Assembly (NCBI GenBank): GCA_049322955.1
Contig: JBMOPU010000012.1
Location: 83,581 to 147,580, forward strand
Source of the DNA: Patescibacteria group bacterium
Lineage (GTDB): Bacteria; Patescibacteriota; Microgenomatia; UBA10105; UBA927
Length of the DNA: 64,000 nt
Direction: 5' to 3'
In this document: one piece after another, positions 1-64,000 of the stretch
How the letters are laid out: every line of letters begins with the position of its first letter
Numbering within the stretch: position 1 is the stretch's first letter
Program-made: the position numbers and the translations under genes
The notes under the pieces: generated by a model
The model's database searches: none
Told to the model about the DNA's origin: nothing
What the model saw: the letters and a program-made list of their open reading frames with translations, nothing else

Positions 1-984
1 GAGGAACGCAAACACACAAAATATCATTCCCCAATACAGGAGAGAAAAATTTTTTTTCGCAATCCATACAGGAATACCCGCAATAGTACCACCCACAATG
101 ATGAACATGGTTTTCCCCAGTTGAAGGGACAGCGGATCCTGTTCCAGTACTCCACCATACCCCCAAGGTGAATGCCATAGCCCGCCTATCGTTAAAAGAA
201 AGAAGTTAAGGGGAAACGCGTAGAGAGTGGAGGTGTGTATATATCGGGATTCAATAAGGAGCGGAATCCAATACCATCCGCTTACCCCCAGCGCTATAAG
301 GACGGAAATAAAAACACAAAGCAAAAACGGCTTTACCGGGGGTCGAATACGCATGTATGCATAGAAAAGATACGGCAAATAAAACATCCCGTACAAAAGG
401 CCTGTTATGTGGTGTGTTGAAACAAGCGCTCCGGTAAGGAGCCCCGTGCCGATACATGCAACCCTCGAGCGCTCTTTTACCATCTTCCAATGCAGAAGGA
501 GTATCCACGGAAGGAGCGAAAGTCCGGCAAATTCCGCAAGCGCACCGCGTATATACAAATCAGTTGCGCGATACGGTGCATAACTATACAGCAGGGCTCC
601 GACGAAAGCTCCGATAGTATTGTTGGTTAATGCCCTAAGCCAAAGAAATATGCCAAGCGCTCCACCGATAATAAATAACCCGCTTAACAGCTTCACTGAA
701 GTAAGCGCGCTCAAGCCAGCGATACTTATGATCGCACCGGCGGCATACACAAGAGGAGAATAGAATATAAAGAGCGGATACCCGTGTCCGTACAGCAAAT
801 TATCCGACCATCGTGCCGGAAAATCTCCGTTTTGAAGTGATGCTTTATATTCCAGAACCCTCTGTACACTAAAGTCATCATGACTATGATAGTAGCCTTC
901 TTGCAATAAGGGAGAAAGAAGCGGGAACTGGAGAAAGAGAAGAAGCACCAGAAATATCCATGGTTTTTTTACAAATACATCCAT
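1..984 (-). CDS. Partial (N-terminal 328 aa; runs off the left edge) polytopic membrane protein. Contains HSHDDFSVQRVLEYK...GDFPARW...GYPLFIFYSPLVY, resembling PTPS-related/YfhO-like membrane proteins; putative GT-C-like glycosyltransferase.
   Basis: I translated the minus strand from ATG at 984-982 to position 1 with no stop. It has multiple hydrophobic segments and a PTPS-related-like motif block. It is absent from the ORF track because it is not closed by a stop inside the window. Confidence 0.5.
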   Translation of the reverse strand, partial: MDVFVKKPWIFLVLLLFLQFPLLSPLLQEGYYHSHDDFSVQRVLEYKASLQNGDFPARWSDNLLYGHGYPLFIFYSPLVYAAGAIISIAGLSALTSVKLLSGLFIIGGALGIFLWLRALTNNTIGAFVGALLYSYAPYRATDLYIRGALAEFAGLSLLPWILLLHWKMVKERSRVACIGTGLLTGALVSTHHITGLLYGMFYLPYLFYAYMRIRPPVKPFLLCVFISVLIALGVSGWYWIPLLIESRYIHTSTLYAFPLNFFLLTIGGLWHSPWGYGGVLEQDPLSLQLGKTMFIIVGGTIAGIPVWIAKKNFSLLYWGMIFCVFAFL

Positions 985-1096
985 GAGAGTATAGTACCTT
1001 TTTCTTGCATCTCCCGCTTTACGTATTGAGCGGGTCGGTCGTCTCCCCTTTCTCGGGTATCGCGTCGCGTGATACACTACCGTTGTTTTTCACCCT

Positions 1097-1483
1097 ATGA
1101 GAACGGTGACGCTACCACGTTTCTTTGACGACGCGCTTCTTTTATCCACACAACACAGGAGGGTGCTTCCGTTTGCAATAAAACGGGTTTTTTTTATTAA
1201 GGACATCAAAAAAAATACCATTCGGGGAAAACATGCGCATAAACGCACCAGGCAAGCGCTTTTTTGTCTCCAGGGATCGGTAAAAATCCTCCTGGATAAC
1301 GGTAAACGGAAAAAAGTCTACACGCTTTCCACACCACATAAGGGGGTATTTATCGATCGCCTCGTGTGGTCTGAGATGTTTGACTTTAGCGAGGATGCAC
1401 TGCTCGTAATTTTTGCATCTGACTATTTTACCCCCGATGAATATATCCGCGATTATAAAAAATTCCTGAAAGCAGTGAGATGA
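1097..1483 (+). CDS. Small cupin, WxcM-C/FdtA/QdtA-like sugar 3,4-ketoisomerase (dTDP-4-keto-6-deoxyhexose isomerase).
   Basis: 128 aa with IRGKHAHKRTRQALFCLQGS...DNG, the WxcM-like/FdtA signature (RGxHAHK...Q...C). It sits directly upstream of a DegT-family aminotransferase and overlaps it by 4 nt. Confidence 0.6.
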   Translation: MRTVTLPRFFDDALLLSTQHRRVLPFAIKRVFFIKDIKKNTIRGKHAHKRTRQALFCLQGSVKILLDNGKRKKVYTLSTPHKGVFIDRLVWSEMFDFSEDALLVIFASDYFTPDEYIRDYKKFLKAVR

Positions 1484-2583
1484 ATATGAGAATTGCCATG
1501 AATGATTTTGCGAAAGAGTACGCCTCGCATAACAAAAAACTTTTGCGGCGACTCGACGCTTTTTTTTCTGAAGGCAATTATATTTTGGGACCCAATGTTC
1601 TTGCTTTTGAGAACGAGTTTGCCCGCCATATGGGATCCCGATACGGTATTGGCGTCGCAAACGGATTGGAGGCGCTTCAAATTGCCCTGTTGGGTCTCGG
1701 TATAGGAAAGGGTGATGAGGTTATTACCGTATCAAATACAGATGCGGCAACGGTACTTGCCATCATTTTTACCGGAGCGACCCCGGTGTTTATTGATATT
1801 GATGAGTATTACCATATGGATCCCGGGCAATTGGCGAAAGCGGTTACCAACCGAACGAAAGCAATTATTCCGGTTCATCTTTTCGGTCAAACGGCGGATA
1901 TGAAGGGGGTGCTGACCGTGGCAAAGAACCATAATCTGTTTCTCATCGAAGACGCATGTCAGGCGCACGGTGCTCGATATCATGGCAAAAAAGCAGGAAC
2001 ATTCGGAGATGCGGGTTGTTTCAGCTTTTATCCCACCAAAAATCTCGGGGCAATTGGTGATGCTGGTGCCATTATTACCAAGCGCAAGTTTCTGTACACG
2101 CGCTCAATGCTCCTTCGCAACCGAGGATCACTCAAGCGCGCCATACATATCCTTCCCGGCCTCAATAGCAGGCTTGATGAGTTACAGGCGGTAATTCTTC
2201 GCGACAAACTCCCCAGGTTGGAAGCAATGAATGAAAAACGAAGAACAATTGCTCGTTGGTATGGAGAGATGCTTGCCGGACTTCCCGAAGTTGAATTACC
2301 GAAGGAGCGAAGTGGGGCAAAACATGTGTACCATCTGTATGTTATTCGTGTACGGCAACGGGAAAAGCTTCAACGTTATTTACTTCGTCATGGAGCGACG
2401 ACTCTTATTCACTACCCGCTTCCCCTTCATCAGCAGAAGCCTTTTCGTCGCTATTCCCGTCATCCGCTCCCGGTGACCGAACGGTATGCAAAAGAAATTC
2501 TTTCCCTTCCCATCCATCCCTATATGACCAAAACGGAAATTATCTATATAAGTAAGCTTATTTGCAGATTTTATAAAAAATAA
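1480..2583 (+). CDS. DegT/DnrJ/EryC1/StrS-family PLP-dependent sugar aminotransferase (FdtB/QdtB/WecE-like).
   Basis: 367 aa with typical family blocks (GVANGLEALQIAL, FDIDEYYHMD, IPVHLFGQTADM, EDACQAHGARYHGKKAGTFGDAGCFSFYPTKNLGA). Confidence 0.85.
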   Translation: MNMRIAMNDFAKEYASHNKKLLRRLDAFFSEGNYILGPNVLAFENEFARHMGSRYGIGVANGLEALQIALLGLGIGKGDEVITVSNTDAATVLAIIFTGATPVFIDIDEYYHMDPGQLAKAVTNRTKAIIPVHLFGQTADMKGVLTVAKNHNLFLIEDACQAHGARYHGKKAGTFGDAGCFSFYPTKNLGAIGDAGAIITKRKFLYTRSMLLRNRGSLKRAIHILPGLNSRLDELQAVILRDKLPRLEAMNEKRRTIARWYGEMLAGLPEVELPKERSGAKHVYHLYVIRVRQREKLQRYLLRHGATTLIHYPLPLHQQKPFRRYSRHPLPVTERYAKEILSLPIHPYMTKTEIIYISKLICRFYKK

Positions 2584-2597
2584 GTAATTTTGTGACA

Positions 2598-3296
2598 ATG
2601 AAGCACACCGGTATATCCGTTTTTTTTCCCTGCTATAACGACGCCAAAAGTATCGGCACGCTCGTCTCTGATGCGGCTTCGGTGCTTCGCAAGCTGTGCA
2701 ATGACTGGGAAATTATTGTGGTAAATGACGGATCAACCGATGAAAGCGCGTCGGTATTGGCGCACCTGGCAAAGTCACTTCCGCAACTTCGCATCATTAC
2801 GCATCTGCGGAACCAAGGGTATGGCGCCGCATTACGAAGCGGGTTTGTCGCGGCAAGAAAGCCGTATATCTTCTACACCGACGGTGATGGCCAGTATGAC
2901 GTAAAGGAACTCGCAATACTTCTTCCCTTAATGACGAAAGAGATTGATTTTGTTAACGGTATAAAAATATCCCGCAAAGATCCGACTTACCGCGTGGTGT
3001 TGGGGAACTGGTACAGTCTTGTCGCCCGATGGCTTTTTTGGTTGCCCATATACGATGTCGATTGCGATTTTCGCCTGATACGGGCATCAGTGCTTCGAAA
3101 AATAAAACTGACAAGCAACAGCGGCGCCATTTGCGTTGAACTGGTGAAGAAAGCCCAACGTGCAGGAGCAAGATTCCGGCAGGTTTCCGTGCATCATTTT
3201 GAACGAAGACACGGAGCTTCACAGTTTTTTCGCATTGATAGACTTCTCACAACTCTGGAAGAATTGGTGCGGTTACGCATGGAACTTCTCTCATAA
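2598..3296 (+). CDS. Family 2 glycosyltransferase (DPM1/polyprenyl-phosphate sugar synthase-like).
   Basis: Has FFPCYNDAKSIG...VVNDGSTDES...YTDGDGQYD, the GT2 DxD architecture. The ORF track starts at GTG 2592; the first ATG is at 2598. Confidence 0.8.
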   Translation: MKHTGISVFFPCYNDAKSIGTLVSDAASVLRKLCNDWEIIVVNDGSTDESASVLAHLAKSLPQLRIITHLRNQGYGAALRSGFVAARKPYIFYTDGDGQYDVKELAILLPLMTKEIDFVNGIKISRKDPTYRVVLGNWYSLVARWLFWLPIYDVDCDFRLIRASVLRKIKLTSNSGAICVELVKKAQRAGARFRQVSVHHFERRHGASQFFRIDRLLTTLEELVRLRMELLS

Positions 3297-3333
3297 TCCG
3301 TGGTACGTTAATACAGTGGAGAGCAAACAATAC

Positions 3334-5070
3334 ATGAAATTTTTCCGGACATTTCGGCATACGTACGGCCGGTTTTTCATGGTAGGTGTTCTTTTGTTTA
3401 TTCTCACGGTCATTGTTACGTTTCCGCTAATTCTCCGGTTCAACAGTATCCTTCCCGGAACCCGTGACACGTTTATTTACCTATGGACGCTTTGGTGGTT
3501 TGCATACTCGTTGCTATCCCTCCATCAGATTCCTTTATATACCGATTTATTGTTTTATCCAACGCCGATCAATATCGCTCAGGATGTATCACTTATTCAC
3601 GGCTTAATCGCCATGCCGATCACCCATTTTTTCGGACCGATTGCGGGGTATAACTTTGTAATTTTTTTCACGTTTATCGTTACGGGATTGGGGCTTTTTC
3701 TTTTCCTGCGATTACTCACAAAACATACGTGGGCGGCTTGTATAGGGTCGGTTATCTTCACCTTTTCGTATTATCGGATCTTTCGGGCACTTATCGGACA
3801 TCTCGACCTTGCCTCAACCGAGTGGTACGGTTTCGCACTGTATTTTTTAAGTCTGCTTTTTATTTATCGGAAGCATGAGTGGAAAAATTATTTCGGTGCC
3901 GCGGGATTCATGGCACTGACTGCCTACACGGAATATCGGAGTTTTTCGTACTTTCTTATTTTTTCCGGGGTCTTTTTTGCGGGCTCCGTTTTTGTACACC
4001 TTGCGGTCGACAGAACAAAGAAAGTAACCACGCAGTTATTTGAAGGATTGATTGCCTATGCGCACACACTGGTGCTCCTTTTCATATTTATCATTCCGCT
4101 TATTGCCGTGAACATAACCAAAACGTTCGATGTGCAATTTGCTCCGACGTACCCTGAATTTAACGCCCCCCCCATTGCTTTTATCGCCCCCCCCTGCTCA
4201 ATCATTGTCTCCCAACTCTTGCCCGGATGTTATACATCGAAATCCTGGGAAGGAAATATCGTGTATTTGGGCATTATTCCAATGCTCCTTTCCGCGATAC
4301 TTTTTTTTCAGAAAAAAACAGCACAGGAAAAAATATATCTTTTACTCTTTGCCATCATTTTTATCGTTTTTGTGCTTTTTGCTATGGGCACCAGCACCCC
4401 GCTTTTTTCCTGGTTGTTTTACCATATCTCTCTCTTTCGGATCATGCGCGTGCCGAGCAGATTTGTTGTGATTGCGGAAATAAGTATGGCCGTATTCGCC
4501 GCTTTTGCAACGAAACATCTGTTGGACAGTATTCACGGCAAGACAAAAAAAGGCATTATTATGGTGAGCCTTTTATTCCTCCTTACCGTCGAAGCGTTGC
4601 CACGCAATCTGCCCGTTGTGGATATCGAAAAAATTCCCGACGAGCATTTACGAGTATTGCGACAATCCCGTAACTATGCCGTGCTTGAAATTCCCTTCGG
4701 ATTTCGGGGCAATATTTATGAAACAATCGGTTCGCATTTCAATGATATAAGTTTTTATTATCAAATCCGCCATCGGATCCCGTTAATAGGAGGGTACATG
4801 TCCATGATCGATAAAGATACCTGGATAAAAGCGAGAAGAAACCAACTGATTCAAAAAATGGCCTTGTGTCAGACGACGACACAATGCGATGACCTAGATG
4901 ACGGAGATCGGGAGCAATTCAGCCATGTGTTTAAGATCCGTTACGTGATATTTCACGACGATCAGCATAAAGCCCTCGAGCGATATCTCATTGACGGGTT
5001 CGGACTTATTCCGCTCTACCAGAAGGGAAGCGTAGCCGTTTGGGAAAATCCCGCAATCGGAATGCAATGA
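3334..5070 (+). CDS. Large polytopic membrane protein of the glycan locus (GT-C-like/YfhO-like fold suspected); function unknown.
   Basis: About 578 aa from ATG 3334; the track ORF from 3160 overlaps the GT2 stop. More than 10 hydrophobic segments. Contains two C8 homopolymer tracts at 4166-4173 and 4187-4194. Confidence 0.55.
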   Translation: MKFFRTFRHTYGRFFMVGVLLFILTVIVTFPLILRFNSILPGTRDTFIYLWTLWWFAYSLLSLHQIPLYTDLLFYPTPINIAQDVSLIHGLIAMPITHFFGPIAGYNFVIFFTFIVTGLGLFLFLRLLTKHTWAACIGSVIFTFSYYRIFRALIGHLDLASTEWYGFALYFLSLLFIYRKHEWKNYFGAAGFMALTAYTEYRSFSYFLIFSGVFFAGSVFVHLAVDRTKKVTTQLFEGLIAYAHTLVLLFIFIIPLIAVNITKTFDVQFAPTYPEFNAPPIAFIAPPCSIIVSQLLPGCYTSKSWEGNIVYLGIIPMLLSAILFFQKKTAQEKIYLLLFAIIFIVFVLFAMGTSTPLFSWLFYHISLFRIMRVPSRFVVIAEISMAVFAAFATKHLLDSIHGKTKKGIIMVSLLFLLTVEALPRNLPVVDIEKIPDEHLRVLRQSRNYAVLEIPFGFRGNIYETIGSHFNDISFYYQIRHRIPLIGGYMSMIDKDTWIKARRNQLIQKMALCQTTTQCDDLDDGDREQFSHVFKIRYVIFHDDQHKALERYLIDGFGLIPLYQKGSVAVWENPAIGMQ

Positions 5071-5189
5071 TGCGTCGCAGAAAAGGCCTCTTATAACACC
5101 AGAGATAATCTCGTGACTCAAAATATGTTCCCCTGGAAATATGTGGATGCTTGCTTTATCCTAGTAGCGCCAAAAAAGGTAATACAACT

Positions 5190-6314
5190 ATGCGTGTGAC
5201 TCTGTATCGGGATTACAAGGAAGAAGGATGGGAAAGCATGGAGGTCTATGCGGATAATCTGCATCGGTCACTGACAATGAGAAGAAAAGATCTCTCCGTG
5301 GGTGAATTCACCGCTCTTCCCGCTCTTTCACGGATATTTGCGGCAAACAATAAATTCCTTCGTTACTTTTTTCGTTTTGTCATTAATCCATTCTTTGCCA
5401 AATGGCATCAGGGGGATGTCAACCATATTATTGACCAGGCCAACGCGCATCTGCTGTATCGATTAGATCCCCGAAAAACAGTCGTCACTTGTCACGATCT
5501 TATCGTGCCCTATTGGGTTATGCACAACGTTCCGCAAACATATAAGAAGCGCATAAAAAGACTCGGCGAATTATGGAGGATACGTTTTTTAAAGAAAGCC
5601 GCAAAAATCATCGCCGTTTCACAGGCAACAAAAGATGATATCGTTCATACGCTTGGCATAGATCCCGGAAAAATTGTCGTTATTCACGAAGGCGTTGACG
5701 ATTTTTTCAAAAAACGGCCCGATGAACGAGATCTGCGTAAAGCAAAGATCGACCTTATGCTTCCCCGTCGGTATATCCTGCATGTGGGGACGACGCATGA
5801 GTATAAAAACATGGAAACGCTTATTTCGCTCTTCGCATCGCTGAGAAAAAAAGATAAAAATCTTTTTTTGGTAAAAGTGGGAGCACCGTGGACGGCTGAT
5901 CAACAGGTGCTTATTGAACGGCTCGGCTTGGGTAACTTTATACGTCACCTGGGATTTATTACCAAACGGGAACTTCCCGCGGTGTATCGTATGGCGGTCG
6001 CATTGGTACATCCGTCTCGTACGGAGGGATTCGGATTTACCGTTTTGGAAGCCATGGCAAGCGGCTGTCCGGTTATCGTGTCGGATATTCCCGCGCTTCG
6101 TGAACTTGTCGATACTGCCGGCATCTATATTCACCCCCTGCTCACAAAAAAAGATATACAACGTGTGGCCAGCCTCCTCAACTCTCCCCCTCTCTTACGT
6201 ACATATAGACTGCGCGGTCATAAACGTGCGGTGCGCTATTCTTGGCAAAATTGCGCAAGACAAACATACGGTCTTTATCAAGAAATAGTAAAGCGCAACA
6301 TACACCAACGATGA
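5190..6314 (+). CDS. GT4-family glycosyltransferase (retaining GT-B).
   Basis: C-terminal EGFGFTVLEAMASGCPVIVSDIPALRELV (the EX7E GT4 motif region); the first ATG is at 5190. Confidence 0.8.
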   Translation: MRVTLYRDYKEEGWESMEVYADNLHRSLTMRRKDLSVGEFTALPALSRIFAANNKFLRYFFRFVINPFFAKWHQGDVNHIIDQANAHLLYRLDPRKTVVTCHDLIVPYWVMHNVPQTYKKRIKRLGELWRIRFLKKAAKIIAVSQATKDDIVHTLGIDPGKIVVIHEGVDDFFKKRPDERDLRKAKIDLMLPRRYILHVGTTHEYKNMETLISLFASLRKKDKNLFLVKVGAPWTADQQVLIERLGLGNFIRHLGFITKRELPAVYRMAVALVHPSRTEGFGFTVLEAMASGCPVIVSDIPALRELVDTAGIYIHPLLTKKDIQRVASLLNSPPLLRTYRLRGHKRAVRYSWQNCARQTYGLYQEIVKRNIHQR

Positions 6315-7486
6315 ATATTGTTTTTGTTTCACTAAAATCGCCGGTCTCGTATTTGGGAGGTGCGGAAATACTTACGTTTGTGCTTGCCGAATCGCTTGTC
6401 AGTTCGGGGCATCGGGTAACTATCTATACCGCCGGAAACGGCGTGCGGAGAGTGCTCCGGGGCGTCACGATACAGGAGGTCAGGCTTTTTCGATTACCGT
6501 TGCGTTTCCGCACGACATTATTGCCATTGTACTCATTTGTTTTGCAATTTTTTTTCTATTTTAATAAAGATTTTCGCAACGCTTCTATCGTTCATGCCGT
6601 TGACAGTTCCGCCATCATGCTTCTTGCGGGTTGGCAATTTCTTGAAAAAAAACTCGTCGCGACCATCCAGGACTATACGCTTATTTGGCCAAAAAAAGAT
6701 TATTTTTCATACGGAAGCGAAAGAAAACGCGATCGCTCCATTGTGACCGCATTTGCCGAAGGAATCCGTCAAAAGAATAGTTACGCCGCTTTGCATAAAC
6801 TGACACATGTCATATGCGTCAGCGACTATGTCGCCAAACGATACAAGGAAGTGAACGATAAGACAAAAATTTCCGTTATAGGAAACGGTGTATCATCCGG
6901 ATGGAAAATGCCGCGGGCGATACATAAGCGAGACATCGACATACTGTATGTCGGCAAATTGATGCCGTATAAAGGACTGGATATCCTCCTTGATGCCCTT
7001 CCTTTATTGCCGAAATCTAGTAGGGTTAGCGTAGTTATTGTCGGGGAAGGGTTGCATGAGCGATATAAAAAACAATTACAAAAACTACGAATTCCCCATG
7101 AGGTGCTATTTACCGGCCCGATCCCGTATCGGGATATTCCCGATTTTTATCAGCGGTCAAAAATAGTCATATCGCCCTCTATTTGGCCTGAGCCCTGCGG
7201 GCGATCCATCATTGAAGCAATGTGGATGGGATGTGCAGTCGTGGCGACGAGCGTCGGCGGTACTCCGGAATCACTTGTAGATACACTACACGGGTATCTT
7301 GTTCCCCCCAACGATCCTAAAGCAATTGCCCGTGCAACGGGATACCTGCTTGCGCACCCCGTCATTCGCGACAGAATCGGCCGGCAGGCCGCATCATATG
7401 CACGAAAAAATTATTCGGCTCGGAGAATAGCCCGTGAGTACGTAAAATTCTATAGCTTGATAAAATCCCAACGACTGGTAATATAA
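6311..7486 (+). CDS. GT4-family glycosyltransferase.
   Basis: Has EPCGRSIIEAMWMGCAVVATSVGGTPESL. ATG 6311 overlaps the upstream stop as ATGA. Confidence 0.8.
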   Translation: MNIVFVSLKSPVSYLGGAEILTFVLAESLVSSGHRVTIYTAGNGVRRVLRGVTIQEVRLFRLPLRFRTTLLPLYSFVLQFFFYFNKDFRNASIVHAVDSSAIMLLAGWQFLEKKLVATIQDYTLIWPKKDYFSYGSERKRDRSIVTAFAEGIRQKNSYAALHKLTHVICVSDYVAKRYKEVNDKTKISVIGNGVSSGWKMPRAIHKRDIDILYVGKLMPYKGLDILLDALPLLPKSSRVSVVIVGEGLHERYKKQLQKLRIPHEVLFTGPIPYRDIPDFYQRSKIVISPSIWPEPCGRSIIEAMWMGCAVVATSVGGTPESLVDTLHGYLVPPNDPKAIARATGYLLAHPVIRDRIGRQAASYARKNYSARRIAREYVKFYSLIKSQRLVI

Positions 7487-7491
7487 GTGAT

Positions 7492-8307
7492 ATGAAAAAA
7501 TTGAAGCTCATAGTAAAGAACACTCGCCTTCTTGCCGTTGTGGGTATAGTTCTTATAGGAATTATTTTTTCGGGTATTCTTGCCTACCAGCTGTATATCC
7601 AGAAACCCACCTATGTCACCGTTCGTATTAAGGGTAGCCCGGGAAATTGGTGGTGGGTAACTCCCCGCCCTCCCGATTGGTTAGCTAGCTCGATTCGTCC
7701 CGGCGATAAAGAATTTAATGCAACAAATAAAGCAATTGCCGAGGTTATGTCGGTGGACGTCTATGATGCGGGAGGACCGACAAAAGACGTGTATCTTACC
7801 GCAAAGCTGGATGTGCGATACAACGCACAGACAAAAAAATACCGATATAAGGGCGAACCCCTTGAAATAGGCGGTCCGATCAGTTTAAGTCTTGGGAGCA
7901 CATTCTTCCCCGGTATGGTAACAAGCATTGCCGGTGAGAATGGCGGTGCCAAACAATATAAAAATATTATCGTCCATATACGATATAGAGACCGATGGCC
8001 GCACGAGTTTGAGGCTCTCAAAATCGGTGAAAAAATCCTTGACGGGGATAACAATGCCATTGCGGAAATAATCGCGAAAGAACGAAGACCGGCGGAGCGG
8101 GAGGTGCACACGGCAACCGGCCAGGTGCTCCAGCGCTTTAGTCCCGTTCTCGATGATTTTTTTGTTACCTTACGGCTTGCCGTTGAAACACGCGGGGAAC
8201 AATACGTCTATCGTGAGGAGCAATACATCAAGGTGGGTAATCAGCTGTGGCTTCTGTTCCCCCATTACAATCTAAGCGGTCCGACGATCACGAAGATAGA
8301 AGAGTAA
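7492..8307 (+). CDS. Hypothetical protein with an N-terminal signal-anchor and a large extracytoplasmic domain.
   Basis: 271 aa with one N-terminal transmembrane segment (LLAVVGIVLIGIIFSGILAY). No recognisable catalytic motif. Confidence 0.45.
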   Translation: MKKLKLIVKNTRLLAVVGIVLIGIIFSGILAYQLYIQKPTYVTVRIKGSPGNWWWVTPRPPDWLASSIRPGDKEFNATNKAIAEVMSVDVYDAGGPTKDVYLTAKLDVRYNAQTKKYRYKGEPLEIGGPISLSLGSTFFPGMVTSIAGENGGAKQYKNIIVHIRYRDRWPHEFEALKIGEKILDGDNNAIAEIIAKERRPAEREVHTATGQVLQRFSPVLDDFFVTLRLAVETRGEQYVYREEQYIKVGNQLWLLFPHYNLSGPTITKIEE

Positions 8308-8310
8308 CAC

Positions 8311-9855
8311 ATGGATAACACTGTCTATCCGGGTGCCATAAATGAGGTGCATTACGGGCTTCAAAAACAGACCCCCAGTTATCAAAGTGAATTTCCTAAC
8401 GATCTTCCCTTTGACCCCGGAGCAACCTCAAGTCTTTTTGAACTCAACTATTTTCCCTCGACGGCGTCGAGGCTTCTACTTATGATTCCGCTGGTGTTAC
8501 TTCTTTTTCTGTTTTTTTTTCGTAAATATGCAAAAAACAGACAGGGGGAATTATTATTTCTTATCGCGATGTCGCTTGTTTTTTTTGGTCCGCTAAGGCT
8601 TCCTTCATTCCTGCAATTTAATACGACACTCGGGTTAGTCAAAGGCGTAGGACTGTTGCTCCTCTTATATACTTTTGTTGGAATTGTCGTGAGAAAAGTG
8701 CGCTTTGATATTTTTGCCATACCTTCGCTTGTAAGGGTGGGTTCTTATGTGCTGAGCCTGATGCTTTCCGTATTGGTTATGACGAACCCCAGTTTTTTCC
8801 TTGACGATTTCGGTATTGTCATCACCGGCTTGTTATTTTATTTTTTCGGTTATCTATATTTTTCATGGGAAATGGCAAAAACGCTACTCCTTATGTGGGC
8901 ACGACTCCTAGTTATCCCCAGTTTTATGGTGATATTCATTTTTTTGAATAACGCGATCGGTAAAGAACTGGTTTCTCTCCTGTTTCAGCGGTATGATAAC
9001 TTTGTTTTTTTGCATGATCTGAATAGAGGAAGAATTTTTTCCGTTATCGACTTTGAGTACTTTATTCCGTGCATCGCAATGTTCTTTGTTGTCGCCAAAA
9101 CCCAGAGAAAACACCTGGCCGGATATCAGTTTGCATTGCTTACCGCGCTTTCGTTTATCGCAATATTGCTGGTGAATTATCGGTATAGATTTCTTACCTA
9201 CATGTTGGGACTTGTTACGGTGTCATTTCTTCTTAAAAAATTTTCTCCGATCATACGAAAATATACGACGATTATTATCGTTTCACTCGGCACCCTCTAT
9301 TTCTTTTTCTCTTTAGCATTTTTTAGATCAACAATTCTCGATCGGTTTTTGGTAAGAAACTATGCGGAAGATCAGGTGAGTATTGAGCGGCGATTTACGA
9401 TGTACGGTCAGGCTTGGGAGCTCTTTACACAAAAACCGATTCTCGGAGTAGGCCTCGGAAACTATAAGGATAACGTTCAAATAGTTTATTCACGATTTGG
9501 AGGTAGAACGTACGAACCGTACTATAAAATTCTCCAAAACGTCTATGCATACCCGCATAATTGGTTTCTCACCGTACTTGCGGAAAACGGCATTGTCGGA
9601 TTTGCGGTATTGATGTGGATGCTTATCATGTTCGGGGTGATGGATTTCAGGCTATACAAAAAACTTCCCCTGGAAAACCACGCAATTTTTGTGATTATAA
9701 GCACGATCAGCTGGTTATATATCTTTGCAAATATGTTCACGATGATGCACGTATCACTTCCCATGGTAATCGTTTTCTGGGCGTGTCGCGGAATGATCGA
9801 ACGGATGTATCTTGATCTGTCGATACAGAAGAAACTTCGCTCAGCGCGAAAGTAA
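8311..9855 (+). CDS. O-antigen ligase/polymerase-family membrane protein (Wzy/WaaL-like).
   Basis: 514 aa polytopic protein with GVGLGNYKD...YAYPHNWFLTVLAENGIVGFAVLMWML, typical of the Wzy_C/O-antigen ligase domain. Confidence 0.7.
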   Translation: MDNTVYPGAINEVHYGLQKQTPSYQSEFPNDLPFDPGATSSLFELNYFPSTASRLLLMIPLVLLLFLFFFRKYAKNRQGELLFLIAMSLVFFGPLRLPSFLQFNTTLGLVKGVGLLLLLYTFVGIVVRKVRFDIFAIPSLVRVGSYVLSLMLSVLVMTNPSFFLDDFGIVITGLLFYFFGYLYFSWEMAKTLLLMWARLLVIPSFMVIFIFLNNAIGKELVSLLFQRYDNFVFLHDLNRGRIFSVIDFEYFIPCIAMFFVVAKTQRKHLAGYQFALLTALSFIAILLVNYRYRFLTYMLGLVTVSFLLKKFSPIIRKYTTIIIVSLGTLYFFFSLAFFRSTILDRFLVRNYAEDQVSIERRFTMYGQAWELFTQKPILGVGLGNYKDNVQIVYSRFGGRTYEPYYKILQNVYAYPHNWFLTVLAENGIVGFAVLMWMLIMFGVMDFRLYKKLPLENHAIFVIISTISWLYIFANMFTMMHVSLPMVIVFWACRGMIERMYLDLSIQKKLRSARK

Positions 9856-11124
9856 ATGCTTTTGTCGCACGAGGAAAATACTTCCCGTAGCTTCTATCAC
9901 CCAACCCGCCGATATCGCATACGCAAGGTGCGCGCCATTAATAGTATTCTGGAAAAGCAGAAATATAATGATCGTGATAGCCCTGAGTATCGTCAGCAAA
10001 AAATTCTGTCGGGTGTAACCGGCCATATCAAGAAGTTGCCTGTTTGGCCATACCAATAACGCATACACGGTATAGGCAATCAGGAGAATGCTCAATATCG
10101 ATTCCGCCTGCTGATACGATTGTCCAAAAAGCAAAATGATAAGTGGTGAACGGATACTAAAGAGGATGAGAGCGGGAACAAAAACTGCCGGTGCCAACCA
10201 GCCAAGGAGCTTCATATAGACGGGTGCAACCGCACGATTTTGCGCATGGCGCTCGCTGGCTATCGGAAGGAAGATGGCAAAAACCATCTGGGGGATAATA
10301 TGCAATAACGTCGCGATAGAAATCGCCGCTCCGTATAATCCGACCTCCTGAGCTCCCGCATGTGCCTGAAGCAATGAAAGTGCCAAAATGCCCGTTGCGG
10401 CGGTAATAATTTCGGAGGCGCCGACGGGAATCGCATACGGTAAAAGACCGGGCGCAAGTTGCGGCATATACCTTGTTTGCGGGAGTGTTTTTGCCATGAG
10501 AACGATATTCGTCACCGCACCCAAACCCGTCCCTACCGCATATCCTATTAAGGCGCCCGTAATGGCATGATCGAAGATTGCCATGCCGGCAATCGTCCCG
10601 ACGAATCGCAATACGATCTCAGAAGCTTCCGCGGCGTAGGCTAAACGAACCTTCAGTAATCCGAAAAAAGCGGCCCGCACAACGAGCGTAACCCCCGCTC
10701 CGATGATTGCCGACGAGAGGACGCGAAAATAACGGGCGGCATGGGGTGCTTGGATCGCATCGGCGAAAGGTGAGGAAAAAATAAAAAGCGCTATCCCTGC
10801 GGCCAACGACGTCACTGTCACCAGTGTCATCCCCGACGTGATTGCGGACGGTATTTTGTTGTCCTGATTATTCCCGCGGAAATAGGAGACAAATCTGGTT
10901 ATACTCATCGGGATGCCGAACGCGGCAAGGGTAACGAGTCCGGTCAGCGTGGAGGTGGCAAAATAAAAATCACCAAAACCTTCTAAGCCAATTCGTGCGA
11001 CATAGATTTTAAGAATAAAGCTCAGGAGTTTGGATATCCCGATGAGGAGCGAACCGAAGAGAATGCTCGAGATAAATGATAGTTCGAGCGTACCGAAAGA
11101 GAAAGCGAATCGATTTTTATCCAT
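9841..11124 (-). CDS. MOP-superfamily polysaccharide flippase (Wzx-like).
   Basis: 427 aa with about 12 predicted transmembrane segments; N-terminal region typical of the polysaccharide biosynthesis protein family. The 3' end overlaps the convergent Wzy-like gene by 15 nt. Confidence 0.7.
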   Translation of the reverse strand: MDKNRFAFSFGTLELSFISSILFGSLLIGISKLLSFILKIYVARIGLEGFGDFYFATSTLTGLVTLAAFGIPMSITRFVSYFRGNNQDNKIPSAITSGMTLVTVTSLAAGIALFIFSSPFADAIQAPHAARYFRVLSSAIIGAGVTLVVRAAFFGLLKVRLAYAAEASEIVLRFVGTIAGMAIFDHAITGALIGYAVGTGLGAVTNIVLMAKTLPQTRYMPQLAPGLLPYAIPVGASEIITAATGILALSLLQAHAGAQEVGLYGAAISIATLLHIIPQMVFAIFLPIASERHAQNRAVAPVYMKLLGWLAPAVFVPALILFSIRSPLIILLFGQSYQQAESILSILLIAYTVYALLVWPNRQLLDMAGYTRQNFLLTILRAITIIIFLLFQNTINGAHLAYAISAGWVIEATGSIFLVRQKHLLSR

Positions 11125-11145
11125 GAGCGTATGAACTCTGCAAGG

Positions 11146-12159
11146 TTAGGCAGGGAGAATCACCCCAAAGTTCGGTTTATCGGGTATGGGAAAATGAATA
11201 CGCCCTTTGTCTTTGAGCGCTTCGAGTGCCACGCGGAATATTTTCTTTCTCATCATGGATTTTGCGGTGCACACCATCCAACACGCATCGCAGGAGGCGA
11301 CGCGTTTTGCGTATGTTTGGTTTGCGAGTATTTTTTCCATTGACTCCGTTTTGATATTTCCCATTTTCCACGGCTTGAGATGACACGTGTACACGTTGCC
11401 GAGTGAATCCATATAGAAAAAACCGGTTCCCGCATCGCAGACCAGCGCCCGCTTCCCCGTCTGGACAAACGAGATGAGCCGCTTGATAAACCACCCGCGC
11501 ATAAGTTCTTTCGGGGACATTCGCGCAAGATGTTTCCGTGCGGTTTCCTCAAGCCTCATTTCAAGCCGTTCAGGATTTTTCGGCCGGAGATTTTCCTTTC
11601 CCGAACCGAAGTATATAACCGAGTTCGTCGCTACCGTCATGGAAAACTCCACTCCTAAATCATCGGCAAGCTTTTGTACTTTCGGGAGTTCGTCGACATT
11701 TTGGTCGATAAGCGTGAATGCAATTCCCAAATCCCTGGTGCCCAGCTCCTTGGCAATTTTCAGGGATTCCATTATTTTTTTATATCCGCCGGGAATCCGC
11801 CGTATTGCATCATGCGCATCTCCGATACCGTCAATGGAAACACGAAAAGCAAAATTCGGATCAATTTCCAGAATCTTAGGAAGGTGTTTTTTTACCATAT
11901 GCGGCATGAACCCATTGGAATTCATGATAAATCGCGCGTTTGGAGCTGCAGATTTCATATTGCGGACAATTTCGACAATATCTTGCCGTAAGAACGGTTC
12001 ACCCCCGGTAATATTGATGTCTTTGAGGCTTGAAGGTAACTTTTTGTAAAACTCCGGAGGAAGTTCGTTGGGAATTTTATTTTTCCAAATATCACACATG
12101 ATGCACCGTGAGTTGCAGTTTAACGTGATGGCGATAATTGCGGATGTTGGTGAAACCAT
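11146..12159 (-). CDS. Radical SAM enzyme with a C-terminal SPASM/twitch-like Cys cluster.
   Basis: CNSRCIMC (CxxxCxxC) near the N-terminus. C-terminal cysteines in VCDAGTGFFYMDSLGNVYTCH...CDACWMVC. Confidence 0.75.
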   Translation of the reverse strand: MVSPTSAIIAITLNCNSRCIMCDIWKNKIPNELPPEFYKKLPSSLKDINITGGEPFLRQDIVEIVRNMKSAAPNARFIMNSNGFMPHMVKKHLPKILEIDPNFAFRVSIDGIGDAHDAIRRIPGGYKKIMESLKIAKELGTRDLGIAFTLIDQNVDELPKVQKLADDLGVEFSMTVATNSVIYFGSGKENLRPKNPERLEMRLEETARKHLARMSPKELMRGWFIKRLISFVQTGKRALVCDAGTGFFYMDSLGNVYTCHLKPWKMGNIKTESMEKILANQTYAKRVASCDACWMVCTAKSMMRKKIFRVALEALKDKGRIHFPIPDKPNFGVILPA

Positions 12160-12178
12160 AGCAAGCGAGACTATTGTA

Positions 12179-13369
12179 TCAGAAGTTATTTGGAAAATGT
12201 TTTGTCAGAATATCCCTGATCGTGCGCATTTTTTCCTCAAGGGTATTGCGAATCGCAATATCTTTTTGCTTTTTTATTTCCGCCTCTTTCGGTTTATGAG
12301 ACAACAGTTTCCGTAGCGCATCGGCGGCATGATCTTGGTTGCGGTAAATTGAAACCAAAGGCTCAAGCAGAAGTACCTCGGGAATCGGCGCAGACAACAG
12401 CGGTTTCCCCATATAGAGAAATTCCTGTATTTTCATGGGGTATGAAAAACGCACAAACTCATCGTCGGTATCATACGGGATGATGCCGGCATCCGAATGG
12501 CGGATGTATCGGTATATATCCTCCCTCCTCTTTGCTCCGAGAAAAAAAACATTTGGAAATTTTTTGAGCGTCGCAATATGTGAGAAAAGATCCTGGGACC
12601 GCATCGGGCGGTACTGAGGGTCAACCGCACCGACAAATACAAATGATATCCGGGACAAGGAGGTCAACATCTTCGTAATAACACGAAAATCCAAACGCAT
12701 ATTGATGTTTCCCAAAAATAACACCCGGGGATGAGGAACACCGCGAAGGTCGGTCGGCTCTGATATGCGCGTCAATTTCGGCCGAATAAACATTCCTTCG
12801 GGAGTTTGGAATACCCGCGGGTGCCGGGGGAAAAGCCGGGTAAATAAGGTGCGAGAGTTTGCAAAAACAACATGTGCACCGCTGAGTACGGCATCTTCAA
12901 CATGGGGAAAACCCGACGGATGATTGATGCGGAGCGGTCCGTCAACGCAGTCATATATTTTAAAGAATTGGTTGCCAAACCACCTCGGTAACACGGCATA
13001 TTGGAGCGAAAACATCCACAACACGCTCCCCTTATGTGTTCTTGGTAAAAAAAATCGCAGAATCAGCAGTAAAAGCTTCGTGCAAATCCAATGATTCACC
13101 GAAGCTATGTTGGAAAAACGATGAAACGGAATTATATAAAGCGGGGTATATATATATTCCGTTCCTTTTCGGGAGAGTATGGGTTCGGGGTGACGTAGCC
13201 AACGAAACAGAGTCTTTCCCTCATATACCCGATACAGGACGACCGTGTTATCCCGTGCGAGATAATATGCGGTAGTCCGCTCATAGTCGGCGCTCGAAGA
13301 AAGCGGTAAAGCGAGAGGAATCACGACGCACTGTCCGCTAAATGGTGTAACCCGCGATGTACTTCTCAT
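12179..13369 (-). CDS. GT-B (GT4/GT1-like) glycosyltransferase.
   Basis: Blocks RVLFLGNINMRLDFRV...FVFVGAVDP...NVFFLGAKRREDIYRYIRHSDAGIIPY. I chose the internal ATG at 13369 because the longer track ORF overlaps the divergent downstream gene. Confidence 0.55.
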   Translation of the reverse strand: MRSTSRVTPFSGQCVVIPLALPLSSSADYERTTAYYLARDNTVVLYRVYEGKTLFRWLRHPEPILSRKGTEYIYTPLYIIPFHRFSNIASVNHWICTKLLLLILRFFLPRTHKGSVLWMFSLQYAVLPRWFGNQFFKIYDCVDGPLRINHPSGFPHVEDAVLSGAHVVFANSRTLFTRLFPRHPRVFQTPEGMFIRPKLTRISEPTDLRGVPHPRVLFLGNINMRLDFRVITKMLTSLSRISFVFVGAVDPQYRPMRSQDLFSHIATLKKFPNVFFLGAKRREDIYRYIRHSDAGIIPYDTDDEFVRFSYPMKIQEFLYMGKPLLSAPIPEVLLLEPLVSIYRNQDHAADALRKLLSHKPKEAEIKKQKDIAIRNTLEEKMRTIRDILTKHFPNNF

Positions 13370-13446
13370 GAATGGATAGGTGCGGCAGTGAACAATCCGC
13401 TTTGTCCGAAGCTTTACTCGTTTGCACTTTATTATAGTATAGAAAT

Positions 13447-14715
13447 ATGCGGAAAATACACGCAACATACCGGCGCATCACCCAGGGCGTTTTCCTGAGG
13501 TTTTTTCTCCTGATACTTATCCTCTCGGCTCTTTTTGTCAATCTTGCAGTGAAGGTCAAAAGCGTTCCGTATGAGCTTGATGAGATCATGTACTTTAACG
13601 ATACGGAAGTGCTGGATGCATTTATCCGATTTGATTTTGTATCCCCCGTCTGGGACGAGCCCGCGGCTTTTATCCAACCGCCGATGTCAAAATACATATA
13701 TGGCATGTATCTTCATCTCCGTCACAACGACGTAGGGCAAGTTCGTGATGAAATCTTACAAAATAATAACCGATACTTTCTTGACCAAATTGACGTAGAA
13801 ACTATCTCCGGATCATCTTTGGAGCCGTATTTAATTTCAATGCGTCATGTCGCGTTATTCTTCGCATTTATCACACTGATCCTTTTTGGGTACATCATCT
13901 ATATGATCGTGCCGGACATACGGGTGACGATACTTCTGCTTCTGATCATCGTACAAAGCAGGCTGTTTTACACAACTATGCTCGTTGCAAAGCCCGATCC
14001 GATTTATCTGGCATTTTTACTTGCGGGCATCATTCTGTTTGAGCGGGGAATTGCACGAAAATCAATGCCCGCTCTTATGGGGTCGGCAATCTTAGGAGGG
14101 ATCAGTACGTCAACCATACTTACCGGAGCGCTCTTTTTTATGCTGATCCCGCCGCTTTTGATTGTTCATGGATTATTTGATCGCACGGCAAAGCTTCGGT
14201 TTTCCCTCGGCGCTTGTATACTCATGCTATATGCGGGGATGTGGACATGGTATATCGTGAATCCGTCTTTGTATAGAAACCCCGTCGCCAACACGGTAAA
14301 AAACATATCAATACGGCAGGAAGTGCTCTATTACCAACGGAAAATTCCGTTGAATCAGCCCGCAAAGATCGTTTCCTGGCACGATATGGGGGCATCGCTC
14401 TCCTGCGTATTTATCCGCCACAAGGAATCAGCTTGTGAAAACGGCGCTATTTCCCCCTGGCCGATTATAAACATAGCCCTGTTGCTCCTGGGAATGTACC
14501 ACATATTACGCAGAGTGCTCATCGATAGCGATCAGAAAGCGGCAACGGTGTTAACAAGCGCGCTGTTTATCATCAGTGTAGTGTGCGGATTTCTTCCGTT
14601 TAACTGGGCACGGTATTACCTTCCGGTATTTTTTATCTATTCGCTTATCAACGCATACGGCCTATGGTATCTATTACGATTTCTCCCCGGCTACCGGCCG
14701 CTTCGTGTCATATAA
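13447..14715 (+). CDS. Polytopic membrane protein, GT-C-like (ArnT/PMT-like) putative glycosyltransferase.
   Basis: 422 aa with many transmembrane segments. Acidic first-loop motifs (YELDEIMYF, VWDEPAAF) resemble GT-C DE/DD loops. Confidence 0.45.
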   Translation: MRKIHATYRRITQGVFLRFFLLILILSALFVNLAVKVKSVPYELDEIMYFNDTEVLDAFIRFDFVSPVWDEPAAFIQPPMSKYIYGMYLHLRHNDVGQVRDEILQNNNRYFLDQIDVETISGSSLEPYLISMRHVALFFAFITLILFGYIIYMIVPDIRVTILLLLIIVQSRLFYTTMLVAKPDPIYLAFLLAGIILFERGIARKSMPALMGSAILGGISTSTILTGALFFMLIPPLLIVHGLFDRTAKLRFSLGACILMLYAGMWTWYIVNPSLYRNPVANTVKNISIRQEVLYYQRKIPLNQPAKIVSWHDMGASLSCVFIRHKESACENGAISPWPIINIALLLLGMYHILRRVLIDSDQKAATVLTSALFIISVVCGFLPFNWARYYLPVFFIYSLINAYGLWYLLRFLPGYRPLRVI

Positions 14716-14755
14716 CCTAAAGGATGATAGAATACTTCCGTTTCCTCACAAGCGT

Positions 14756-15487
14756 ATGCACATCGGCATTATCGGCGGTACCGGTTTTGAAAATCATCAA
14801 TGGCTCGTCGGGAAGAAAACGAAAATTCAGAAGACGAAGGCCGGATTTCCTTCCTCTCCTCTTCTGACTGGAGTTATTCACGGACATCAGGTCGCCGTTA
14901 TATCACGCCACGGAAAAAATCATCAATATGCCCCCACACATGTTCCGTACGCCGCTAACATTCTCGCACTAAAATCATTAGGATGTACGCATATTCTTGC
15001 CACCACCGCGTGCGGGTCGCTTCGGAGGGCGATGAAACCAGGTGATATCGTTTTTGTTGATCAGATGATCGACATGACAAAACACCGGGATGACACCTTG
15101 TTTCATAGCCGGCCGACGCATACTGCTATGGCGGAACCCTTTGATGAAAAACTTCGGGCTATTTTGGTTCGAGCCGCCCGCTTACGTGGTATGCATTTTC
15201 ATTCAAGCGGCACGATTGTCACCATCGAAGGGCCCAGATTCTCTACCCGGGCAGAGTCCCGAATGTTCCGGATGCTCGGTGCCGACGTGATTAATATGAC
15301 CACGGCAACCGAGGCGGTTCTCGCAAGGGAAGCGGGACTCTCCTACCAGGCTATTGCTATGGTGACCGATTATGATTCTTGGGACAAACGAATTTCTCCC
15401 GTCACGGAAGAGGTTGTCTTTGATAGGATGAAGAAATCGACGCAGGCAATACAGGAGTTACTGCATTTGGCGATATCTCATATATAA
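14756..15487 (+). CDS. S-methyl-5'-thioadenosine / purine nucleoside phosphorylase (MTAP family).
   Basis: Has MHIGIIGGTGF...HILATTACGSLRRAMKPGDIVFVDQMIDMT...GPRFSTRAESRMFRMLGADVINMTTATEAVLAREAG, the PNP/MTAP family blocks. Confidence 0.8.
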   Translation: MHIGIIGGTGFENHQWLVGKKTKIQKTKAGFPSSPLLTGVIHGHQVAVISRHGKNHQYAPTHVPYAANILALKSLGCTHILATTACGSLRRAMKPGDIVFVDQMIDMTKHRDDTLFHSRPTHTAMAEPFDEKLRAILVRAARLRGMHFHSSGTIVTIEGPRFSTRAESRMFRMLGADVINMTTATEAVLAREAGLSYQAIAMVTDYDSWDKRISPVTEEVVFDRMKKSTQAIQELLHLAISHI

Positions 15488-15495
15488 TACCCTTG

Positions 15496-16239
15496 ATGAA
15501 ACGCACGTTTATCCATCAGGGTATGAGCGACTTAGGAGTACGCGACAGGCTAAGGATCTTGTTCCGTCACTATATCCTCCACCCGCTCTTCGGAGATATG
15601 TTCACGAATACGGAACTTATTCATGAACTTATCGAGTATTACGATGGGTATCAGTTGCAAAACGCAAATTCGAAAAAAGGGATACTGGGATTTGGGTTGA
15701 TTCATTACGCCCTGATAACGAATTTGCGTCCCCGTCGCTTGCTGTGTATCGGTTCGAAGAAGGGATTTGTTCCCGCAATCTGTGCCCTCGCCTGTAAGCA
15801 TAATGGGTTTGGGAAAGTGGATTTTGTCGATGCGGGTTATGGGGAGTCGGACGCAACAAATCAATGGGGAGGGGTGAGTCTTTGGCGTCGGATTAATCCG
15901 CGAAGCCATTTTTCGTTTTTGGGACTCGACGCGTTTATTCAACCGTTTATCATGACCACGAAGGAATTTATCAAACGAGAAAAGCATCGTTACCAGTATA
16001 TCCATGTTGACGGTGACCACTCATATGAAGGAGTAAAAAATGACGTGCTGGGGGTGTGGCCGCGTTTATCTAAAAACGGGTATTTGGTTCTTCATGATGT
16101 CACTGTTCGCCATATGAATAATCAGCCCGACTATGGCGTATGGAGACTATGGAATGAAATAAGCGGGGCAAATAAAATTTTAGTCGACCAATCGGCAGGA
16201 TTAGGAATTATCCAGAAGAAATCAAACAGATTGTTTTAA
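15496..16239 (+). CDS. Class I SAM-dependent methyltransferase (Methyltransf_24/CmcI/TylF-like), likely a sugar O-methyltransferase.
   Basis: Has LLCIGSKKGFVP...VDFVDAGYGE...IHVDGDHSYEGVKNDVLGVWPRLSKNGYLVLHD. Confidence 0.65.
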   Translation: MKRTFIHQGMSDLGVRDRLRILFRHYILHPLFGDMFTNTELIHELIEYYDGYQLQNANSKKGILGFGLIHYALITNLRPRRLLCIGSKKGFVPAICALACKHNGFGKVDFVDAGYGESDATNQWGGVSLWRRINPRSHFSFLGLDAFIQPFIMTTKEFIKREKHRYQYIHVDGDHSYEGVKNDVLGVWPRLSKNGYLVLHDVTVRHMNNQPDYGVWRLWNEISGANKILVDQSAGLGIIQKKSNRLF

Positions 16240-16243
16240 AAAT

Positions 16244-17272
16244 ATGAAACTACTCGTTACGGGAGGATGCGGTTTTGCCGGATCACATATCTGCGAATAT
16301 TTTAGGAAAGAAGGTGCAACCGTTGTGTCGTACGACAATCTGACGACCCATGAGCTTATGCGAACCGGTTACAAAGCCACAAGCGCCAGGCAGTACAACG
16401 AATCACTGCTTCGGTCGATAGGGGTGAAGATGGTGAAGGGAGACATTCGCGATTTATCCGCGCTGGCTTCTCATGCAAAAAGCGCGGACTATATTATCCA
16501 TACGGCGGCTCAACCCGCCGTGACCATATCCCTAGAGGATCCGGTGTTGGACTTTACCACCAACGCGGTGGGCACGTTCAACGTGCTTGAATGCGCGCGA
16601 AAATACAAAATACCGACCGTTTCCTGTGCGACCATTCACGTCTATGGCAATGAGCTCAACCAAATGCTTACGGAAGAAAAAACACGGTATGCGTATGCCA
16701 AAAAAACAATTGCGGAATCCTTCCCGATTGGGAACGGAGTGCTCACCCCGCTTCATGCATCAAAAATCGCGGGTGATACCCTGGTGAAGGCATATGCGGA
16801 CTCTTTTCGTCTGCCGGTAGCCTCGTTTCGCCTCACCGGCCTTTACGGCACACGGCAGTTCGGTGGTGAAGATCACGGATGGGTAGCAAATTTTGTCATT
16901 CGTGCCCTGACACAACGGCAAATTACGGTCTACGGAAACGGAAAACAGGTGCGCGATATTTTATACGTCACCGATTTGGTAAAAGCATTTGAGCGATTTT
17001 ATCGCTACCAAAAAGCAGGCATTTACAATATCGGGGGAGGTCTTCCCACCAAAATTTCACTCATCGAGACGCTATCGCTTATAGAAAAACTGGTAAAAAC
17101 TCCGCTGAACGTATCATATCAGCCGGGAAGGGTCGGAGATCTCCGATACTTTGTTTGTGACATAGCGCGTGCCAAAAGACATCTTCATTGGAGGCCTCTG
17201 GTCTCCCCCAAAACGGGTATCACCCATATGATACGGTGGGTGAAAAAAAACATGGAGCTTTTTACCGAATGA
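16244..17272 (+). CDS. NAD-dependent epimerase/dehydratase (extended SDR; CDP-paratose-2-epimerase/UDP-Glc-4-epimerase-like).
   Basis: N-terminal VTGGCGFAGSH Rossmann motif, SCATIHVYG, and C-terminal YNIGGG. The YxxxK region is atypical (YAYAKK ... LHASKIAGD). Confidence 0.7.
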   Translation: MKLLVTGGCGFAGSHICEYFRKEGATVVSYDNLTTHELMRTGYKATSARQYNESLLRSIGVKMVKGDIRDLSALASHAKSADYIIHTAAQPAVTISLEDPVLDFTTNAVGTFNVLECARKYKIPTVSCATIHVYGNELNQMLTEEKTRYAYAKKTIAESFPIGNGVLTPLHASKIAGDTLVKAYADSFRLPVASFRLTGLYGTRQFGGEDHGWVANFVIRALTQRQITVYGNGKQVRDILYVTDLVKAFERFYRYQKAGIYNIGGGLPTKISLIETLSLIEKLVKTPLNVSYQPGRVGDLRYFVCDIARAKRHLHWRPLVSPKTGITHMIRWVKKNMELFTE

Positions 17273-18018
17273 CAAAGAACACACTTACCATCGGAGTTAT
17301 TCCGGCGGCCGGTGCCGGAACACGGTTAGGGTATCTCAGCACGGTACTGCCGAAAGCGCTTTTCCCGTTGTATGACCGGCCGATCCTTCATTATGTCATT
17401 AACCAGATGCAATCCCTCGGTATTGAAGATATTTACATCGTCATTCACGTGTATGGGGATAAAATTATGGAATATTGTCGAAACATACAGGGAAGCCTGA
17501 AGGCAAGAATCCATTTTGTTCATCAGCCGAAACTCTTGGGAACAGCAGATGCGATTCTCCGAACGGAGCAATATATAGGCAAGAATCCCTTTCTTGTCAT
17601 GTATGGCGACGATTGTACCGTTTCCGATTCCCTCCCCGAGCTTCTTTCTTTTTTCCAATCATCCGACGGGGTCGTAACGGAGGCCGTCATACGTGAAAAA
17701 CGAACGACAATTCTTCAACAAACATGTTCCGTCAAATTATTGCGAAATCATAAAATTGCGGAAATTTTAGAAAAACCGAAACGGCCGCCGTATCCGATGC
17801 GCGGGTGTGGCGTCTATGCTTTTCGATCTGAAATATTTCGCCATATTCGTCAAACGCCCTTGCATGCTCAGCGAAAGGAGCGCGAGATAACATACACCAT
17901 TAATCAATTGGCACAACAAGGCAAGGCATACGGGTATCCTATACGCGGGCATAATATAAATATTAATAACTATGACGAGCTCATCCGCGCAAGTTTTTTG
18001 GTGAAGCGGACGCGGTAG
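17269..18018 (+). CDS. Sugar-phosphate nucleotidyltransferase (NDP-sugar pyrophosphorylase; RfbA/RfbF-like).
   Basis: Has IGVIPAAGAGTRLGYLSTVLPKALFPLYDRPILHYVI. ATG 17269 overlaps the upstream stop as ATGA. Confidence 0.75.
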   Translation: MTKNTLTIGVIPAAGAGTRLGYLSTVLPKALFPLYDRPILHYVINQMQSLGIEDIYIVIHVYGDKIMEYCRNIQGSLKARIHFVHQPKLLGTADAILRTEQYIGKNPFLVMYGDDCTVSDSLPELLSFFQSSDGVVTEAVIREKRTTILQQTCSVKLLRNHKIAEILEKPKRPPYPMRGCGVYAFRSEIFRHIRQTPLHAQRKEREITYTINQLAQQGKAYGYPIRGHNININNYDELIRASFLVKRTR

Positions 18019-18067
18019 TATATAATTTTCTATTCCTCATTGCGTAAAGGAGAAAACGGGTATTTTT

Positions 18068-19468
18068 ATGAAATCTAATTTCATTGTCATCGGCGCGGGT
18101 CCTGCCGGACTTGCCTGCGGATATGAGTTGACGCGTCTTATACCGGGGAACCGACAAAACATCATCGTGTTAGAAAAAAACGCATTGCCCGGCGGTCTGG
18201 CCCGCTCCAGTACATTTCGGGGGCGCGTGTATGATATCGGACCGCACCGATTCTATACAAAAAATATGGAAGTGCTTCGTTTGTGGAAAAAACTGCTCGG
18301 GCGGGATTTTCGAAGGGTAAAGCGACACACCCGCATTTTTTATAAGGGGAAGTATTTCCATTACCCGCTGGATATGCTGGACGTCATTATCAATATAGGA
18401 GTTATTGAGTCATTGAAGTGTCTGATAAGTTATGCGGGAGCGCAGATTGCTTATAGGGGCAAGGAATCAAAAACCTTTGAAGATTGGGTGATCGCCCATT
18501 TCGGGAAAAGGCTTTATGAAATGTTTTTTCAAAGTTATACGGAAAAGGTATGGGGAATACCGTGCAAAGAAATTGCGGCAAAGTGGGCAAGCCAACGGAT
18601 AAAAAATCTGGATTTTAAGGAGCTCCTATTAACCGCATTGCATATACGGACAACGCCCAACGCCAAGAGTTTGGTGAAAGAATTTTATTACCCCAAAAAA
18701 GGGGCGGGACAGATGTATCGGAAGATAGCCGAGGTAATACGCCGGAAGAACGGAAAAGTAGCGTTACGATCTTCGGTTACACGAATGCGGGTGAAAGGCG
18801 ATGTGATCGCGTCCGTGACGTATACGAAGGCGGGCAAAGAATATACGTTACCGGCAACGGAAGTGTTTTCAAGTATGCCAATTACCTCCTGTATTGAGGC
18901 CTTGGAACCCCCTCCTCCCAAAAAGGTTTTGCTCGCTTCCCGATCATTACGCTACCGGGATCATATAACGGTAAATCTTTTGGTGAAGGGAAACAATATC
19001 TTCCCGGATCAATGGATTTATATTCATGACAAACAGGTAAAAGCGGCAAGAATCGCCAATTACAATAACTTCTCCGATCGGCAATCCTCATTGAGGCAAA
19101 GCGCGTTATCCGTCGAATATTTTGTTTTCCGTACCGATTCATTATGGCGGGCAAAAGATGAAGCTCTTATCGCTTTTGCAACGGAGGAATTGCAACGAAT
19201 TGGATTACTCCGGCACGGAGCGGTTATTGATGGCTTTGTGGTAAGGGAGGCGGATTCTTATCCGATGTATTTTGTCGGGTACGAATCACATTTTGCTACC
19301 GTTTCACGGTATCTTTCATCGATACGAAACCTTCACCTTATCGGCCGTGGCGGCATGTATAAATATAATAATATGGATCACTCAATGATCGACGGATTGA
19401 TTTCCGCAAGGAATATGGTGCATTCGGGCACGATGAAACAAAAGGAAACCCATGATTATCTTGAATAA
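18068..19468 (+). CDS. FAD-dependent oxidoreductase of the amine-oxidase/UDP-galactopyranose-mutase-like superfamily.
   Basis: Has FIVIGAGPAGLACGYEL (GxGxxG)...LEKNALPGGLARS...YDIGPHRFYT. It is 466 aa, longer than canonical Glf. Confidence 0.55.
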   Translation: MKSNFIVIGAGPAGLACGYELTRLIPGNRQNIIVLEKNALPGGLARSSTFRGRVYDIGPHRFYTKNMEVLRLWKKLLGRDFRRVKRHTRIFYKGKYFHYPLDMLDVIINIGVIESLKCLISYAGAQIAYRGKESKTFEDWVIAHFGKRLYEMFFQSYTEKVWGIPCKEIAAKWASQRIKNLDFKELLLTALHIRTTPNAKSLVKEFYYPKKGAGQMYRKIAEVIRRKNGKVALRSSVTRMRVKGDVIASVTYTKAGKEYTLPATEVFSSMPITSCIEALEPPPPKKVLLASRSLRYRDHITVNLLVKGNNIFPDQWIYIHDKQVKAARIANYNNFSDRQSSLRQSALSVEYFVFRTDSLWRAKDEALIAFATEELQRIGLLRHGAVIDGFVVREADSYPMYFVGYESHFATVSRYLSSIRNLHLIGRGGMYKYNNMDHSMIDGLISARNMVHSGTMKQKETHDYLE

Positions 19469-20678
19469 GACAATTCAGTCGAATGTCTTCGTAACGTATG
19501 CGTTGATTCTTACGATTATCTCCGGCATAGTATTTATCTTTCGAGGATATCCAGAAACAACGACCCCCCAAAGTCATCAGCGGGAACTGGGTATTTTTCA
19601 TCGAGTTGTTGTGGGTAATATTGCGCAAAATAACGGTCTTGTGGCGAGTAAATTCGGCATGCTGTTGCGTCTTCCAAAAGACGGCGAATACTACTATACA
19701 CACCATCCGACCTTATATACCGTACTTTTGTATAGCGTGTATAGCGTGATCGGAAAGTACGCATTTTTCCTCATGCCGTTTTTCACCTCGCTCGGGATCA
19801 TTTTGTGCCTCTACGTCGTTATCGCGAAAGCCTCTACTCTCCCCGTTGGTTTCTGGTCGGCGATGCTTTTGACAATTCATCCGTTATTTCTTCGTTATTC
19901 GTTATTTATAAACTACGATCCGTTAACGCTCCTCCTTGCGATACTTGCACTTGGTATATTTGTTTGGAGAGTCCTTGACAGAGAGAAACCGTCGTGGCTT
20001 CCGTTATATGCGGTGCTTATCGTGTCCATGCTTGTTGATTGGCCGGGATATTTTTTGACGTACTGCATACTCGCCTACTATGCGATCATAAAACGGTCGA
20101 TGCGCCTTGATACCCACTGTTATATCCTGTTTTTTCTGCCGATAGGGATGTTTTTGGGGTTTCTTGCGCATAACGTATGGTTAACCGGCTCCATAAACGG
20201 CGGAAATTTATTACGGACCTTCATCGGGCGGGTTTCGAATGCCGGAGAAGTTGATTTTTTCGGAGGCATACGTCCGAATAAACCCCCGTATGCAACGTAC
20301 GGTGATTTTTTGTTATTTCTTATCCATAACCTATTCCGTCACGGCACAATGCCGTACGTCATAAGCGGTCTCGCCGGCGCATTGATCGGCCGGCGCAGTT
20401 CTCACAGTAGTCGCATACGTCTCTTTAGCGGACTCGTATTTATCATCGGCATATCATTTCTCCTGGTCTTTAATTCATTCGCGTTTTATCATGATTTTTC
20501 TCTCCTGCAGGTGCTCCCGGCATTTACGGTGATGACTGCCGTGTTATTTTTTGAAGTCGTACGATGGATATCCAAACGTACAGATTTCATAGCAACGGGA
20601 TCATTTTTGACCACGGAGCGAGCGTATCACGTGCTCCTTTTTATTTTTGCGCTGTTCATTCTTATAACGGGGTCATGA
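19452..20678 (+). CDS. Polytopic membrane protein of the glycan locus (possible GT-C-like glycosyltransferase).
   Basis: 408 aa with at least 9 hydrophobic segments. Loop motif YYTHHPTLY. No soluble domain. Confidence 0.4.
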   Translation: MIILNKTIQSNVFVTYALILTIISGIVFIFRGYPETTTPQSHQRELGIFHRVVVGNIAQNNGLVASKFGMLLRLPKDGEYYYTHHPTLYTVLLYSVYSVIGKYAFFLMPFFTSLGIILCLYVVIAKASTLPVGFWSAMLLTIHPLFLRYSLFINYDPLTLLLAILALGIFVWRVLDREKPSWLPLYAVLIVSMLVDWPGYFLTYCILAYYAIIKRSMRLDTHCYILFFLPIGMFLGFLAHNVWLTGSINGGNLLRTFIGRVSNAGEVDFFGGIRPNKPPYATYGDFLLFLIHNLFRHGTMPYVISGLAGALIGRRSSHSSRIRLFSGLVFIIGISFLLVFNSFAFYHDFSLLQVLPAFTVMTAVLFFEVVRWISKRTDFIATGSFLTTERAYHVLLFIFALFILITGS

Positions 20679-20852
20679 CATGAGGGAAAAATCCCACATG
20701 AGGCGCCGCTGACGGCACCGCGGTCTTGGGATCCATCCGCTTCTGACCTATCCCCTTCCCCTCTTCAACACAGATAGCCGGCTTTTTGCTATGTTTTTTT
20801 ATTTATACTATAGTAACGCGGTGCAACCACATCGGAAGGAAACTTTATCGTC

Positions 20853-22028
20853 ATGAGAAAACGGATTATACGGACGGGCATTGTTCTATTTTCCTGTCTC
20901 GGTTCATTGTTGATACTAGAGATACTATTGGGAATTATCCGTCCCCGATATGGTCGGCTGGCATGGACCGAGGGTGAAGAAGGGTTCTTTCAGCTAGACG
21001 AACGGCGTATCTATCGGCTTAGTCCGTCGTCCTCGTACCCGAAGGAAGAAACGGATTCCCTCTTTTACCGAACAAACGACCGAGGGTTTCGCTATGCGCC
21101 AGAAGCGTCTCCTGCCGGAGAAACAAAAATGAGGATTCTTATGGTCGGTGACTCGTTCACGTTTGGAAAAGGCGTATCACATGAAGAAGCGTACCCGGCA
21201 CGCGTACAATCCATCCTCAACAGCACCGGTATCCCCGCTGAAGTAGTAAATGCCGGGGTTCCCGGATACGGGATTGACCAGGAATACCGCTATCTCACGG
21301 ACGAATTAATTCCTCAGCAATCACCAGACATCATCGTGTGGAATCTTAATGCAAATGATGTCGATGACACGAATAAAGCCTGTCTGTATGCGGTGCGCAG
21401 TAGCACGCTCGTGCCATTCTCCGGCCGACGAAACCTTTTGTATTTACAGGGTGTTTTTGCGAAAAAATCCCCGCCGATGTTTAAGAAAAGTAATATTTTC
21501 CGATTTCTGCTCTATACATCAAACGCCATTATCGGATCAGACAGATTTACGTTCGGGTGCAGTGCCCCGATCAGAGGTTCCCGTGAAGTTATGTACCGCG
21601 CATTTCGCGAAAAGCTTGCAATCTATCTTCCGCGTGTCCGTGCCGCCCTCTCAAAAAGAAATGCGAAACTGATCATTACCATGATGCCATTTGAATATTA
21701 TTTTGACCCCCGTCGCACCAACGATCCGATCATCGCCGATTATCACGCCATACAACAAACGCTCGCAGCTTTGTCGGAATCGAATGTCGATTTGAATGAA
21801 GTAATCGCCGCCCAACGTGATCCTGGTTTGTATTCCCTGCGGACAGGGCGGATGATACCGCCCGAATTGCCCGATGAATCCGGTTCGCCCCAACCCGGAG
21901 GAAATATTATTGAGTCGCTTTATCTTCCGGAAAAAAACCCGTTTGACGGTGCCCACCTTAACGGGCTTGGAAACAATTTTATTGCACAGCATGTGGCGGA
22001 GGTTCTCCGGGAGGCATTGCTCCCATGA
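20853..22028 (+). CDS. SGNH/GDSL hydrolase-family protein (possible glycan O-acyl esterase/acyltransferase helper) with an N-terminal signal-anchor.
   Basis: Block I MVGDSFTFGKG (GDSx), block III VNAGVPGYG, block V DGAHLNGLGNNFIAQHV (DxxH). Confidence 0.7.
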   Translation: MRKRIIRTGIVLFSCLGSLLILEILLGIIRPRYGRLAWTEGEEGFFQLDERRIYRLSPSSSYPKEETDSLFYRTNDRGFRYAPEASPAGETKMRILMVGDSFTFGKGVSHEEAYPARVQSILNSTGIPAEVVNAGVPGYGIDQEYRYLTDELIPQQSPDIIVWNLNANDVDDTNKACLYAVRSSTLVPFSGRRNLLYLQGVFAKKSPPMFKKSNIFRFLLYTSNAIIGSDRFTFGCSAPIRGSREVMYRAFREKLAIYLPRVRAALSKRNAKLIITMMPFEYYFDPRRTNDPIIADYHAIQQTLAALSESNVDLNEVIAAQRDPGLYSLRTGRMIPPELPDESGSPQPGGNIIESLYLPEKNPFDGAHLNGLGNNFIAQHVAEVLREALLP

Positions 22029-22876
22029 GCCTGACCCTCTCTCTCCTTGTTTCGTATTCCGGTGACAGACTCGAACAGTTTCACCGTGCACTGCACTCGA
22101 TTTTTTGTCAGCAGTCGGATATGCGAGGGGTGGAATTATTGGTGCTCAATGACAGCGAACAGACGAGTCCTCTCTCGCTCCTACGACGCTACACGGGAAA
22201 GTTCCCCATACGGTATTTCGAAATGAAAAACCCCACACGGAAGGCATATGTAAACAGCGCGTCACGAAGAAATTTTTTGGTGAAGAAAGCCCGGGGCCAC
22301 TACCTGTTGATCACTGATCCCGAAGTGGTGCATCTTTCGCCGACGATTCACCAGATCAGATCCGCGTTTGCAACGCAGGGAGACGGCATATGGTATTGTG
22401 GCCCTGTTTTGGCAACATCATCCGTAGTGACGCCATCGGGGAGACTTGCCTACTATGATAGGCGACAAGAACGAAATATGCGATTGCTTTGGGGTCCCCC
22501 TCCGGTGAAGGAAAAACCGATACACACGTCATGGTATATGAATAACGCAGAATATACGAGTATTAACGATCCGCACTTTACCGAATTTTTCTGGTGTACC
22601 GCGATGGCAAAATCGCAGGTGGTTGCCGTTGAGGGATGCAATGAATCTTTTAAGGTATACGGGTACGAGGAAATAGAATTATTTCGCTTATTGTACAAAC
22701 GGGGAGTTCGTCGTCTCTATGATCCGGCATACATTACCTGCCATCTGCCCCATCGCATTGCACTTTCGCCGGCGGAGCAACGATATTGGTGGATATACAA
22801 CCGATATCAAAAGCGTCTTCCCCAGCCGAATTGGGGAACGCTACACGGAACGGAAACGAAAGAAGTTAAGCTATGA
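22025..22876 (+). CDS. GT2-family glycosyltransferase.
   Basis: Has LSLLVSYSGDRLEQFHRALHSIFCQQ...VELLVLNDS...HYLLITDPE. It overlaps the upstream gene by 4 nt. Confidence 0.6.
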   Translation: MSLTLSLLVSYSGDRLEQFHRALHSIFCQQSDMRGVELLVLNDSEQTSPLSLLRRYTGKFPIRYFEMKNPTRKAYVNSASRRNFLVKKARGHYLLITDPEVVHLSPTIHQIRSAFATQGDGIWYCGPVLATSSVVTPSGRLAYYDRRQERNMRLLWGPPPVKEKPIHTSWYMNNAEYTSINDPHFTEFFWCTAMAKSQVVAVEGCNESFKVYGYEEIELFRLLYKRGVRRLYDPAYITCHLPHRIALSPAEQRYWWIYNRYQKRLPQPNWGTLHGTETKEVKL

Positions 22877-23490
22877 AACAAAAAAACTCATTTCTTATTG
22901 TGATCCTTGCCACTAAACGGATTGAAGATCACCCTAAGGTGTTGCAGGAACAGATGAGTGCGTTGGCAACAGTCGGGCGCATTGTCTATGTCTGTCGTTG
23001 TGAAACAAACTTTCTGGTCGCCGTTGCGAAATTTTTACGAAAACGGGTATCAGACAACTATGGAAAACCCGGGCGTTGCCCCGACGTCACTCGTCTCTAT
23101 GTGTATAGTCCGCTCCCCTTTCTCCGTTTTGCATTCGTGCGGCGGATACATACCTTGCTCTACGATTTTGTGGCAGTGTGGAGCACGCGATGGTGGTTGT
23201 TATCTGAAAAACCTCTCGCCCATGCGGTGTGGATGATGCATACGGATTTGTATAAATACCTACATGTATGGCAAAAAAGCATCCTGATTATCGATACCAT
23301 CGATCATGATAAAGATAAGGATAAACACGGAATATTTATGAAGCGGTATCGCACGACGGGAATTTTCATACATAAAAAGGGAGTGCCGACACTTGCGGTC
23401 GTGCCGTGGGGAGCAACACAACAAGAACGGATAAAAAAAACTATCGCAAAAATTACCGAAATGATGAATCTTTCAGTGTCTTCCCCGTGA
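22873..23490 (+). CDS. Hypothetical protein (possible stand-alone GT-B N-domain-like).
   Basis: 205 aa with no recognisable motif. It overlaps its neighbours by 4 nt upstream and 38 nt tail-to-tail downstream. Confidence 0.35.
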   Translation: MKQKNSFLIVILATKRIEDHPKVLQEQMSALATVGRIVYVCRCETNFLVAVAKFLRKRVSDNYGKPGRCPDVTRLYVYSPLPFLRFAFVRRIHTLLYDFVAVWSTRWWLLSEKPLAHAVWMMHTDLYKYLHVWQKSILIIDTIDHDKDKDKHGIFMKRYRTTGIFIHKKGVPTLAVVPWGATQQERIKKTIAKITEMMNLSVSSP

Positions 23491-24700
23491 TTGTGCGGTC
23501 AATCAGCGCGAGAAAATATGCCGTAGCAGAGGGTTTGTTGAATGTGGCGGCAACCTCCGTACAACGCTTACTCAGTTTCCTATACGAATGACTCGAAAGC
23601 CGCATCATCCATTGCATCTTTTTTGCAAAAACAAGCGGATCCGGTGAGGGAATAATAAGTCGCGGATCTACTTTTGTAAGAAGTTCAGGAATGGCTCCTT
23701 CATTGGAGCCTAACACGGGCCGTCCGTAGGTGAACGCTTCCAACGCGACATACCCGAACATTTCTAAATTAACCGAAGGAAACAACACACAGTCACTTGC
23801 CTGATACAACCGCGAAAGCAGATGTTTGGGAAGATGAGGAAGAAACACAAGATGATTTTCTAAATTGCGGGCACGAATCCAGGATAGCCATTTCTCTCGA
23901 TGGGCGTGGTCAGCATACCCGGAAAATACGATCGTATAATCCGGACTCGTAAGATACGGCAGTGCGGCAAATACCCGTTCGGGCTGTTTCCACGGTTCAA
24001 ATCGGGAGGGAAATAAAAAAACAAAGTCGTTTTGCGGAATACCAAAACGTTTCCGTACGCTTCTCTTAGTCTGCAGGTTCAGTCTCCTTTTTTGTGTTGG
24101 GGAAATAAACCCCGGAATAATACGGATGGGTTTTGTGACATGATAATACGTTTGTAAGAGACGCATGGCATACGTGCTATAGGTAAGAATAGTAGGAAAA
24201 GCAGACAGGCCTATCCAAGTAATCCAATAATAGAGCAATGATCTGAACCGGTTCAGAATCCCCGAGTCCATTGCAAAGTTCTTTTTTAGTTCTAAGTCCA
24301 ACGGACTGATGAAAAAAAACAGCCGTGGGATGCGTAACACCAAAAGGGGAAAAGACAGTGCGGCCGTTGCGATTGGGCCGACGCATAATACCAGCGAAAT
24401 CTTTTTTTGCGTGATAATCCGGAAAAAAAGCCTGAGGGTCTGAAGTACGATCCGTAGTTTATTTCCGGGACCGTGGTACGAGCGAAGCGGCATGTGATAG
24501 ATGCGGTCCGCATCCTGAAACCGTTTTCTGAATGTCGCATCGTGACGATGCGTGGTAACGGTGAGGATATGTACGTGATACCCGTTTTTTTTGAGGAGAG
24601 TGGATGTCTCGGCGACAAGCGTACTCATACCGCCGTATCCGAGCATCTCCGCCACCAAAAGCACCGTTTGTGCGGTGTGATGCTTCGGGTGGGGTTTCAT
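23453..24700 (-). CDS. GT4-family glycosyltransferase with an internal hydrophobic segment.
   Basis: Has EMFGYVALEAFTYGRPVLGSNEGAIPELL. I chose the start at the internal ATG (MKPHPKHH...) to avoid overlapping the HD gene. Confidence 0.7.
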   Translation of the reverse strand: MKPHPKHHTAQTVLLVAEMLGYGGMSTLVAETSTLLKKNGYHVHILTVTTHRHDATFRKRFQDADRIYHMPLRSYHGPGNKLRIVLQTLRLFFRIITQKKISLVLCVGPIATAALSFPLLVLRIPRLFFFISPLDLELKKNFAMDSGILNRFRSLLYYWITWIGLSAFPTILTYSTYAMRLLQTYYHVTKPIRIIPGFISPTQKRRLNLQTKRSVRKRFGIPQNDFVFLFPSRFEPWKQPERVFAALPYLTSPDYTIVFSGYADHAHREKWLSWIRARNLENHLVFLPHLPKHLLSRLYQASDCVLFPSVNLEMFGYVALEAFTYGRPVLGSNEGAIPELLTKVDPRLIIPSPDPLVFAKKMQWMMRLSSHSYRKLSKRCTEVAATFNKPSATAYFLALIDRTITGKTLKDSSFR

Positions 24701-24716
24701 GGGTATTCTGAAATCG

Positions 24717-25361
24717 CTATTTTGATGGATCGGCAAACTGCATAACCGCATGCCGTAACAATCTGCGTTTTGACGCCGCAAGCTTGGGCATACCTGCAAG
24801 CTGTGTCCACCATTCCGTACTCGCCACCGCTTCGGCATTTGCCGCGAGACGCCGGGATTGCGGGAGAGTAAGTTGTTTTTTGGAATATTTCAACCATTTC
24901 TTTGCTTCCGTATATCCCTGTTCGACAAGAATATTTTCCTGAAATAGCTGATCCAATATATCCGCATCTTTTACCACTTTTGCCGCAAGCGACTTTTGGG
25001 CAAGAAAGGTATGATAGTGCGTAAGAAAGATACTACGGATAGTTGGCGGCAACGGATGGATGATATCGGTAAAGGCGTCGGTTTCCGCCTTTGTTTGATA
25101 CCGCTTATGCACGAAATTGGCATCACCAACCCGTGATTCCGCAATATCATGAATGAGCGCCATGAGGCTTACCTCCTGCAAATTCGCTCCGACCTCTTCC
25201 GCAAGCAGTAAGGCGATCATTGTGACATTGTATGAGTGGTCGGCTATGGATCCCATGTCGACGTTGAATGTTTGGTAAGAACTTCTTCTGATACGCTGGA
25301 GTGAACGAATTTCATTGATAAAGTTCACAACGCCGTTATCTTTTTTGAATGCTTTTTTCAT
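24717..25361 (-). CDS. HD-domain phosphohydrolase (YfbR-like 5'-deoxynucleotidase family).
   Basis: Has ADHSYNVTMIALLLAEE...LIHDIAESRVGD (H...HD...D). It overlaps the 3' end of the upstream QueC-like gene. Confidence 0.7.
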   Translation of the reverse strand: MKKAFKKDNGVVNFINEIRSLQRIRRSSYQTFNVDMGSIADHSYNVTMIALLLAEEVGANLQEVSLMALIHDIAESRVGDANFVHKRYQTKAETDAFTDIIHPLPPTIRSIFLTHYHTFLAQKSLAAKVVKDADILDQLFQENILVEQGYTEAKKWLKYSKKQLTLPQSRRLAANAEAVASTEWWTQLAGMPKLAASKRRLLRHAVMQFADPSK

Positions 25362-26301
25362 ACGAGTGTTGCAGGGCAACGGTTATTCTTCTGGTGGCGT
25401 TGTGTATTTTACTTTGGACCATTCCCATCGGCAAGTCTGTCCAATAGACCGTGTGATCGCATATTCCCGCCCGTTCGTACGCCTCTTTTCTTGTCCGACA
25501 TCCGTCACATCTCCCGCAATGGTACACCCCTCCCCAGTAACAACTCCATGTTTTTTCAAGCGGCATGCCATAATGATTCGCCCATTGGATAAGCGTTTCT
25601 TTTTCCCAAAAATATCCGCACTCTCTTTCCAGCGCGAGTGAGGCGATCTGCCATGACGAATCGTTGGTAAGTACGATAGTATTCATGGTCACCGAACGAA
25701 GCGCGGTGAATGTTTCATACGCCATACCGACCCCGTCCTTGGCGATAAAACTGTTAAATACGGTACGTATCCTTACTCCCCGGGTTAACTCCAGGTATCG
25801 GGCATATTGGACCGCATACCCGTTCAATAGCGATGAGTACATCGGGATCCCGTGTCGTTGAAGCGTTGTAGTATTGAAAATAGCGTCCGCAACGTCCGTA
25901 ATTCTCCATCGGATTTCCCGTGGCGGTATCGGTGCATTGATGAGTATCGGCTGATGATACTGCGAAGGGTATTGCTTCTGGAAAAAATCGGTAAAAAAGT
26001 AAAACGATCGAAGCTCCTTCGCAACGCGTCGATGTCCTCTTTTTATATATAACGGGTAAATATGCAATCCGTATTTTCTCATAAGAATGTCGCTAGCGAC
26101 CGTGCTGTCCAGACCGCCGGAAGAGAGCATGATAACCGGCGTGTTGGGTCGGGGCATGCGGAATATATATCCGCGTGTTTTCAATAAAAACGATTCGATA
26201 CTTGCGACCGCCGGCATGTTTTCCAGCGGGCGTTTTTGTAAAAGCATTGTGATGGTATTTTTCTGTTTTCGGGGAAGGATATAAGCGGTCTGCTTCTTCA
26301 T
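25336..26301 (-). CDS. QueC/ExsB-family PP-loop ATP pyrophosphatase with an N-terminal extension. Either an N-acetyl-sugar amidotransferase (WbpG/PseA-like) or a 7-cyano-7-deazaguanine synthase homolog.
   Basis: Has VIMLSSGGLDSTV (SGGxDS) and a C-terminal CYWGGVYHCGRCDGCRTRK (Cx7CxxCxxC, a QueC-type Zn motif). 321 aa. Confidence 0.65.
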   Translation of the reverse strand: MKKQTAYILPRKQKNTITMLLQKRPLENMPAVASIESFLLKTRGYIFRMPRPNTPVIMLSSGGLDSTVASDILMRKYGLHIYPLYIKRGHRRVAKELRSFYFFTDFFQKQYPSQYHQPILINAPIPPREIRWRITDVADAIFNTTTLQRHGIPMYSSLLNGYAVQYARYLELTRGVRIRTVFNSFIAKDGVGMAYETFTALRSVTMNTIVLTNDSSWQIASLALERECGYFWEKETLIQWANHYGMPLEKTWSCYWGGVYHCGRCDGCRTRKEAYERAGICDHTVYWTDLPMGMVQSKIHNATRRITVALQHSYEKSIQKR

Positions 26302-26318
26302 GGAGAATAGTAATTTTT

Positions 26319-27008
26319 TTACAGATGCGCGGTATGGATTTTTCCGTTTTTAAGCTCAAACACCCGTTCGCAATTTCGTCGAATATACTCAAGCCAGTGC
26401 GATGCTATGATAAATGTCTTGTTTTCTTTAATCAACTGCTTTAAGACGCGCTGGGATTTGCGGCGAAATTCGGCATCCCCTACTCCAAATCCCTCGTCGA
26501 GTATAAAAATATCGGGATTGGATTGTATTGCAACGGAGAATCCGAGACGCAACATCATCCCCTCGGAATAGGTATAAAGAGGAACATCGACAAACTGACC
26601 GATATCGGCAAATGCGATGATCTCGTTGAGTTTTTGATCGATCGTCCGTTTGGACATACCCAACAGCATGCCGTTCAGATAAATATTCTGAATACCCGAC
26701 AGTTCGGGATGGAAGCCTGCCTCTAGATCAATAAGCGATACGACTTTTCCATATCGTTTTACCGTTCCGCTAGTGGGAGTGGTAATCCCCGCAATTATTT
26801 TGAGCAGGGTTGTTTTTCCACTGCCGTTCGGCCCGATTATTCCTATTTTTTCCCCTCGCTTCACCGTCAAATTTATTTTTTGGAGTGCCCAGAATGTTTC
26901 GTGATCGTGTTTCACGAACTTTTCCACGAGCGTTGGCTTTTCATGATGGATTTCATATTTCTTGCTTACGTGATTTAACTCGATGGCAATATCGTATGTT
27001 GTGTTCAT
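26319..27008 (-). CDS. ABC transporter ATP-binding protein (Wzt/TagH-like polysaccharide exporter).
   Basis: Walker A GIIGPNGSGKTTLLKIIAG, signature LSGIQ... region, Walker B ILDEGF. Confidence 0.85.
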   Translation of the reverse strand: MNTTYDIAIELNHVSKKYEIHHEKPTLVEKFVKHDHETFWALQKINLTVKRGEKIGIIGPNGSGKTTLLKIIAGITTPTSGTVKRYGKVVSLIDLEAGFHPELSGIQNIYLNGMLLGMSKRTIDQKLNEIIAFADIGQFVDVPLYTYSEGMMLRLGFSVAIQSNPDIFILDEGFGVGDAEFRRKSQRVLKQLIKENKTFIIASHWLEYIRRNCERVFELKNGKIHTAHL

Positions 27009-27772
27009 AACCAGTCATCAAATGTTTTGCTTTCTTTTTCAAAGATCAGTATTCCCAAAAAGGCAACCCCAAGGATAACGCTGATGTTACTCACAAGCAT
27101 TGCGGGGCCCGGCGCGGGAGCGCCGATGAGCGCATGTTGAAACAACTGGACAATCGAGGTGAGGGGATTAATCCGCCAAAGCCACAATACTTCCTTGGGT
27201 AACTGGATAAAAGAGTAGACGATCGGTGTCGCGTAGAACCATACGATCAGGATAGCCTGAACAAAAAAATTAACGTCTCTGAATCGAACGTTGAGCGCCG
27301 ACGTCAAAAGCGAAATTCCGGAAGTAAATATGAGTAGTAACGCCAGGGCAATACCACTATACACGGGCGCAAGCGGTGTCATCGTGCCCAGCAAAAGTGT
27401 GGGAAGAAGAAAAATAAGAAACCCCGCGGTGAAATGGATAAAGTTTGAAACAACGATGGATAGAGGAATAATACCTCGCGGAAACGCTGACTTCTTTACG
27501 AGTGAACGTTCATACACAATCGAGGGAGTTGCCTTGGTTAACGAAGTTGAAAAAAAATTCCAGGTAAGCAGGCCGATATATAAATAATAGTAATAATGCG
27601 GAATCGGCTCCTGTACAAAGAGGGTAAAAATAAAACCGATCACCATCATTTGAAGCAACGGATTGATGATCAGCCAGAGAAAACCGAATGCGGTGTTTTT
27701 GTAGCGGGACTGCAATTCCTTTTGGGTCATTCCCCACAAAAGTTCAAAAAAATGCCGGGTATCCGTTGTCAT
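27005..27772 (-). CDS. ABC-2 type permease (Wzm/TagG-like).
   Basis: 255 aa with 6 transmembrane segments. It overlaps the ATPase gene by 4 nt, a typical ABC-2 permease arrangement. Confidence 0.8.
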   Translation of the reverse strand: MTTDTRHFFELLWGMTQKELQSRYKNTAFGFLWLIINPLLQMMVIGFIFTLFVQEPIPHYYYYLYIGLLTWNFFSTSLTKATPSIVYERSLVKKSAFPRGIIPLSIVVSNFIHFTAGFLIFLLPTLLLGTMTPLAPVYSGIALALLLIFTSGISLLTSALNVRFRDVNFFVQAILIVWFYATPIVYSFIQLPKEVLWLWRINPLTSIVQLFQHALIGAPAPGPAMLVSNISVILGVAFLGILIFEKESKTFDDWL

Positions 27773-27961
27773 GGGGAGTATTATAATAGACCATCTATCA
27801 AATATGATACAGTAAATTCTTCTTCAGTAACGTGCCATGAGTGAAACAGACCCGTGATGAGGGAAAAAGATGGCGCCAGATGCACAAAAAAATACTTTAT
27901 CACTGCGGGCACGGTATGTCATGCTGGCGCATGCCCTAAGGAAATTGGTATAGTATCGCAT

Positions 27962-28573
27962 ATGCGGATCATGTATTGGCTACATTATATTGCCATAGTC
28001 GCTCTCTTTATCCTGTCGTTGCCGTTTCAAGTCGGCATTGCGCTGCTCATCCTGTTTATTGACGGATCACCGGTAATTTTTTGTCAGCGACGGGTCGGGA
28101 AGGACGGGAAATCCTTCATGATGTATAAGTTCCGTACCATGGTGAACGGTGCCGAAAAAAAACAGCCCAAATATATACGCCTGAATGAATCGCAGGGACC
28201 CGCCTTCAAAATTCATGACGATCCCCGCTTCACGAAGCTGGGCAAGTTCTTAAGCCATACGGGGCTTGATGAATTGCCGCAACTTGTGAATGTGCTGGAG
28301 GGTTATATGACCCTCATCGGTCCCCGCCCGCTCCCCGTAGCTGAGGCAAAGAAGTTAAAAAAATGGATGAAAGCACGGGAAAAAATGCGCCCCGGCATCA
28401 TTTCCCCCGCCATACTCACGGGGAAGTATCATGAGAATTTTGATGCCTGGATGAAAAGTGATATATCATACGTGAACCAAAAAGACCCGTTTCGTGATGT
28501 GCGGCTCTTTTTCAAAAGTTTTCCGTTTTTGGCGAAATTATTTCTCCGAAGTATCCGCGAGAGTAAGTCTTGA
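27962..28573 (+). CDS. Bacterial sugar transferase, small monotopic phosphoglycosyl transferase (PglC/WbaP C-domain-like); initiating enzyme.
   Basis: Has LLILFIDGSPVIFCQRRVGKDGKSFMMYKFRTM...DELPQLVNVLEGYMTLIGPRPLP. The track ORF starts earlier at an alternative codon; the first ATG is at 27962. Confidence 0.85.
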   Translation: MRIMYWLHYIAIVALFILSLPFQVGIALLILFIDGSPVIFCQRRVGKDGKSFMMYKFRTMVNGAEKKQPKYIRLNESQGPAFKIHDDPRFTKLGKFLSHTGLDELPQLVNVLEGYMTLIGPRPLPVAEAKKLKKWMKAREKMRPGIISPAILTGKYHENFDAWMKSDISYVNQKDPFRDVRLFFKSFPFLAKLFLRSIRESKS

Positions 28574-28610
28574 CAACGTCTGTGTATATATATGTATACT
28601 ATATACGTAA
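28571..28610 (+). promoter_or_regulatory. Sigma-70-like promoter candidate (TTGACA, 17 nt spacer, then TATACT) upstream of the 28747 gene.
   Basis: cTTGACAacgtctgtgtatatatatgTATACTata is read directly from the sequence. A second TTGACA/TATAAT pair at 28710-28731 has only a 10-nt spacer. Confidence 0.4.
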
Positions 28611-28746
28611 TGCGCGACAGCAATTTTTCCAATCGGACAATTTTCTTTTTATAGTATATAGGTCGCTTTATACCCGGTTAACCACCGGGTTTTTTATAGG
28701 AATAGAGTTGACAACCGTTGATTTATAATGTTACTATAGGTTAATT

Positions 28747-30870
28747 ATGGTGGCTCCTGAGGCACTACATATACCGGAGAAAAGCATACACGAAGCGTTA
28801 ATAAACGACGCGAGACGCCCCAAGTTGGTCGAGACACTCCCCGATTGGATGCAACGAGATACCCACGTACGATTCGGTGACCATGACATTGAACTGGAAA
28901 CAAACAGACTCCCGCGCATCGAAGGCGTCATGGGGGTTGTTAACCTCCTGCGGAAAGGCCAAGCGGAACTGAACCGGCCCTCAGGAGCCGTTACGCACGA
29001 GACGGCACAAGACAAGGAAGCTGGTGTGTTGCTTATCAAAAGCATTCTTGAAATAGCCGGGCTTGCGGCGGGTAGTGCCGCTATGAAAAAGGGTCGGGGC
29101 AAAAACGCCCTGCTTTTTTTGGGAGGGCTTGGGCTATTTGCCGGAGGCGGCATCGGGCTCACGATGGATTTATCGGGCTGTGCCTCTGCGATAGCGACCG
29201 AAGTGCCCCCGGGCACGCCGACCGCGCTTCCTGCGACGGAAATGCCCCCACAAGTTACCGTAACGCCGCTCAGCAACGAGGTTGTGGTGGGAACGCCTTC
29301 TTCCGCACCCGAGACCCCCGCTCCCATCCAAGGGGCATCATATCCTACCGAGGTATCGGTTCTTGAATCGCCGCTTGTGTATAGTTACGGAGGCGAGGCG
29401 GGACGCCAAAACATGAACGAATATACCCGGCAATTATTTGACCGTTATGTTGCGGAAATGAGTCGCTCCGGGTTCCTTACGGGTACCACCGTTGACCAGC
29501 TCTATCGATCCTTTGACCAGGGATACGATTTTAAACTTTTCACTACGGATCAGGGGCTTACCTGGTTAGTGCAAAGCAAATCTGATGGGAGCTTCTTGGT
29601 GCCAAAAGATCTGGACGGACAAATTTTTCGTGATTTACAACTTCCGTATAATTACCTGTTTGACTCAGGAGTAGCCGTTGAGGTTGGGCTTGATAACTTT
29701 AATTTCCAACGGTTTCAGGCAAACAAAGTAGGGTTTGTCGGCGCATGGCCGGTGCTTGTCACGGTTGACGGACAAGGTGTTCCGGTGAGTTGGGTGAACA
29801 TGGAACAGGGTGGTGCCGCAACCCCGATTACGGTAGCCTCTACAGTAGAGGCACCTACCCATGCATCGACCGATGTCCCCGACTCCCGTGTCGCCCTTAC
29901 GGTGGGAGCCGAGACGTTTCGAGTAACCACCGACGTTCGGTATTCGGAGTCGATCACCGATGTCAACATCGATCCTGCAAAGGCACAAAAAATCGGTGAA
30001 GTATTGGTCTATACCGATGCCGCAGGACGACTACTCTGGAATGAGCACCTGCAGGCATGGGTGCCGGAGTTTGGAACCAGTATGGACTATAAAACTCCCG
30101 AAACCGCACCAGTAGTACCGTTTGATGCGTATTATGACGGATCGAAGCCTGATGCCAGTACGTATATACCAAGTTCAGCCGCTTTGAGTGATATGTTGTA
30201 TATAGCCGAACACCCAGACCTGATTTCTCCTGATGCGTCATATCCCTACTATAGAGTGGCACTCTTCGGCAATGATAAAGCGAGGATAGGCTACGAAATT
30301 GTTCTTACTGGACCAAATCAATATCTTATTAGTAACGAAAACAAGACGGAGGTAACAAACAAAAAGCCGTTACCGTTTAATTATTTTGGTGTTCAGCAAA
30401 CAAAAGATAAAGACGGCAACATAATTTACGTTATAAAAAAGGCTAACTGGAATCCGATGCCGACAAATGAGCGAAATATCCTTGTGACTAATATGGGATT
30501 TGATAAGTCTGCATATGATGAATGGTTTAAATATCCATTAATTATGAGATACATTGAAGCCGATTCCTCAGTGACTGGTGGTGAGCTTGTGCCTCTTTTT
30601 CTTTCACCTGACGGACAGTTTCAGGAAACGAATCCGAATCTTTTTTATCTTGAAACTCAGCCGGCGAATCCTCATGTGGCCGCACTTGTGAGTAAAGATC
30701 TGACTGATATTTTTAGTCAGGAGGTCCAGACCAGTATTGATCTCCTGTATCCGCAGATAAATAAGCCTTTTGACGAAAAAACGAACCCAGGAAGCTATCT
30801 CATAGGAGTCTTACCGTCTGGGTTAACAAATATGATTCACTATACAGGAGTCCAGACGTTTTATCCCTAA
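28747..30870 (+). CDS. Large cell-surface protein, no recognisable family. The internal ATG at 29083 gives a perfect lipoprotein signal peptide (MKKGRGKNALLFLGGLGLFAGGGIGLTMDLSGC). The C-terminal ~190 aa are compositionally distinct.
   Basis: One long ORF of 707 aa. Hydrophobic stretch plus lipobox L-S-G-C at residues 113-145. Pro/Thr-rich linker. The 3' 570 nt are conspicuously AT-rich compared with the rest of the gene. Confidence 0.6.
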   Translation: MVAPEALHIPEKSIHEALINDARRPKLVETLPDWMQRDTHVRFGDHDIELETNRLPRIEGVMGVVNLLRKGQAELNRPSGAVTHETAQDKEAGVLLIKSILEIAGLAAGSAAMKKGRGKNALLFLGGLGLFAGGGIGLTMDLSGCASAIATEVPPGTPTALPATEMPPQVTVTPLSNEVVVGTPSSAPETPAPIQGASYPTEVSVLESPLVYSYGGEAGRQNMNEYTRQLFDRYVAEMSRSGFLTGTTVDQLYRSFDQGYDFKLFTTDQGLTWLVQSKSDGSFLVPKDLDGQIFRDLQLPYNYLFDSGVAVEVGLDNFNFQRFQANKVGFVGAWPVLVTVDGQGVPVSWVNMEQGGAATPITVASTVEAPTHASTDVPDSRVALTVGAETFRVTTDVRYSESITDVNIDPAKAQKIGEVLVYTDAAGRLLWNEHLQAWVPEFGTSMDYKTPETAPVVPFDAYYDGSKPDASTYIPSSAALSDMLYIAEHPDLISPDASYPYYRVALFGNDKARIGYEIVLTGPNQYLISNENKTEVTNKKPLPFNYFGVQQTKDKDGNIIYVIKKANWNPMPTNERNILVTNMGFDKSAYDEWFKYPLIMRYIEADSSVTGGELVPLFLSPDGQFQETNPNLFYLETQPANPHVAALVSKDLTDIFSQEVQTSIDLLYPQINKPFDEKTNPGSYLIGVLPSGLTNMIHYTGVQTFYP

Positions 30871-30941
30871 AAGCATAAAGAGAGCCTCCCCTGCCCTTAG
30901 TCTAATTGCATCTTCGTTCGGCTTTTGTTACAGTTTTCTTA

Positions 30942-32552
30942 ATGAGGAAGTTATTGTTTTTTATCGTATTGCTTTTCCTCTTTGTGCCGTTCGCTTCTGT
31001 ATCCGCGCAATATGTCACCCCTACGCAGGGTATCACCCCCACCGCTTGTCAACCGAGAACTTGTGATCAGCCTCCACCCAGTAATTGTAGTACTCTTCCA
31101 AATACAACATGGGGATCATTCCCTGTCTGTAATCATGGTGCTGACGGGTGTGGAGCGGTGTGGAGTTGTACGCAGACAACGGGTTGTACGGACGATGCCT
31201 CTTGGTCAGATTGGTCAGGATGTGCACCGGGAATAGAAGGAGAAACGAGGTACTGTATTAACTCAGCCTGTTGTGGTAATGCCGCCGAAGCACGTCTTTG
31301 TGATCCCAGTCCGACGGGACCCGGAGGACCGGGAGGAAACCCAACTGATCCGCCCGGGGTACCAACGGCCACACCCAACACTCCGCAGATCGGTGATATT
31401 CAGGCTCGAGCCGTTCAAGTAGATCCCGCCGATACGTCGTGTGCCGCCATCCGGGCAATTCCCACGACCGACGGCGAAGTGAACGGCGCGGTGCATCAGT
31501 TCACTCCCTCATCCGCTAGCCAACCGGCCGCCCAAACACAAACAGGTGCAAATTACGTAACCTTTGCCAATGTTGCGGCAGGGACCTACACGATAGATCC
31601 CAGTCCCCCAAGCGCGGATTGGGCATACGTACGGGCTTGCTCCAGAAACCTTGACAATGGTACCAATGCCGAAGGACTTTCACGCAACCTGCCCAATGCC
31701 GCGGTGCTCCGATGGGATATCGGATACACTTTAGGAACCGCGTGGGTGCAAGCTCAGGGAGGTGACGTCTATAGTTCGGGAACCATCCGTTCCTATCTTC
31801 CGTCGGTGACGCCAAGAGTATTTATCACCGACGGGACGGGCGGCTATCCCGGCATCATGACGTACGGCACAAGCTTTGATTTTGACAGCGATCCGTATGA
31901 AACGGGAGCGACTATCGTATCTGCCGACAACTGGCAGGTCAACGCAAGCCGTGCGAGCGTCAATTACTATGACTATTTTTACCGACGGTTCGGTGCCCCG
32001 ACGACTCCGACAACCGCCGCTCCGTTTGATAACCTCACCGCGGTTACGCAACCCGCGTCAAACTGTACGGCATCGACCTGTACTCCCTACTATGTCGTCG
32101 GAGATATGACGACCAGCGGCGCCTGGTCGGTGGGTGCCGATGAGCGGATAGTAATTCTTGTGAACGGTAATTTAACTATCGGCGGACGAATCAATATTAC
32201 GGGTAACGGCTTTATCGCATTCATCGTCAACGGGACAATCACGGTTTCGGATACCGTGGGTACGACGGCCGCTTCCACAACCCCCGTTGTCGAGGGCATT
32301 TATATCGCGACAACCGAAACTCAAACCGGGAGCATCAATACGGGCGAAAGTTTAGCGGCGGGAACTGCCCGATTTGTCGGAAAGGGCATGTTCGTCTCAA
32401 ACGGCTTCCTTCTTCAACGGGATCTACAGGGTTTTGGCTCGGGAAATACCGCAAATGCCGCGGAGTTATTCGTATATAATCCTCAGCTCTTGCTTACGAT
32501 GCCCGACAGTATGAAGGAGTTATCCGTCACCTGGCAGGAGGTATCACCGTAA
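30942..32552 (+). CDS. Secreted protein with a Sec signal peptide, an N-terminal Cys-rich module, a Pro/Gly linker, and a beta-helix-like C-terminal domain; no recognisable family.
   Basis: MRKLLFFIVLLFLFVPFASVSA then QYV. There are 14 Cys in about 90 aa. Linker PSPTGPGGPGGNPTDPPGVPTATPNTPQ. Repetitive VILVNGNLTIGGRINITGNGFIAFIVNGTITVSD. Confidence 0.6.
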   Translation: MRKLLFFIVLLFLFVPFASVSAQYVTPTQGITPTACQPRTCDQPPPSNCSTLPNTTWGSFPVCNHGADGCGAVWSCTQTTGCTDDASWSDWSGCAPGIEGETRYCINSACCGNAAEARLCDPSPTGPGGPGGNPTDPPGVPTATPNTPQIGDIQARAVQVDPADTSCAAIRAIPTTDGEVNGAVHQFTPSSASQPAAQTQTGANYVTFANVAAGTYTIDPSPPSADWAYVRACSRNLDNGTNAEGLSRNLPNAAVLRWDIGYTLGTAWVQAQGGDVYSSGTIRSYLPSVTPRVFITDGTGGYPGIMTYGTSFDFDSDPYETGATIVSADNWQVNASRASVNYYDYFYRRFGAPTTPTTAAPFDNLTAVTQPASNCTASTCTPYYVVGDMTTSGAWSVGADERIVILVNGNLTIGGRINITGNGFIAFIVNGTITVSDTVGTTAASTTPVVEGIYIATTETQTGSINTGESLAAGTARFVGKGMFVSNGFLLQRDLQGFGSGNTANAAELFVYNPQLLLTMPDSMKELSVTWQEVSP

Positions 32553-32571
32553 TTTTGATACAATAAGGGGC

Positions 32572-33969
32572 ATGACCTTCGAACAGCTTCGGTTGAAGCA
32601 CCCACGACTCATTTATAAGCGATACAACGTAACCAAATCCGATGCGGCGATTACGATAGAACATGAATTTCTGCTTGAGCCTGATATACCGTTTCGCGCA
32701 TCCACTACCATTCCCCATACGGGTGAGTTTCACGAGGAGGCGTTTGCCCCCTATGCGTTCCATTTAGGGCTGATTGAAGCGGTAAGCTATTGGAAAACGG
32801 CATGCCCCCGTGAATTTGTAGTAGAAGCGGGATATCTTGACGCTACGCAACTGCGGTTTTGGTACGATCTTTTCATCCATGGGTTGGGCGAGTTTTTCTA
32901 TCGAAATGCCATAGACTTCACCGCTCCCGAATTTCTTACCATTCGTACTACGGGTGAAGCGTTGCCTCCGAGCATTCCGTTTTCCCCCGCAGATATCGCC
33001 TCAACGGATCTGGTACTCGTCGGCGGCGGCAAGGATACTGCAGTGACGTTGGGAATGTTAAAAAATAGCGATAGAACAATCCAAACCATGATTGTTAATC
33101 CGACTGACGCGGCACGAAAATCCGTTGCTATCGCCCACTTCTCCTCCCCTCTTATCGTGAGGCGGGTAATGGATCCGCAACTTATGATCTTAAATAAGTC
33201 GGGGTATTTAAACGGGCATACCCCATTTTCCGCCTATCTTGCATTTCTTGGTATAGCGGTTGCATTTCTCCATAGAAATACTTCGGTGATTGTCTCCAAC
33301 GAAAGAAGTGCAAACGAAGGAAACGTTGTCTATAAGGGAATGGAAATAAATCATCAATACTCCAAAAGTTTCCGCTTTGAAACGCTGTTTCGCCGGTATA
33401 TTGCGGATGTATTTCCCGCGGCGGCTAACTACTTTAGCATGCTTCGTCCGTTAAACGATATTCAGATCGGGTTACTCTTTGCAAGGCTTCCGGAGTTTTT
33501 TCCCACTATCAGGAGTTGCAACGCCGGAAGTAAAAAAGGTATTTGGTGCGGGAAGTGCTCCAAATGTGCCTTCACCTACCTTGTCCTTTCTCCGTTTATC
33601 GCCGAAGCGGATCTTCTTCGCATATTCGGGAGTGATTATTTTCATGATCCCGATATCATCCAATATGTCCGTGAGCTCGTCGGGTTAACCCCGGTGAAAC
33701 CCTTTGAATGTGTGGGCACCCGGGATGAGGCAAAACTCTCGTTGCTTCTTGCGATTTCCCGGTATAAAAAAGAATCACGGGAAATACCCGAGGGCTTGCT
33801 TACGATAAAAAGTGATCTCGGTCTTACCGAAGAAGATACCTTGTTTCTCAAGGAACGGGTATTTGATGCGTGGGGTGATACCTTTAATCTCCCGCCGGAG
33901 CATATGAGTCTGCTTCGACTTACTTGGGAGAGAGCGCGAGAAAACTACGAGAAAACCGCACAACCATGA
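32572..33969 (+). CDS. Hypothetical protein with a PP-loop-like motif and a Cys cluster. Candidate MurL-like UDP-MurNAc-L-Ala-L-Glu epimerase, based on synteny with murD.
   Basis: 465 aa with LVLVGGGKDTAV (an AANH/PP-loop-like variant) and CNAGSKKGIWCGKCSKC. Its stop overlaps the murD start as ATGA. Confidence 0.35.
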   Translation: MTFEQLRLKHPRLIYKRYNVTKSDAAITIEHEFLLEPDIPFRASTTIPHTGEFHEEAFAPYAFHLGLIEAVSYWKTACPREFVVEAGYLDATQLRFWYDLFIHGLGEFFYRNAIDFTAPEFLTIRTTGEALPPSIPFSPADIASTDLVLVGGGKDTAVTLGMLKNSDRTIQTMIVNPTDAARKSVAIAHFSSPLIVRRVMDPQLMILNKSGYLNGHTPFSAYLAFLGIAVAFLHRNTSVIVSNERSANEGNVVYKGMEINHQYSKSFRFETLFRRYIADVFPAAANYFSMLRPLNDIQIGLLFARLPEFFPTIRSCNAGSKKGIWCGKCSKCAFTYLVLSPFIAEADLLRIFGSDYFHDPDIIQYVRELVGLTPVKPFECVGTRDEAKLSLLLAISRYKKESREIPEGLLTIKSDLGLTEEDTLFLKERVFDAWGDTFNLPPEHMSLLRLTWERARENYEKTAQP

Positions 33970-35333
33970 ACGAAATACACGGCACATCAGCACTCATTGT
34001 CGGATTCGGCCGGGAAGGTAAAAGCGTGTTGGCATGGCTCAATACGCACTATCCGAACCTTCGTATCGGAGTTGCCGATCGGACATTTGCACCCGACCAT
34101 ATGTCAGGAAGCACAAAGGATGGGGTGACGGTGTATAACGGAGAAGGATACCTTTCGCATTTGGCTGAGTATGACACGGTTATTCGAAGCCCGGGCGTAT
34201 CCCCGTATCTTCCCGAGTTTATTGCATATAAGAAGGGACCCGGTCATCTGACGAGCGCAACTAATATTTTCTTTTCGAAAGTCAAAGGGATTACGGTGGG
34301 AATAACCGGTACCAAGGGGAAAAGTACCACGTCAAGTCTTATCGCACACCTTTTGAAATTTCACTATACCGATGTCCGCCTCGTCGGGAATATCGGTATC
34401 CCCATGTTGGATTCCCTCGATACCGCTACATCAAAAACGGTGTTTGTCATGGAGCTTTCGAGTCATCAGCTCTATGATTGCCGGTATAGCCCGCAGGTGG
34501 CGGTGATGTTGGGAATCGTATCAGAACATCTGGATTACTATCCGGATCTCATAAGCTATGCGCATGCGAAAGCAAATATCATAGCGCATCAGACAAGCGA
34601 TGGGTTGTTAATTTATAATCCGGCTCATACCATCCTTCGTACGCTTGCCGCCTCCCATCGGGGAAAGAAAATTACGTATGGTTTGGAGAAGGCCGACGAA
34701 CACCACGTCACGATAAAAGATGGGATAATCACCGTGAATCAAAAAGGACGATTGGTATCGGTGATACCGATGACACAAGTTCCCCTTCTCGGAAATCAGG
34801 AGAATATTCTCGCCGCCGTCTCCGCGGCTTCGGTACTGGGTGTATCACCCGAAGTGATTGCGCAGGCAATTACCCCGTTTCAATCACTTCCCCACCGTCT
34901 CGAATACGTCGGGGAATTTTTGGGCATTCGATTCTATAACGACTCGCTCGCAACGATTCCCCAAGCGACGATTCATGCGCTTTCCGCACTCGGTCCCGAT
35001 GCAAGCACCCTTATTGCCGGAGGCTACGATCGACATCTGGATTTTGCCGAACTCGGAGCATATCTGCGGAGTCATCCGATAAAAACGCTTATTCTTTTTC
35101 CCGACACCGGCGAAAAAATATGGGAGGCAATCGGCCAAGTACAGGCCGGGGCAATTACCAGATTTACCGTGAACACGATGAAAGAAGCGGTACAACTGGC
35201 ATATGACAACACTCCGCAAGGAGCAATTTGTCTGCTCTCACCGGGAAGTGCAAGCTATAATCTATTTCGTGATTATGCCGATCGGGGAGATCAGTTTAAG
35301 CACTGGGTAAGGGCTTTTGGTGGTGCGCAGTGA
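33966..35333 (+). CDS. murD: UDP-N-acetylmuramoyl-L-alanine--D/L-glutamate ligase (MurD family).
   Basis: Has LIVGFGREGKSV...GITGTKGKSTTSSLIAHLL (Mur ligase P-loop) and the C-terminal Mur ligase domain. Confidence 0.85.
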   Translation: MNEIHGTSALIVGFGREGKSVLAWLNTHYPNLRIGVADRTFAPDHMSGSTKDGVTVYNGEGYLSHLAEYDTVIRSPGVSPYLPEFIAYKKGPGHLTSATNIFFSKVKGITVGITGTKGKSTTSSLIAHLLKFHYTDVRLVGNIGIPMLDSLDTATSKTVFVMELSSHQLYDCRYSPQVAVMLGIVSEHLDYYPDLISYAHAKANIIAHQTSDGLLIYNPAHTILRTLAASHRGKKITYGLEKADEHHVTIKDGIITVNQKGRLVSVIPMTQVPLLGNQENILAAVSAASVLGVSPEVIAQAITPFQSLPHRLEYVGEFLGIRFYNDSLATIPQATIHALSALGPDASTLIAGGYDRHLDFAELGAYLRSHPIKTLILFPDTGEKIWEAIGQVQAGAITRFTVNTMKEAVQLAYDNTPQGAICLLSPGSASYNLFRDYADRGDQFKHWVRAFGGAQ

Positions 35334-35386
35334 CCCTCCTTTTATCGTGACTTGTAGAAAACTCGGTAATTCGGTATACTATTGCT

Positions 35387-35524
35387 ATGCCAAAGCGAAC
35401 CTACCAACCAAAGAAACTCAAGCGCAAACGAGTCCACGGATTCCGTGAACGGATGAAAACCGTGAAGGGCAGACTGGTATTGAAGCGTCGCCGATCTATC
35501 GGGCGAAAAAAGCTTACTGTCTAA
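35387..35524 (+). CDS. rpmH: 50S ribosomal protein L34.
   Basis: [45 protein letters not shown] (45 aa), not in the ORF track because it is under 60 aa. It sits upstream of rnpA in the canonical arrangement. Confidence 0.95.
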
Positions 35525-35531
35525 TTATTTC

Positions 35532-35864
35532 ATGCTTCCACAATCTCTGCGTGTCCCCTCTCGGCTCATTTTGCCATTGCTCCGTCGCGGCAAAAAGATC
35601 AGAGAAGGTTCGCTTGAACTGGTCTTTGAACGAACATCGGCAAAAAGCGCATTTGCCTGTATCGTCCCCGTGAAAGTTGATAAGCGTGCAACCAAGCGAA
35701 ACCGCATGAAGCGTCTTGTTCGGGAAGCGGTAGCCTTGCTGTTACCGGAAATAACCGTTGACTTCATCGGAATTATTGTCGTCCGGGGGAAGATCCCCGA
35801 CATGCAACAAGAGGTTGTTTCCCTTGTTCGCAACGCCCTGATAAAGGCGGGGTTGCATCAATAA
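35532..35864 (+). CDS. rnpA: RNase P protein component.
   Basis: 110 aa basic protein, ...[15 protein letters not shown]..., located between rpmH and yidD. Confidence 0.85.
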
Positions 35865-35865
35865 T

Positions 35866-36111
35866 ATGAAAACCACACTCCTCGCCGCCATACGCTGGTA
35901 TCAAAAATATCTTTCTCCCGATACCGGAGTATTCCGTTCGCTCTGGCTTGTTGGAGCGGGGTGTCGGTATCAACCGACATGTAGTGAGTATATGTATCAA
36001 GCGGTGAATCGCTATGGTATAATCTACGGATTGTGGTTAGGGGTGCGAAGGATCATGCGCTGTCACCCCTTAGCCCGCGGAGGATTCGATCCTGTTCCTT
36101 CGTCCCGATAA
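35866..36111 (+). CDS. yidD: Membrane protein insertion efficiency factor YidD.
   Basis: Has [11 protein letters not shown]...[19 protein letters not shown]...[17 protein letters not shown]. Confidence 0.9.
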
Positions 36112-36115
36112 TATT

Positions 36116-36919
36116 ATGACAAATCCTACCCTGTGGAATCAGTTGCTCGTTTGGCCCATCATCAACCTTCTCATGGTGTTTTACAAGTTTTTTGAATGGC
36201 TCAATATTCCAGGACCGTTGGGATTTGCGGTGATTGCTCTGACCGTTGCCATCCGATTTATTCTGTATCCCCTCATGGGAGCACAGATGAAATCCGCAAA
36301 AAAGATGCAGGCACTTAAGCCTCATTTGGATGCGTTAAGCGCAAAGCACAAGGACGATAAAAAAGCACTGCAACAGGCGCAAATGGATTTATATAAAGCG
36401 CATAACATAAATCCCGCCGCAGGATGCCTGCCGCTTCTCGTGCAAATGCCCGTACTGATCGCGCTCTACAACGTGTTTTATCAGGTTTTGCAAAACGGAG
36501 ATCTTGCAAAGCTTGTCAATGATCTTAATCAAGTGGCGTACACGTCCTCTCTCAAAATTGGTACATTGGATCTTTCGTTTTTCGGAACAAATCTCGGGAT
36601 TAAACCCAGTCAATGGCAGACGCACGGATATTGGTTGCTTCTTATTCCCGTTATTACCGCGGCGCTTCAATGGTGGCAAAGCAAATTGGTGATGCCTCCC
36701 GCACCGGCGCCGGGATTGGTGAAGCATGCAACCGGGAAAGATGCGGAAGAAAAAAAACCGGAAGATACCGCGCTTGAGATGCAGAGACAAATGGCAATGA
36801 TAACACCGATTATGTTTGGTATGTTCGCCTACCAGTTTCCATTGGGATTGGCGCTCTACTGGAACGTTTTCGGGCTTTTTGGTATTATTCAGCAGCTTCA
36901 AATAAATAAGGAGGCATAA
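36116..36919 (+). CDS. yidC: Membrane protein insertase YidC (short form).
   Basis: 267 aa with conserved YidC/Oxa1 core helices (AGCLPLLVQMPVLIALY...FPLGLALYW). Confidence 0.85.
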   Translation: MTNPTLWNQLLVWPIINLLMVFYKFFEWLNIPGPLGFAVIALTVAIRFILYPLMGAQMKSAKKMQALKPHLDALSAKHKDDKKALQQAQMDLYKAHNINPAAGCLPLLVQMPVLIALYNVFYQVLQNGDLAKLVNDLNQVAYTSSLKIGTLDLSFFGTNLGIKPSQWQTHGYWLLLIPVITAALQWWQSKLVMPPAPAPGLVKHATGKDAEEKKPEDTALEMQRQMAMITPIMFGMFAYQFPLGLALYWNVFGLFGIIQQLQINKEA

Positions 36920-36921
36920 CT

Positions 36922-37377
36922 ATGGAAGACATACAAGTGGTTACCGGGGTAGTCGAAGAGCTTATTCAAAAGCTTGAAATAGTCGGTACGGTTTCCGTAA
37001 CTACCGACGAAACGGACGCGTTTCGTATCAATATTGCCACCGAAGAAACGGGGCTCCTCATCGGACATCACGGGAAAACACTTGAAAGTCTCCAGGTTAT
37101 TTTGGGGGTGATTGTTTCCAAAAAGCTCGGACGATGGGTAAAAGCGTACGTAAATGTTGGTGACTATCGTGAAAAACGCGAAGAGGCATTAATGCATATG
37201 GCACAACGTGCGGCCGATCGTGCCCTCGCATCGGGAAGACCTGTCGAGCTTTCCCGACTTTCCCCGGCAGAACGAAGAATAATTCATTTAACACTTTCCG
37301 GTGATGAACGCATTGAGACGGAATCAATGGGTGAAGGAGATGGTCGCATTCTGCTCGTCAAACCCAAAAGCGTATAA
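36922..37377 (+). CDS. jag: Jag/KhpB-like RNA-binding protein (KH plus R3H).
   Basis: R3H region LSPAERRIIHLTLSGDERIETESMGEGDGRILLVKP. Preceded by an AAGGAGG RBS. Confidence 0.8.
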   Translation: MEDIQVVTGVVEELIQKLEIVGTVSVTTDETDAFRINIATEETGLLIGHHGKTLESLQVILGVIVSKKLGRWVKAYVNVGDYREKREEALMHMAQRAADRALASGRPVELSRLSPAERRIIHLTLSGDERIETESMGEGDGRILLVKPKSV

Positions 37378-37385
37378 TAGCCGTA

Positions 37386-38729
37386 ATGGCACTGCATAGA
37401 AGATTATTTTTTCTTCTTATTCTCTTTTTACCCACGCAACTCGGAATACATTTTTGGCCGGAATGGACCCACGTGTTGGGACGAAGAGTCGATTATCTTT
37501 CGCCCACCATTTATTTTACCGACGTGCTGTTGCTTGCCGTGTTTTTCACGTGGATGGTCTCTTTGAGGCAAAAGAAATTTTTGCGAAAACTAACCATCCC
37601 ATTCCCTTTCTCTCTAACTGCAGTAGTGCTCGTGGGTGTTACTGTCGGAAACATTTCTGTTGCGGCAAATACGCCGCTGGTGATATATAAGTGGATAAAA
37701 TTTTATGAATACCTTTTGCTTGGATGGTATATTATTGCGACGAACGTGCGGATGAAAGATATTGTCCTCCCGCTTGCCATTGCAGTCCTTTACTCATCAC
37801 TCATTGCATTGACCCAGTTTATTTTGCAACGATCCGTCGGCGGCGTGCTATGGTTTTTGGGTGAACGCTCATTTATGATTGACACTCCGGGAATTGCCAG
37901 GATTGCGCTTTGCACCCGGTATAGCACCGATTGTCCGCTACTGCTTCGGTCGTACGCGACCTTCCCCCACCCCAATGTATTTGCTGGATTTGTTGCGGTA
38001 GCGCTCCCCTATTTTTTACTTCGTATCCTGCGTACCGACTTATGGTTGGGTCCCTTTTGGCTTGCAATAGCGGCATTCATGGTGAGTGTTGCGGGATTGC
38101 TGACCTCATTTAGCCGGAGTGCATGGGCCGTGAGCGTCATCATGGTATTGGGCACGTGGCTTATCGTAAAAATATTGTCGCGACACAAAAAAATTGCGAC
38201 TTTCCATCCGCTTACCGTGGCGGCCTTTTTTAGTGCGATTTGTTTCATCGTATTGGTTATGCTACGGCTTCCGGCAAGATCCGACGAATCTCTCGTGATT
38301 CGGCAGCAATTACATCAAACCGCAATCCATATGTGGACTACAACACCGTTTTTCGGAGTAGGACTCGGGAATTTTCTTATAGAGCTCCCCTCCTTTGCTC
38401 CCTACAGAGCAGGAAATTTTTTACAGCCGGTGCACAATATCTATGTGTTATTCATGACTGAAGCCGGCATCGCCGGATGGGGTGTATTGCTTATTCTGGG
38501 GGGCATGTGTTTCTTACACAGGAGACGCATAGGGTATGCTGTCATGCACAATCTCGATGACGTGACACTCCCCCTTCTTTCCTTATGCGGCGTCCTCCTT
38601 TTGGGTGTGGTTGACCACTATCCGATAACCCTTCAACAAGGGCAATTGCTTTCTTGTGTCTTTGCCTCCGTTATCGCGGGACAATTTATATCCAGTAGCA
38701 ACGCTAAAAGATCTCATTTTCTGGACTAA
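37386..38729 (+). CDS. O-antigen ligase-family membrane protein (Wzy_C domain).
   Basis: Has TPFFGVGLGNFLIELPSFAPYRAGNFLQPVHNIYVLFMTEAGIAGWGVLLIL. Polytopic. Confidence 0.7.
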   Translation: MALHRRLFFLLILFLPTQLGIHFWPEWTHVLGRRVDYLSPTIYFTDVLLLAVFFTWMVSLRQKKFLRKLTIPFPFSLTAVVLVGVTVGNISVAANTPLVIYKWIKFYEYLLLGWYIIATNVRMKDIVLPLAIAVLYSSLIALTQFILQRSVGGVLWFLGERSFMIDTPGIARIALCTRYSTDCPLLLRSYATFPHPNVFAGFVAVALPYFLLRILRTDLWLGPFWLAIAAFMVSVAGLLTSFSRSAWAVSVIMVLGTWLIVKILSRHKKIATFHPLTVAAFFSAICFIVLVMLRLPARSDESLVIRQQLHQTAIHMWTTTPFFGVGLGNFLIELPSFAPYRAGNFLQPVHNIYVLFMTEAGIAGWGVLLILGGMCFLHRRRIGYAVMHNLDDVTLPLLSLCGVLLLGVVDHYPITLQQGQLLSCVFASVIAGQFISSSNAKRSHFLD

Positions 38730-38842
38730 CGGCATCGGCTTACCACTACACGTGCGTATGCATCGCGTCCGGACATGCGAGTGTCGACACATTTTCATAG
38801 CGTGAGAGGAAGAAACGCACCGGTATCTGTTACAATGAGCCC

Positions 38843-40141
38843 ATGTTGAAAGATTGGTTCCCCGCCGGTTCACTGCGACGAATAATCGCCGGTAATACCG
38901 TAAGTCAACTGATCGGACGCATGGTGAGCTCGGTCACGATTGTCATCGTAAGCGTGCTCATTGCCCAACGATTCGGCCCCGAAGGATATGGGGATTTTGT
39001 AAAAATTACCACCTACGTAGGATTTTTTTATCTTCTTGCCGATTTCGGGTTGAATGCCGTGTATTTACAGCAAACAGCCTCACAAGGAATGAAGACCAAA
39101 CAGATAGCATCCGCACCCTGGCGCACACTTCTCGGGCTCCGCTTAGTTATTAGTTCGACGCTTGTTCTTGTGGCGCTTGCCGTCCTTTCCCTCTTTCCTC
39201 ACACCGTTGCCTACGGGTATACGCCGCTTGTGCGGTTCGGCATCGTATTGCTTGTGCCCGTGATTATTGCCCAGGCGATAACAACCACAACCAATGCCCT
39301 TTTCCAAAAAATGCTTCGGTACGATTACTCCACAAAAGCGCAGAATATCGGATCATTTTTTTTGGTTGCCGTTGCCCTCGTGCTTGCTACGACAACGGCT
39401 ACCGCAGGTCCTTTGCTGGGTGTCGCCGCAGTTTTTGCCGGAAGCAGTGTTACCGCAATTGTTGCGCTCTTTTTGGTTTCTCGCCATCTCGGCTCGATAA
39501 CTCCCCTTTTTCGTACGGACACGTTTATGTCGATACTTCGCCAGGGGGCACCTTTGGGGTTTGCCCTGGTGTTTAATTTAATCTATTTTCACTCCGACAG
39601 CGTAATTCTCACCCTCACCCGTTCCACCGAAGAGGTCGGCATATACGGGCTTGCCTACAAAGTATTTGAGTTGCCGTTGGTGCTTCCGATTTTTTTTATG
39701 AATGCCGTCTATCCGTTGCTTCTTGAAAAACAACAAACCGATAATAGCGGTCAAAAAAAAATTTTTGAGCGCTCCTTGCAATTCTTGCTGGGAAGTTCTC
39801 TGCTCCTTGCAAGTGGTCTTTGGATCACCGCGCCGCTTGTCACATTTGTTCGTCCTGATTTTGCCCCCAGCGTTTTGCCACTTCGAGTATTAAGTATGGG
39901 ACTCCCGATTTTTTTTGTTTCCGCTCTTTTTATGTGGTTTATTATCGCGCAGAAAAAGCAATTGTCCCTCGTTGTTATTCATGGTGTCGGCATGATCGGG
40001 AGCATATTACTCAATATATTGCTGGTTCCATCGTACGGGTATATGGCGGCGGCTTGGGTAACAATCGCGTCTGAATTTTTTGTGCTCGCGGCAACGGCCT
40101 TTCTTGTCCTTCCGCGCATATATGCGAGGGAGGGGAAATAA
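38843..40141 (+). CDS. MOP-superfamily flippase (Wzx/MurJ-like).
   Basis: 432 aa with about 12 transmembrane segments; N-terminal region typical of the polysaccharide biosynthesis protein/MurJ family. Confidence 0.6.
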   Translation: MLKDWFPAGSLRRIIAGNTVSQLIGRMVSSVTIVIVSVLIAQRFGPEGYGDFVKITTYVGFFYLLADFGLNAVYLQQTASQGMKTKQIASAPWRTLLGLRLVISSTLVLVALAVLSLFPHTVAYGYTPLVRFGIVLLVPVIIAQAITTTTNALFQKMLRYDYSTKAQNIGSFFLVAVALVLATTTATAGPLLGVAAVFAGSSVTAIVALFLVSRHLGSITPLFRTDTFMSILRQGAPLGFALVFNLIYFHSDSVILTLTRSTEEVGIYGLAYKVFELPLVLPIFFMNAVYPLLLEKQQTDNSGQKKIFERSLQFLLGSSLLLASGLWITAPLVTFVRPDFAPSVLPLRVLSMGLPIFFVSALFMWFIIAQKKQLSLVVIHGVGMIGSILLNILLVPSYGYMAAAWVTIASEFFVLAATAFLVLPRIYAREGK

Positions 40142-40235
40142 ATTCGATTATCCCCGAAACGGGGAACATATAGTAACACGCATTCCTACACGGTTATGAA
40201 ATAGCCGGGTAGTCAAAAACCAAAGGAGGTTTTTT

Positions 40236-40682
40236 ATGAACTATATTATTCATACTGACGGTGGAGCGAGAGGAAATCCCGGACCTTCTGCGGTCGGTGT
40301 TGTTGTCGAGGCGTGTGTATGTGATGAGAACAACCAATGTCACGAATCAGTCAGAAAGGAAATCGCGGGATTCGGAAAAAGGATAGCTGATGGTACAAAT
40401 AATGTTGCCGAGTATACTGCAGTGATTGAAGCATTAACTTTTCTCGCAGGATATGGTGATAGAGAAAAGGGGAGAGTTGTGAAATTTTATTTGGATTCTA
40501 CACTTGTCGTCAACCAACTCAACGGAGTGTATAAAGTAAAAGATTCACATCTTCGTGATCTTTTACTCAGGGTGAGAGGATTAGAGTTGGAGGTCGGGGG
40601 AGATATTACCTACACGGCAATTCCCCGAGAGCAAAACAGAAGGGCTGACTTCTTTGTCAATCAGGCACTCGACGCATCGTGA
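40236..40682 (+). CDS. Ribonuclease H (type 1, RNase HI-like).
   Basis: Has HTDGGARGNPGPSAVG (D), AEYTAVIEAL (E), LDSTLVVNQL (D), RRADFFVNQA (D). Preceded by an AAAGGAGG RBS. Confidence 0.8.
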   Translation: MNYIIHTDGGARGNPGPSAVGVVVEACVCDENNQCHESVRKEIAGFGKRIADGTNNVAEYTAVIEALTFLAGYGDREKGRVVKFYLDSTLVVNQLNGVYKVKDSHLRDLLLRVRGLELEVGGDITYTAIPREQNRRADFFVNQALDAS

Positions 40683-40806
40683 AGTTGTTCGTGAAGGGTA
40701 TGTTCCTCATGTGAGATGCCAATACGATTACATCGTAGGCATGCCGCAACTCTGTTGTTTTCGGTACGGCTGTTTGTCATAATGGTTTTAGAGATATTTT
40801 CCCTCT

Positions 40807-43272
40807 ATGACCCAAGCAGACCATTCCACAAATAACGCGCAAGATTCTCAGCTTCCTATAGCGCGTATTCAGGCGCAGGACAGTAATTGGATACAGCCGT
40901 TGCGGGAATATTTTGAACAGAATGGATGCCGTGTAGCAGTGAATAGGGAAGCCGCGTCCTCGCCGCTGTATGTGATCGGCGTCGGTGACACTTCCTTCGT
41001 GAAATCTTTTTTTGAAGACTCAAAATGGGAGCATGCGAAAAAACTTGCCATTGTCTATGAAGGCGATGAAGAAGATCTTCATTCATTACGGCCGCTCTCC
41101 GTTAAACAATACTATCTTGACCCCAAATCGCTGACGCCCCAGGACGTGCAGGATATATTTGCATTTTTTTTCACCGGAAGAGGAATAAGTATAAACTCCC
41201 GAAAAGAACCGAAGAAGCCCAAAAAGGTGAGTGTAATCCCACGGGAACCGACACGTGAGACTACACACGAACTGGAAAAACGTGAGTCCCTTGACCGTGT
41301 ACGTGTCGCAAACGAGATGCAACAGATTTATCAGCGGACGAAAGTCCGGTCTCATTCTTCTTTACTAAACAATGCCAAAAAAATTACTGTGGTTTTGGGA
41401 ATAATTTTCCTTTTCTTTATTACACCGTTTATTTTTTACTTTCTTTCACTTTCGGCATCAGTGGGACTTCTTGCGTTAAGTGCGAAGACCCTTATCGATG
41501 GAAATACTCGGTGGACGACACCATTGATTTCTTATAGCACCACCTATCTTCAGGCTTCACGGGGGCTTCTTACCATCGGATCACCGATTCTTATTTTTAT
41601 GCGTCAAGGGGGTGTCATTGAGGATCAGGACAGATTACTTTCTATTCTCTCGCAGACTGCGGCGGCGGAACGGGGAGTGCTTACCATTTTCCAGACGAGC
41701 AAGGTCGTGGCGGCCGGCGTGATCTTTCCCGACGATAAAACACAAAAGGCAGGAGTTGCTGATGTTATTAACCTCGCAACGGAAGTGTCTCGCGTATCCC
41801 AGCATCTTGCACTAATTTCCGCCCAACTTAACTCAATTTCACAATCAACCCGTTTCCCTTTTACTGCCAAGGGGGTGTCTGATATTGTCGCGAGGGGAGT
41901 GACGAAACTGACATCGCTTCGAAGCGTCGTGGGATACACTGATCGGTTACTCACCCTTTACCCGCGTATAGCGGGATTTCGTAAAAAGCAGACATATCTT
42001 GTCTTGTTACAAAACAGTATGGAACTTCGTCCTGCTGGAGGGTTTATCGGAAGTCTATTGGTTGTCTCATTCGTTGATGGAAAAGTAGAAACATTGGATG
42101 TGCAGGATGTCTATACCGCGGATGGCCAGCTTAAAGGCCATGTTGATCCGCCACTGCCCATTCGAGAAATATTGGGGCAGGAACACTGGTATTTGCGTGA
42201 CAGCAATTGGGATCCGCAGTTTGCCGTAAGCGGTGCACAAGCGGCGTGGTTTTATGAAAAAGAATTGGGACAGTCCGTGGACGGGGTCGTCGCAATAAGT
42301 CTTCCGATGGTTACCGAATTGCTACGCCTCACCGGCCCTATTGAGCTTCTTGATTTTAATGAACGCATCTCCGAAAGCAATTTCTTCGCAAAGTCCCTTC
42401 TTTATACGGAAACCGATTTTTTCCCCGGGAGCACACAGAAAAAAGATTTTCTCGGAGCACTTATCAGTGCGCTCCTTACAAAAATAACGACCGATGCGTC
42501 GCTGTCTTCCGGCGGACTGCTTTCCGTTCTTACCCGCTCAATACAATCAAGAGATCTTCAATTTTATTTTCCGGATGAGGAACTGCAGTCACTTATTACC
42601 CAGTGGGGGTGGGACGGGGGAGTATCGGTTAATCGGTGTCAGGCACCCTACAATAATATACCGTGTGTCAGTGACGGCATTGCGGTTGTCGATGCAAACC
42701 TCGGAGTCAATAAATCAAACTTCTTTTTAAAGAAAGAAGGTGTTGCGCAGATAAGCCTGGCAGAAAACGGAGACATAGAACACATATATACAATGAGTGT
42801 CCATAATGGCGCGCCGGTTGTGGAGAACGGGGCGGGAACCTACCAGGGATACACACGATTTTATATACCGCCTGATGCACAAATCAGATCAATAACCCTT
42901 GACGGCACGGAGGTCCCACTTCGTGATAGCGAAAATCCGGTGCCCCCGCCGGCTCCGTATTGGATAAACGAACAACAGGAGACACTCCGTGTTATTCATG
43001 TTCCTTTTGCCGTGGCTCCACGCCAGACACGACAGCTCACCCTTCATTGGGTGAGACCGCAAGCAATTTCGTTTGCCGAGCAGGGAATCTATCAGCTGAC
43101 CTTACGGAAGCAGGCCGGGGTACCGTCATTCCCTTGGCGGGTGGTGATGACATACCCCGAGGGGTGGCAGGCGATAAGCGAGGGCGCAGTTGCAAAACCG
43201 GGTTCACTTGAGTACAATACAGATCTTACGAAAGATGCAGAATATCGAGTGCTCTTTCAAAAAAAACTATGA
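40807..43272 (+). CDS. Large membrane-anchored protein: cytoplasmic N-domain of about 190 aa, one transmembrane segment, and an extracytoplasmic domain of about 600 aa. Function unknown; possibly DUF4012-like.
   Basis: 821 aa with the transmembrane segment VVLGIIFLFFITPFIFYFLSLSASVGLLAL. No catalytic motifs recognised. Confidence 0.45.
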   Translation: MTQADHSTNNAQDSQLPIARIQAQDSNWIQPLREYFEQNGCRVAVNREAASSPLYVIGVGDTSFVKSFFEDSKWEHAKKLAIVYEGDEEDLHSLRPLSVKQYYLDPKSLTPQDVQDIFAFFFTGRGISINSRKEPKKPKKVSVIPREPTRETTHELEKRESLDRVRVANEMQQIYQRTKVRSHSSLLNNAKKITVVLGIIFLFFITPFIFYFLSLSASVGLLALSAKTLIDGNTRWTTPLISYSTTYLQASRGLLTIGSPILIFMRQGGVIEDQDRLLSILSQTAAAERGVLTIFQTSKVVAAGVIFPDDKTQKAGVADVINLATEVSRVSQHLALISAQLNSISQSTRFPFTAKGVSDIVARGVTKLTSLRSVVGYTDRLLTLYPRIAGFRKKQTYLVLLQNSMELRPAGGFIGSLLVVSFVDGKVETLDVQDVYTADGQLKGHVDPPLPIREILGQEHWYLRDSNWDPQFAVSGAQAAWFYEKELGQSVDGVVAISLPMVTELLRLTGPIELLDFNERISESNFFAKSLLYTETDFFPGSTQKKDFLGALISALLTKITTDASLSSGGLLSVLTRSIQSRDLQFYFPDEELQSLITQWGWDGGVSVNRCQAPYNNIPCVSDGIAVVDANLGVNKSNFFLKKEGVAQISLAENGDIEHIYTMSVHNGAPVVENGAGTYQGYTRFYIPPDAQIRSITLDGTEVPLRDSENPVPPPAPYWINEQQETLRVIHVPFAVAPRQTRQLTLHWVRPQAISFAEQGIYQLTLRKQAGVPSFPWRVVMTYPEGWQAISEGAVAKPGSLEYNTDLTKDAEYRVLFQKKL

Positions 43273-43973
43273 AAAAACATACCTTGGATGCCACAAAGCG
43301 AGATATCACGAAAACCAAAGCCGCGGTTTTGCGACGACAGGGACTGGTCCCCGCGACCGTTTATGGGAAAAAAATAGCAAGTGAAAGTTTGTCGGTAACA
43401 CATTCAGATTTCGTTAAAGTATACAATGAAGCGCACGAAACTGGTCTTGTGGAATTAAAAGTGGACGGAAGTGTAAAACCCGTCCTTATTCATACGGTGC
43501 AGAAGGACCCGGTCAAAGGAGAAATTCTTCATGTGGAGTTACACCAGGTTGACTTGAAAGAGAAAGTACATGCAAATGTACCTCTGGTTCTTACCGGGGA
43601 AGCTCCCGCTGTAGCACAAAAAATTGGCGTAGTGCTTACGTTAGTCTCCGAGGTAGAAGTGGAAGCATTGCCCACCCATTTGCCAGAGAAACTTGATGTG
43701 GATGTGAGCACGCTCGCCGAAGTAGGACAGGAATTAAAAGTTTCCGATATAAATGTCGGATCAGACGTCACTATTCTTACCGATGGGTCGGTGGTCGTTG
43801 CCCGTGTCGGTGAACTGGTAAGTAAAGAAGCAGAAGAACAAGCGGCGGCTGATGCGGCGGTTGCCGAAGCGGCTTCCACCGAAAGTGCCGCGGGAGAAGA
43901 CACAGCGCAAGGTGGAGAAGCGGCTCCTGCTGAAAAGAAATCGGAAGAAGAAAAGAAACCGGAAGCAAAGTAA
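43269..43973 (+). CDS. rplY: 50S ribosomal protein L25/general stress protein Ctc, with an Ala/Glu/Lys-rich C-terminal tail.
   Basis: Has LDATKRDITKTKAAVLRRQGLVPATVYGK...LIHTVQKDPVKGEILHVEL. Confidence 0.8.
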   Translation: MKKHTLDATKRDITKTKAAVLRRQGLVPATVYGKKIASESLSVTHSDFVKVYNEAHETGLVELKVDGSVKPVLIHTVQKDPVKGEILHVELHQVDLKEKVHANVPLVLTGEAPAVAQKIGVVLTLVSEVEVEALPTHLPEKLDVDVSTLAEVGQELKVSDINVGSDVTILTDGSVVVARVGELVSKEAEEQAAADAAVAEAASTESAAGEDTAQGGEAAPAEKKSEEEKKPEAK

Positions 43974-44016
43974 TATCCCGGCGCAACAGGAACGGTATTC
44001 CTTGTCGGCGTATGAA

Positions 44017-44529
44017 CTACTTTTTGGGCGAGAGTGAGTTGCTCAATTCCTCAAGCGATTGAATTCCCAAGAAATTCGGATCAAGTTCCTTAATCTCCGC
44101 CATATGTTCCCGCATTTTTTCATTGTCTCCGAGCTGAAATGCAATGAGGGCCGCCTGATAATGTGCATCCCGATAGTCGGGATTGTCACGTAACACCTCC
44201 GTCCAATAGTCGTACCGCCGCTCAAGTATGACTCGTTCCTCAAGATCAGGAGGATGCGTTGATGCAGAGTCGCCGAGCACATCGGACTTATCAGCAAAGA
44301 AGGGAATCGTTAATGAAAACCTACGATTGTCTTGTGCGGCGGCGATATTGATGCCGATCGCGCATGCAAGCAGAACCCAGAGAATAAGGCCGGTTACCCG
44401 CCGAATCCGATGAAAAAACGGGTTTGCGGCAAATAATCGGGTATATTGCGGGAAAAATCGGGAAAGAAATGAAGCCGGAGCGGGAAGCAACAGCGGCGTT
44501 TGTGATTTATGTTTTAGCGGTTTAGTCAT
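44017..44529 (-). CDS. Membrane-anchored hypothetical protein with a TPR-like C-terminal region.
   Basis: 170 aa with one transmembrane segment (GLILWVLLACAIGINIAAA). The helical region contains DAHYQAALIAFQLGDNEKMREHMAEIKELDP. Confidence 0.4.
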   Translation of the reverse strand: MTKPLKHKSQTPLLLPAPASFLSRFFPQYTRLFAANPFFHRIRRVTGLILWVLLACAIGINIAAAQDNRRFSLTIPFFADKSDVLGDSASTHPPDLEERVILERRYDYWTEVLRDNPDYRDAHYQAALIAFQLGDNEKMREHMAEIKELDPNFLGIQSLEELSNSLSPKK

Positions 44530-44613
44530 GGATGTTAGGTAATCGTGACTCCATAATACCTATCTTCGGGTTGTAAATAAACCACCTATTTGTCTTGAAC
44601 CGCAGACGCCACT

Positions 44614-45282
44614 ATGGTATCCTTCTCGAATATGAAGAAAGCATCCGCCAAAAAGCATCCTGTTCCCGTTCCTCCTCAGTTTGAGTCCGCACCTGTGAAC
44701 TCGCCGAAAGTGAAGCATTTTTCATGGCAATGGATTCTTGTGGGACTTTTTGTTCTTTTGGGCGTGCTTGTCGCGGTGAATAAAGGATGGGTCGTCGCCG
44801 CAGTTGTTGACGGACGGCCGATATTCGCCTGGCAACTTAACTCGACGCTTCGTACGCGCTACGGGCAACAAACCCTTGAAGGGATGATCGGCGAGGCCCT
44901 GATAAAGCGTGAAGCGGAAAAGAACGGTGTGGTGGTAACAAAAGAGGATATTACCAAAAAACAAAATGAGATATTGTCGAGTCTGGGAACAGAAGTGAGC
45001 CTTGAAGATTTTCTGAAATTCCAGGGCATGACGGAAGCGGATTTCAATAGCCAGCTTGTCATACAACTGACCGTCGAACGATTACTGACGAAGGACAGAG
45101 TCGTTTCTGAAGCGGATATTGATAACTTTATCGCAACGAGTGCGGCAACGCTCTCCGCGACTGAGCCGGCGGCGCTTCGTGAGGAAGCAAAGAATGCAAT
45201 CATCAGCAACGAAATAAGCGAGAAACTCCAGCCGTGGTTTTTGGAACTTCGCCAGAAATCCAATGTCATGAAGTTTCTCTAA
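44614..45282 (+). CDS. SurA-N/PpiC-type periplasmic chaperone-like protein (no PPIase domain) with an N-terminal transmembrane segment.
   Basis: 222 aa; a transmembrane segment followed by a SurA N-terminal-domain-like helical region. Confidence 0.45.
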   Translation: MVSFSNMKKASAKKHPVPVPPQFESAPVNSPKVKHFSWQWILVGLFVLLGVLVAVNKGWVVAAVVDGRPIFAWQLNSTLRTRYGQQTLEGMIGEALIKREAEKNGVVVTKEDITKKQNEILSSLGTEVSLEDFLKFQGMTEADFNSQLVIQLTVERLLTKDRVVSEADIDNFIATSAATLSATEPAALREEAKNAIISNEISEKLQPWFLELRQKSNVMKFL

Positions 45283-45288
45283 ACGTCT

Positions 45289-45543
45289 ATGATGCCCTGG
45301 TACTTGGGAAGCGGCAGGATTAATTTTGAACACATGTGGGGTGCAGGATTCGGTCTCCTCGCTCTTTGGTCCGTAATATGGACCGGATTGGCATTGTGGC
45401 ATGCGGCGAAGCGTGATGAGAAAGGGTGGTTTCTTTTTTTCCTCTTTGTGCATACGGCGGGAATTATTGAATTCGTGTATCTCATGTTTATCGTAAAAGC
45501 GTTCACCACTTCAACAAAAAAAACCGCGAGAAAGCGAAAATAA
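45289..45543 (+). CDS. Small two-transmembrane membrane protein, hypothetical.
   Basis: 84 aa with two hydrophobic segments and a basic C-terminal tail. Confidence 0.4.
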   Translation: MMPWYLGSGRINFEHMWGAGFGLLALWSVIWTGLALWHAAKRDEKGWFLFFLFVHTAGIIEFVYLMFIVKAFTTSTKKTARKRK

Positions 45544-45576
45544 TTCTTGTAATACGGATAGTGGCTTCGCCCGTCT

Positions 45577-46635
45577 ATGAATACTTGGCAAATGCTTCAC
45601 CGGAATCCCGATTTATGGCAGAGATACTTTGTTCGTGAGAAAGTGCTTCGCGCAATCCGATCGTTTTTTGAGGAACGAAATTTTCATGAAGTCGAGACGC
45701 CGATATTGATTGCCCATCCTCCGGCGGAGAGTTATCTTGATGTTTTTGAAACGACATTGCTTGACCGATCAAGAAACCGACAGCCGGCATATTTGTCCAC
45801 CTCCCCTGAAGTGCCGTTGAAAAAACTCATGGTCGCGGGGCTCGGTGATTGTTATGCCCTCACCAAAAGTTTCCGGAACATGGAAACGCAAGGAACCCTG
45901 CATAATCCTGAATTTACCATTCTCGAGTGGTATAGGAAGGGAGTTGATTATCGAGCGATTATGGAAGATTGCGAGGCGTTACTTCGGTTTATCTATCACA
46001 GGGTTAACGGAGCAGGCCAGGAATCCACGCAACCTATTACTTACAAACAGCACCAAGTTCGTCTCGACCTTCCGTGGGAGCGGCTCACGATGGTTGAGGC
46101 ATTTGCCAAATGGGCAAACATTAATTTTGTGGATTTCCTTGATATGAACCATGCGATTGCCATCGCACGGCAAAAAGGGTATACCGTCGAATCTGACACC
46201 ACATGGGAAGCACTGTATAATCAAATTTTTCTGAATGAAATTGAACCTCACTTAGGGGGCTCCCGTCCGACCATATTGTATGATTTTCCCGGAAGTATGG
46301 CGGCACTTGCCAAACGGAAGGAAGCGGATCCCCGTTTTGCCGAACGATTTGAATTTTATATCGGCGGGTTAGAGCTCGGTGATTGCTATAGCGAACTTAC
46401 CGATTGGAAGGAACAACAGGAACGATTTGAAAATGAACTCCGTGAAATACGCAAAGCAGGAAAAACCGTCTACGAGTATGACACGGATTTTATCGAAGCA
46501 CTAAAGGTCGGACTCCCGCCGTGTAGCGGTATAGCAATCGGAGTCGATCGATTGGTGATGCTTTTTAGCGGAGCGGCAACTATTCAGGAGACGCTTTTTT
46601 TTCCGGCAGACGAAATGTTTGAGGACAACAAATAA
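45577..46635 (+). CDS. epmA: EF-P--lysine ligase EpmA (PoxA/GenX; class II LysRS catalytic-domain paralog).
   Basis: About 352 aa with no anticodon-binding domain. Class II motifs: FHEVETPIL, FRNMETQGTLHNPEFTILEWY, GGLELGDCYSEL. Directly upstream of efp. Confidence 0.75.
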   Translation: MNTWQMLHRNPDLWQRYFVREKVLRAIRSFFEERNFHEVETPILIAHPPAESYLDVFETTLLDRSRNRQPAYLSTSPEVPLKKLMVAGLGDCYALTKSFRNMETQGTLHNPEFTILEWYRKGVDYRAIMEDCEALLRFIYHRVNGAGQESTQPITYKQHQVRLDLPWERLTMVEAFAKWANINFVDFLDMNHAIAIARQKGYTVESDTTWEALYNQIFLNEIEPHLGGSRPTILYDFPGSMAALAKRKEADPRFAERFEFYIGGLELGDCYSELTDWKEQQERFENELREIRKAGKTVYEYDTDFIEALKVGLPPCSGIAIGVDRLVMLFSGAATIQETLFFPADEMFEDNK

Positions 46636-46698
46636 TTGCCCTCGGAACGGGTTTGTGGGATAATAGATATATCCCGAAAGGGATTTTATTTTTCTCAT

Positions 46699-47262
46699 AT
46701 GGCAACAATAACCACTGCACAGTTTAAAAAAGGCAATTTTATAGAGTTTCGAAACGAACCCAATCAGATCATGGATTTTCAATTCGTGAATCCCGGGAAG
46801 GGAAGTGCGTTTGTTCGGGCAAAACTGAAGAGTCTGAAAAGCGGGAAGGTTATTGAATTTACCTATAAGTCGGGTGAATCGGTAGAAGAACTTCCCATCA
46901 ACACCCGGGAAATGCAATATCTCTATAAAGAGGGCGATGCCTATGTTTTTATGGATAACTTCAGTTACGAGCAATATAACATTGCCGAAAGTCTTCTTGA
47001 AGGATTTATCCGCTACCTCAAACCCAATGATACCTATCAGGTGCTCGTGTACGGAGAAGATGCCGTGGGAGTCAGATTCCCCAAGAAAGTATGGTTAAAA
47101 GTAACGGAAGCCGATGAAGGGGCGAAAGGAAATACCGCAACGGGGGCTACCAAAACCGTCGTTGTGGAAACGGGCGCGGTGATCACGGTACCGCTGTTTA
47201 TCAAAGAAGGCGATGTCATTGGCATTGATCCGGAAACGGGATCCTACCTCGAACGCGGCTAA
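46699..47262 (+). CDS. efp: Translation elongation factor P.
   Basis: MATITTAQFKKGNFIEF...FVNPGKGSAFVRAKLK, with the modifiable Lys in the PGKG loop. The first ATG is at 46699. Confidence 0.9.
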   Translation: MATITTAQFKKGNFIEFRNEPNQIMDFQFVNPGKGSAFVRAKLKSLKSGKVIEFTYKSGESVEELPINTREMQYLYKEGDAYVFMDNFSYEQYNIAESLLEGFIRYLKPNDTYQVLVYGEDAVGVRFPKKVWLKVTEADEGAKGNTATGATKTVVVETGAVITVPLFIKEGDVIGIDPETGSYLERG

Positions 47263-47323
47263 GCGCATCCCCTCTATTTTTGCGAAATTGTATTCTTCCA
47301 TACCGTCGTATTACACTGGAAAT

Positions 47324-48514
47324 ATGACGCCGTTTCGTCCGGGAAACATTGTTTTATCCCGCAACTTCCTGACCATTCTCCTTGCTATCCTTGTTTTTTT
47401 TGGTGTCGTCGGCATGATTGCGAGTGTGATCGGGGTGTGGCAGGGAAGAAACCGTGCGTTGGAAGTACAAAAAAACCAAGCGCAGGAGGAAATTAACCGC
47501 CTGATAGGCGTCATTACGCGCATCACCAACGAAGATCAGTATGTGCGAAATGACCGATTGCAGGATGAACTCACGAATATCCAAAAAACCTATCGCCAGG
47601 CAACGATCGTGTATGAGGAGCTTGTTGATTTGCGCGCGCTCACCCGTGATACGAGAGTCCTTGATGAACGGTTTGCGCATATACTCGGCAAGCTTGCCGA
47701 AAGACAATGGGCAACCGCCTCAGCCGACATTATTCTTCTCACGGGCGATATCGCCGCGGCAAAAGCAAAAATTGCGGCAAGTTTTGCCATTCCTGCAAAT
47801 GTTCCCGAAAACAATACGGCGCCGCAGACAGGGTATCGTCGTCAGGTGGTCAAACTTGATATCGGAGAGTATCTGGTCGATATTGTCGCCGCCGATATGA
47901 ACTCGACCCGTGTGATTGTGGATACGGCATCTGAGGCGACGTGTACTCGAGATTGTCCCGTACTTTCCCTCGGTGAGTATGTAGCCAGAAACAATGCCTT
48001 TGCCGGAATTAACGGTTCGTATTTTTGCCCCGCGGATTACCCGAGCTGTAGTGAAAAGAAAAACTCTTTTGACACGCTTCTTATGAATAAGAACAAAGTG
48101 TATTTCAATTCCGACAATAACGTATATAGCACGGTTCCCGCGGTAATTTTCCTCTCCGGCTCTATGCGGTTTGTCGGAAGGTCGCTGGAATGGGGGAGAG
48201 ACACCAGCCCCGACGGCGTGCTTGCCAACCAACCGTTACTCCTTTCCGGGGGCAGTGTCACCTTCGGCGGGGATACGGATCCCAAAAAAGGGAGCAAGGG
48301 AACACGGGGATTTGTCGGCAACAAAGGGTCGGTAGCCTATATCGGCGTCGTTCATAATGCGACGGTCGTTGAGGTTGCCCACGTGTTGAAGACCATGGGA
48401 TTGGAAAACGGATTAAACCTCGACAGCGGTGGTTCAACGGCGCTGTGGAGCGGGGGATATAAGGCAGGGCCGGGGAGAGGGATTCCTAATGCCATCTTGT
48501 TTGTCAGAAAGTAA
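47324..48514 (+). CDS. Phosphodiester glycosidase-family protein (NAGPA/DUF2233 domain) with an N-terminal transmembrane segment and a coiled coil.
   Basis: C-terminal NAFAGINGSYF...GLNLDSGGSTALWSGGYKAGPGRGIPNAILFV, the family signature. Confidence 0.7.
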   Translation: MTPFRPGNIVLSRNFLTILLAILVFFGVVGMIASVIGVWQGRNRALEVQKNQAQEEINRLIGVITRITNEDQYVRNDRLQDELTNIQKTYRQATIVYEELVDLRALTRDTRVLDERFAHILGKLAERQWATASADIILLTGDIAAAKAKIAASFAIPANVPENNTAPQTGYRRQVVKLDIGEYLVDIVAADMNSTRVIVDTASEATCTRDCPVLSLGEYVARNNAFAGINGSYFCPADYPSCSEKKNSFDTLLMNKNKVYFNSDNNVYSTVPAVIFLSGSMRFVGRSLEWGRDTSPDGVLANQPLLLSGGSVTFGGDTDPKKGSKGTRGFVGNKGSVAYIGVVHNATVVEVAHVLKTMGLENGLNLDSGGSTALWSGGYKAGPGRGIPNAILFVRK

Positions 48515-48534
48515 TGAGGGTACAATAGCTGAGT

Positions 48535-49491
48535 ATGGACAATGAAGTGCCGCAAAAAACGTCACTCACGTATGAGGAGACGCCGATAATCGATCCTCAC
48601 TCCGGGCAAGTGCAGGAACATCCGCAATCAGATGAAGAAGCGCGGAATGTTATTCCCGAAGCCGCACAGGTTTTTGATGAACATGCGTCCGTCACGCTCC
48701 CGAAAAATGATCATACGAGTCCGCCCGAGACGCCGCATCAGAAACCCATGCGTCGCGGCGTGCACGCGGGTACGGTTTTGTTTATTGTTCTCCTTTTCGG
48801 ACTTGGCGTATGGCTTAGCGGACAAATTCGTTCGTTTTTTGCCCCGACAGTCAGTGATGAAATCGCTATCCCCACCTATGCACCCGCCAATGAAGATACC
48901 ACTGCTGAAACCACCACTGCGAGTCCTTCAGGTCTCAGTCCCGTACCGCTCGCGACGAAACGAATTGAGCAGATCATGAGCGGGGCCACAAAGAAACCAA
49001 TTCCCGGGTTGTCATATCAGTTGCCGAATGAAGTGAAAGCACCCGTATGTGATAACACCAGTTGTGCATCATACGGTACCTATCTCCCAGGCGGGACCCG
49101 TTTTACGGTTGCGCCGAGGGGAAAGGGACAACTGCTTCCTGATTTCCGTGGGGCAATTCTTACCGATGCCGCAGGGAGAGAATTTACGATGAAGCAGGCG
49201 ATGTATGCAGGGACACTTGCCTATGAATATGTCGGTAATTTTACGGGAAGAACGGGCGGGGGATACACATTCACTGCCATTCGCGGTGTGTTGATTCCCG
49301 TGTCCGAAACGCTTGCTATCGAATTTAATCACTTTGCCCCGTTGGGAATCACCAGTGATTTCACAAAAGATGAAGTTATCTTTAATGATATATTGGCTTC
49401 TTTTAGCAATACCGCGGCATCTTCTTCGGGGGCTCCTCTTCTTCAGCCTTCGCGAGTGCCGCAACAATCAACCACCTCGGGAAGTTTTTAG
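48535..49491 (+). CDS. Hypothetical single-pass membrane protein with an extracytoplasmic domain.
   Basis: 318 aa with a transmembrane segment (VHAGTVLFIVLLFGLGVWLSGQI) after an acidic N-terminal region. Confidence 0.4.
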   Translation: MDNEVPQKTSLTYEETPIIDPHSGQVQEHPQSDEEARNVIPEAAQVFDEHASVTLPKNDHTSPPETPHQKPMRRGVHAGTVLFIVLLFGLGVWLSGQIRSFFAPTVSDEIAIPTYAPANEDTTAETTTASPSGLSPVPLATKRIEQIMSGATKKPIPGLSYQLPNEVKAPVCDNTSCASYGTYLPGGTRFTVAPRGKGQLLPDFRGAILTDAAGREFTMKQAMYAGTLAYEYVGNFTGRTGGGYTFTAIRGVLIPVSETLAIEFNHFAPLGITSDFTKDEVIFNDILASFSNTAASSSGAPLLQPSRVPQQSTTSGSF

Positions 49492-49496
49492 TCGTC

Positions 49497-51722
49497 TTAC
49501 TTTGTCGGCCAAGGAGAAATAATAAGTGGCCGTGTGTTTTTTTGAGAAATCTTTCCCCAGATTTCCTCCGTCACAAAAGGCATAAACGGATGGAGTAACC
49601 CAAGGAATGTGAGCATGCCCTTCTCGAGAACGGCAAGCGATATCTCTCCCTTTTTCCGTTGCTCGATAGCGATATCGCAGTACCAATGCCAAAACTCATT
49701 GTGCACTGTTTCTGCGGCCAAACCGACACGATATGAATCCAAAAGCTGTGTCACATTCTCTGTAACATCGGCAAGTTTTTTGAGGAACTGTGTATCGCCA
49801 ACCTTCGGATGAGTATCATCAGTGCCCGCGTGTTGTTTTTCCAGCAACACATAGCGTGCGGCATTCCACACCTTATTAGAGAAATTACGCATACCGCGAA
49901 TCGTGTTTTCTCCCACCGCCTTATCCTGGCCGGGGGTTGAACTCATTATTAACGCGATCCGTATGGCATCAGCACCATACTTATCGACCATATCCAACGG
50001 ATTGATGACATTTCCTTTTGACTTACTCATTTTTTGACCCTTTTCGTCTCTGACGAGCCCGTGAAGATAAACGGTTGCAAACGGTGATTTCCCGGTGACG
50101 TACATGCCTAAAAGCATCATTCGCATGACCCAGATCGGCAAAATATCATACCCAGTCTCCATCACCGATGTCGGATAAAATTTTTCAAATACGGCAATGC
50201 CATTCGTCTGCAACGTTACGACAGGCCACTGACCGGACGAAAACCACGTATCAAACGTGTCCGTTTCTTGGATCCATAACCCGTCATCATTCGGCTGGGC
50301 AATGCTTACGACCCAGGGCGCACCGCCGTCTGCCCACGTGCCGACATCAAGGTGTTGGAGGTTTCTTTTAATGTATTCAAATCCGAACTCGTCAATCCAT
50401 TGGGAGAGGGGACCATGTTTTTGTTTCTTCTCGTGATCAAGGAAACTCACCAGTATTTGATGCTCATGTCCTCGTGCGTTGTACCACACCGGGATTCGGA
50501 TGCCCCAAACAATTTGTCTGCTTATATTCCAGTCGCGGATATTGGTAAGCCAATGCCGAAGTATTTTATCCTGACCCGCGCCTAATATCTTGGTTTCCCC
50601 AGAATCAAGTGCACGAAGCGCCCCTTCGACAAGCGGCTTAGTTTTGATAAAAAATTGGGTGAGCGGAAGTGGCTCGAGGACCGTCTTACAGCGATAGCAA
50701 ACGCCTACCGTATGAGTGTAGGCTTCACTGGGTTTGGCCAGTAGCCCCATTGCATCAAGATCCTTTTCAATAACCTCCCGCGCCGCCTTTACCTTCATGC
50801 CGGCATATTTTCCTGCTATCGACGTCAACTTGCCCTGTTTATCGATGACCTGCTTCGGTTCAGGAATCTCTCCGAGATGCCGTTGCCATACCTCAAAGTC
50901 GTTAAAATCGTGATATGGGGTGATTTTGACCACTCCCGTGCCAAACTCAGGGTCAACATACTCATCACCAATTACTTTCAGGGTAAATGACCCTAAGAGT
51001 CCGTCCACCGTGATCTCTTGACCGATATATTTTTTATATCGCTTGTCGGAAGGATGCACTGCTACTGCGGTATCGGCGAACTTTGTTTCCGGTCGGGTTG
51101 TGGCGAGCACAAACGGGCCGTATTTTATGTAATAAAGCTTTGTTGTTTCTTCTGTATGTTCCACCTCAAGTTCCGAATAGCCTGTGCCGCATTTGGTACA
51201 GTAGTTAATGAGTTTTTCCCCACGGTAAATAAGACCTTCCTTGTGGAGTGAAATAAAGGTTTCGAGCACGTTCGCCACGATATCGGGATCGAGAGTGAAT
51301 TTAAACTTCGTCCAGTCAGCTGAAGCCCCCAGCTTTTTCATCTGGTTGACCGCCACTCCTGAATTTTCCTGCACATAGTCCCAGATCATCCGGTACAGCG
51401 TTTCACGATCAAAATTAAAGCGGCTTTTATCTTGTTTAGCGAGCTTTTTTTCGAATACGAATTGCGTTTCAATACCCGCATGGTCAGTGCCGGGAAGCCA
51501 AAGGGAACTGTCTCCCTTCATCCGGTGATATCGAATCAGAATATCCTCAATGGTGATAAACATGGCATGTCCGATATGCAAGGGATCGTTTGCATTAGGA
51601 GGCGGCATAATGATGGAGAAAGGGGGAGCGCTTGGATCTTCTTTGGGCACAAAGTACCCTCCGGATTCCCACATCCGGTAGATGGCATCTTCACACGCTT
51701 TCGGATCAAAGTTTTTGTCCAT
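49497..51722 (-). CDS. valS: Valyl-tRNA synthetase (short form).
   Basis: N-terminal FDPKACEDAIYRMWESGGYF, HIGH (PLHIGHAM), KMSKS (QKMSKSKGNVI). The ATG at 51722 is preferred over the TTG at 51740 used in the ORF track. Confidence 0.85.
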   Translation of the reverse strand: MDKNFDPKACEDAIYRMWESGGYFVPKEDPSAPPFSIIMPPPNANDPLHIGHAMFITIEDILIRYHRMKGDSSLWLPGTDHAGIETQFVFEKKLAKQDKSRFNFDRETLYRMIWDYVQENSGVAVNQMKKLGASADWTKFKFTLDPDIVANVLETFISLHKEGLIYRGEKLINYCTKCGTGYSELEVEHTEETTKLYYIKYGPFVLATTRPETKFADTAVAVHPSDKRYKKYIGQEITVDGLLGSFTLKVIGDEYVDPEFGTGVVKITPYHDFNDFEVWQRHLGEIPEPKQVIDKQGKLTSIAGKYAGMKVKAAREVIEKDLDAMGLLAKPSEAYTHTVGVCYRCKTVLEPLPLTQFFIKTKPLVEGALRALDSGETKILGAGQDKILRHWLTNIRDWNISRQIVWGIRIPVWYNARGHEHQILVSFLDHEKKQKHGPLSQWIDEFGFEYIKRNLQHLDVGTWADGGAPWVVSIAQPNDDGLWIQETDTFDTWFSSGQWPVVTLQTNGIAVFEKFYPTSVMETGYDILPIWVMRMMLLGMYVTGKSPFATVYLHGLVRDEKGQKMSKSKGNVINPLDMVDKYGADAIRIALIMSSTPGQDKAVGENTIRGMRNFSNKVWNAARYVLLEKQHAGTDDTHPKVGDTQFLKKLADVTENVTQLLDSYRVGLAAETVHNEFWHWYCDIAIEQRKKGEISLAVLEKGMLTFLGLLHPFMPFVTEEIWGKISQKNTRPLIISPWPTK

Positions 51723-51973
51723 ATCTCTATTTAACCACAAAAAAAGGTACCGTTTTGTATAAGGACCCCGCCGTGGCGGGATGGTACCACCTTATTTGCT
51801 TCTCGTTTCTGCTATGACGGGCAACCCGTTCAACTTACTTCCTGTTCGGTTGAAAGCTTGTCCGAGGACTGGTCGGACTCAAACGCTTTTCATGATTATT
51901 ATACGGCAGGACACCTTTAGGTGTCAAAAAGCCGAAGGTGGGGGTATGTGGTATCGAATGGGGGAAAACGCGT

Positions 51974-52834
51974 TTAGAGCTCTTCAAGCTTTACGCGTTC
52001 GGTGTGTTTATCCGAGATAAATTCGAGATATTTTTCGGTGGTTGAAAGTCGTTTATGTCCGACAAGCTTACTGATCGTCGTAAGCGCGGTTCCCGACATA
52101 AGGTGATGGGCGATAAAGGTGTGGCGGAGGTCGTTGACCTTCGCGTCCTCGATACCAGCCACTTTAAAATAACGGTCAATTGCCGTGCGGATGTTGCGAA
52201 TGAGAAGCGGACGTCCGGTTTTTGTGATGAAGAGAGAAGAAGATTTCGCCTCGGCATTTCGTGCTTTACGCCAATTATCAAGCGCTTCTTTTGCGGCACG
52301 GTTTAACGGAACGGTTCGTTCTTCATGCCCTTCCTGAGCGGCAATGTGAAGCTCGGAATCTTTAACATCGGAAACGGCTAAGTTCGCCAGTTCACCGATC
52401 CGGAGGCCCGTTTGCAAGAAAAGCTCGACGATGGCATACGTGCGGATGTCACCCCGGCATGCATCACGGAGGGCACGGTATTCAAGCTTCGAGAGAATGC
52501 GCGGCGGTTTCACCTCATATTTCGGGTGTTCGATATCAGTTGCGGGATCCTGGGTAATACTTCCTGACGTTTTTAAGAAACGGTAAAACGTCTTCATTGA
52601 GTTGATCTTCCGGGAGATTGATTTCGGTGTGTAGCTATCGGCCGCTAGTTTTTTTAGAAAGGCCTCGAGCTCCTCTTTGGTAACGGTGGTGATGTCTTTT
52701 TTGCCGACGTTCGTAAGAAACGCCACTAACTGCTCAATATCCTTGCTGTATGCTACGATAGTTGCGTGGGCCCGCTTCCGCGAGGACAGATATTCCACAA
52801 ATTGCTTGTGAGCCGATTTCAAATCAAGTGTCAT
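51974..52834 (-). CDS. Tyrosine site-specific recombinase (XerC/XerD-like).
   Basis: 286 aa with an N-terminal SAM-like core-binding domain and C-terminal catalytic residues (...RHTFIAHHLMSG...LVGHKRLSTTEKY). Confidence 0.8.
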   Translation of the reverse strand: MTLDLKSAHKQFVEYLSSRKRAHATIVAYSKDIEQLVAFLTNVGKKDITTVTKEELEAFLKKLAADSYTPKSISRKINSMKTFYRFLKTSGSITQDPATDIEHPKYEVKPPRILSKLEYRALRDACRGDIRTYAIVELFLQTGLRIGELANLAVSDVKDSELHIAAQEGHEERTVPLNRAAKEALDNWRKARNAEAKSSSLFITKTGRPLLIRNIRTAIDRYFKVAGIEDAKVNDLRHTFIAHHLMSGTALTTISKLVGHKRLSTTEKYLEFISDKHTERVKLEEL

Positions 52835-52944
52835 GATATGTCCCTAAGGCAACATACACCGTTCAATTGAGGCAGGAAATTGAGGCGGTATGGAACCCGG
52901 TTATTGAAGCCTATAATATCATATACAAGACCAAAATACAACCT

Positions 52945-53277
52945 ATGAAGATCGCCCGTATTATCATCGCCGTTATTAGCCTCGGATTAGCCGTGTCGGC
53001 GGGCAGGACGATAGCCGAGTTATGGCAACAAAAGGGGAGGGTGGGCGACCGGGAGCGTGAACTGAACCGTATTCTCACGGAAAATAAACGGCTGGAATCT
53101 CAACTTGCCGATATGAAAGATCCTTCGTATGTTGAGCGGGTAGCGAGGGATCAGCTGGGCATGGTAAAAGAAGGTGAAGCGATCGTGATGTTGCCACAGG
53201 GGGGATCAAGCGCAGGCATAAGCGGCGGTGAACGGACACTGCCCGTCTGGCAACAATGGCTCAGACTTTTCTTTTAG
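52945..53277 (+). CDS. FtsB/DivIC-like septum formation initiator (single transmembrane segment plus coiled coil).
   Basis: Has MKIARIIIAVISLGLAV...LNRILTENKRLESQLADMKDPSYVERVARDQLGMVKEGEAIV. Confidence 0.6.
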   Translation: MKIARIIIAVISLGLAVSAGRTIAELWQQKGRVGDRERELNRILTENKRLESQLADMKDPSYVERVARDQLGMVKEGEAIVMLPQGGSSAGISGGERTLPVWQQWLRLFF

Positions 53278-53298
53278 TTTGGTATTCACCCGTACAAG

Positions 53299-53370
53299 TG
53301 CCAGCGGCAGGGATCGGACCTGCGACAAATGCCTTATGAAGACACTGCTCTACCACTGAGCTACGCTGGC
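53299..53370 (-). tRNA. tRNA with a CAT anticodon (elongator Met or lysidine-Ile type).
   Basis: Hand-folded 72-nt cloverleaf: acceptor GCCAGCG/CGCTGGC, D arm GCTC-AGTGGTA-GAGC, anticodon loop TTCATAA, T arm GCAGG-TCCGATC-CCTGC. CCA not encoded. Confidence 0.8.
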
Positions 53371-53592
53371 AAAATATTGGATACTGTCGGCCAAGGGCTG
53401 ATGAGCCATTGACCCAAACGCCACTGGCGCAAGTTTATGTATTTTATCAGATTGAGACGGGAAGACAACCTACGTATTGGGCCTCTCTTCGTGATACAAT
53501 ACCCCTATCTAGCCTTTCTGCTCGTATACTGTTCCCCGAAAGTTGAATAGGTACGTGATAGATAGGAAGTAAAGAGGAGGTGAATTGTAACT

Positions 53593-54024
53593 ATGGCAAC
53601 GAAATTGTTTGTTGGGGGACTTTCATGGGATACGACGGAAGACACACTTCGCAATCATTTTGCGCAGGTGGGTCAGGTAGCAAGTGCACAGGTGATTACC
53701 GATAAATTTACGGGAAGATCACGCGGATTCGGATTTGTTGAAATGACCAATCCCGATGATGCACAAAAAGCTATCCAGGATTTGAACGGCACACAGCTCG
53801 ACGGAAGATCCATTGTGGTCAACGAGGCAAAACCGATGGCCCCTCGTGAGAATCGGGGTGGTGGAGGATACCGTGGCGGTGGTGGTAGCGGCGGCGGATT
53901 TGGAGGTGGAAGAAGCGGTGGCAGAGGTGGATACGGAGGCGGAAGACGAGATGATCGTGGCGGACGCGGAGGATATGATCGACGCGACAATCACGGTGAT
54001 GATCGTGGAGGAAGAGATTGGTAA
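53593..54024 (+). CDS. RRM-type RNA-binding protein with a Gly/Arg-rich (RGG) C-terminal tail.
   Basis: KLFVGGLSWDTTE (RNP2) and RGFGFVEM (RNP1), followed by GGGYRGGGGSGGGFGGGRSGG. Perfect AGGAGGTG RBS. Confidence 0.85.
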   Translation: MATKLFVGGLSWDTTEDTLRNHFAQVGQVASAQVITDKFTGRSRGFGFVEMTNPDDAQKAIQDLNGTQLDGRSIVVNEAKPMAPRENRGGGGYRGGGGSGGGFGGGRSGGRGGYGGGRRDDRGGRGGYDRRDNHGDDRGGRDW

Positions 54025-54050
54025 CTCTGAAATTGCGTTATGAATAAAAT

Positions 54051-54078
54051 CACCCCGCCTAGGCGGGGTGATTTTTTA
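54051..54078. terminator. Bidirectional intrinsic terminator between the RRM gene (+) and the GIY-YIG gene (-).
   Basis: CACCCCGCC-ta-GGCGGGGTG stem followed by ATTTTTTAT, with an A-rich stretch on the other side. Confidence 0.7.
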
Positions 54079-54321
54079 TAGGGAAAGATGGAGTCGTTCA
54101 ATCTTTTGTTTGTGTGACCATGATTTAATTTCCCATTCCCTTCGCAATGCGTTCGATTTTGTTTCGCATGATTCGGTATAGATTACCGCAAGCGGGGGAT
54201 GGGTGCGGGTATACGCACCACCCTTTCCCTTTTCATGCATACGCGTGCGTTTTGCGAGATTGTTGGTAATGCCGGTATAAAGGCTGTTGCCGTTGCATCG
54301 GAGAATATAAACCGTCCACAT
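54076..54321 (-). CDS. GIY-YIG nuclease-domain protein (UPF0213/YhbQ-like).
   Basis: Has MWTVYILRCNGNSLYTGITNNLAKRTRMHEKGKGGAYT...REWEIKSW. The internal ATG at 54321 was chosen. Confidence 0.7.
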   Translation of the reverse strand: MWTVYILRCNGNSLYTGITNNLAKRTRMHEKGKGGAYTRTHPPLAVIYTESCETKSNALRREWEIKSWSHKQKIERLHLSL

Positions 54322-54378
54322 GGGGAAATTGTACGAGAAAGAACGAGCATTCGATAGTCCTCCCAATGAGGACATGAC

Positions 54379-54412
54379 AAAAAAAGACTCCCGAAAAAGG
54401 AGTCTTTTTTAT
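54379..54412 (-). terminator. Intrinsic terminator downstream of the tRNA at 54413-54485 (minus strand).
   Basis: AAAAAAAGACTCC-cgaaaaa-GGAGTCTTTTTTATT hairpin, flanked by A and T runs. Confidence 0.6.
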
Positions 54413-54485
54413 TGGTTGCGGGGCCGGGAATCGCACCCGGCCTAGGAGATTATGAGCCTCCTGTGCAACTTTACACTACCCCGCG
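54413..54485 (-). tRNA. Initiator-like tRNA-fMet (CAT anticodon).
   Basis: Hand fold: acceptor CGCGGGG/CCCCGCA with a C1:A72 mismatch, U8A9, anticodon loop CTCATAA, T arm CCGGG-TGCGATT-CCCGG, discriminator A, encoded CCA. The D loop is unusually short (6 nt). Confidence 0.65.
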
Positions 54486-54539
54486 GCACGAGTCGTACAA
54501 AATAATTATAACAGGTTACCCAGAGGCTGGCAAAGCTGG

Positions 54540-55004
54540 CTATATGGTCGGGGGAGAAGAGGGTCTCCGAAATGCCTTAATAAGCTTGGGCGCAATATAC
54601 ATGATAAGACCTGTTACCATTTGGATAAAAAATGCGATGGAAAAATAGGTGGCGACATCAAAATGGAGCACTCGTACTGACCCCTGATCGATACCTGTGA
54701 ACATCTGCGGATATTTCATGATACTGCCGGTTACCATTTGGATAATCCCCAGCACGATAACAAAAAGCATAGCCACGCGGTGCACTCTGCGGCTGTAATA
54801 GGAAAGTCTGCCGATGTCCATATCCGTATTGTAACAAAAAATAGTCATACCGTTTTGACGCGATATGGTATACTGGTCTCCACAAGTGAATAAAAGCGTC
54901 GATCCGGAGGGTTGGAACCGGGGAAAGCTGACTCTTAAATCAAGTACGGAGCCGAAACCGTAAAAAGTCTGGAACGAGTGTCGTAAATAAACGGAGCTCG
55001 TCAT
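54540..55004 (-). CDS. Hypothetical membrane protein with an internally repeated helix motif (IQMVTGxIMY).
   Basis: 154 aa with two hydrophobic helices sharing the motif (...VLGIIQMVTGSIMKY... / ...AFFIQMVTGLIMYIAP...). Confidence 0.35.
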   Translation of the reverse strand: MTSSVYLRHSFQTFYGFGSVLDLRVSFPRFQPSGSTLLFTCGDQYTISRQNGMTIFCYNTDMDIGRLSYYSRRVHRVAMLFVIVLGIIQMVTGSIMKYPQMFTGIDQGSVRVLHFDVATYFSIAFFIQMVTGLIMYIAPKLIKAFRRPSSPPTI

Positions 55005-55207
55005 GAATGAGATTTATCCTCACCTGACGTCCCGCTTGGCGGGATTTTTTGTAGGATAATAAAAGCAAGGTGGCAACGCCTTTTGTGAAGGCCCTTGCAA
55101 ATTTTTCACCATTTTATGGTGGATAATTTGCGAGGGCTTTTATTATGCCCTAGAAAAGGAGTTTCTTATGACAAAAGAAACATTGCATCGGCTGGTACAA
55201 AGCAATT

Positions 55208-56707
55208 TTGCCAGGGAGGAAGTTATACAACACGAATCCCCGGGGTGTCTTTGGTGACGTCGCCGCAATCTCACTTCACGGTGAACCGTATCAACAGATA
55301 CGGGAGGTCGGGGGAATAACGACGCATATCGATAGCAATGATACGCTTCGTCAGTTGGCAAAAAACGCCCGATACAAGGAATTGTTACCGGCAAAAATTT
55401 TTGCGGTGGAACCGTTCCTGTCGGACCTCTTTGAAAAAGACGGCTATTACGGGATTCAGAGAAAGATCGAGCAGGGCGCATCACTCACCTTTGAAGAAGC
55501 GTTTTCGCTTGCCACCTTCGTCTGTATCGGATTGAATATTCCCTTGAGAGAGGTAATAGGAGAGCGGTTAAAAAATAAAATGCCCGAGGACACCCATTTG
55601 CTCCAGGCGACGGCTCTGCTTGCCGCTATGTCCACGAAAGAAGCGTATGTGGGACTTACCGCCGCCGAAATTGCGGGTCTTGTTGCCGCAACGGTGCATT
55701 TGGATACCGTGGTCCGTACGGAATGCGAGAATCCAGTTATCGCGTTCGGGGGGATGGGAGGGGATAAAGGCTATCCGCTGAACGGACACGCCACAAAGCT
55801 TTTCAGTCTTTCGACCCTTGCCGCTATTATTCTATCGGCAGATACACCGGTGCATAAACATCACTCGTACCCCAATACGTCGAAGGTGGCGGGACAAAGT
55901 GCAATCGAAGCATTCGGCGCCCGGTCAGACTTCCAGACCGAGGCATCTTTAGGAGATACCTTTCATGCATCGCAATTGCTTATGACAAGTTGTCATATGA
56001 CGCGAACACTGCACACGCTCTCACATAAGCTGAAAGGCGAGACCGTGAATCATGTGGTGGGTCCGTTGTCCTTTACGATGTCTGCAAAAACACCGCTCCA
56101 CGCAATGATTGGGGTAAATGAAAAAATCCATCCGTCGGTTATCGTGGACGCATTGGCGATTCTTTCACAGAAAGGCTTTCAACGGTACGAAAACAGCGCG
56201 GTGTATTGTGGCACGCTGACGTCTTCACGTGGCGCGGATGTGCTCGATCCAGCGCTTATGAAACACATCGTGGTGCTCGATGAGGTGGCTCCGCCTCCCT
56301 ACGATAGCATCGTGTCCTTTCTGGTAGAGGGTAAAAATGCGGGGACATTCGTCCTATCACCGGAGGATTTCTACGACACCGATACACTCCGTTCGTTTGT
56401 TCCCGAGGCGCTGGCTATTCCCAACGACCGCCATGCAATCATGGAGGCAAATACGAGCGCCATAACGGGGGAGAATATGACGCGTGCCCGATACCTTGCG
56501 ATGACGGTGGGGTTGGGGTTGTTTGTACGGCATTGTCTCGGTGATCCGCAAGCGCTAGATATGAATAATCACCGGGTGCACAGACAAATGCTTCGTGCCT
56601 GTACCCAACGCGGGCTCGATCTTATTCTTTCGGGAAAGGGTCGGGAACAATTAGAAAAATATATTGCGGCATCCAACGTGCACGCAGGAGAGAAAGGAGA
56701 TGTATGA
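55208..56707 (+). CDS. GT3-fold protein (TrpD/anthranilate phosphoribosyltransferase - nucleoside phosphorylase II superfamily), long form of about 500 aa. Possible AMP/nucleoside phosphorylase-like or TrpD2-like. The N-terminus is probably frameshifted; the likely real start is ATG 55168.
   Basis: FGGMGGDKGYPLNGHATKLFSLST and PVHKHHSYPNTSKVAGQSAIEAFG parallel TrpD GTGGDG...N.ST and KHGNRSVSSKSGSADVLEALG. The track ORF begins at a TTG with no RBS. ATG 55168 has an AAAGGAG RBS but is in another frame. Confidence 0.55.
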   Translation: MPGRKLYNTNPRGVFGDVAAISLHGEPYQQIREVGGITTHIDSNDTLRQLAKNARYKELLPAKIFAVEPFLSDLFEKDGYYGIQRKIEQGASLTFEEAFSLATFVCIGLNIPLREVIGERLKNKMPEDTHLLQATALLAAMSTKEAYVGLTAAEIAGLVAATVHLDTVVRTECENPVIAFGGMGGDKGYPLNGHATKLFSLSTLAAIILSADTPVHKHHSYPNTSKVAGQSAIEAFGARSDFQTEASLGDTFHASQLLMTSCHMTRTLHTLSHKLKGETVNHVVGPLSFTMSAKTPLHAMIGVNEKIHPSVIVDALAILSQKGFQRYENSAVYCGTLTSSRGADVLDPALMKHIVVLDEVAPPPYDSIVSFLVEGKNAGTFVLSPEDFYDTDTLRSFVPEALAIPNDRHAIMEANTSAITGENMTRARYLAMTVGLGLFVRHCLGDPQALDMNNHRVHRQMLRACTQRGLDLILSGKGREQLEKYIAASNVHAGEKGDV

Positions 56708-57537
56708 ATATTTTTAAGGAACTTTTTTCCGTCAAAAAACCCATCATCGGTATGATTCATTTGCCTCCGCTTGCCGGGTATGACGGTCATCGGCCGATTG
56801 CGGAAACCAGGCGTCGAATTTTAACCGAGGCAGGCATTTTGGAAGAGCGGGGAGTGCACGGCATTATGATCGAAAACAATTACAGCGTACCGCATCGTGA
56901 GTTTATAAAAAAGGCCGAAGCGCTCGAAATGAAACGTCTTGTGCACGCGGTGACTCGTGCCGTGAAGATCCCCGTAGGAGTAGATGTACTCTGGAGCGGG
57001 TACCAGTCGGCTTTGGTAATCTGCAAGGAAACGGGTGCCCGATTTGTCCGTGTCGCCTCATTTGTTGATGACGTTATGACGCAATACGGGCCGATGCCGG
57101 CGCGGGGAGCTGAAGCGGTTGCAGAGAGAAAGAAGCTCGGTTTGGAGGACTCGGTGGCAATACTGGCGGATGTGCAAGTCAAACATTCGCACATGATGGA
57201 TCCCAAAAAACCGCTCCGACAATCAGTACGGGAGGCGGTGGATACCGGAGCCGATGCTATTATCGTTACCGGAACATGGACGGGAGTGGCCCCGATCATG
57301 AAAGATTTGCATATCGCCAGACGATTCGGACGGGGACTTCCCATTGTGGTGGGAAGCGGATCAACGCCTGAGACTTTGCACAGGTTATTTACCGGTGCCG
57401 ATGCCATCATTGTTGGCTCCGCAATCATGACTGATAAAGTTGTTGATGCACAAAAGCTGTCATCCTATATGGATAGCTATCGATCCTTGCGAGTACGAAA
57501 TTTTCGGAAAGTCAGGTACAATAAGGAGGAACTATGA
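56704..57537 (+). CDS. BtpA/SgcQ-family TIM-barrel protein.
   Basis: KPIIGMIHLPPLAGYDG is the BtpA-family N-terminal signature. Its start overlaps the upstream stop as ATGA. Confidence 0.65.
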   Translation: MNIFKELFSVKKPIIGMIHLPPLAGYDGHRPIAETRRRILTEAGILEERGVHGIMIENNYSVPHREFIKKAEALEMKRLVHAVTRAVKIPVGVDVLWSGYQSALVICKETGARFVRVASFVDDVMTQYGPMPARGAEAVAERKKLGLEDSVAILADVQVKHSHMMDPKKPLRQSVREAVDTGADAIIVTGTWTGVAPIMKDLHIARRFGRGLPIVVGSGSTPETLHRLFTGADAIIVGSAIMTDKVVDAQKLSSYMDSYRSLRVRNFRKVRYNKEEL

Positions 57538-58925
57538 ACATACAAACACATAAGCGGTTACTTTCAGGAATCACACCAAGCGGTGACGGGAGTCTGCATA
57601 TCGGCAATTATCTGGGAGCGGTCCGTCAATTTATTGAGCTCGCTCAGACACATGAGACATTTCTTATGGTTGCAGATCTGCACGGACTTACGACTATTCA
57701 GGACAAGAAACAGTTGCAACACAATATCGAAGCTCTTGTCATCAATGAATTGGCGTTACTTCGGGGTTTCATGAGTGAGGAAGCGTTTAAGAATATTGTC
57801 TTTTTTCGACAGTCGGATGTGCCGTTGCACACCGAGTGTCAATCTATTATCAACAATGTGACCCCTTTGGGATTGTTGAAGCGGGCACATGCATATAAGG
57901 ATAAACTTCAAAAAGATGTGATGGAAGACGACATTAATGTCGGATTGTTCAGTTATCCGATGTTAATGGCCGCGGATATTCTGCTTTATCAGGCGGAACT
58001 GGTTCCGGTGGGGAAGGATCAAAAACAGCATATTGAGATAACGCGTGATGTAGCACAACGATTCAACAAAATTTATAAGAAAAATATCTTTGCGCTTCCG
58101 GATGCTTACATTCCCCAAGAAGTGGCGACGGTTGTGGGTACGGACGGCAAGCGGAAGATGAGTAAATCGTTGGGAAATGTCATTTCGATATTTGAGTCGG
58201 AAGAAATATTGCGAAAACAGGTTATGGGCACCTATACCGATCCTGCAAGAGTGCATGCAACCGACCCCGGCCATATCGAAGGCAATATGGTATTTACGTA
58301 CCTCTCATTTTTTGGGGAACCCGAAAAAGTGGCGGCACTTGCCAAAAGGTATCAGGAAGGCGATGTATCCGATGTTGAAGTAAAAGAATATCTCTTTGAA
58401 AGCCTGCTTAGTTTCTTCGGGCCCGCACGACGTGCCTACAGGGAGTTGAAAGAAAATCCTTCGCTTGTCAAACGAATTCTTGCCGATGGGCAAGGCAGGG
58501 CGCTCGCCGTTGCGACAAAGACGATGGAAGAAGTACGAAAAGCAACGGGAATTACCACCGCCTATTCATTTTTCGCTTACCCCCAGCCGAAAGAGGAGGG
58601 GAGGGTTTCCATAGATGAATTTGCCCGGGTTGAACTTCGGGTCGGCAAAGTGCTGGAAGCAAAAAACAAAGAGGGGAGTGACAAACTCATCCGCTTACTC
58701 GTGACGTTCGGTGAAAAAACTCCTCGAGTTATTTTCACGGGGGTGCGCACATTCGGATATACACCCGAAGACTTTTCGGGGAAGCAATTTTTCTTTATCA
58801 CCAACCTGGCTCCCCGAAAAATGATGGATGAGGAAAGTCAGGGAATGATTCTCGCCGTCGACGGCGAGGACAAGCCGATCTTCCTTTCCGGTGAAGGCAT
58901 GCCGATAGGGGCGAAAATCCGCTGA
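57534..58925 (+). CDS. trpS: Tryptophanyl-tRNA synthetase fused to a C-terminal EMAP-II/Trbp111/CsaA-like tRNA-binding OB domain.
   Basis: SGITPSGDGSLHIGNYLGA (TrpRS HIGH region) and KMSKSLGN. About 110 C-terminal residues (VELRVGKVLEAKNKEGSDKLIRLLVTFGEK...QGMILAV) are typical of the Myf/EMAP tRNA-binding domain. Confidence 0.75.
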   Translation: MNIQTHKRLLSGITPSGDGSLHIGNYLGAVRQFIELAQTHETFLMVADLHGLTTIQDKKQLQHNIEALVINELALLRGFMSEEAFKNIVFFRQSDVPLHTECQSIINNVTPLGLLKRAHAYKDKLQKDVMEDDINVGLFSYPMLMAADILLYQAELVPVGKDQKQHIEITRDVAQRFNKIYKKNIFALPDAYIPQEVATVVGTDGKRKMSKSLGNVISIFESEEILRKQVMGTYTDPARVHATDPGHIEGNMVFTYLSFFGEPEKVAALAKRYQEGDVSDVEVKEYLFESLLSFFGPARRAYRELKENPSLVKRILADGQGRALAVATKTMEEVRKATGITTAYSFFAYPQPKEEGRVSIDEFARVELRVGKVLEAKNKEGSDKLIRLLVTFGEKTPRVIFTGVRTFGYTPEDFSGKQFFFITNLAPRKMMDEESQGMILAVDGEDKPIFLSGEGMPIGAKIR

Positions 58926-58947
58926 ACATGCTATACTTGAGGCTCGT

Positions 58948-60831
58948 ATGGCAGAGAAACCCCATCAATCCGCACGCAAAAGCGGCAACGGCAAGAAGAC
59001 CAAGAAAGTGTTTCAGTTTCAATTGCAACTCAATTTCAAAAACGTTGTAATCGGATTGTTTGTGCTGTTTTTCCTTTTTTCTCTCTTCGGCAGTGTCAGC
59101 AATCAGGCGGCGCTTGCTGAGGCAAAGCCGTTGTCTCAGGTGATCACCGACGTCAAGGACGGTACGGTAAAAACCATTGAGGTTGAAGACACAAAACTCA
59201 CCGTCATCCGTAAAGACGGAGCGACATACACATCGACTAAAGAATCACAGGACTCGTTGGTCACGCTTCTTGAAAAATCCGGCGTAGATCCGAAAACCGT
59301 TGAAATTGCCGTCAAAGATCTTTCCGCGGGAGCCATCTGGATGGGTATTATTGCCAATGTATTACCGCTTGTTCTCACCGTCGTTTTTTTCCTTTTTCTC
59401 TTTCGCCAAGCAAGGGGAGCGCAGGACAATATTTTTCAGTTTGGTCAAAGCAAAGCACGAGTGTGGAATAAAGATCTTCCCAAAGTGACATTCAAGGATG
59501 TTGCGGGAGTTGATGAAGCCAAAAAAGAACTCGAAGAAGTTGTAGACTTTTTGAAGAACCCCGCAAAATATAAGCTTCTGGGAGCGCGCACTCCCAAAGG
59601 GGTGATTTTAGTCGGCCCTTCCGGAACGGGAAAGACGTTGTTGGCAAAAGCCATGGCCGGAGAGGCAAAGACCGCATTTTTCTCTATTGCCGGCAGTGAG
59701 TTTATGGAGATGTTAGTCGGTGTCGGTGCCGCTCGTGTCCGCGATCTTTTTGCCCAGGCAAAAAAAAGTGCGCCCGCGATTATTTTTATCGACGAAATCG
59801 ATGCTATCGGAAGGATGCGAAGCGTCGGGGTTATGGGCGGCCATGACGAACGGGAACAGACGCTCAACCAAATACTCGTTGAAATGGATGGGTTTGAACC
59901 GAGTACCGCGGTGCTTATTGTTGCGGCAACCAACCGGGGTGATTTACTGGATCCCGCACTCACCCGACCCGGACGGTTTGACCGGCGTGTGGTACTGGAT
60001 CTGCCCGATTTGGAAGGACGAAAGGCTATCCTTGCCATTCACGCAAACGGAAAACCGTTTGATAAGCAGGTGGATTGGGATAAGGTCGCAAAGCGAACGG
60101 TCGGTTTTTCCGGAGCCGATATTGAAAATATGCTCAATGAAGCCGCAATTCACGCCGCGCGTGGCGCAAAGAACGAAATAGACATGAAAGATATTGAAGA
60201 GGCGGCAACAAAAGTAAAATTGGGTCCTGAAAAAAAACGATTGCAAAGCGATCTTGACCGCAAGATGACTGCCTATCATGAGGCGGGACATGCGATTGTC
60301 AATTACTACAGCCCTCATTTGGATCCGGTGCACCGGATAAGTATCGTTTCCCGTGGGATGGCACTCGGATTTACCATGGCGCCTCCCGAGAAGGATAGGC
60401 TTCATGAAACAAAATCCCGGCTTATTGAAGAAATGGCGATGACTATGGGGGGGCGTGCGGCCGAACAGATTATCTTTAAGGAACAGACCAGTGGAGCGGC
60501 AAACGACATTAACCAAGCGACGCGTATCGCACGGTATATGGTTACCGAGTTTGGTATGAGCGAGTTGGGGCCCATTAATTTCGGACCGCAAACCGATATC
60601 ACGGAGTGGGGGAAGTCCATGTACGAACAACAGTCGATCTCCCAGGAAATGCAAGCCGTCATTGATAAGGAAATAAAAAAGCTTATTGACGCCGCGTATG
60701 CCAAAGCACTCGAACTGCTGAAAAAATATCGCAAGGATCTTGATAAAGTTGCGGAAGAATTAGTGAAAAAAGAGACTTTGGAAGGCGATGACTTTGTCGC
60801 ATTGTTGGGTGGCGAAAAGAAGCGACTCTAG
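58948..60831 (+). CDS. ftsH: ATP-dependent zinc metalloprotease FtsH.
   Basis: N-terminal transmembrane segments. AAA+ Walker A GPSGTGKT, Walker [12 protein letters not shown], and the zinc motif HEAGHAIV. Confidence 0.95.
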
Positions 60832-60842
60832 CGCATATCTCC

Positions 60843-61802
60843 ATGAATCGACTAGTACTTATTGACGGTAATGCCGTCATGCATCGGGCGTATCATGCTC
60901 TCCCTCCGCTGACGGATCCTCGGGGACGTCCGGTCAATATCGTGTACGGTTTTATTTCGGTCATCATCAAGCTCACTGCGGCGCTCAAACCGACTCATAT
61001 GGCGGTTGCCTTTGACCGACCGGGCAAAACGTTTCGTGAGCATCTTTTGCCCACCTATCAGTCACAGCGGCCGAAAATGGAAGACGACTTCATTTCGCAG
61101 ATTCCGTTAGTGCATGAGGCGGTGACGGCATTCGGTCTCCCGATTTTTGAACTTGACGGTTTCGAGGCGGATGACATGATCGGTACCATTGCGGCCACTG
61201 TAATGGCCGCTAAAGGCTCGGAGATAGATCAGATGGTCATTGTGACAGGGGATCGGGATATATTACAACTCGTGCGTGACGATAAGGTGTTAGTCTATAT
61301 GCCGACCAAGGGATTATCGGAAGGGATGTTGTATGGAGAAAAAGAGGTGTATGAACGTATGGGCGTACCCCCGTCGCTTATCGTTGACCTCAAAGCGTTG
61401 ATGGGGGATGCATCCGATAACTATCCGGGCGTTTCCGGCATCGGACCTAAAACGGCGATAAAGTTACTTACTACCTACGGTTCATTCGAGGCAATATATG
61501 CCCGTATTGACGAGATTTCCAGTAAGACCCTCAAAGCGAAATTATTAGCGGGGAAAGAAAGCGGGACGCTCAGTAAAAAGCTTGCCGCTATCCGAACGGA
61601 TGCCCCCATTGTGTTTGAGGCAACATATGCGCGCGTGCCGACACTTCAGAAAGAGGAGGTGCGGGATATGCTTACGGCATTCCGATTCCCATCACTTATC
61701 CGGAGAATCGGTTTTGAAGAACGGGTGAAAAAACCCGATGTCTCAACCAGTGAGGACAGCCAGACGAATCCGACTGTGGTTGAACAACAGGAGCTGTTTT
61801 AA
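60843..61802 (+). CDS. 5'-3' exonuclease (Pol I N-terminal domain-like/FEN-type).
   Basis: Has LIDGNAVMHRAYHALP...TGDRDILQL...YPGVSGIGPKTAIKLL (H3TH motif). Confidence 0.85.
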   Translation: MNRLVLIDGNAVMHRAYHALPPLTDPRGRPVNIVYGFISVIIKLTAALKPTHMAVAFDRPGKTFREHLLPTYQSQRPKMEDDFISQIPLVHEAVTAFGLPIFELDGFEADDMIGTIAATVMAAKGSEIDQMVIVTGDRDILQLVRDDKVLVYMPTKGLSEGMLYGEKEVYERMGVPPSLIVDLKALMGDASDNYPGVSGIGPKTAIKLLTTYGSFEAIYARIDEISSKTLKAKLLAGKESGTLSKKLAAIRTDAPIVFEATYARVPTLQKEEVRDMLTAFRFPSLIRRIGFEERVKKPDVSTSEDSQTNPTVVEQQELF

Positions 61803-61803
61803 T

Positions 61804-62910
61804 ATGCGCGTTGCATTGGTTCATGACTATCTCGGCGAATTTGGAGGAGCGGAACGGGTCCTTGCGGCGTTATCGCAAATGTGGCCGGATGCTCCCATCT
61901 ACACCGCCTTCTGGCGAAAGGGGCCAGCGTGGGAGCGACTGAAAGATAAAGATATTCGGGTGTCATGGGCGCATCGGATACCGTTTTTCTCCACTAAACT
62001 CCATAGCCCGCTCCGATTTCTTGCCCCGCTGATATGGAACTCTTTTGATTTTTCCTCATATGACGTGGTGATAAGTAGCGCCAGCTGGTATATCACCAAG
62101 GGATTTACCAAAAAGGGAAATGCGATCGAAATATGTTATTGTCACACGCCACCGCGATGGCTATACGGGTATCCTACCAGTATCGAGTGGCAACGGTATC
62201 GTTTGGTTCGATGGTACGCGAAGATTGTTGGATTTTTTATGCGCCAATATGATTGGGAGGCTTCTCAGCGGGTGGATTACTTTATTGCAAACTCATTCAA
62301 TACGAAACGGCGTATCGAAAAGTTTTATCGGCGCACTTCTGTCGTTATATATCCGCCGGTGGCGATGCCGCCATCGCCGCAGGGGAAGAAGAAAGGTGAC
62401 TATTATCTTATTATTTCGCGAATTGTGGGGGGAAAGGGATTATCACTTGCCGTTGCCGCGGCGACAAAATTGGGCATCAAGCTGAAAATTGCGGGAGCGC
62501 CTGCGGGTTATGCCTCTGAGATGCAGAAATTGATTGCTACTGCAGGAAAAACCGTCGAATTTTTGGGATTCGTGTCGGATAGCGAGCTTCGCAGGCTCTA
62601 TAGTGAGGCTAAAGGATTTTTGGCAACATCCGCGGACGAAGATTTCGGAATCACTCCAGTCGAGGCCATGGCGAATGGCACTCCCGTTATCGCGTTTCGG
62701 GGGGGCGGGTATAGAGAGTCGGTTATTGACGGGAAAACCGGTGTTTTCTTTACCGAGCCGACCGTCGAGAGTCTCATCGACGCTATCCATCGATTCGAAA
62801 AAACGAAATTTTCGCCGCTTTCCTGCCGAAAACAGGCAATGCGATTTTCTGAAGAGAGATTCCGCAAAGAAATAAAGCGGTTTGTATTGTCCCATAAGGA
62901 AAAACGGTAA
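61804..62910 (+). CDS. GT4-family glycosyltransferase.
   Basis: Has MRVALVHDYLGEFGGAERV...EDFGITPVEAMANGTPVIAFRGGG. Confidence 0.8.
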   Translation: MRVALVHDYLGEFGGAERVLAALSQMWPDAPIYTAFWRKGPAWERLKDKDIRVSWAHRIPFFSTKLHSPLRFLAPLIWNSFDFSSYDVVISSASWYITKGFTKKGNAIEICYCHTPPRWLYGYPTSIEWQRYRLVRWYAKIVGFFMRQYDWEASQRVDYFIANSFNTKRRIEKFYRRTSVVIYPPVAMPPSPQGKKKGDYYLIISRIVGGKGLSLAVAAATKLGIKLKIAGAPAGYASEMQKLIATAGKTVEFLGFVSDSELRRLYSEAKGFLATSADEDFGITPVEAMANGTPVIAFRGGGYRESVIDGKTGVFFTEPTVESLIDAIHRFEKTKFSPLSCRKQAMRFSEERFRKEIKRFVLSHKEKR

Positions 62911-62998
62911 TAGAACAGTAGAGAGCGAAACTTTGATAATTGATGGCAGTGTGGTAGCATTAAAGCCACCTAACGACATTTTCGTAAGGAGAAACCTG

Positions 62999-63700
62999 AT
63001 GACACAGAGTCCGGATGTTTTTGTACTCTCACTCGGCGGCTCACTTATTGTCCCCAACGGCGGCATTGATGTCGCCTTTCTTAAGGATTTTCATGAATTT
63101 ATACGTCAGCAAGTCTCCGAAAAACATCGGAGATTTTTTATAACAGTCGGTGGGGGAGCGATTACGAGACACTATCAACAAGCCGCACGTGAGGTGCGAA
63201 AACATGATTTAAGCGACATTGATGCTGATTGGCTGGGTGTTCATGCGACGAGACTAAACGCACAACTTATCCGAGCGATATTTCAGGATCTTGCCGATCC
63301 GCGAGTTATTAAGCACTATGAAATTATTTTAAAAATTCAATCCCCGGTCGCTATTGCGGCGGGATGGAAGCCGGGGTGGAGCACGGATTATTGTGCCGTT
63401 ACCGTATGCCAGGATTACGGGCTCACGCAGGTCGTTAATATGACCAATGTGGATCAGGTCTACGATAAGGATCCGAATAAGTTCTCCGACGCGACCGCGA
63501 TAAGCAATATATCCTGGGGAGAGTATCGCAAAATGGTGGGTGACGTGTGGAAACCCGGGATGAATGCGCCGTTTGATCCTATCGCGAGCAAGCTTGCGCA
63601 GGATCTGGGCGTTACGGTAAAAATAGTGAATGGCAAGAACCTTTCCAATCTCGCGCTTGCCCTCGACGGCCAGGCGTTTGTGGGGACGACTATCACCTAA
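62999..63700 (+). CDS. pyrH: Uridylate kinase (amino-acid-kinase fold; archaeal-type PyrH-like).
   Basis: Has VLSLGGSLI...ITVGGG...VDQVYDKDPNKFSDATAISNISWGEY. The first ATG is at 62999. Confidence 0.65.
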   Translation: MTQSPDVFVLSLGGSLIVPNGGIDVAFLKDFHEFIRQQVSEKHRRFFITVGGGAITRHYQQAAREVRKHDLSDIDADWLGVHATRLNAQLIRAIFQDLADPRVIKHYEIILKIQSPVAIAAGWKPGWSTDYCAVTVCQDYGLTQVVNMTNVDQVYDKDPNKFSDATAISNISWGEYRKMVGDVWKPGMNAPFDPIASKLAQDLGVTVKIVNGKNLSNLALALDGQAFVGTTIT

Positions 63701-63706
63701 TGCAAC

Positions 63707-64000
63707 ATGGTGACCTCGTTAGCACTTCATAATTTTCGAAGCCATAAAAATGTTTCCTGGACATTAGACAACGGTGTCACCTGTATTGTGGGGGCCAATG
63801 CGGCTGGCAAAACGAATATTCTCGAGGCGATGATGTTGCTTGCGACGGGAAGAAGTTTCCGAGCGTCCATTGATCGGGAAATGATCCGTTGGGGTGAAGA
63901 GGTAACGCGAATTTCGGGAAAAACAAAAGACGCCACCGTGGAAATTATCATCACGCCCGGTGAGGTCTCCGGACAAAAGGCGCCCCTGAAACGATATCTG
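63707..64000 (+). CDS. recF: DNA replication/repair protein RecF (N-terminal part; truncated by the window edge).
   Basis: MVTSLALHNFRSHKNVSWTLDNGVTCIVGANAAGKTNILEAMMLLATGRSFRA, the RecF Walker A region. There is no stop before position 64000. Confidence 0.8.
   Translation, partial: MVTSLALHNFRSHKNVSWTLDNGVTCIVGANAAGKTNILEAMMLLATGRSFRASIDREMIRWGEEVTRISGKTKDATVEIIITPGEVSGQKAPLKRYL

What the first reader, a model, noticed from the sequence alone, without database searches (positions are those of the whole stretch)
30942..32552. Adjacent secreted Cys-rich / Pro-Gly linker / beta-helix-like protein: a candidate two-gene surface (attachment?) module with the upstream lipoprotein
Clear Sec signal peptide. 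About 90 aa with 14 Cys (CQPRTCDQ...CSTLPNTTWGSFPVCNHGADGCGAVWSCTQTTGCTDD...CAPG...YCINSACCGNA...LCD) suggesting a disulfide-knotted binding module. A PSPTGPGGPGGNPTDPPGVP linker follows. Then about 380 aa with repetitive hydrophobic-N/G-x-T patterns (VILVNGNLTIGGRINITGNGFIAFIVNGTITVSD) reminiscent of right-handed beta-helix or fibre domains. Together with 28747-30870 (same strand, 71-nt gap, promoter upstream) this looks like a dedicated surface structure. For an episymbiotic or small-genome bacterium it could be a host-attachment apparatus.
Basis: partly seen in the sequence, partly recalled or inferred. Interest (0 to 1): 0.65.

Follow-up and report, generated by a model that had tools for sequence, protein, structure and literature searches.

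The report
Secreted cysteine-rich surface protein, lipoprotein partner
This is a real secreted protein from a small-genome (Gottesmanbacteria-like) bacterium: a fast-evolving cysteine-rich tip sits on a very conserved stalk-and-coil body, it is encoded next to a membrane-tethered lipoprotein, and it belongs to a very large family that nobody has characterised; it most likely sits on the cell surface and binds something, but what it binds is unknown.

Summary
ORF 30942-32552 (+) encodes 536 aa: a Sec signal peptide, a head with 12 Cys (not 14) in aa 36-120, a Pro/Gly/Thr linker, then about 390 conserved residues.

AlphaFold2 models aa 150-530 at pLDDT above 90. It shows a CnaB-like Ig domain with a conserved disulfide (C167-C233), a cap region, and a short beta-solenoid. 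The solenoid-like repeat covers about 110 aa, not 380. No enzyme fold or enzyme family was found.

The conserved C-terminal module defines a large uncharacterised family: 3,265 clusters at 50% identity. It is almost always C-terminal and usually ends in W-x-E-[VA]-x-P. The N-terminal modules are swapped freely (Cys-rich, TSR-like, fn3, Big_2, Hint).

The upstream gene (28747-30870) encodes a lipoprotein-like protein. Its only Cys sits in an invariant lipobox, preceded by an unusual 112-aa extension. A lipobox protein lies directly upstream in 17-18 of 21 loci.

Sequence divergence peaks at the gene junction, across the lipoprotein C-terminus and the head, and the two parts co-vary in type.

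The family also occurs in MAGs labelled Chloroflexi/Anaerolineae, which weakens the host-attachment reading. Best reading: a non-enzymatic two-gene surface binding module. Interest is moderate.

The parts
28672..28700 (+). Terminator-like hairpin plus T-run that ends the preceding sugar-transferase gene
   Evidence: ACCCGGTTAACCACCGGGT TTTTTATAGG. This is a consensus match only.
28708..28737 (+). Best sigma-70-like promoter match of the region, just upstream of the lipoprotein gene
   Evidence: TTGACA-18-TACTAT, 10/12 matches with TG. The number of promoter-like sites in the region equals the shuffle expectation, so this is weak evidence.
28747..30870 (+). Upstream partner gene: 707-aa lipoprotein-like membrane-tethered protein
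   Evidence: It has 17 homologues only and no Pfam or NCBIfam hit. It has a single Cys (C145), which is invariant. AlphaFold2 gives pLDDT 80-95 for aa 380-707, with no PDB fold match.
28747..29082 (+). Conserved 112-aa extension that precedes the lipoprotein signal; unusual, presumed cytoplasmic
   Evidence: It is conserved at the protein level in 17 homologues. L001 has no possible internal start codon at the equivalent position. It is modelled at low confidence.
29083..29181 (+). Lipoprotein-type signal MKKGRGKNALLFLGGLGLFAGGGIGLTMDLSG-C145; the Cys codon is 29179-29181
   Evidence: It has a basic n-region, a hydrophobic h-region and the lipobox L-S-G-C. This Cys is the only one in the protein and in 15 of its 16 homologues.
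30244..30867 (+). Fast-evolving C-terminal ectodomain of the lipoprotein (aa ~500-707)
   Evidence: Identity to L001 falls to 14-38% here, against 78-86% in the centre. dN is 0.28 against 0.086 for the preceding part. Its type co-varies with the head type of the downstream gene.
30942..32552 (+). Target gene: 536-aa secreted modular protein (mature form about 53.5 kDa, pI 4.25)
30942..31007 (+). Sec (SPase I type) signal peptide, aa 1-22, with the predicted cleavage VSA|QY
   Evidence: Read by eye; no predictor was available.
31008..31301 (+). Variable Cys-rich head, aa 23-120, with 12 Cys; contains FPVCNH and a TSR-like WSDWSGC...ETRYC motif
   Evidence: AlphaFold2 pLDDT is 50-70. It has no Pfam hit, and TSP_1 is only sub-threshold in two relatives. 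dN is 0.19 against 0.044-0.053 in the body.
31302..31388 (+). Pro/Gly/Thr-rich linker, aa 121-149
   Evidence: pLDDT is below 50.
31389..31751 (+). Ig-like (CnaB / prealbumin-like) domain, aa 150-270, with conserved Cys167 (nearly invariant) and Cys233 (invariant), read as a disulfide
   Evidence: Foldseek gives weak matches to Spy0128, BcpA, CnaB2 and SdrB-type domains. The disulfide is inferred from conservation, not shown.
31752..32549 (+). Cap region (aa 271-380) plus short beta-solenoid (aa ~381-511) plus C-terminal segment; the most conserved part of the family
   Evidence: The DUF7305 relation is borderline in relatives. Fold similarity to DUF3494 ice-binding proteins is weak.
32532..32549 (+). 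Conserved C-terminal tail W-Q-E-V-S-P at the very end of the protein
   Evidence: 199 of 248 family members end in W-x-E-[VA]-x-P. The tail is modelled at pLDDT below 50.
32572..35333 (+). Downstream same-strand MurL-like epimerase and MurD-like ligase genes; no terminator in between (context, possibly co-transcribed)
   Evidence: The adjacency is conserved in Gottesmanbacteria but not in the Chloroflexi-labelled loci.

Best explanation
The gene encodes a secreted, non-enzymatic, modular cell-surface protein that works as a unit with the lipoprotein encoded just upstream.

Proposed sequence of events:
1. The protein is exported by Sec and cut after Ala22. This is read from the sequence.
2. The 12 head cysteines and the C167-C233 pair form disulfides outside the cell. 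This is inferred.
3. The mature protein consists of a fast-evolving TSR-like Cys-rich head, a flexible Pro/Gly/Thr linker, a CnaB-like Ig domain, and a short beta-solenoid that ends in the conserved tail WQEVSP. The architecture is shown by the model and by conservation.
4. The Ig-solenoid body is the family-defining chassis. Its very strong conservation and its fixed C-terminal position suggest that it docks on a conserved envelope component or on itself. This is inferred.
5. The head, together with the equally fast-evolving C-terminal ectodomain of the membrane-tethered lipoprotein, forms the variable part that contacts ligands. The co-variation and the divergence peak at the gene junction are shown; physical contact between the two parts is inferred.

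The ligand is unknown. It could be a substrate, another cell, or a host.
For: Architecture:
- Searches give the domain layout.
- AlphaFold2 gives 349 residues at pLDDT of at least 90.

No enzyme signal:
- Pfam, NCBIfam and PHROGs are empty for the protein.
- PDB sequence searches with both the protein and the family profile are empty.
- Foldseek against PDB gives nothing at E of 1e-3 or better. The top matches are Gram-positive pilin/adhesin Ig domains and ice-binding beta-solenoids.

Family:
- 3,265 representative clusters match at E of 1e-3 or better.
- The core is nearly always at the C-terminus.
- 199 of 248 members end in W-x-E-[VA]-x-P.
- The N-terminal parts are adhesion-type and interchangeable: Cys-rich, fn3, Big_2, GBS_Bsp-like, Laminin_G_3, Hint.

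Rates:
- Against P0002 the head is 67% identical and the solenoid 98%.
- dN is 0.19 in the head against 0.044-0.053 in the body.

Partner:
- The upstream protein has one Cys, invariant, in a lipobox.
- Lipobox proteins lie directly upstream in 17-18 of 21 loci, although many share no detectable sequence similarity.
- Four head types pair with four lipoprotein C-terminal types. This includes a mosaic lipoprotein in L009 whose C-terminus matches the head type.
- Identity is lowest at the gene junction.

Both mature proteins are acidic, with pI 4.25 and 4.46.
Against: - There is no experimental or expression evidence, and no ligand is known.
- The co-variation of head and lipoprotein C-terminus could come simply from physical linkage: one recombination tract could span the junction.
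- The sample is small (about 10 independent loci in 4 types), and related genomes share both parts by descent.
- In fusion proteins (TM-'207' domain-head-core) the conserved core is distal to the membrane anchor. That fits poorly with the core being an anchor.
- The head is modelled only at pLDDT 50-70.
Confidence: 0.5

Rival explanations
1. It is a carbohydrate-active or cell-wall-active enzyme. On this view the beta-solenoid body binds and cuts or modifies the cell's own envelope glycan or peptidoglycan, and the head acts as a targeting module.
For: - Many beta-helix proteins are polysaccharide lyases or hydrolases (established knowledge).
- In Gottesmanbacteria the gene sits between a glycan-synthesis cluster (Bac_transf, Wzm/Wzt, GT4s, Wzy_C) and the MurL/MurD genes.
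- Several polar residues are nearly invariant.
- Extreme conservation of the body is also typical of enzymes.
Against: - There are no Pfam, NCBIfam or PDB sequence hits.
- No pectate-lyase, GH28 or other beta-helix enzyme appears among the PDB Foldseek matches. The single lyase hit (3njx) has E 0.36 and TM 0.13.
- The solenoid has only about 4-5 rungs.
- The MurL adjacency is lost in the Chloroflexi-labelled loci.
Confidence: 0.15
2. It is a structural surface glycoprotein, S-layer-like or a major envelope protein. On this view it is O-glycosylated by the adjacent glycan cluster, and the conserved body self-assembles.
For: - The window holds the same enzyme families as the S-layer glycosylation (slg) clusters of Gram-positive bacteria: a WbaP-like initiating transferase, Wzm/Wzt, Wzy_C-domain proteins and glycosyltransferases (slg composition from PMC2943079).
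- The protein is acidic (pI 4.25), Thr/Ser/Pro-rich and has 9 NxS/T sequons.
- The strongly conserved body and tail would fit self-assembly.
Against: - No SLH or other known anchoring domain was found.
- Bacterial S-layer proteins are typically almost Cys-free (own knowledge), whereas this head has 12 Cys.
- The glycan cluster is equally compatible with an ordinary surface polysaccharide.
- The adjacency is absent in the Chloroflexi-labelled loci.
- Nothing was tested directly.
Confidence: 0.15
3. It is a dedicated host-attachment apparatus of an episymbiotic bacterium.
For: - The closest relatives are Candidatus Gottesmanbacteria (Patescibacteria) with chromosomes of about 1 Mb.
- Variable heads and fast-evolving partners are what one expects of host-contact proteins.
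Against: - The same three-part module occurs in six higher-GC MAGs labelled Chloroflexi/Anaerolineae.
- No host, pilus or symbiosis genes lie in the window.
- As far as I know, the lifestyle of Gottesmanbacteria is not established (own knowledge).
Confidence: 0.1
4. It is a pilus-associated protein, such as a minor-pilin-like or tip protein.
For: - Relatives give weak hits to DUF7305 and DUF2572. I only vaguely recall these as occurring in pilus-related proteins; this is own memory, not verified.
- One locus (L017) has a PilX_N protein and PilM two genes downstream.
- Foldseek top matches are Gram-positive pilins.
Against: - None of 248 family members has a class III (prepilin) signal, whereas 160 have Sec-type N-termini.
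- There is no LPXTG sorting signal; the C-terminus is WQEVSP.
- The window holds no pilus genes.
- The family profile shows no similarity to the L017 PilX_N protein.
- The pilin matches cover only the generic Ig domain.
Confidence: 0.05

Closest known systems
Pfam DUF7305 (PF23981), an uncharacterised domain
   Same: About 20 of the 120 listed relatives carry the precomputed PF23981 label. On re-scanning, one relative passes the gathering score (P0095, 30.0 bits against a cutoff of 27) and others fall just below (26.8 and 25.3 bits). The match covers the solenoid rungs, about aa 366-447.
   Different: The window protein itself gives no hit at E up to 1. Matches cover only positions ~36-142 of the 185-position profile. 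The Ig domain, the cap region and the conserved C-terminal tail are not part of DUF7305. No function and no literature exists for DUF7305.
Gram-positive surface adhesins and pilins with CnaB-type stalk domains (Spy0128, BcpA, SpaC, SdrB-like)
   Same: They share an Ig-like stalk domain between a distal binding module and the cell-proximal end, a modular design and an acidic secreted protein. These are the best Foldseek PDB matches.
   Different: The matches are weak (E 5e-3 or worse, TM about 0.2). This protein has no LPXTG/sortase signal and no evidence of isopeptide bonds, and it has a disulfide instead. Its conserved end is a beta-solenoid with a free C-terminus.
DUF3494 ice-binding-like beta-solenoid proteins (for example FfIBP, PDB 4nu2; Typhula IBP, PDB 5b5h)
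   Same: Both have a short beta-solenoid with a flanking helix and T/N/G-rich flat rungs. Structural similarity is TM 0.37-0.45 when normalised to the target.
   Different: The E-values are not significant (0.1-0.4), and there is no sequence match to the Pfam family. The helix is only 8 residues long, and nothing suggests ice binding.
Thrombospondin type 1 repeat (TSR) adhesion modules
   Same: The head carries W-S-x-W-S-x-C ... R-x-C within a dense Cys framework. Relatives carry CSVSCGGGTQT-type motifs and give sub-threshold TSP_1 hits.
   Different: The window's head has no Pfam hit. The hits in relatives are 18.5 and 14.8 bits, below the cutoff of 21.6. The head is modelled at low confidence.
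S-layer glycoproteins with adjacent slg glycosylation clusters (Geobacillus, Paenibacillus)
   Same: An acidic secreted surface protein gene lies beside a cluster with a WbaP-like transferase, Wzm/Wzt, Wzy_C-domain proteins and glycosyltransferases (PMC2943079).
   Different: It has no SLH or other anchoring domain and has a Cys-rich head. There is no evidence of lattice formation or glycosylation.

Membership tests
Pfam DUF7305 (PF23981) | Whole-protein score at or above the gathering cutoff of 27 bits | tested here: not met
   The window protein has no hit at E up to 1. Relatives score 30.0 (P0095), 26.8, 25.3, 20.4, 19.7, 19.1, 18.0, 17.5 and 13.2 bits. The family is therefore at best a distant fringe of DUF7305.
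Type IV pilins / minor pilins (PilX-like) | Class III (prepilin) signal with G|F/M-T-L-I/L-E and an N-terminal hydrophobic helix | tested here: not met
   None of 248 family members has the motif, and the target has an SPase I-type signal.
Type IV pilins / minor pilins (PilX-like) | Encoded with pilus assembly genes | tested here: not met
   The 64-kb window has no pil genes. Only 1 of 21 loci (L017) has PilX_N/PilM nearby.
Sortase-anchored Gram-positive adhesins/pilins | C-terminal LPXTG-type motif followed by a hydrophobic segment and a basic tail | tested here: not met
   The protein ends ...VTWQEVSP, and 199 of 248 relatives end W-x-E-[VA]-x-P.
Right-handed beta-helix polysaccharide lyases/hydrolases (pectate lyase-like, GH28) | Sequence or fold match to the family, with a long (7 or more rungs) helix and a conserved catalytic site | tested here: not met
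DUF3494 ice-binding-like proteins | Pfam match, and a beta-solenoid packed against a long alpha-helix | tested here: inconclusive
   There is no Pfam match. Foldseek to 4nu2, 5b5h and 8x1l gives E 0.1-0.4, probability 0.2-0.6 and TM 0.33-0.45 per target. A DUF3494 viral protein matches at E 0.17.
Thrombospondin type 1 repeat (PF00090) | Score at or above 21.6 bits; W-x-x-W / R-x-R layers with 6 Cys | tested here: not met
   The head alone gives no hit at E up to 1. Relatives P0111 and P0081 score 18.5 and 14.8 bits. The WSDWSGC motif is present.
Bacterial lipoprotein (upstream gene 28747-30870) | Lipobox [LVI][ASTVI][GAS]C after a basic n-region and a hydrophobic h-region | tested here: met
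   The signal is MKKGRGKNALLFLGGLGLFAGGGIGLTMDLSG-C145. This Cys is invariant and is the only Cys in the protein and in 15 of its 16 homologues.
Bacterial lipoprotein (upstream gene 28747-30870) | The signal lies at the N-terminus of the precursor | tested here: not met
   The signal starts at residue 113. The preceding 112 aa are conserved as protein in 17 homologues, and L001 has no start codon at the equivalent site. Partners in other lineages carry the lipobox at residues 16-285.
Bacterial lipoprotein (upstream gene 28747-30870) | Lgt/Lsp processing machinery present and the Cys actually lipidated | not testable with these tools
   Only 64 kb of the genome is available, and there are no biochemical data.
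Diversity-generating retroelement target | A nearby reverse transcriptase and a template/variable repeat pair | tested here: not met
   There are no repeats of 20 nt or more with meaningful identity in 26000-37000 and no RT in the window. bAvd-like genes next to the family in L007 and L017 lack an RT.
S-layer proteins | A known cell-wall anchoring domain (SLH, CWB2 and similar), or demonstrated lattice formation | tested here: not met
   No such Pfam domain was found. Lattice formation cannot be tested here.

The most novel reading that the evidence does not exclude
The conserved Ig-solenoid body with its invariant WxEVxP tail is the chassis of a previously undescribed surface-recognition system. 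The system spans at least two phyla and has thousands of variants. In it, the swappable Cys-rich head and the C-terminal ectodomain of an adjacent lipoprotein form a co-diversifying pair, exchanged together as one cassette across the gene junction, that determines what the cell binds (other cells, hosts or particles). The lipoprotein is unusual in being N-terminally extended. Its conserved pre-signal domain might link this surface pair to the cytoplasm.
Probability: 0.15. Interest if true: 0.7.

Novelty: new variant of a known kind. Interest (0 to 1): 0.42.

Why it matters
Candidate-phyla (Patescibacteria) genomes are small and full of secreted proteins of unknown function, and how these cells touch their surroundings or partners is poorly understood.

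This finding puts a name and an anatomy on one very large uncharacterised family, with 3,265 clusters at 50% identity. The anatomy is a variable head, a conserved Ig-solenoid body and an invariant C-terminal tail.

It also shows that the family travels with a fast-evolving lipoprotein partner, and that divergence is concentrated at the junction of the two genes.

If the head and the lipoprotein ectodomain do form a binding pair, the family would be a ready-made catalogue of surface specificities in Gottesmanbacteria and Anaerolineae. It would also give a concrete target for structural and binding studies.

If instead it is an ordinary structural envelope protein, the value is mainly better annotation.

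Tried and rejected
Searches that found nothing:
- Pfam, NCBIfam and PHROGs on both proteins.
- PDB sequence search with the protein and with the core profile.
- tblastn of the core against plasmids and phages, and an IMG/VR scan; there are no relatives, so the family is not phage- or plasmid-borne.
- Literature searches for DUF7305, PF23981, DUF2572, and Patescibacteria/Gottesmanbacteria cysteine-rich proteins.
- The last homologue search, run with the head alone, found only one word-sharing candidate and no hit. I therefore could not test whether the head occurs outside the family.

Fold searches:
- Foldseek of the target model against PDB and BFVD gave only weak matches.
- AlphaFold2 of the lipoprotein gave a confident C-terminal half, but Foldseek found no PDB match.

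Ideas tested and rejected:
- Pilin: no prepilin signals, and no similarity to the PilX_N protein of L017.
- DGR target: no repeats and no RT.
- Polymorphic toxin: here the variable end is the N-terminus and the constant end is the C-terminus, which is the reverse of toxin architecture.
- Paralogues in the window: none.
- The small '207' TM partner: absent from the window in all six frames.

Analysis that did not work:
- dN/dS cannot show positive selection because synonymous sites are saturated (dS above 1.4), so only dN contrasts are usable.
Full report
**1. The observation**

The + strand carries an ORF at 30906..32552. The ATG at 30942 gives 536 aa. This start agrees with homologues that begin MRKL... 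and with public gene calls of the identical locus (536 aa).

- **Signal peptide.** The N-terminus MRKLLFFIVLLFLFVPFASVSA|QY has the three parts of a Sec/SPase I signal: a basic n-region, a hydrophobic core (Kyte-Doolittle 2.66) and an AxA-type site. I read this by eye, because no signal-peptide predictor was available.
- **Cys-rich head.** Thirty-nine other ORFs of the window average 0.78% Cys, and none has more than 6 Cys in any 98-aa stretch. The binomial P is about 2e-11.
- **Linker.** DPSPTGPGGPGGNPTDPPGVPTATPNTP follows at aa 121-149.
- **Quoted motif.** VILVNGNLTIGGRINITGNGFIAFIVNGTITVSD is at aa 404-437.
- **Gene pair.** The 71-nt gap to 28747-30870 is correct. A terminator-like hairpin (28672-28690) is followed by the best promoter-like site of the region (28708-28737). 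The totals of such sites equal the shuffle expectation, so this is weak evidence.
- **Downstream.** No terminator-like site separates the lipoprotein gene, the target and the downstream MurL-like and MurD-like genes.

**2. Structure**

AlphaFold2, run with a 102-sequence alignment, gave mean pLDDT 84, with 349 residues at 90 or above.

- The head is modelled at pLDDT 50-70 and the linker below 50.
- Residues 150-270 form a beta-sandwich. It holds Cys167 (nearly invariant) and Cys233 (invariant), which I read as a disulfide.
- Residues 271-380 form a cap region with one short helix.
- Residues ~381-511 form about 4-5 rungs of a beta-solenoid.
- The last six residues are again of low confidence.

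Foldseek against PDB found nothing at E of 1e-3 or better.
- The best matches are Ig-type domains of Gram-positive pilins and adhesins (Spy0128, BcpA, CnaB2, UafA, SpaC), at E 5e-3 or worse and TM about 0.2.
- Weaker still are ice-binding DUF3494 solenoids (4nu2, 5b5h), at TM 0.37-0.45 per target and E 0.1-0.4.
- No glycoside hydrolase or pectate-lyase-type helix appears with any support.
- BFVD gave the same picture.

**3. Family**

The protein has no Pfam, NCBIfam, PHROGs or PDB sequence match. A word-indexed search nevertheless found 175 homologues. Those that carry names are Candidatus Gottesmanbacteria or 'Patescibacteria group', which belong to the Microgenomates group of the Patescibacteria.

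Only the C-terminal ~72% of the protein is shared. A profile of that core (alignment A2) was searched against 1.84 billion representatives. It matched 3,265 clusters at E of 1e-3 or better, 2,234 at 1e-10 and 527 at 1e-30.

- In nearly every member the core ends at the protein's C-terminus.
- 199 of 248 members end in W-x-E-[VA]-x-P. Most exceptions are fragments or near-variants.

The N-terminal parts are 100-700 aa long and freely exchanged. They include:
- Cys-rich modules with up to 40 Cys;
- WSxWSxC and CSVSCGGGTQT motifs that recall thrombospondin type 1 repeats (TSP_1 reaches only 18.5 and 14.8 bits in two relatives, below the cutoff);
- CGNGxC...C..C..DCG.C repeats;
- fn3, Big_2, GBS_Bsp-like, Laminin_G_3 and Hint domains.

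Some relatives touch Pfam DUF7305: one scores above the cutoff at 30.0 bits, and others score 25-27 bits. Weak DUF2572 hits also occur. The window protein itself does not hit DUF7305. No literature exists on either domain.

**4. Rates**

Against close orthologues the head diverges much faster than the body.
- Against P0002 the head is 67% identical and the solenoid 98%.
- Against P0004 the head is 66% identical and the solenoid 93%.
- Non-synonymous divergence against L032 is 0.19 in the head, 0.053 in the Ig domain and 0.044 in the solenoid.
- Synonymous sites are saturated, so positive selection cannot be assessed.

**5. The upstream gene**

The 707-aa product has only 17 detectable homologues and no family hit. 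It contains a textbook lipoprotein signal, MKKGRGKNALLFLGGLGLFAGGGIGLTMDLSG-C145. C145 is invariant. It is the only cysteine in the protein and in 15 of its 16 homologues.

The unusual point is that this signal begins at residue 113.
- The preceding 112 aa are conserved as protein across all homologues.
- L001 has no possible start codon at the equivalent position.
- I leave this unexplained. The extension is presumably cytoplasmic, and the rest of the protein is tethered outside.

AlphaFold2 models aa 380-707 confidently (pLDDT 80-95), but Foldseek finds no PDB relative.

**6. Is the pair a unit?**

I collected 21 informative loci.

In Gottesmanbacteria the order is conserved: Wzm(-), Bac_transf(+), [variable genes], core-family gene, MurL, MurD-like, rnpA, yidD, yidC. 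The variable slot holds one of the following:
- a large protein of the window's family or of a family related to it by profile (E about 1e-70 over aa 135-370; hhalign probability 100%);
- unrelated-looking large proteins (663, 714, 753 or 837 aa);
- in one clade (L005, L018, L019), small secreted and TM proteins.

In 17-18 of the 21 loci the upstream protein carries a basic/hydrophobic/lipobox signal followed by a Pro/Thr/Ala-rich linker. The lipobox lies at residues 16-285.

Six MAGs labelled Chloroflexi/Anaerolineae, with GC 0.52-0.60 against 0.44-0.49 for the Gottesmanbacteria loci, also carry the module. There it reads canonical lipoprotein, then a ~215-aa TM protein, then the core-family protein, with no MurL nearby.

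The ~210-aa TM protein family lies directly upstream of the core gene in 8 loci, often with overlapping stop and start codons. It is fused to the N-terminus of at least three family members (P0025, P0066, P0083). It is absent from the window.

**7. Co-variation**

Strong head similarities define four types: A (window, L001, L012), B (L002, L011, L021), C (L006, L009) and D (L014, L020).

The lipoprotein C-terminal domains fall into the same four groups.
- The L009 lipoprotein is a mosaic. Its centre resembles the window's protein (48% identity), but its C-terminus resembles L006's, and this matches the type C head.
- In 50-aa bins, identity between the window and L001 runs 60, 52, 66, 86, 84, 84, 78, 62, 64, 54, 32, 66, 38, 36, 14 along the lipoprotein. 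It then runs 38, 64, 64, 88, 88, 98, 92, 94, 94, 86, 94 along the target.

Divergence is therefore centred on the gene junction. This fits two exposed, functionally coupled domains. It equally fits a single recombination tract, and the sample is small.

**8. What it most likely is**

I conclude that this is a secreted, disulfide-stabilised, non-enzymatic surface protein.
- Its conserved Ig-solenoid body is a chassis, docking on a conserved envelope component or on itself.
- Its head, together with the lipoprotein's ectodomain, is the variable ligand-contacting part.
- My confidence is about 0.5.

What is shown: export signals, domain architecture, family size, head swapping, the rate contrast, the partner's lipobox, synteny and co-variation.

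What is inferred: disulfides, surface retention, docking, head-lipoprotein contact, and any ligand.

One observation pulls the other way. In the TM-fusion proteins the conserved body is the membrane-distal end.

**9. Rivals**

- **Envelope-glycan or peptidoglycan enzyme (0.15).** It is favoured by the neighbourhood and the invariant polar residues. It is disfavoured by the complete lack of family or fold matches and by the loss of the MurL adjacency in the Chloroflexi-labelled loci.
- **Structural surface glycoprotein (0.15).** The window's first 28 kb plus 37-40 kb hold the same enzyme families as S-layer glycosylation clusters (PMC2943079), and the protein is acidic and Thr/Pro-rich. But there is no anchoring domain, and the Cys-rich head is atypical.
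- **Host-attachment apparatus (0.1).** This is a special case of my reading. It is weakened by the module's occurrence in Chloroflexi-labelled MAGs.
- **Pilus-associated protein (0.05).** No family member has a prepilin signal, the window has no pil genes, and there is no similarity to a neighbouring PilX_N protein.
- **Rejected outright.** A DGR target, a polymorphic toxin (the variable end is the wrong one), and phage or plasmid origin.

**10. Novelty and interest**

Modular secreted adhesin-like proteins are a known kind. This family is catalogued at most as the fringe of a DUF and has no literature.

Its particular combination of features is not described:
- a swappable Cys-rich head;
- a CnaB-like domain and a short solenoid with an invariant free C-terminal tail;
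- an N-terminally extended lipoprotein partner;
- a divergence peak at the gene junction.

I rate it a new variant of a known kind, with interest 0.42. It is real, large and anatomically clear, but it has no demonstrated function, and it is one of many uncharacterised surface families in candidate phyla.

Noticed in passing
window 32572-35333 (+): A MurL-like UDP-MurNAc-L-Ala-L-Glu epimerase (NCBIfam MurL, 226 bits, well below the equivalog cutoff of 700; Pfam MurL_N/MurL_epimerase_C in relatives) is followed by a MurD-like ligase. This is the gene pair of the alternative D-Glu route of peptidoglycan synthesis described in Xanthomonas (PMC8788868). It is conserved next to the target across Gottesmanbacteria loci.
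   Followed up: partly
window 28747-29181 (+); also L002, L004, L006, L007, L009, L011, L015-L017: Lipoprotein-type signals (basic region, hydrophobic region, lipobox with the protein's only Cys) sit 110-285 residues from the N-terminus, behind extensions that are conserved as protein. I know of no explanation for a lipobox signal this far inside a precursor.
   Followed up: partly
L005 6264-7004, L007 6376-6999, L014 5985-6626, L020 5988-6638, L022 5940-6608; proteins P0025, P0066, P0083: An uncharacterised ~210-aa single-TM protein family lies immediately upstream of core-family genes, often with overlapping stop and start codons. In several proteins it is fused to their N-terminus. It is absent from the window and has no Pfam hit.
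   Followed up: partly
L007 8478-8870; L017 8237-8593: A small four-helix-bundle gene (23S_rRNA_IVP, with a weak bAvd hit in L007) lies directly downstream of the core-family gene in two unrelated loci. No reverse transcriptase is nearby.
   Followed up: partly
L017 8598-10603: A PilX_N-domain protein and PilM (with further pilus-like ORFs) lie two genes downstream of a 731-aa core-family protein. This is the only locus with pilus genes nearby.
   Followed up: partly
proteins P0074, P0099, P0144, P0154: Hint/intein-like (PT-HINT, Hint, Vint) domains lie in the N-terminal variable part of some family members, upstream of the conserved core. Autoprocessing of these surface proteins is conceivable.
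   Followed up: no
window 1-28573 and 37386-43272: A large envelope-glycan gene set surrounds the pair: DegT aminotransferase, several GT4 glycosyltransferases, two Wzy_C proteins, two flippase-like Polysacc_synt proteins, a GDSL esterase, Wzm/Wzt, a Bac_transf initiating transferase and an 821-aa DUF4012 protein. The composition resembles protein O-glycosylation (slg) clusters as well as ordinary surface polysaccharide clusters.
   Followed up: partly
window 25336-26301 (-): A 321-aa QueC-like protein (the Pfam QueC match covers only the C-terminal part; there is a weak ThiI/PP-loop hit at the N-terminus) lies next to the Wzm/Wzt transporter. In related genomes the same position is called APS_kinase-like.
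   Followed up: no
L004 10736-12529: A 597-aa secreted protein with a very Cys-rich C-terminal third and no Pfam hit lies just downstream of the core-family gene in a Gottesmanbacteria genome where the MurL adjacency is absent.
   Followed up: no
window 51974-52834 (-): A tyrosine recombinase (Phage_integrase plus SAM-like N-terminal domain) of XerC/D or integrase type lies about 20 kb downstream of the finding.
   Followed up: no
window 28734-29327 (-): A 197-aa antisense ORF overlaps the start of the lipoprotein gene. It is most likely spurious, because the + strand frame is conserved as protein in 17 homologues.
   Followed up: no

Follow-up and report, generated by a model that had tools for sequence, protein, structure and literature searches.

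The racemase-independent route to D-Glu in which a MurD2 ligase is paired with the epimerase MurL is already known. MurL from Xanthomonas was characterised in 2017, as summarised in two reviews, and its reaction is described as dependent on ATP and Mg, using one ATP, forming AMP and running from L to D only (PMC8788868, PMC5808125). The published MurD2/MurL organisms are without D-Glu-forming genes; the reviews limit the pair to relatively few genera and report its proposal as a narrow-spectrum antibiotic target (PMC8788868, PMC5808125). For the ligase, mutants have been described in which the substrate preference was altered or retained. The X. oryzae MurD2 double mutant E197D/R358K switches to D-Glu, the P433A and F435L mutants retain L-Glu specificity, and E. 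coli MurD K319T gains acceptance of L-Glu (PMC8788868). Arg at the position of E. coli K348 is also found in streptococcal MurD, which uses D-Glu (PMC8788868).

Here we present a gene pair that is very probably a Patescibacteria (CPR) copy of this route. It adds a phylum outside the published MurL distribution lists. In the open-access literature no description of MurL in CPR, or of a QueC-like fold for MurL, was found.

The murL-murD2 gene pair

The initial annotation had described a 465-aa ORF with a stop codon overlapping the murD start in an ATGA, and this arrangement was confirmed: the TGA of murL (33967-33969) overlaps the ATG of murD2 (33966-33968). A Shine-Dalgarno-like AAGGGG, containing GGGG, is located immediately 5' of the murL ATG. 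Identical MurL and ligase proteins are encoded on independent contigs, where the gene calls choose the same ATG. Because databases hold at least 8000 MurL homologues and an exhaustive search gave 2561 cluster representatives at 50% identity, we took the 465-aa ORF to be a real gene and not a chance ORF. The neighbours of the pair are rpmH-rnpA-yidD-yidC-jag. A promoter and terminator scan of positions 30800-36200 gave counts not above those in shuffled sequence.

Table 1. Features of the murL-murD2 locus, with positions in the analysed stretch of DNA.
Feature	Position	Strand	Basis or comment
murL, 465-aa ORF	32572-33969	+	ATG start; ORF list, NCBIfam MurL match, precomputed Pfam, AF2 model
MurL N-terminal domain (aa 1-138)	32572-32985	+	Three-stranded meander, long helix, then beta-alpha units
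LVLVGGGKDTAV motif (aa 147-158)	33010-33045	+	PP-loop-like stretch
PP-loop variant GGGKDT (aa 151-156)	33022-33039	+	Lies at the turn between the first strand and helix in the QueC-like domain; proposed to bind ATP/pyrophosphate
NGHTPFSA motif (aa 214-221)	33211-33234	+	Invariant His216, candidate active-site residue
NHQYSK motif (aa 260-265)	33349-33366	+	Invariant His261, Gln262 and Lys265; conservation in 81 sequences
Four-Cys cluster C316-x9-C326-x2-C329-x2-C332, CNAGSKKGIWCGKCSKC (aa 316-332)	33517-33567	+	QueC-type
KPFECVGT motif (aa 376-383)	33697-33720	+	Cys380 invariant, a candidate for the general acid/base in the inversion at C-alpha
murL/murD2 ATGA stop/start overlap	33966-33969	+	Sequence; putative translational coupling; many unrelated lineages share the 4-nt overlap
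murD2, 455-aa MurD-family ligase ORF	33966-35333	+	TIGR01087, Pfam Mur ligase domains, MurD2 signature residues
MurD2 Glu187	34524-34526	+	E. coli MurD Asp182, X. oryzae MurD2 Glu197; MAFFT and HMMER alignments
MurD2 Leu328	34947-34949	+	E. coli MurD Lys319; NDSKAT changed to NDSLAT
MurD2 Arg356	35031-35033	+	E. coli MurD Lys348, X. oryzae MurD2 Arg358; MAFFT and HMMER alignments

The two genes had been put forward as a candidate MurL-MurD2 pair, to be checked by HMM comparison with characterised MurL. This comparison was positive. The NCBIfam profile NF041275 (MurL) matched the ORF with an E-value of 4.8e-67 and 226 bits, aligning residues 55-392 with positions 54-391 of 447 in the profile (338 residues), and the identical protein bears precomputed Pfam matches to PF26299 (MurL_N) and PF26298 (MurL_epimerase_C). 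NF041275 was built on and tuned to Xanthomonadales, and the score is far below its equivalog cut-off of 700 bits, which marks divergence rather than exclusion. As a result of this score the protein is labelled 'hypothetical protein' at NCBI, where its partner is annotated as D-glutamate ligase; we therefore base orthology on sequence homology, on synteny and on the residues of the partner instead of a curated threshold. The Pfam release used in our own scan of the ORF was without the MurL models and gave no significant family, only sub-threshold DUF6395, GATase_3 and QueC, so that the Pfam assignment to MurL is the precomputed one. In a PDB sequence search with MurL no match was detected even at E 10. 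Characterised proteins were compared by means of the NCBIfam profile and the residue numbers given in reviews, the best 80 loci all being closer relatives with no Xanthomonas locus among them.

The partner ligase and its linkage to MurL

The ligase has the MurD-type architecture, with the Pfam domains MurD-like_N, Mur_ligase_M and Mur_ligase_C. It matched TIGR01087 (murD) with 329.7 bits, above the cut-off of 211.95, and shares approx. 29% identity with E. coli MurD. At the three positions listed in Table 1 it carries Glu, Leu and Arg; at the position of E. coli K319, here Leu, the four PDB MurD species compared all have Lys. Ala429 and Tyr431 replace Pro433 and Phe435 of the X. oryzae enzyme (A414 and L416 in E. 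coli), with an aromatic residue kept at the second position. Since the P433A and F435L mutants stay specific for L-Glu, these two positions are not decisive. Judged from the alignments, the ligase carries the MurD2-type determinants of L-Glu specificity.

Among the best 80 loci a MurD is encoded directly 3' of MurL in approx. 70, in Patescibacteria, Acidobacteria, Bacteroidales, Clostridia and others. The Glu/Arg pair was present in 67 of the 69 MurL-linked MurDs (Glu in 67, Arg in all 69), and the K319 position was occupied by Leu, Ile or Gln in 69 of 69 and never by Lys. ATGA or GTGA overlaps of murL and murD recur among related loci, and fusion proteins of MurL and a Mur ligase exist in both gene orders. 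A genome scan detected MurL in at least 594 species-level genomes from many phyla, including MAGs labelled gut Bacteroidales and Lachnospiraceae; NGHTPFSA and KPFECVGT were the two peptide patterns of the search that returned the 594 relatives. The proposal of a MurL-MurD2 pair thus gained support from the MurL profile match, the MurD2-type residues, the conserved linkage and the QueC-like fold described below.

With E. coli MurI as query no match was found in the 64-kb window (the whole stretch of DNA that was analysed, approx. 6% of a genome of approx. 1 Mb), and neither an Asp_Glu_race nor an Aminotran_4 domain was detected in the 40 other ORFs scanned in these 64 kb. Nor was MurI found in the sequence flanking the 80 related loci (approx. 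0.9 Mb), which is weak evidence. We give a small chance to the possibility that MurL-MurD2 is functional but redundant, the genome then also encoding either MurI or an aminotransferase for D-amino acids, perhaps with a canonical MurD as well, and the pair having an auxiliary role. Such a redundancy would be in line with the small visible part of the genome and with the active MurI reported for another CPR lineage, Ca. Saccharimonas, in a reference cited in PMC11974145. The published MurD2/MurL organisms, being without D-Glu-forming genes, speak against it, and so, to a lesser extent, do the searches of the window and flanks. CPR genomes are small and seldom keep redundant pathways, which also speaks against redundancy.

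The same limited murI scan would allow the 465-aa protein to be a MurL paralogue with another ATP-dependent reaction on the precursor (amidation or other carboxylate modification), the ligase then being an ordinary MurD that adds D-Glu made by a racemase whose gene lies elsewhere. PP-loop enzymes, the fold neighbours of MurL, often amidate or thiolate adenylated substrates, the NF041275 score is under the equivalog cut-off, and the NCBI annotation of the ligase names D-glutamate. We nevertheless regard a paralogue as quite unlikely: the MurL family has the appearance of one orthologous group, with all motifs kept in 81 sequences from many phyla, and the partner of MurL is nearly always a MurD having Glu, Arg and a non-Lys residue, the signature that mutagenesis has tied to L-Glu. 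In addition, the locus is without a glutaminase or sulfur-carrier partner.

Fold and conserved residues of MurL

The AF2 model of MurL had a pLDDT of 94.8 and a pTM of 0.93, and the best structural neighbours found with Foldseek were QueC, Cap9 and QatC. In the model a Gly-rich PP-loop follows strand 1 of a Rossmann-like alpha/beta core, as in the superfamily of PP-loop ATP pyrophosphatases (adenine nucleotide alpha-hydrolases). The predicted structure shows the MurL core to be a QueC-like PP-loop ATP-pyrophosphatase with a QueC-type four-Cys site, and such a fold fits the ATP-to-AMP chemistry reported for MurL. QueC chemistry begins with an ATP-activated carboxylate and gives AMP. MurL probably shares with QueC the fold and, likewise, the activation of a carboxylate.

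Pfam QueC (PF06508) gave 11.4 bits with MurL against a cut-off of 22, matching only aa 314-333 to profile positions 181-200. The window contains a QueC-like gene at 25336-26301, the protein of which has C-x8-C-x2-C-x2-C. In the hhalign comparison of MurL with this protein the probability was 2.7% and the PP-loop alone was aligned, to SSGGLDS, and sequence-level membership of MurL in QueC was rejected. MurL resembles QueC but is not a QueC, since the fold is common to both but the profile match is insignificant. That the 465-aa protein could be a QueC-family enzyme (7-deazaguanine/queuosine or QatC/Cap9-like defence) lying beside murD incidentally, as its structural neighbours and the sub-threshold match at the Cys cluster might suggest, is extremely improbable, given the 20 residues matched below cut-off, the alignment of the PP-loop only, the separate QueC-like gene already present and a locus without QatA, QatB, QatD or CdnD, and is effectively refuted because adjacency and fusion to Mur ligases are conserved across phyla.

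Both motifs named in the initial annotation, LVLVGGGKDTAV and CNAGSKKGIWCGKCSKC, were in place. The reading of the first as PP-loop-like held, with the variant refined to GGGKD(S/T): this protein has Thr, Ser being found in 95% of relatives. The Cys cluster also proved real, but the Zn ribbon fused to the ATP-binding fold did not, as the cluster is of the QueC type, C-x9-C-x2-C-x2-C, and lies inside the PP-loop domain. Conservation was determined among 81 MurLs. G152, G153, K154 and D155 of the PP-loop were 96-100% conserved, and the four cysteines C316, C326, C329 and C332 were all 100% conserved. The same full conservation was observed for N214, G215, H216 and P218 and for P377 and C380, with K376, E379, V381 and G382 at 96% or above. 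From conservation and fold, the four-Cys cluster is probably a structural Zn site, as in QueC, and Cys380, His216 and His261 are candidate catalytic residues.

Proposed pathway and comparison with known systems

In the proposed pathway the MurD2-type ligase would join L-glutamate to UDP-MurNAc-L-Ala with ATP, and MurL, also with ATP, would then flip the ligated L-Glu to the D form, so that the product is the normal substrate of MurE. Because L-Glu would be added first and inverted to D afterwards, a glutamate racemase would not be needed. The PP-loop of MurL would position ATP, and the terminal Glu alpha-carboxylate would attack the alpha-phosphate to give an acyl-adenylate and PPi in the manner of QueC. 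The C-alpha proton, more acidic once activated, could then be removed and returned on the opposite face, Cys380, His216 and His261, all invariant, being candidates for the inverting residues; an oxazolone intermediate is an alternative to this direct removal and return. Hydrolysis of the adenylate would release AMP and the D product, and the reaction would be one-way if only the L epimer is adenylated. The four-Cys site would probably bind a structural Zn, and the ATGA overlap may lead to matched expression of both enzymes.

We lean towards the wider view that MurD2/MurL is a widespread and ancient D-Glu route, with MurL a QueC-derived PP-loop adenylating enzyme that has a Zn site and an inverting Cys/His set. 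This would take in Microgenomates and other Patescibacteria and many MAGs labelled Bacteroidales, Clostridia/Lachnospiraceae, Acidobacteria and others, beyond Xanthomonas, Stenotrophomonas and Micromonospora, a distribution wider than the reviews state. If it is true, many annotations as 'MurD, D-glutamate ligase' are wrong on stereochemistry, and the pathway is no narrow-spectrum drug target. The deposited entries name the epimerase a 'hypothetical protein' and the ligase beside it a D-glutamate ligase, and metabolic reconstructions of CPR genomes of this kind would therefore miss the source of D-Glu or assume the wrong substrate. A testable framework for ATP-dependent one-way epimerisation is offered by the QueC-like PP-loop fold together with the four-Cys site and the three invariant residues.

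Compared with Xanthomonas MurL, the protein is homologous over approx. 340 residues (NF041275 E 4.8e-67), has the same Pfam two-domain architecture of MurL_N and MurL_epimerase_C, and has a MurD2-type ligase as gene partner. It differs in its divergent sequence (226 bits against the 700 of the equivalog cut-off), in the Thr that ends its PP-loop instead of the usual Ser, in the adjoining rpmH-rnpA-yidD-yidC-jag genes and in its annotation as a hypothetical protein. The host also differs, being a Patescibacteria/Microgenomates-like MAG with Gottesmanbacteria as closest named relatives, a group absent from the published distribution lists. The ligase is like X. oryzae MurD2 in being a three-domain Mur ligase that adjoins murL, with Glu and Arg at the positions of E. 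coli D182 and K348. Unlike that enzyme it has Ala and Tyr for Pro433 and Phe435, it passes the generic murD model TIGR01087, and it is annotated as a D-Glu ligase, its use of L-Glu being predicted.

With QueC, Cap9 and QatC, MurL has in common a Gly-rich PP-loop at the equivalent position and the four-Cys C-x8/9-C-x2-C-x2-C site, and with QueC AMP as product and probably the ATP-activated carboxylate as start. Significant sequence similarity to these proteins is absent (11.4 bits; hhalign 2.7%), and MurL has in addition a domain at the N-terminus (aa 1-138) and, at the C-terminal end, a helical region with the invariant KPFECVGT. Its predicted outcome is stereo-inversion and hydrolysis, in contrast to the amide or nitrile formation of QueC. 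The canonical route by MurD and MurI employs a ligase of the same family, approx. 29% identical in E. coli, but in canonical MurDs of solved structure residue 182 is Asp or Thr and residue 319 is Lys, where Glu and Leu are found here. The window is without a murI, and the proposed inversion would act on the nucleotide-peptide once Glu has been ligated, consuming one additional ATP.

The murL–murD2 locus

The initial annotation had described a 465-aa ORF with a PP-loop-like motif and a Cys cluster, whose stop codon overlaps the ATG of a murD gene, and the coordinates and the sequence bore this out in each point (see table). The murL TGA (33967-33969) shares bases with the murD2 ATG, the junction reading ...CAA CCA TGA ACG.... 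The longest ORF of murD2 reaches back to a TTG at 33924; the ATG was chosen as start, and it is also the start in independent gene calls on contigs with identical proteins. At least 8000 MurL homologues were returned by a word-indexed search, and an exhaustive HMMER search of 1.84 billion cluster representatives gave 2561 matches at E ≤ 1e-3, of which 1179 reached E ≤ 1e-30. Because thousands of homologues were found in both searches, we concluded from sequence comparison that the murL ORF is a genuine gene.

Features of the murL–murD2 locus and of the QueC-family gene in the window
Feature	Position	Strand	Remarks
QueC-family protein	25336-26301	-	321 aa; precomputed PF06508; PP-loop SSGGLDS; C-x8-C-x2-C-x2-C
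Upstream protein	28747-30870	+	707 aa; no Pfam domain found
Upstream protein	30906-32552	+	548 aa; no Pfam domain found
Shine-Dalgarno-like AAGGGG	just 5' of murL ATG	+	sequence
murL	32572-33969	+	465 aa; ATG start
LVLVGGGKDTAV	33010-33045	+	MurL residues 147-158; PP-loop-like motif
CNAGSKKGIWCGKCSKC	33517-33567	+	MurL residues 316-332; Cys cluster
murD2	ATG 33966-33968, end 35333	+	455 aa
Ligase Glu187			E. coli D182; VSEHLD vs E. coli TEDHMD; MAFFT, HMMER
Ligase Leu328			E. coli K319; NDSLAT vs E. coli NDSKAT; MAFFT, HMMER
Ligase Arg356			E. coli K348; GGYDRHLDF vs E. coli GGDGKSADF; MAFFT, HMMER
Ligase Ala429, Tyr431			E. coli A414, L416 (X. oryzae P433, F435); alignment
rpmH (ribosomal protein L34-like)	35387-35524	+	45-aa ORF between murD2 and rnpA

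The gene order was two large secreted-looking proteins, murL, murD2, rpmH, rnpA, yidD, yidC and jag, with a Wzy_C protein and a polysaccharide flippase-like protein 3' of jag. The 45-aa ORF looks like ribosomal protein L34, at its classical site upstream of rnpA-yidD-yidC-jag. No classical dcw cluster was seen around murL-murD2 in the window, and phmmer searches in which the window MurD and its E. coli counterpart served as queries detected no other Mur ligase there. Counts of promoter and terminator patterns were no higher than in shuffled sequence. The N-terminus of the 548-aa protein is hydrophobic, and part of the protein is rich in Cys, Pro and Thr; its ORF ends 19 nt 5' of murL. Both upstream genes also precede murL on independent contigs.

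Surface-polysaccharide genes make up a large share of the window genes. Two separate pairs of Wzy_C (O-antigen ligase/polymerase-like) and Polysacc_synt flippase-like genes lie at 8311-11124 and 37386-40141, and the first half of the window holds several GT4 glycosyltransferases, a DegT aminotransferase, an NDP-sugar epimerase and a nucleotidyltransferase. At 51974-52834 (minus strand), flanked by the genes of a class-I tRNA synthetase and a DivIC-like protein, lies a tyrosine recombinase of the Phage_integrase family whose N-terminal domain is SAM-like; it could be either XerC/D or the integrase of a mobile element.

Family, fold and putative mechanism of MurL

A local Pfam scan of the 465-aa protein gave no significant family. 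Comparison with the MurL family was positive: residues 55-392 aligned with positions 54-391 of 447 in NCBIfam NF041275 ('MurL_Xanthmoales, UDP-N-acetyl-alpha-D-muramoyl-L-alanyl-L-glutamate epimerase') at E 4.8e-67. The score of 226 bits lies below the equivalog cut-off of 700 bits, which is tuned to Xanthomonadales; despite this, homology is unambiguous. The identical protein is present on six public contigs with precomputed Pfam domains PF26299 (MurL_N) and PF26298 (MurL_epimerase_C), and both domains were found in 120/120 homologues among the matches listed, one of which is named epimerase by JGI.

The AlphaFold2 model of MurL (75 homologues) had a mean pLDDT of 94.8 and a pTM of 0.93, with an alpha/beta core from residue ~140 to ~340. 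Foldseek neighbours of this core were QatC and QueC. The term PP-loop-like was thus right at the level of the fold, because the structural neighbours are all PP-loop ATP pyrophosphatases. Conservation was scored over 81 MurLs from diverse phyla. (Near-)invariant were G152-G153-K154-D155, followed by Ser in 95% and by Thr in the window MurL; N214-G-H216-T-P; N260-H261-Q262-x-S264-K265 and E270; S315-C316-N317, W325-C326, C329, K331 and C332; and K376-P-F-E-C380-V-G and E386.

The Cys cluster had been read as Zn-ribbon-like and fused to an ATP-binding fold, but no separate ribbon is present: the four-Cys site lies inside the PP-loop core, and its C-x9-C-x2-C-x2-C spacing mirrors that of the QueC-like protein of the window. 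A sub-threshold Pfam match placed it at positions 181-200 of 210 of the QueC profile, near the C-terminal end, a region which we take to hold the zinc-binding cysteines of QueC. That MurL is itself a QueC was rejected by sequence (11.4 bits against a Pfam cut-off of 22), and profile comparison with the window's QueC-like protein aligned the PP-loop only, at 2.7% probability. Typical QueC proteins are ~100 aa shorter than this QueC-like protein, which may serve in preQ0 synthesis or be a QueC-like variant. Its gene adjoins those of a YfbR-like protein with an HD domain and of an ABC transporter pair.

The reported biochemistry of MurL is the use of one ATP, formation of AMP and conversion from L to D only (PMC8788868, PMC5808125). 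Combining this with the PP-loop fold, we propose adenylation, inversion and hydrolysis in four steps as the most likely mechanism on the basis of the model. The alpha-carboxylate of the terminal Glu would be adenylated with help of the PP-loop, releasing PPi. The C-alpha proton, acidified by the activation, would then be taken off and restored from the opposite face by invariant residues, for which Cys380, His216 and His261 are candidates with putative catalytic roles; alternatively, this step may pass through an oxazolone intermediate. Hydrolysis of the adenylate would give AMP and the D-Glu product, and selective adenylation of the L epimer would make the reaction one-way.

The ligase and the source of D-Glu

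The gene 3' of murL encodes a ligase of the MurD family (TIGR01087 murD, 329.7 bits, cut-off 211.95) with the Pfam domains MurD-like_N, Mur_ligase_M and Mur_ligase_C. Four positions near the glutamate, D182, K348, A414 and L416 in E. coli MurD, correspond to E197, R358, P433 and F435 in X. oryzae MurD2 (Ogasawara and Dairi, PMC8788868). In the X. oryzae enzyme the single mutations E197D and R358K altered stereospecificity and the double mutation switched it fully to D-Glu, while P433A and F435L retained wild-type specificity; E. coli MurD K319T gained acceptance of L-Glu (PMC8788868). Residue equivalences for the window ligase were assigned against E. coli MurD by MAFFT and by HMMER against PDB chains, which agreed. 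With Glu187 and Arg356, the window ligase therefore has both of the decisive MurD2 residues, and with Leu328 it lacks the Lys of K319. In contrast, the structure-solved canonical MurDs (E. coli, Thermotoga, 7sir and Streptococcus agalactiae) have Asp/Thr at 182 and Lys at 319, and only that of S. agalactiae has Arg at 348.

An E. coli MurI query gave no phmmer match in the six-frame ORFs of the 64-kb window or in ~0.9 Mb of flanks of related loci. Asp_Glu_race and Aminotran_4 domains were absent from 40 other window ORFs (Pfam), and the sole aminotransferase in the scanned window ORFs was the DegT-type sugar aminotransferase. In Ca. Saccharimonas, another CPR lineage, an experimentally active MurI is described in a reference cited in PMC11974145; CPR bacteria are therefore not uniform in this respect.

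Relatives, fusions and the known pathway

One genome per GTDB species was scanned with the MurL peptides KPF[ED]CVGT and NGHTPFSA[YL], yielding at least 594 confirmed relatives, of which the best 80 were taken with flanks for locus comparison. The closest of these was from a Candidatus Gottesmanbacteria MAG (59% identity). Deposited names among the best 80 included Curtissbacteria, Roizmanbacteria, Microgenomates, Paceibacterota, Nealsonbacteria and Saccharibacteria, but also Acidobacteria, Rokuibacteriota, Bdellovibrionota, a cyanobacterium, Bacteroidales, Lachnospiraceae and Clostridia; not all of these labels look reliable. Five loci (L007, L012, L037, L055, L064) come from MAGs labelled 'uncultured Gammaproteobacteria', 'Enterobacteriaceae' or 'Pseudomonadales'; their MurLs are 39-52% identical to the window MurL and ranked among Patescibacteria matches. 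The taxonomy deposited for these co-assembly bins appears questionable.

A MurD homologue lay directly downstream of murL on the same strand in ~70/80 loci, frequently with a 4-nt stop/start overlap (ATGA or GTGA; start prediction was heuristic). When 69 MurL-linked MurDs, the window's included, were aligned with E. coli MurD, the D182 position held Glu in 67 and Asp in 2, the K348 position Arg in all 69, and the K319 position Leu, Ile or Gln in all 69 and Lys in none; Phe or Tyr occupied the L416 position in 66/69. At four loci MurL and MurD form a single ORF (L023 5827-8487, L028 5947-8268, L082 5968-8691, L085 5914-8700). Many family members in the exhaustive HMMER search were 800-1250 aa long, and Pfam showed MurL/Mur-ligase fusions in both gene orders (family proteins P0142, P0147, P0159, P0225, P0250 and P0268). 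In P0225 a PF01225-type N-domain, presumably that of MurC/E/F-type ligases and not of MurD, is joined upstream of MurL, and P0250 carries an extra M20 peptidase domain at its C-terminus. Such natural fusions are independent evidence that both activities act together. The MurL-family match, the MurD2-type ligase residues and the conserved pairing support the proposed MurL-MurD2 reading, and the pair very probably works as a functional system.

The window ligase is NCBI MFZ5534694.1, annotated as D-glutamate ligase, and MFZ5534693.1, among the proteins ≥90% identical to the window MurL, is labelled 'hypothetical protein'; both are from one 'Patescibacteria group bacterium' MAG, in which the longest contig measures 990,597 bp. 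Probably the latter is under-annotated and the former carries the wrong substrate stereochemistry, likely because of the 700-bit cut-off of the Xanthomonadales-specific model.

The MurD2/MurL pathway has been known since its 2017 discovery in X. oryzae, and orthologues from Micromonospora and Salinispora were verified in vitro (PMC8788868). Since the pathway is published and MurL models already exist in both Pfam and NCBIfam, the locus is a further case of a known pathway. No mention of MurL together with QueC was found in the open-access papers searched. From prediction and this literature, we consider the host, breadth, fold and annotation to be of moderate interest. Reviews name Xanthomonadales, a few Alphaproteobacteria and Micromonosporaceae as hosts, with low-similarity matches in cyanobacteria, a fungus and an amoeba (PMC8788868, PMC5808125), and describe MurL as lacking known conserved domains. 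Patescibacteria, Bacteroidales and Clostridia are absent from these host lists, whereas our scan found MurL relatives in genomes deposited under these names. The wide distribution of MurL (at least 594 relatives), the existing fusions and the predicted QueC-like PP-loop core with its four-Cys site thus go beyond the reviews.

What the first reader, a model, noticed from the sequence alone, without database searches (positions are those of the whole stretch)
55168..58925. Operon of a long TrpD-fold (GT3) protein, a BtpA-family TIM barrel and TrpRS: a possible undescribed PRPP/nucleoside-linked module
The three genes are translationally coupled (ATGA overlaps at 56704 and 57534). The first has the TrpD phosphoribosyltransferase signature motifs (GGMGGDKG...N...ST; KHHSYPNTSKVAGQSAIEAFG) but is about 500 aa, the size of archaeal AMP phosphorylases of the same fold. 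The second is a BtpA/SgcQ TIM barrel with no defined biochemistry. No other trp biosynthesis genes are present. A phosphoribosyl-transfer or nucleoside-phosphorolysis enzyme plus a TIM barrel resembles the AMP-phosphorylase to R15P-isomerase salvage route. The BtpA protein would substitute for the isomerase, or the pair could make or salvage a tryptophan-related metabolite for the co-transcribed TrpRS.
Basis: partly seen in the sequence, partly recalled or inferred. Interest (0 to 1): 0.7.

Follow-up and report, generated by a model that had tools for sequence, protein, structure and literature searches.

The report
Tryptophan-starvation operon with sensing frameshift
In an ultrasmall CPR bacterium, an operon encoding a TrpD-like enzyme, a BtpA barrel protein and tryptophanyl-tRNA synthetase appears to be switched on by tryptophan shortage in two ways, through a tRNA-sensing T-box RNA and through a release-factor-2-style +1 ribosomal frameshift at a tryptophan codon, and this points to an undescribed tryptophan-supply module that is also found in DPANN archaea.

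Summary
A strong SD plus ATG opens a 28-codon leader that ends in GGGG-UGU-CUU-UGG-UGA. This is the prfB +1 frameshift cassette with a Trp codon in place of the stop. Seventeen distinct relatives in two distant clades keep this layout (CUU_UGG or GUU_UGG) and lack an in-frame ATG. Some have a stop exactly there. All 35 distinct relatives without the site have a normal ATG.

A T-box leader with an invariant UGG specifier and a UGGC bulge lies upstream (54890-55146). Antiterminator matches precede the TrpD-like gene in 34 of 61 related loci.

Verdict: this is a tryptophan-starvation regulon whose enzyme chemistry is unknown. The AMP-phosphorylase reading is not supported. The Trp-related reading is supported.

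The parts
54855..54874 (+). Conserved promoter-like element (TTGAC ... TGgTATACT, extended -10)
   Evidence: Conserved in 5 relatives directly 5' of the leader RNA. Its function is inferred only.
54890..55146 (+). T-box(Trp)-type leader RNA of a divergent 'type B' with an ultrashort Stem I. It contains:
- specifier hairpin 54904-54921, with UGG at 54913-54915
- long-range helix 55014-55020/55053-55059
- Stem III 55029-55045
- antiterminator 55065-55098, with the 7-nt bulge UGGCAAC at 55071-55077
- terminator hairpin plus U-tract 55088-55146
   Evidence: - A covariance model of the antiterminator, built only from other lineages, hits 55065-55098 at 33.5 bits, E 9e-8. This is the best hit in the window.
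- 6 of 10 antiterminator pairs show compensatory changes.
- All 5 pairs of the specifier stem show compensatory changes, while UGG in its loop is invariant.
- The terminator was found, and its covariation.
- Rfam RF00230 itself does not hit this copy.
55156..55170 (+). Shine-Dalgarno AAGGAG (55156-55161) and the ATG (55168) of the leader frame
   Evidence: The SD plus ATG is invariant in all 8 distinct close relatives.
55168..55257 (+). Leader reading frame (frame 0): 28 sense codons to CUU, then UGG and UGA. Peptide: MTKETLHRLVQSNFAREEVIQHESPGCLW*
   Evidence: The frame stays open from the ATG to the site in 17 distinct sequences, with a conserved length of 27-28 codons in clade 1. There is no codon-phase signal, so the peptide sequence itself is not constrained.
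55242..55257 (+). +1 frameshift cassette: SD-like GGGG (55242-45), E-site UGU (55246-48), P-site CUU (55249-51), A-site UGG Trp (55252-54), then UGA (55255-57). The +1 frame resumes at GGU 55253.
   Evidence: - The relatives' site GGGG UAU CUU UG(G) matches the prfB cassette GGGG UAU CUU UG(A), recalled from memory, over 12 nt. The window has UGU in place of UAU.
- The cassette is invariant in clade 1.
- Clade 2 has AGGGG UUA GUU UGG, with a TAG in the GT3 frame directly before UUU.
55253..56707 (+). TrpD-like (GT3-fold) protein, +1 frame. The predicted full product is 55168-55251 joined to 55253-56704, about 512 aa.
   Evidence: - Mechanical ORF 55208-56707.
- PF00591 scores 17.5 bits (GA 27) and TIGR01245 trpD scores 36.8 bits (cut-off 199).
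- Codon periodicity starts at the shift site.
- 0 Trp residues.
56704..57537 (+). BtpA/SgcQ-family phosphate-binding TIM barrel. Its start overlaps the GT3 stop (ATGA), and it has its own SD, GAAAGGAG.
57534..58925 (+). Tryptophanyl-tRNA synthetase with a C-terminal tRNA_bind (EMAP-like) domain. Its start overlaps the BtpA stop (ATGA), and it has its own SD, AAGGAGG. It contains 0 Trp residues.
   Evidence: TIGR00233 scores 271.7 bits and PF01588 scores 66.6 bits. The overlap was read. The Trp count comes from the translation.

Best explanation
This is the tryptophan-starvation operon of a CPR (Patescibacteria, Gottesmanbacteria-like) bacterium. Its first gene is made only through a programmed +1 ribosomal frameshift.

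Step 1 (shown in silico): transcription is gated by a T-box leader. Its UGG specifier and UGGC bulge fit uncharged tRNA-Trp (anticodon CCA, discriminator G73), which would stabilise the antiterminator over the terminator.

Step 2 (the recoding is shown comparatively, the sensing is inferred): ribosomes start at the SD-ATG at 55168 and read 28 codons. With CUU in the P site and UGG in the A site, and helped by an SD-like GGGG 3 nt upstream and a weak E-site codon, they slip +1 (CUU to UUU) when Trp-tRNA-Trp is slow to arrive. They then continue into the TrpD-like protein. When Trp-tRNA-Trp is plentiful they read UGG and stop at UGA. This is the RF2 (prfB) autoregulatory cassette with a 'hungry' Trp codon replacing the stop. 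It makes output of the TrpD-like protein rise as tRNA-Trp charging falls. Through coupling or polarity, the overlapping BtpA and TrpRS genes would rise as well.

Step 3 (inferred): the Trp-free TrpD-like enzyme keeps the PRPP/phosphoribosyl site but not the anthranilate site. It catalyses a reversible phosphoribosyl transfer on a Trp-related aromatic base or conjugate other than anthranilate. BtpA (or, in other lineages, HAD phosphatase plus a RihC-like nucleoside hydrolase, plus or minus a PfkB kinase) processes the ribose-phosphate part. The net effect is to raise the tryptophan available to TrpRS in an organism that cannot make it. The exact substrate is unknown.
For: Frameshift:
- The ATG at 55168 is +1-offset from the GT3 frame, and the TTG at 55208 has no SD.
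- 8 distinct clade-1 sequences keep SD, ATG, 27-28 codons, then GG(G/A)G U(A/G)U CUU UGG. L001, L002 and L026 have no canonical in-frame start.
- 9 distinct clade-2 sequences (~44% identity) have AGGGG UUA GUU UGG, mostly with an in-frame TAG at the junction.
- The split is clean: loci with the site have no usable in-frame ATG, and all 35 distinct loci without the site have an ATG 8-33 codons before the conserved N-terminus.
- The two clades are far apart in the tree.
- Coding periodicity begins at the site.
- SD-like stimulators, slippery P sites, hungry A sites and weak E sites are the established promoters of +1 frameshifting (PMC2377451; PMC5009743).

Trp specificity:
- The T-box antiterminator model hits the window at E 9e-8.
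- It finds 37 sites in 502 kb of relatives: 34 just upstream of the GT3 gene and 3 upstream of ValRS.
- UGG is invariant in the specifier loop while its stem covaries.
- The ValRS T-box in the same window has GUC and UGGU at the equivalent places, which serves as an internal control.
- The bulge reads UGGC or UGGU, as in known Trp T-boxes (TBDB). The neighbouring tRNA-Trp genes have G73.
- A relative's leader scores 55.3 bits with Rfam T-box.
- Frameshift sites occur exactly where TrpRS is downstream in the same operon, 12 of 12 assessable loci.
- TrpR/YerC-like genes are present in 10 loci, and tRNA-Trp genes adjoin the module in 3 lineages.
- The GT3 family has 5 Trp in 16,023 residues, against 1.13% in neighbouring proteins. 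TrpRS, the nucleoside hydrolase and the AstE-like protein are also depleted.

Enzyme:
- The GTGGD, ST, KH and DE motifs are kept, but Arg becomes Glu278 and KHGN becomes KHHS.
- It is a discrete family of 121 hits among 1.84 billion representatives.
- BtpA, HAD or IUNH lies directly downstream in 46 of 53 distinct loci.
- HAD fusions exist.
- GT3-BtpA and BtpA-TrpRS pairs are also found in Nano-, Mars- and other DPANN archaea.
Against: - Nothing here is experimental.
- Rfam's T-box model does not hit the window's own leader or its closest relatives. Its Stem I lacks the elbow-binding motif that the review says is essential in transcriptional T-boxes.
- Frameshifting at a sense codon is normally inefficient.
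- GUU to UUU (clade 2) re-pairs poorly.
- Some clade-2 leaders lack a good SD.
- The predicted hairpin around the site has little covariation.
- BtpA and TrpRS have strong SDs of their own, so the frameshift may control only the first gene.
- The leader could instead act as a regulatory uORF.
- The chemistry is unresolved. A forward PRPP transfer followed by HAD and nucleoside hydrolase would be a futile cycle. BtpA has no decisive structural neighbour.
- The rest of the genome could not be searched for trp genes.
Confidence: 0.6

Rival explanations
1. No frameshift occurs. The TrpD-like protein starts at TTG 55208, or at a non-canonical codon in relatives. The conserved upstream frame is a regulatory leader peptide whose Trp codon stalls ribosomes. 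It would work like the rtpLP leader of the B. subtilis anti-TRAP operon or like classical attenuation, controlling initiation or mRNA structure downstream.
For: WIN, L003, L004 and L005 do have a TTG or GTG at the same in-frame position. The leader overlaps the putative start. Dual sensing by a T-box plus a Trp-codon leader is precedented (PMC4027176). The segment upstream of the site shows no codon periodicity in either frame.
Against: The TTG has no SD. L001 has ATA there, L002 has an in-frame TGA, and L026 and most of clade 2 have an in-frame stop at or just before the junction with no start after it. Yet the residues that follow are conserved family-wide and structured. The conserved nucleotides are those of a prfB-type shift cassette (SD-like, 3 nt, NUU UGG) and not those of a start site.
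Confidence: 0.12
2. This is a general nucleotide/ribose salvage module of the AMP-phosphorylase to R15P-isomerase type. The GT3 protein would phosphorolyse a nucleotide, and BtpA would replace the R15P isomerase. Proximity to TrpRS would be inherited synteny.
For: - Same fold superfamily.
- The partner genes are nucleoside/ribose enzymes: RihC-like hydrolase, HAD, PfkB.
- The Brassicibacter BtpA lies between a uridine-phosphorylase-like gene, a PfkB kinase and an Fe-ADH, behind a nucleoside ABC transporter.
Against: - The gene itself, not only TrpRS, sits behind a UGG-specifier T-box in lineages where TrpRS is divergent.
- The protein is essentially Trp-free.
- TrpR-like and tRNA-Trp neighbours are present.
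Confidence: 0.1
3. The module acts on tRNA-Trp or on the charging reaction rather than on a small-molecule Trp precursor. The GT3 protein would bind or modify tRNA-Trp (as the TrpD2/YbiB branch binds nucleic acid), or it would remove a mischarging or competing ligand.
For: - tRNA-Trp genes adjoin the module.
- TrpRS is duplicated in several loci.
- A TrpRS is fused to an aminoacyl-tRNA editing domain in close relatives.
Against: The PRPP-binding motifs (GxGGD, KH.., DE) are invariant, as in catalytic TrpD. The partners are small-molecule ribose/nucleoside enzymes. No nucleic-acid-binding domain was detected in the N-terminal extension.
Confidence: 0.1
4. It is the organism's ordinary trpD, working in a complete tryptophan pathway encoded elsewhere in the genome.
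For: TrpD is the best structural and sequence match. Some sources annotate relatives as anthranilate phosphoribosyltransferase. T-box(Trp) control is typical of trp operons.
Against: - TIGR01245 scores 36.8 bits against a 199 cut-off.
- The anthranilate-carboxylate Arg is replaced by Glu.
- A ~120-aa N-terminal extension is present.
- None of 53 distinct loci shows a trpE/G/F/C/A/B neighbour.
- Canonical TrpDs barely register with the family profile.
Confidence: 0.03

Closest known systems
prfB (release factor 2) autoregulatory +1 programmed frameshift
   Same: - An SD-like G-run lies 3 nt before the P-site codon.
- UAU-type weak E-site codon.
- CUU P-site codon slipping to UUU.
- A short leader of ~25-28 codons.
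- The product of the operon relieves the pause.
- Relatives read GGGG UAU CUU UG-, 12 nt identical to the E. coli site (recalled from memory).
   Different: The A-site codon is the sense codon UGG, not UGA. The sensed quantity would be Trp-tRNA-Trp rather than RF2. The shifted product is an enzyme, with TrpRS two genes downstream. A second clade uses GUU_UGG.
Ty1 CUU_AGG_C and 'hungry codon' +1 frameshifting
   Same: [quoted passage not shown]
   Different: Ty1 relies on a constitutively rare tRNA in yeast. Starvation-induced hungry-codon shifts in bacteria were known from engineered or adventitious sites, and the 2016 review states that their natural use is unclear. Here the site is conserved, obligatory for the gene, and set in a Trp regulon.
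B. subtilis anti-TRAP (rtpA/at) operon
   Same: Transcription is controlled by a T-box(Trp) and translation by a Trp-codon-containing leader. Both respond to uncharged tRNA-Trp (PMC4027176).
   Different: There, the stalled ribosome unmasks the rtpA SD and no frame change occurs. The regulated protein is a TRAP antagonist and not an enzyme.
T-box riboswitches, especially the ultrashort-Stem-I class (actinobacterial ileS)
   Same: The specifier lies in the loop of a short first hairpin. There is a 7-nt bulge with UGGN next to helix A1, helix A2, and Stem III.
   Different: It acts through an intrinsic terminator, whereas ultrashort Stem I was described for translational T-boxes. The middle region of the window's 'type B' is unlike the Rfam model (no RF00230 hit). 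It occurs in CPR bacteria.
Anthranilate phosphoribosyltransferase TrpD (GT3 / nucleoside phosphorylase-II fold)
   Different: - ~120-residue N-terminal extension and an 8-residue insertion after GGD.
- KHGN becomes KHHS.
- The anthranilate-binding Arg becomes Glu.
- An invariant His/Cys-rich segment is present.
- No trp operon.
- Scores are far below the family cut-offs.
AMP phosphorylase - ribose-1,5-bisphosphate isomerase - RuBisCO pathway
   Same: The first enzyme belongs to the same fold superfamily. The logic is a base-releasing or base-attaching enzyme followed by a sugar-phosphate enzyme. The pathway occurs in CPR/DPANN-type organisms (from memory).
BtpA/SgcQ family (PF03437)
   Same: A clear Pfam member. 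It is a phosphate-binding (beta/alpha)8 barrel with a GSG phosphate loop.
   Different: No biochemical function is known for the family. The cyanobacterial 'photosystem I biogenesis' name cannot apply here. In this setting the gene is coupled to a TrpD-like gene and to TrpRS in two domains of life.

Membership tests
TrpD, anthranilate phosphoribosyltransferase (TIGR01245 / PF00591) | Scores above the curated family cut-off | tested here: not met
   TIGR01245 scores 36.8 bits against a cut-off of 199.05. PF00591 scores 17.5 bits against a GA of 27.
TrpD, anthranilate phosphoribosyltransferase (TIGR01245 / PF00591) | Two-domain GT3 fold with the PRPP/Mg2+ motifs (GTGGD, S-T, KHGN, D-E) | tested here: met
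TrpD, anthranilate phosphoribosyltransferase (TIGR01245 / PF00591) | Basic residue (Arg/Lys in GxRTxFN) that binds the anthranilate carboxylate | tested here: not met
   It aligns to Glu278 (GETVNH), which is at least 90% conserved in the family. The role of this residue in TrpD is recalled from memory.
TrpD, anthranilate phosphoribosyltransferase (TIGR01245 / PF00591) | Genomic association with trpE/G/F/C/B/A | tested here: not met
   None was found in the annotated ~60 of the window's 64 kb or in 53 distinct related loci. Whole genomes were not searchable.
AMP phosphorylase / thymidine phosphorylase (NP-II) | C-terminal PYNP_C domain and closest structural similarity to NP-II enzymes | tested here: not met
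BtpA/SgcQ family | Pfam PF03437 above the gathering score, and a TIM-barrel fold | tested here: met
   155.7 bits against a GA of 30. The AF2 model is an 8-stranded barrel with pLDDT 93. NCBIfam TIGR00259 scores 141.9, just under its 153.4 cut-off.
Tryptophanyl-tRNA synthetase | TIGR00233 above its cut-off, with a class I W/Y catalytic domain | tested here: met
   271.7 bits against 176.75. PF00579 scores 204.5 bits.
T-box riboswitch (RF00230) | Rfam covariance model at the gathering score | tested here: not met
   No hit on the window leader even at E<=10, and none on L001. A relative's leader (L034) reaches 55.3 bits against a GA of 93, with Stem I truncated.
T-box riboswitch (RF00230) | Antiterminator made of helix A1, a 7-nt bulge starting with UGGN directly next to A1, and helix A2, mutually exclusive with a terminator plus U-tract | tested here: met
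   - Window 55065-55098 scores 33.5 bits, E 9e-8, with a model built from other lineages.
- The bulge reads UGGCAAC.
- 6 of 10 pairs covary.
- The terminator overlaps the 3' half of the antiterminator.
T-box riboswitch (RF00230) | Specifier codon in Stem I matching the regulated amino acid, with the bulge N matching the tRNA discriminator | tested here: met
   UGG is invariant in the loop of a covarying hairpin in all GT3 leaders examined. N is C or U, and the local tRNA-Trp genes have G73. The ValRS leader has GUC and UGGU.
T-box riboswitch (RF00230) | Long Stem I with the distal interdigitated T-loop (elbow-binding) motif | tested here: not met
   Stem I is a 4-6 bp hairpin with an 8-10 nt loop. 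This matches the 'ultrashort' class described in PMC7583486.
T-box riboswitch (RF00230) | Binds uncharged cognate tRNA and causes read-through | not testable with these tools
   Needs in vitro transcription and binding assays.
prfB-type +1 programmed ribosomal frameshift | An SD-like element about 3 nt 5' of a slippery CUU whose +1 codon is UUU | tested here: met
   GGGG-UGU-CUU-U at 55242-55252. Relatives have GGGG-UAU-CUU-U.
prfB-type +1 programmed ribosomal frameshift | An in-frame stop codon (UGA) in the A site as the pause signal | tested here: not met
   The A-site codon is UGG (Trp) in all 17 distinct sequences.
prfB-type +1 programmed ribosomal frameshift | The full-length conserved protein can be made only by changing frame | tested here: met
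   There is no in-frame ATG in any site-bearing locus apart from one chance ATG in L025, and several have in-frame stops at the junction. All 35 distinct loci without the site have an ATG.
prfB-type +1 programmed ribosomal frameshift | Frameshifting demonstrated, and responsive to the sensed factor | not testable with these tools
   Needs reporter assays, proteomics or ribosome profiling.

The most novel reading that the evidence does not exclude
This would be a natural, conserved amino-acid sensor built from a programmed +1 frameshift. The RF2 autoregulatory cassette has been re-purposed with a 'hungry' UGG codon, so that the ribosome itself measures Trp-tRNA-Trp supply. It is stacked on a T-box that measures uncharged tRNA-Trp. 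Together they gate a previously unrecognised, Trp-free, two-enzyme tryptophan-supply pathway (a TrpD-like phosphoribosyltransferase plus a BtpA barrel). That pathway is shared, and linked to TrpRS, in CPR bacteria and DPANN archaea, organisms thought to have no route to tryptophan other than uptake.
Probability: 0.45. Interest if true: 0.92.

Novelty: new variant of a known kind. Interest (0 to 1): 0.85.

Why it matters
1. Recoding. Hungry-codon frameshifting has been a laboratory phenomenon for decades, and the 2016 review (PMC5009743) states that its natural use is unclear. A conserved and obligatory CUU_UGG / GUU_UGG site in a Trp regulon would be a natural example of a ribosome-level amino-acid sensor. 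It is directly testable with a simple reporter.

2. Riboswitches. It extends T-boxes to CPR bacteria, in a form not described for terminator-acting T-boxes (ultrashort Stem I).

3. Metabolism. It gives a regulatory handle on the function of two orphan families, BtpA/SgcQ and a new TrpD-like clade. They belong to the tryptophan economy of ultrasmall symbionts in both prokaryotic domains. This bears on how CPR and DPANN organisms obtain an amino acid they cannot synthesise.

4. Annotation. These genes are currently called with wrong starts, truncated, or labelled 'anthranilate phosphoribosyltransferase'.

Tried and rejected
- Rfam at gathering score on the window, and E<=10 scans of the leader, gave only tRNAs and noise. 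No T-box or other known leader was found. The T-box was found by eye in an alignment and then confirmed with purpose-built models.
- A model of the specifier domain built from type-A leaders scores the window's hairpin at only 9.6 bits, E 2.8. The 5' domain is therefore supported by alignment and covariation and not by that model.
- Sequence search against the PDB gave only weak TrpD hits for GT3 and nothing useful for BtpA.
- Literature searches on BtpA/SgcQ, PF03437/COG0434, T-boxes in CPR, frameshifting in CPR, and the Patescibacteria Tn-seq paper found nothing on this module.
- No prfB gene was found in the window or the loci, so the organism's own RF2 cassette could not be compared.
- A hairpin pairing a C-rich stretch of the leader with the SD-like G-run is predicted in both clades but has little covariation. 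It is left as unproven.
- Sequencing error or pseudogene as the cause of the frame break was rejected. The same break recurs in many independent assemblies, and the protein downstream is under purifying selection.
- Transcriptional slippage was rejected, because the longest homopolymer at the site is U3.
- The two Pfam-negative genes flanking the DPANN BtpA were read by eye as possible divergent GT3 genes, and they are not.

Full report
**What is there.** The window comes from a CPR/Patescibacteria bacterium. Identical or near-identical proteins are labelled 'Patescibacteria group bacterium', and the closest named relatives are Candidatus Gottesmanbacteria MAGs. At the reported coordinates there are three co-directional genes:
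- an ORF 55208-56707 with TrpD-like motifs
- a BtpA-family gene, 56704-57537
- a TrpRS gene, 57534-58925, with a C-terminal tRNA-binding domain

The stop and start codons overlap as ATGA at both junctions. Each downstream gene also has a strong SD of its own. FtsH follows 22 nt later. Gene calls with Pfam labels recovered for about 60 of the 64 kb show a glycan-synthesis cluster, Mur/YidC-type housekeeping genes and ValRS. They show no trp biosynthesis gene, RuBisCO or e2b2 isomerase. The first ~1 kb, ~22-23.5 kb and ~44-46.7 kb were not annotated.

**The start of the first gene is a frame break.** It lies in a different frame from the TrpD-like ORF and runs into UGA at 55255. The TrpD-like frame opens after a TGA at 55169. 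Its first canonical start is a TTG at 55208 with no SD.

In five close relatives the SD plus ATG and a block reading GGGG-UAU-CUU-UGG-CGA are invariant, while the sequence between them drifts. With metagenome relatives added, eight distinct sequences (67-97% protein identity) keep the ATG, 27-28 codons, then GG(G/A)G U(A/G)U CUU UGG. The TrpD-like frame is always +1. L001, L002 and L026 have no canonical in-frame start at all, and L002 has an in-frame TGA where the window has TTG.

A second clade, about 44% identical and mostly fused to a HAD domain, has AGGGG-UUA-GUU-UGG-CUC, which in the protein frame reads AGG GGU UAG UUU GGC. A stop therefore sits directly before the first conserved codons, and an upstream ATG lies in the -1 register.

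Across 53 distinct loci the split is clean. The 18 loci with an NUU_UGG site have no usable in-frame ATG. The 35 without it all have an ATG 8-33 codons before the conserved V-A-x-I-x-L-x-G-E-P-Y N-terminus. The two site-bearing clades are far apart in a neighbour-joining tree. Third-position variability appears in the TrpD-like frame exactly from the shift site onward (0.76/0.67/1.28). The leader shows no periodicity in either frame. The leader therefore only has to be translated, not to encode anything.

Sequencing error, pseudogenisation and transcriptional slippage (U3 only) do not fit these data.

**Why this looks like a sensor.** The cassette is the RF2 (prfB) autoregulatory site. The E. 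coli site, AGG GGG UAU CUU UGA C, is recalled from memory. The cassette here has an SD-like G-run 3 nt upstream, a weak A/U-rich E-site codon, and CUU slipping to UUU, but the UGA stop is replaced by UGG. These are the elements that the kinetic and experimental literature names as promoters of +1 frameshifting. A 'hungry' A-site codon is the element that couples efficiency to aminoacyl-tRNA supply (PMC2377451; PMC5009743). That review also says the natural use of hungry-codon shifting is unclear.

The sensed codon is Trp, and the operon contains TrpRS. In all 12 site-bearing loci long enough to judge, TrpRS lies downstream in the same orientation. In loci without the site it is mostly upstream and divergent. 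In the window the frame-0 reading ends at UGA immediately after UGG.

I therefore infer the following. With ample Trp-tRNA-Trp the ribosome reads UGG and terminates. With an empty A site it shifts and makes the enzyme. The recoding itself I rate at about 0.85, and its regulatory, Trp-sensing nature at about 0.6.

**A T-box in front of it.** Between a conserved promoter-like element and the SD lies a conserved ~255-nt leader. Its 3' part reads GCAAGG-UGGCAAC-GCCUU-uugug-AAGGC-CCUUGC. This is helix A1, a 7-nt bulge beginning UGGN next to A1, and helix A2. It overlaps a long terminator hairpin followed by a U-tract. This is the defining T-box discriminator (PMC7583486).

Rfam's RF00230 does not hit this copy. 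It does hit a relative's leader at 55.3 bits (E 1e-11), with Stem I collapsed to 12 nt. A covariance model of the antiterminator built only from such other-lineage leaders finds window 55065-55098 as its best hit (33.5 bits, E 9e-8). In 502 kb of related loci it finds 37 sites: 34 just upstream of the TrpD-like gene and 3 upstream of ValRS. Six of ten antiterminator pairs show compensatory changes.

The first hairpin of every leader has a covarying stem (5 of 5 pairs compensated) and an invariant UGG followed by a purine in its loop. The bulge reads UGGC or UGGU, the pattern reported for Trp T-boxes. The tRNA-Trp genes found beside the module have G73.

The window supplies its own control. The second-best antiterminator hit and the best specifier-domain hit lie upstream of ValRS (51759-51889, minus strand). 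There the loop triplet is GUC (Val) and the bulge is UGGU (A73), and both are conserved in relatives.

The T-box precedes the TrpD-like gene even where TrpRS is encoded divergently elsewhere. The TrpD-like gene itself is therefore under tRNA-Trp control.

**Other Trp links.**
- TrpR/YerC-family genes flank the module in 10 loci.
- tRNA-Trp genes adjoin it in three lineages. In one of them the gene lies 3 nt before the leader ATG.
- Several loci carry two TrpRS genes.
- The TrpD-like family has 5 Trp in 16,023 residues (0.03%), against 1.13% in neighbouring ORFs. TrpRS (0.24%), the nucleoside hydrolase (0.17%) and the AstE-like deacylase (0.15%) are also depleted. This fits proteins that must be made when tryptophan is missing.

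**What the proteins are.** The TrpD-like protein is not a canonical TrpD. TIGR01245 scores 36.8 bits against a 199 cut-off, and PF00591 is below its gathering score. A family profile finds only 121 proteins among 1.84 billion representatives, and canonical TrpDs sit at the noise edge.

**Conserved company.** In 46 of 53 distinct loci the TrpD-like gene is followed directly by one of these:
- BtpA (28 loci)
- a HAD phosphatase, separate or fused (19 loci), usually with a RihC-like nucleoside hydrolase (17 loci)

A PfkB kinase (6 loci) or an AstE/aspartoacylase-like deacylase (7 loci) is sometimes present as well.

The pairing is also found outside bacteria:
- Nanoarchaeota have an overlapping GT3-BtpA pair.
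- A DPANN archaeon has BtpA overlapping an archaeal TrpRS.
- A Marsarchaeote has two TrpRS genes divergent from BtpA-GT3, next to an M20 hydrolase and an EamA transporter.

The archaeal GT3 proteins are intermediate (trpD 144-150 bits) and also lack the Arg. In a Firmicute, BtpA lies in a nucleoside-uptake and catabolism operon.

**Most likely mechanism, and what is inferred.**

Shown in silico:
- operon structure
- a family distinct from TrpD
- the T-box discriminator and the UGG specifier
- an obligatory frame change at NUU_UGG
- Trp depletion of the proteins
- cross-domain linkage to TrpRS

Inferred:
- uncharged tRNA-Trp opens the T-box
- an empty A site at UGG drives the shift
- the enzyme performs a reversible phosphoribosyl transfer on a non-anthranilate, Trp-related base or conjugate
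- BtpA, or HAD with or without the hydrolase, disposes of or rearranges the ribose-phosphate
- the net effect is to increase tryptophan for TrpRS

I cannot name the substrate. A forward PRPP transfer followed by a phosphatase and a hydrolase would be futile. A release (salvage) direction therefore seems more coherent. One possibility is cleavage of a ribosyl- or ribulosyl-type conjugate, with the PfkB kinase feeding it in. That is speculation.

**Comparison with known systems, and novelty.** The regulatory logic has a precedent in the B. subtilis anti-TRAP operon, where a T-box(Trp) is combined with a Trp-codon leader. The machinery is that of prfB. The combination has not been described in the literature I could search. 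It consists of a prfB-type cassette with a sense Trp codon, conserved in two clades and obligatory for an enzyme, placed behind a terminator-type T-box with an ultrashort Stem I, in CPR bacteria. I class it as a new variant of known kinds, attached to a protein pair of unknown function.

Noticed in passing
window 51740-51930 (- strand): A second T-box leader of the same ultrashort-Stem-I type lies upstream of ValRS (49497-51740).
- Near-consensus promoter TTGACA-N17-TATAAT.
- Specifier hairpin GUCCG-ACCAGUCCU-CGGAC with GUC (Val).
- Bulge UGGUACC.
- Terminator GGUACC...GGUACC followed by U7.
It is missed by Rfam at the gathering score.
   Followed up: yes
window 54890-55146; L034 3113-3305: These T-boxes act through intrinsic terminators yet have ultrashort Stem I hairpins without the elbow-binding double T-loop. 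The review (PMC7583486) describes that motif as essential in transcriptional T-boxes. Two sub-types exist. Type A is seen by RF00230 at sub-threshold score. Type B (the window) is not seen at all.
   Followed up: partly
L002 8318-10177; also L001 4715- and L026: In the closest sister lineage the bacterial TrpRS carries an N-terminal aminoacyl-tRNA editing domain (PF04073 tRNA_edit, 52.6 bits). From memory, TrpRS enzymes are not known to have editing domains.
   Followed up: partly
L002 4874-5965; L022 3405-4367 and 9961-10944; L079 2531-4837: Several loci carry two TrpRS genes around the module. In L002 an archaeal-type TrpRS paralog ends 10 nt after the leader ATG of the frameshifted gene. 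This suggests exchange of the module between DPANN and CPR organisms.
   Followed up: no
L061 3786-3945; L022 8324-8397; L023 8103-8177 (-): tRNA-Trp genes (anticodon CCA, discriminator G73) lie inside or beside the module. In L061 the order is T-box, tRNA-Trp, then 3 nt later the leader ATG of the frameshifted GT3::HAD gene.
   Followed up: partly
window 54540-55004 (- strand): The mechanical 154-aa ORF is over-called. Gene callers give 54540-54848 (102 aa, weak DUF4405). The apparent conservation of its N-terminal 50 codons is the T-box RNA on the opposite strand.
   Followed up: yes
L073 285-10686 (Brassicibacter mesophilus): This is a BtpA-containing operon. In order it encodes:
- a GntR regulator
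- a Bmp-type nucleoside ABC transporter
- an isochorismatase-like hydrolase
- a PfkB kinase (with R1P-kinase-like hits)
- a uridine-phosphorylase-like protein
- BtpA
- an Fe-ADH
- a TrpA-like barrel
It looks like an uncharacterised nucleoside-ribose catabolic route and could reveal BtpA's chemistry.
   Followed up: partly
window 55208-55250; L057 1190-1245: Both frameshift clades have a predicted hairpin that pairs a C-rich stretch (GCCCCGG / GCCCCU) about 35 nt upstream with the SD-like G-run next to the shift site. There is also a conserved internal GGAGG at 55214-55218. Covariation is weak and the role is unknown.
   Followed up: partly
L026 1696-1893 (-); L001 175-372 (-): Group I intron matches (73 and 63 bits) lie upstream of the module in two relatives. 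In L026 the match is ~1.6 kb from the nearest detected tRNA gene. The host gene was not identified.
   Followed up: no
P0143: A BtpA homolog is fused to a low-molecular-weight phosphatase domain (PF01451). Together with the HAD fusions of the GT3 protein, this suggests that a dephosphorylation step belongs to the pathway.
   Followed up: no
window 53298-53370 and 54413-54485 (- strand): Two tRNA-Met (CAT) genes lie within 1.2 kb of each other just upstream of the operon. Relatives keep both.
   Followed up: no
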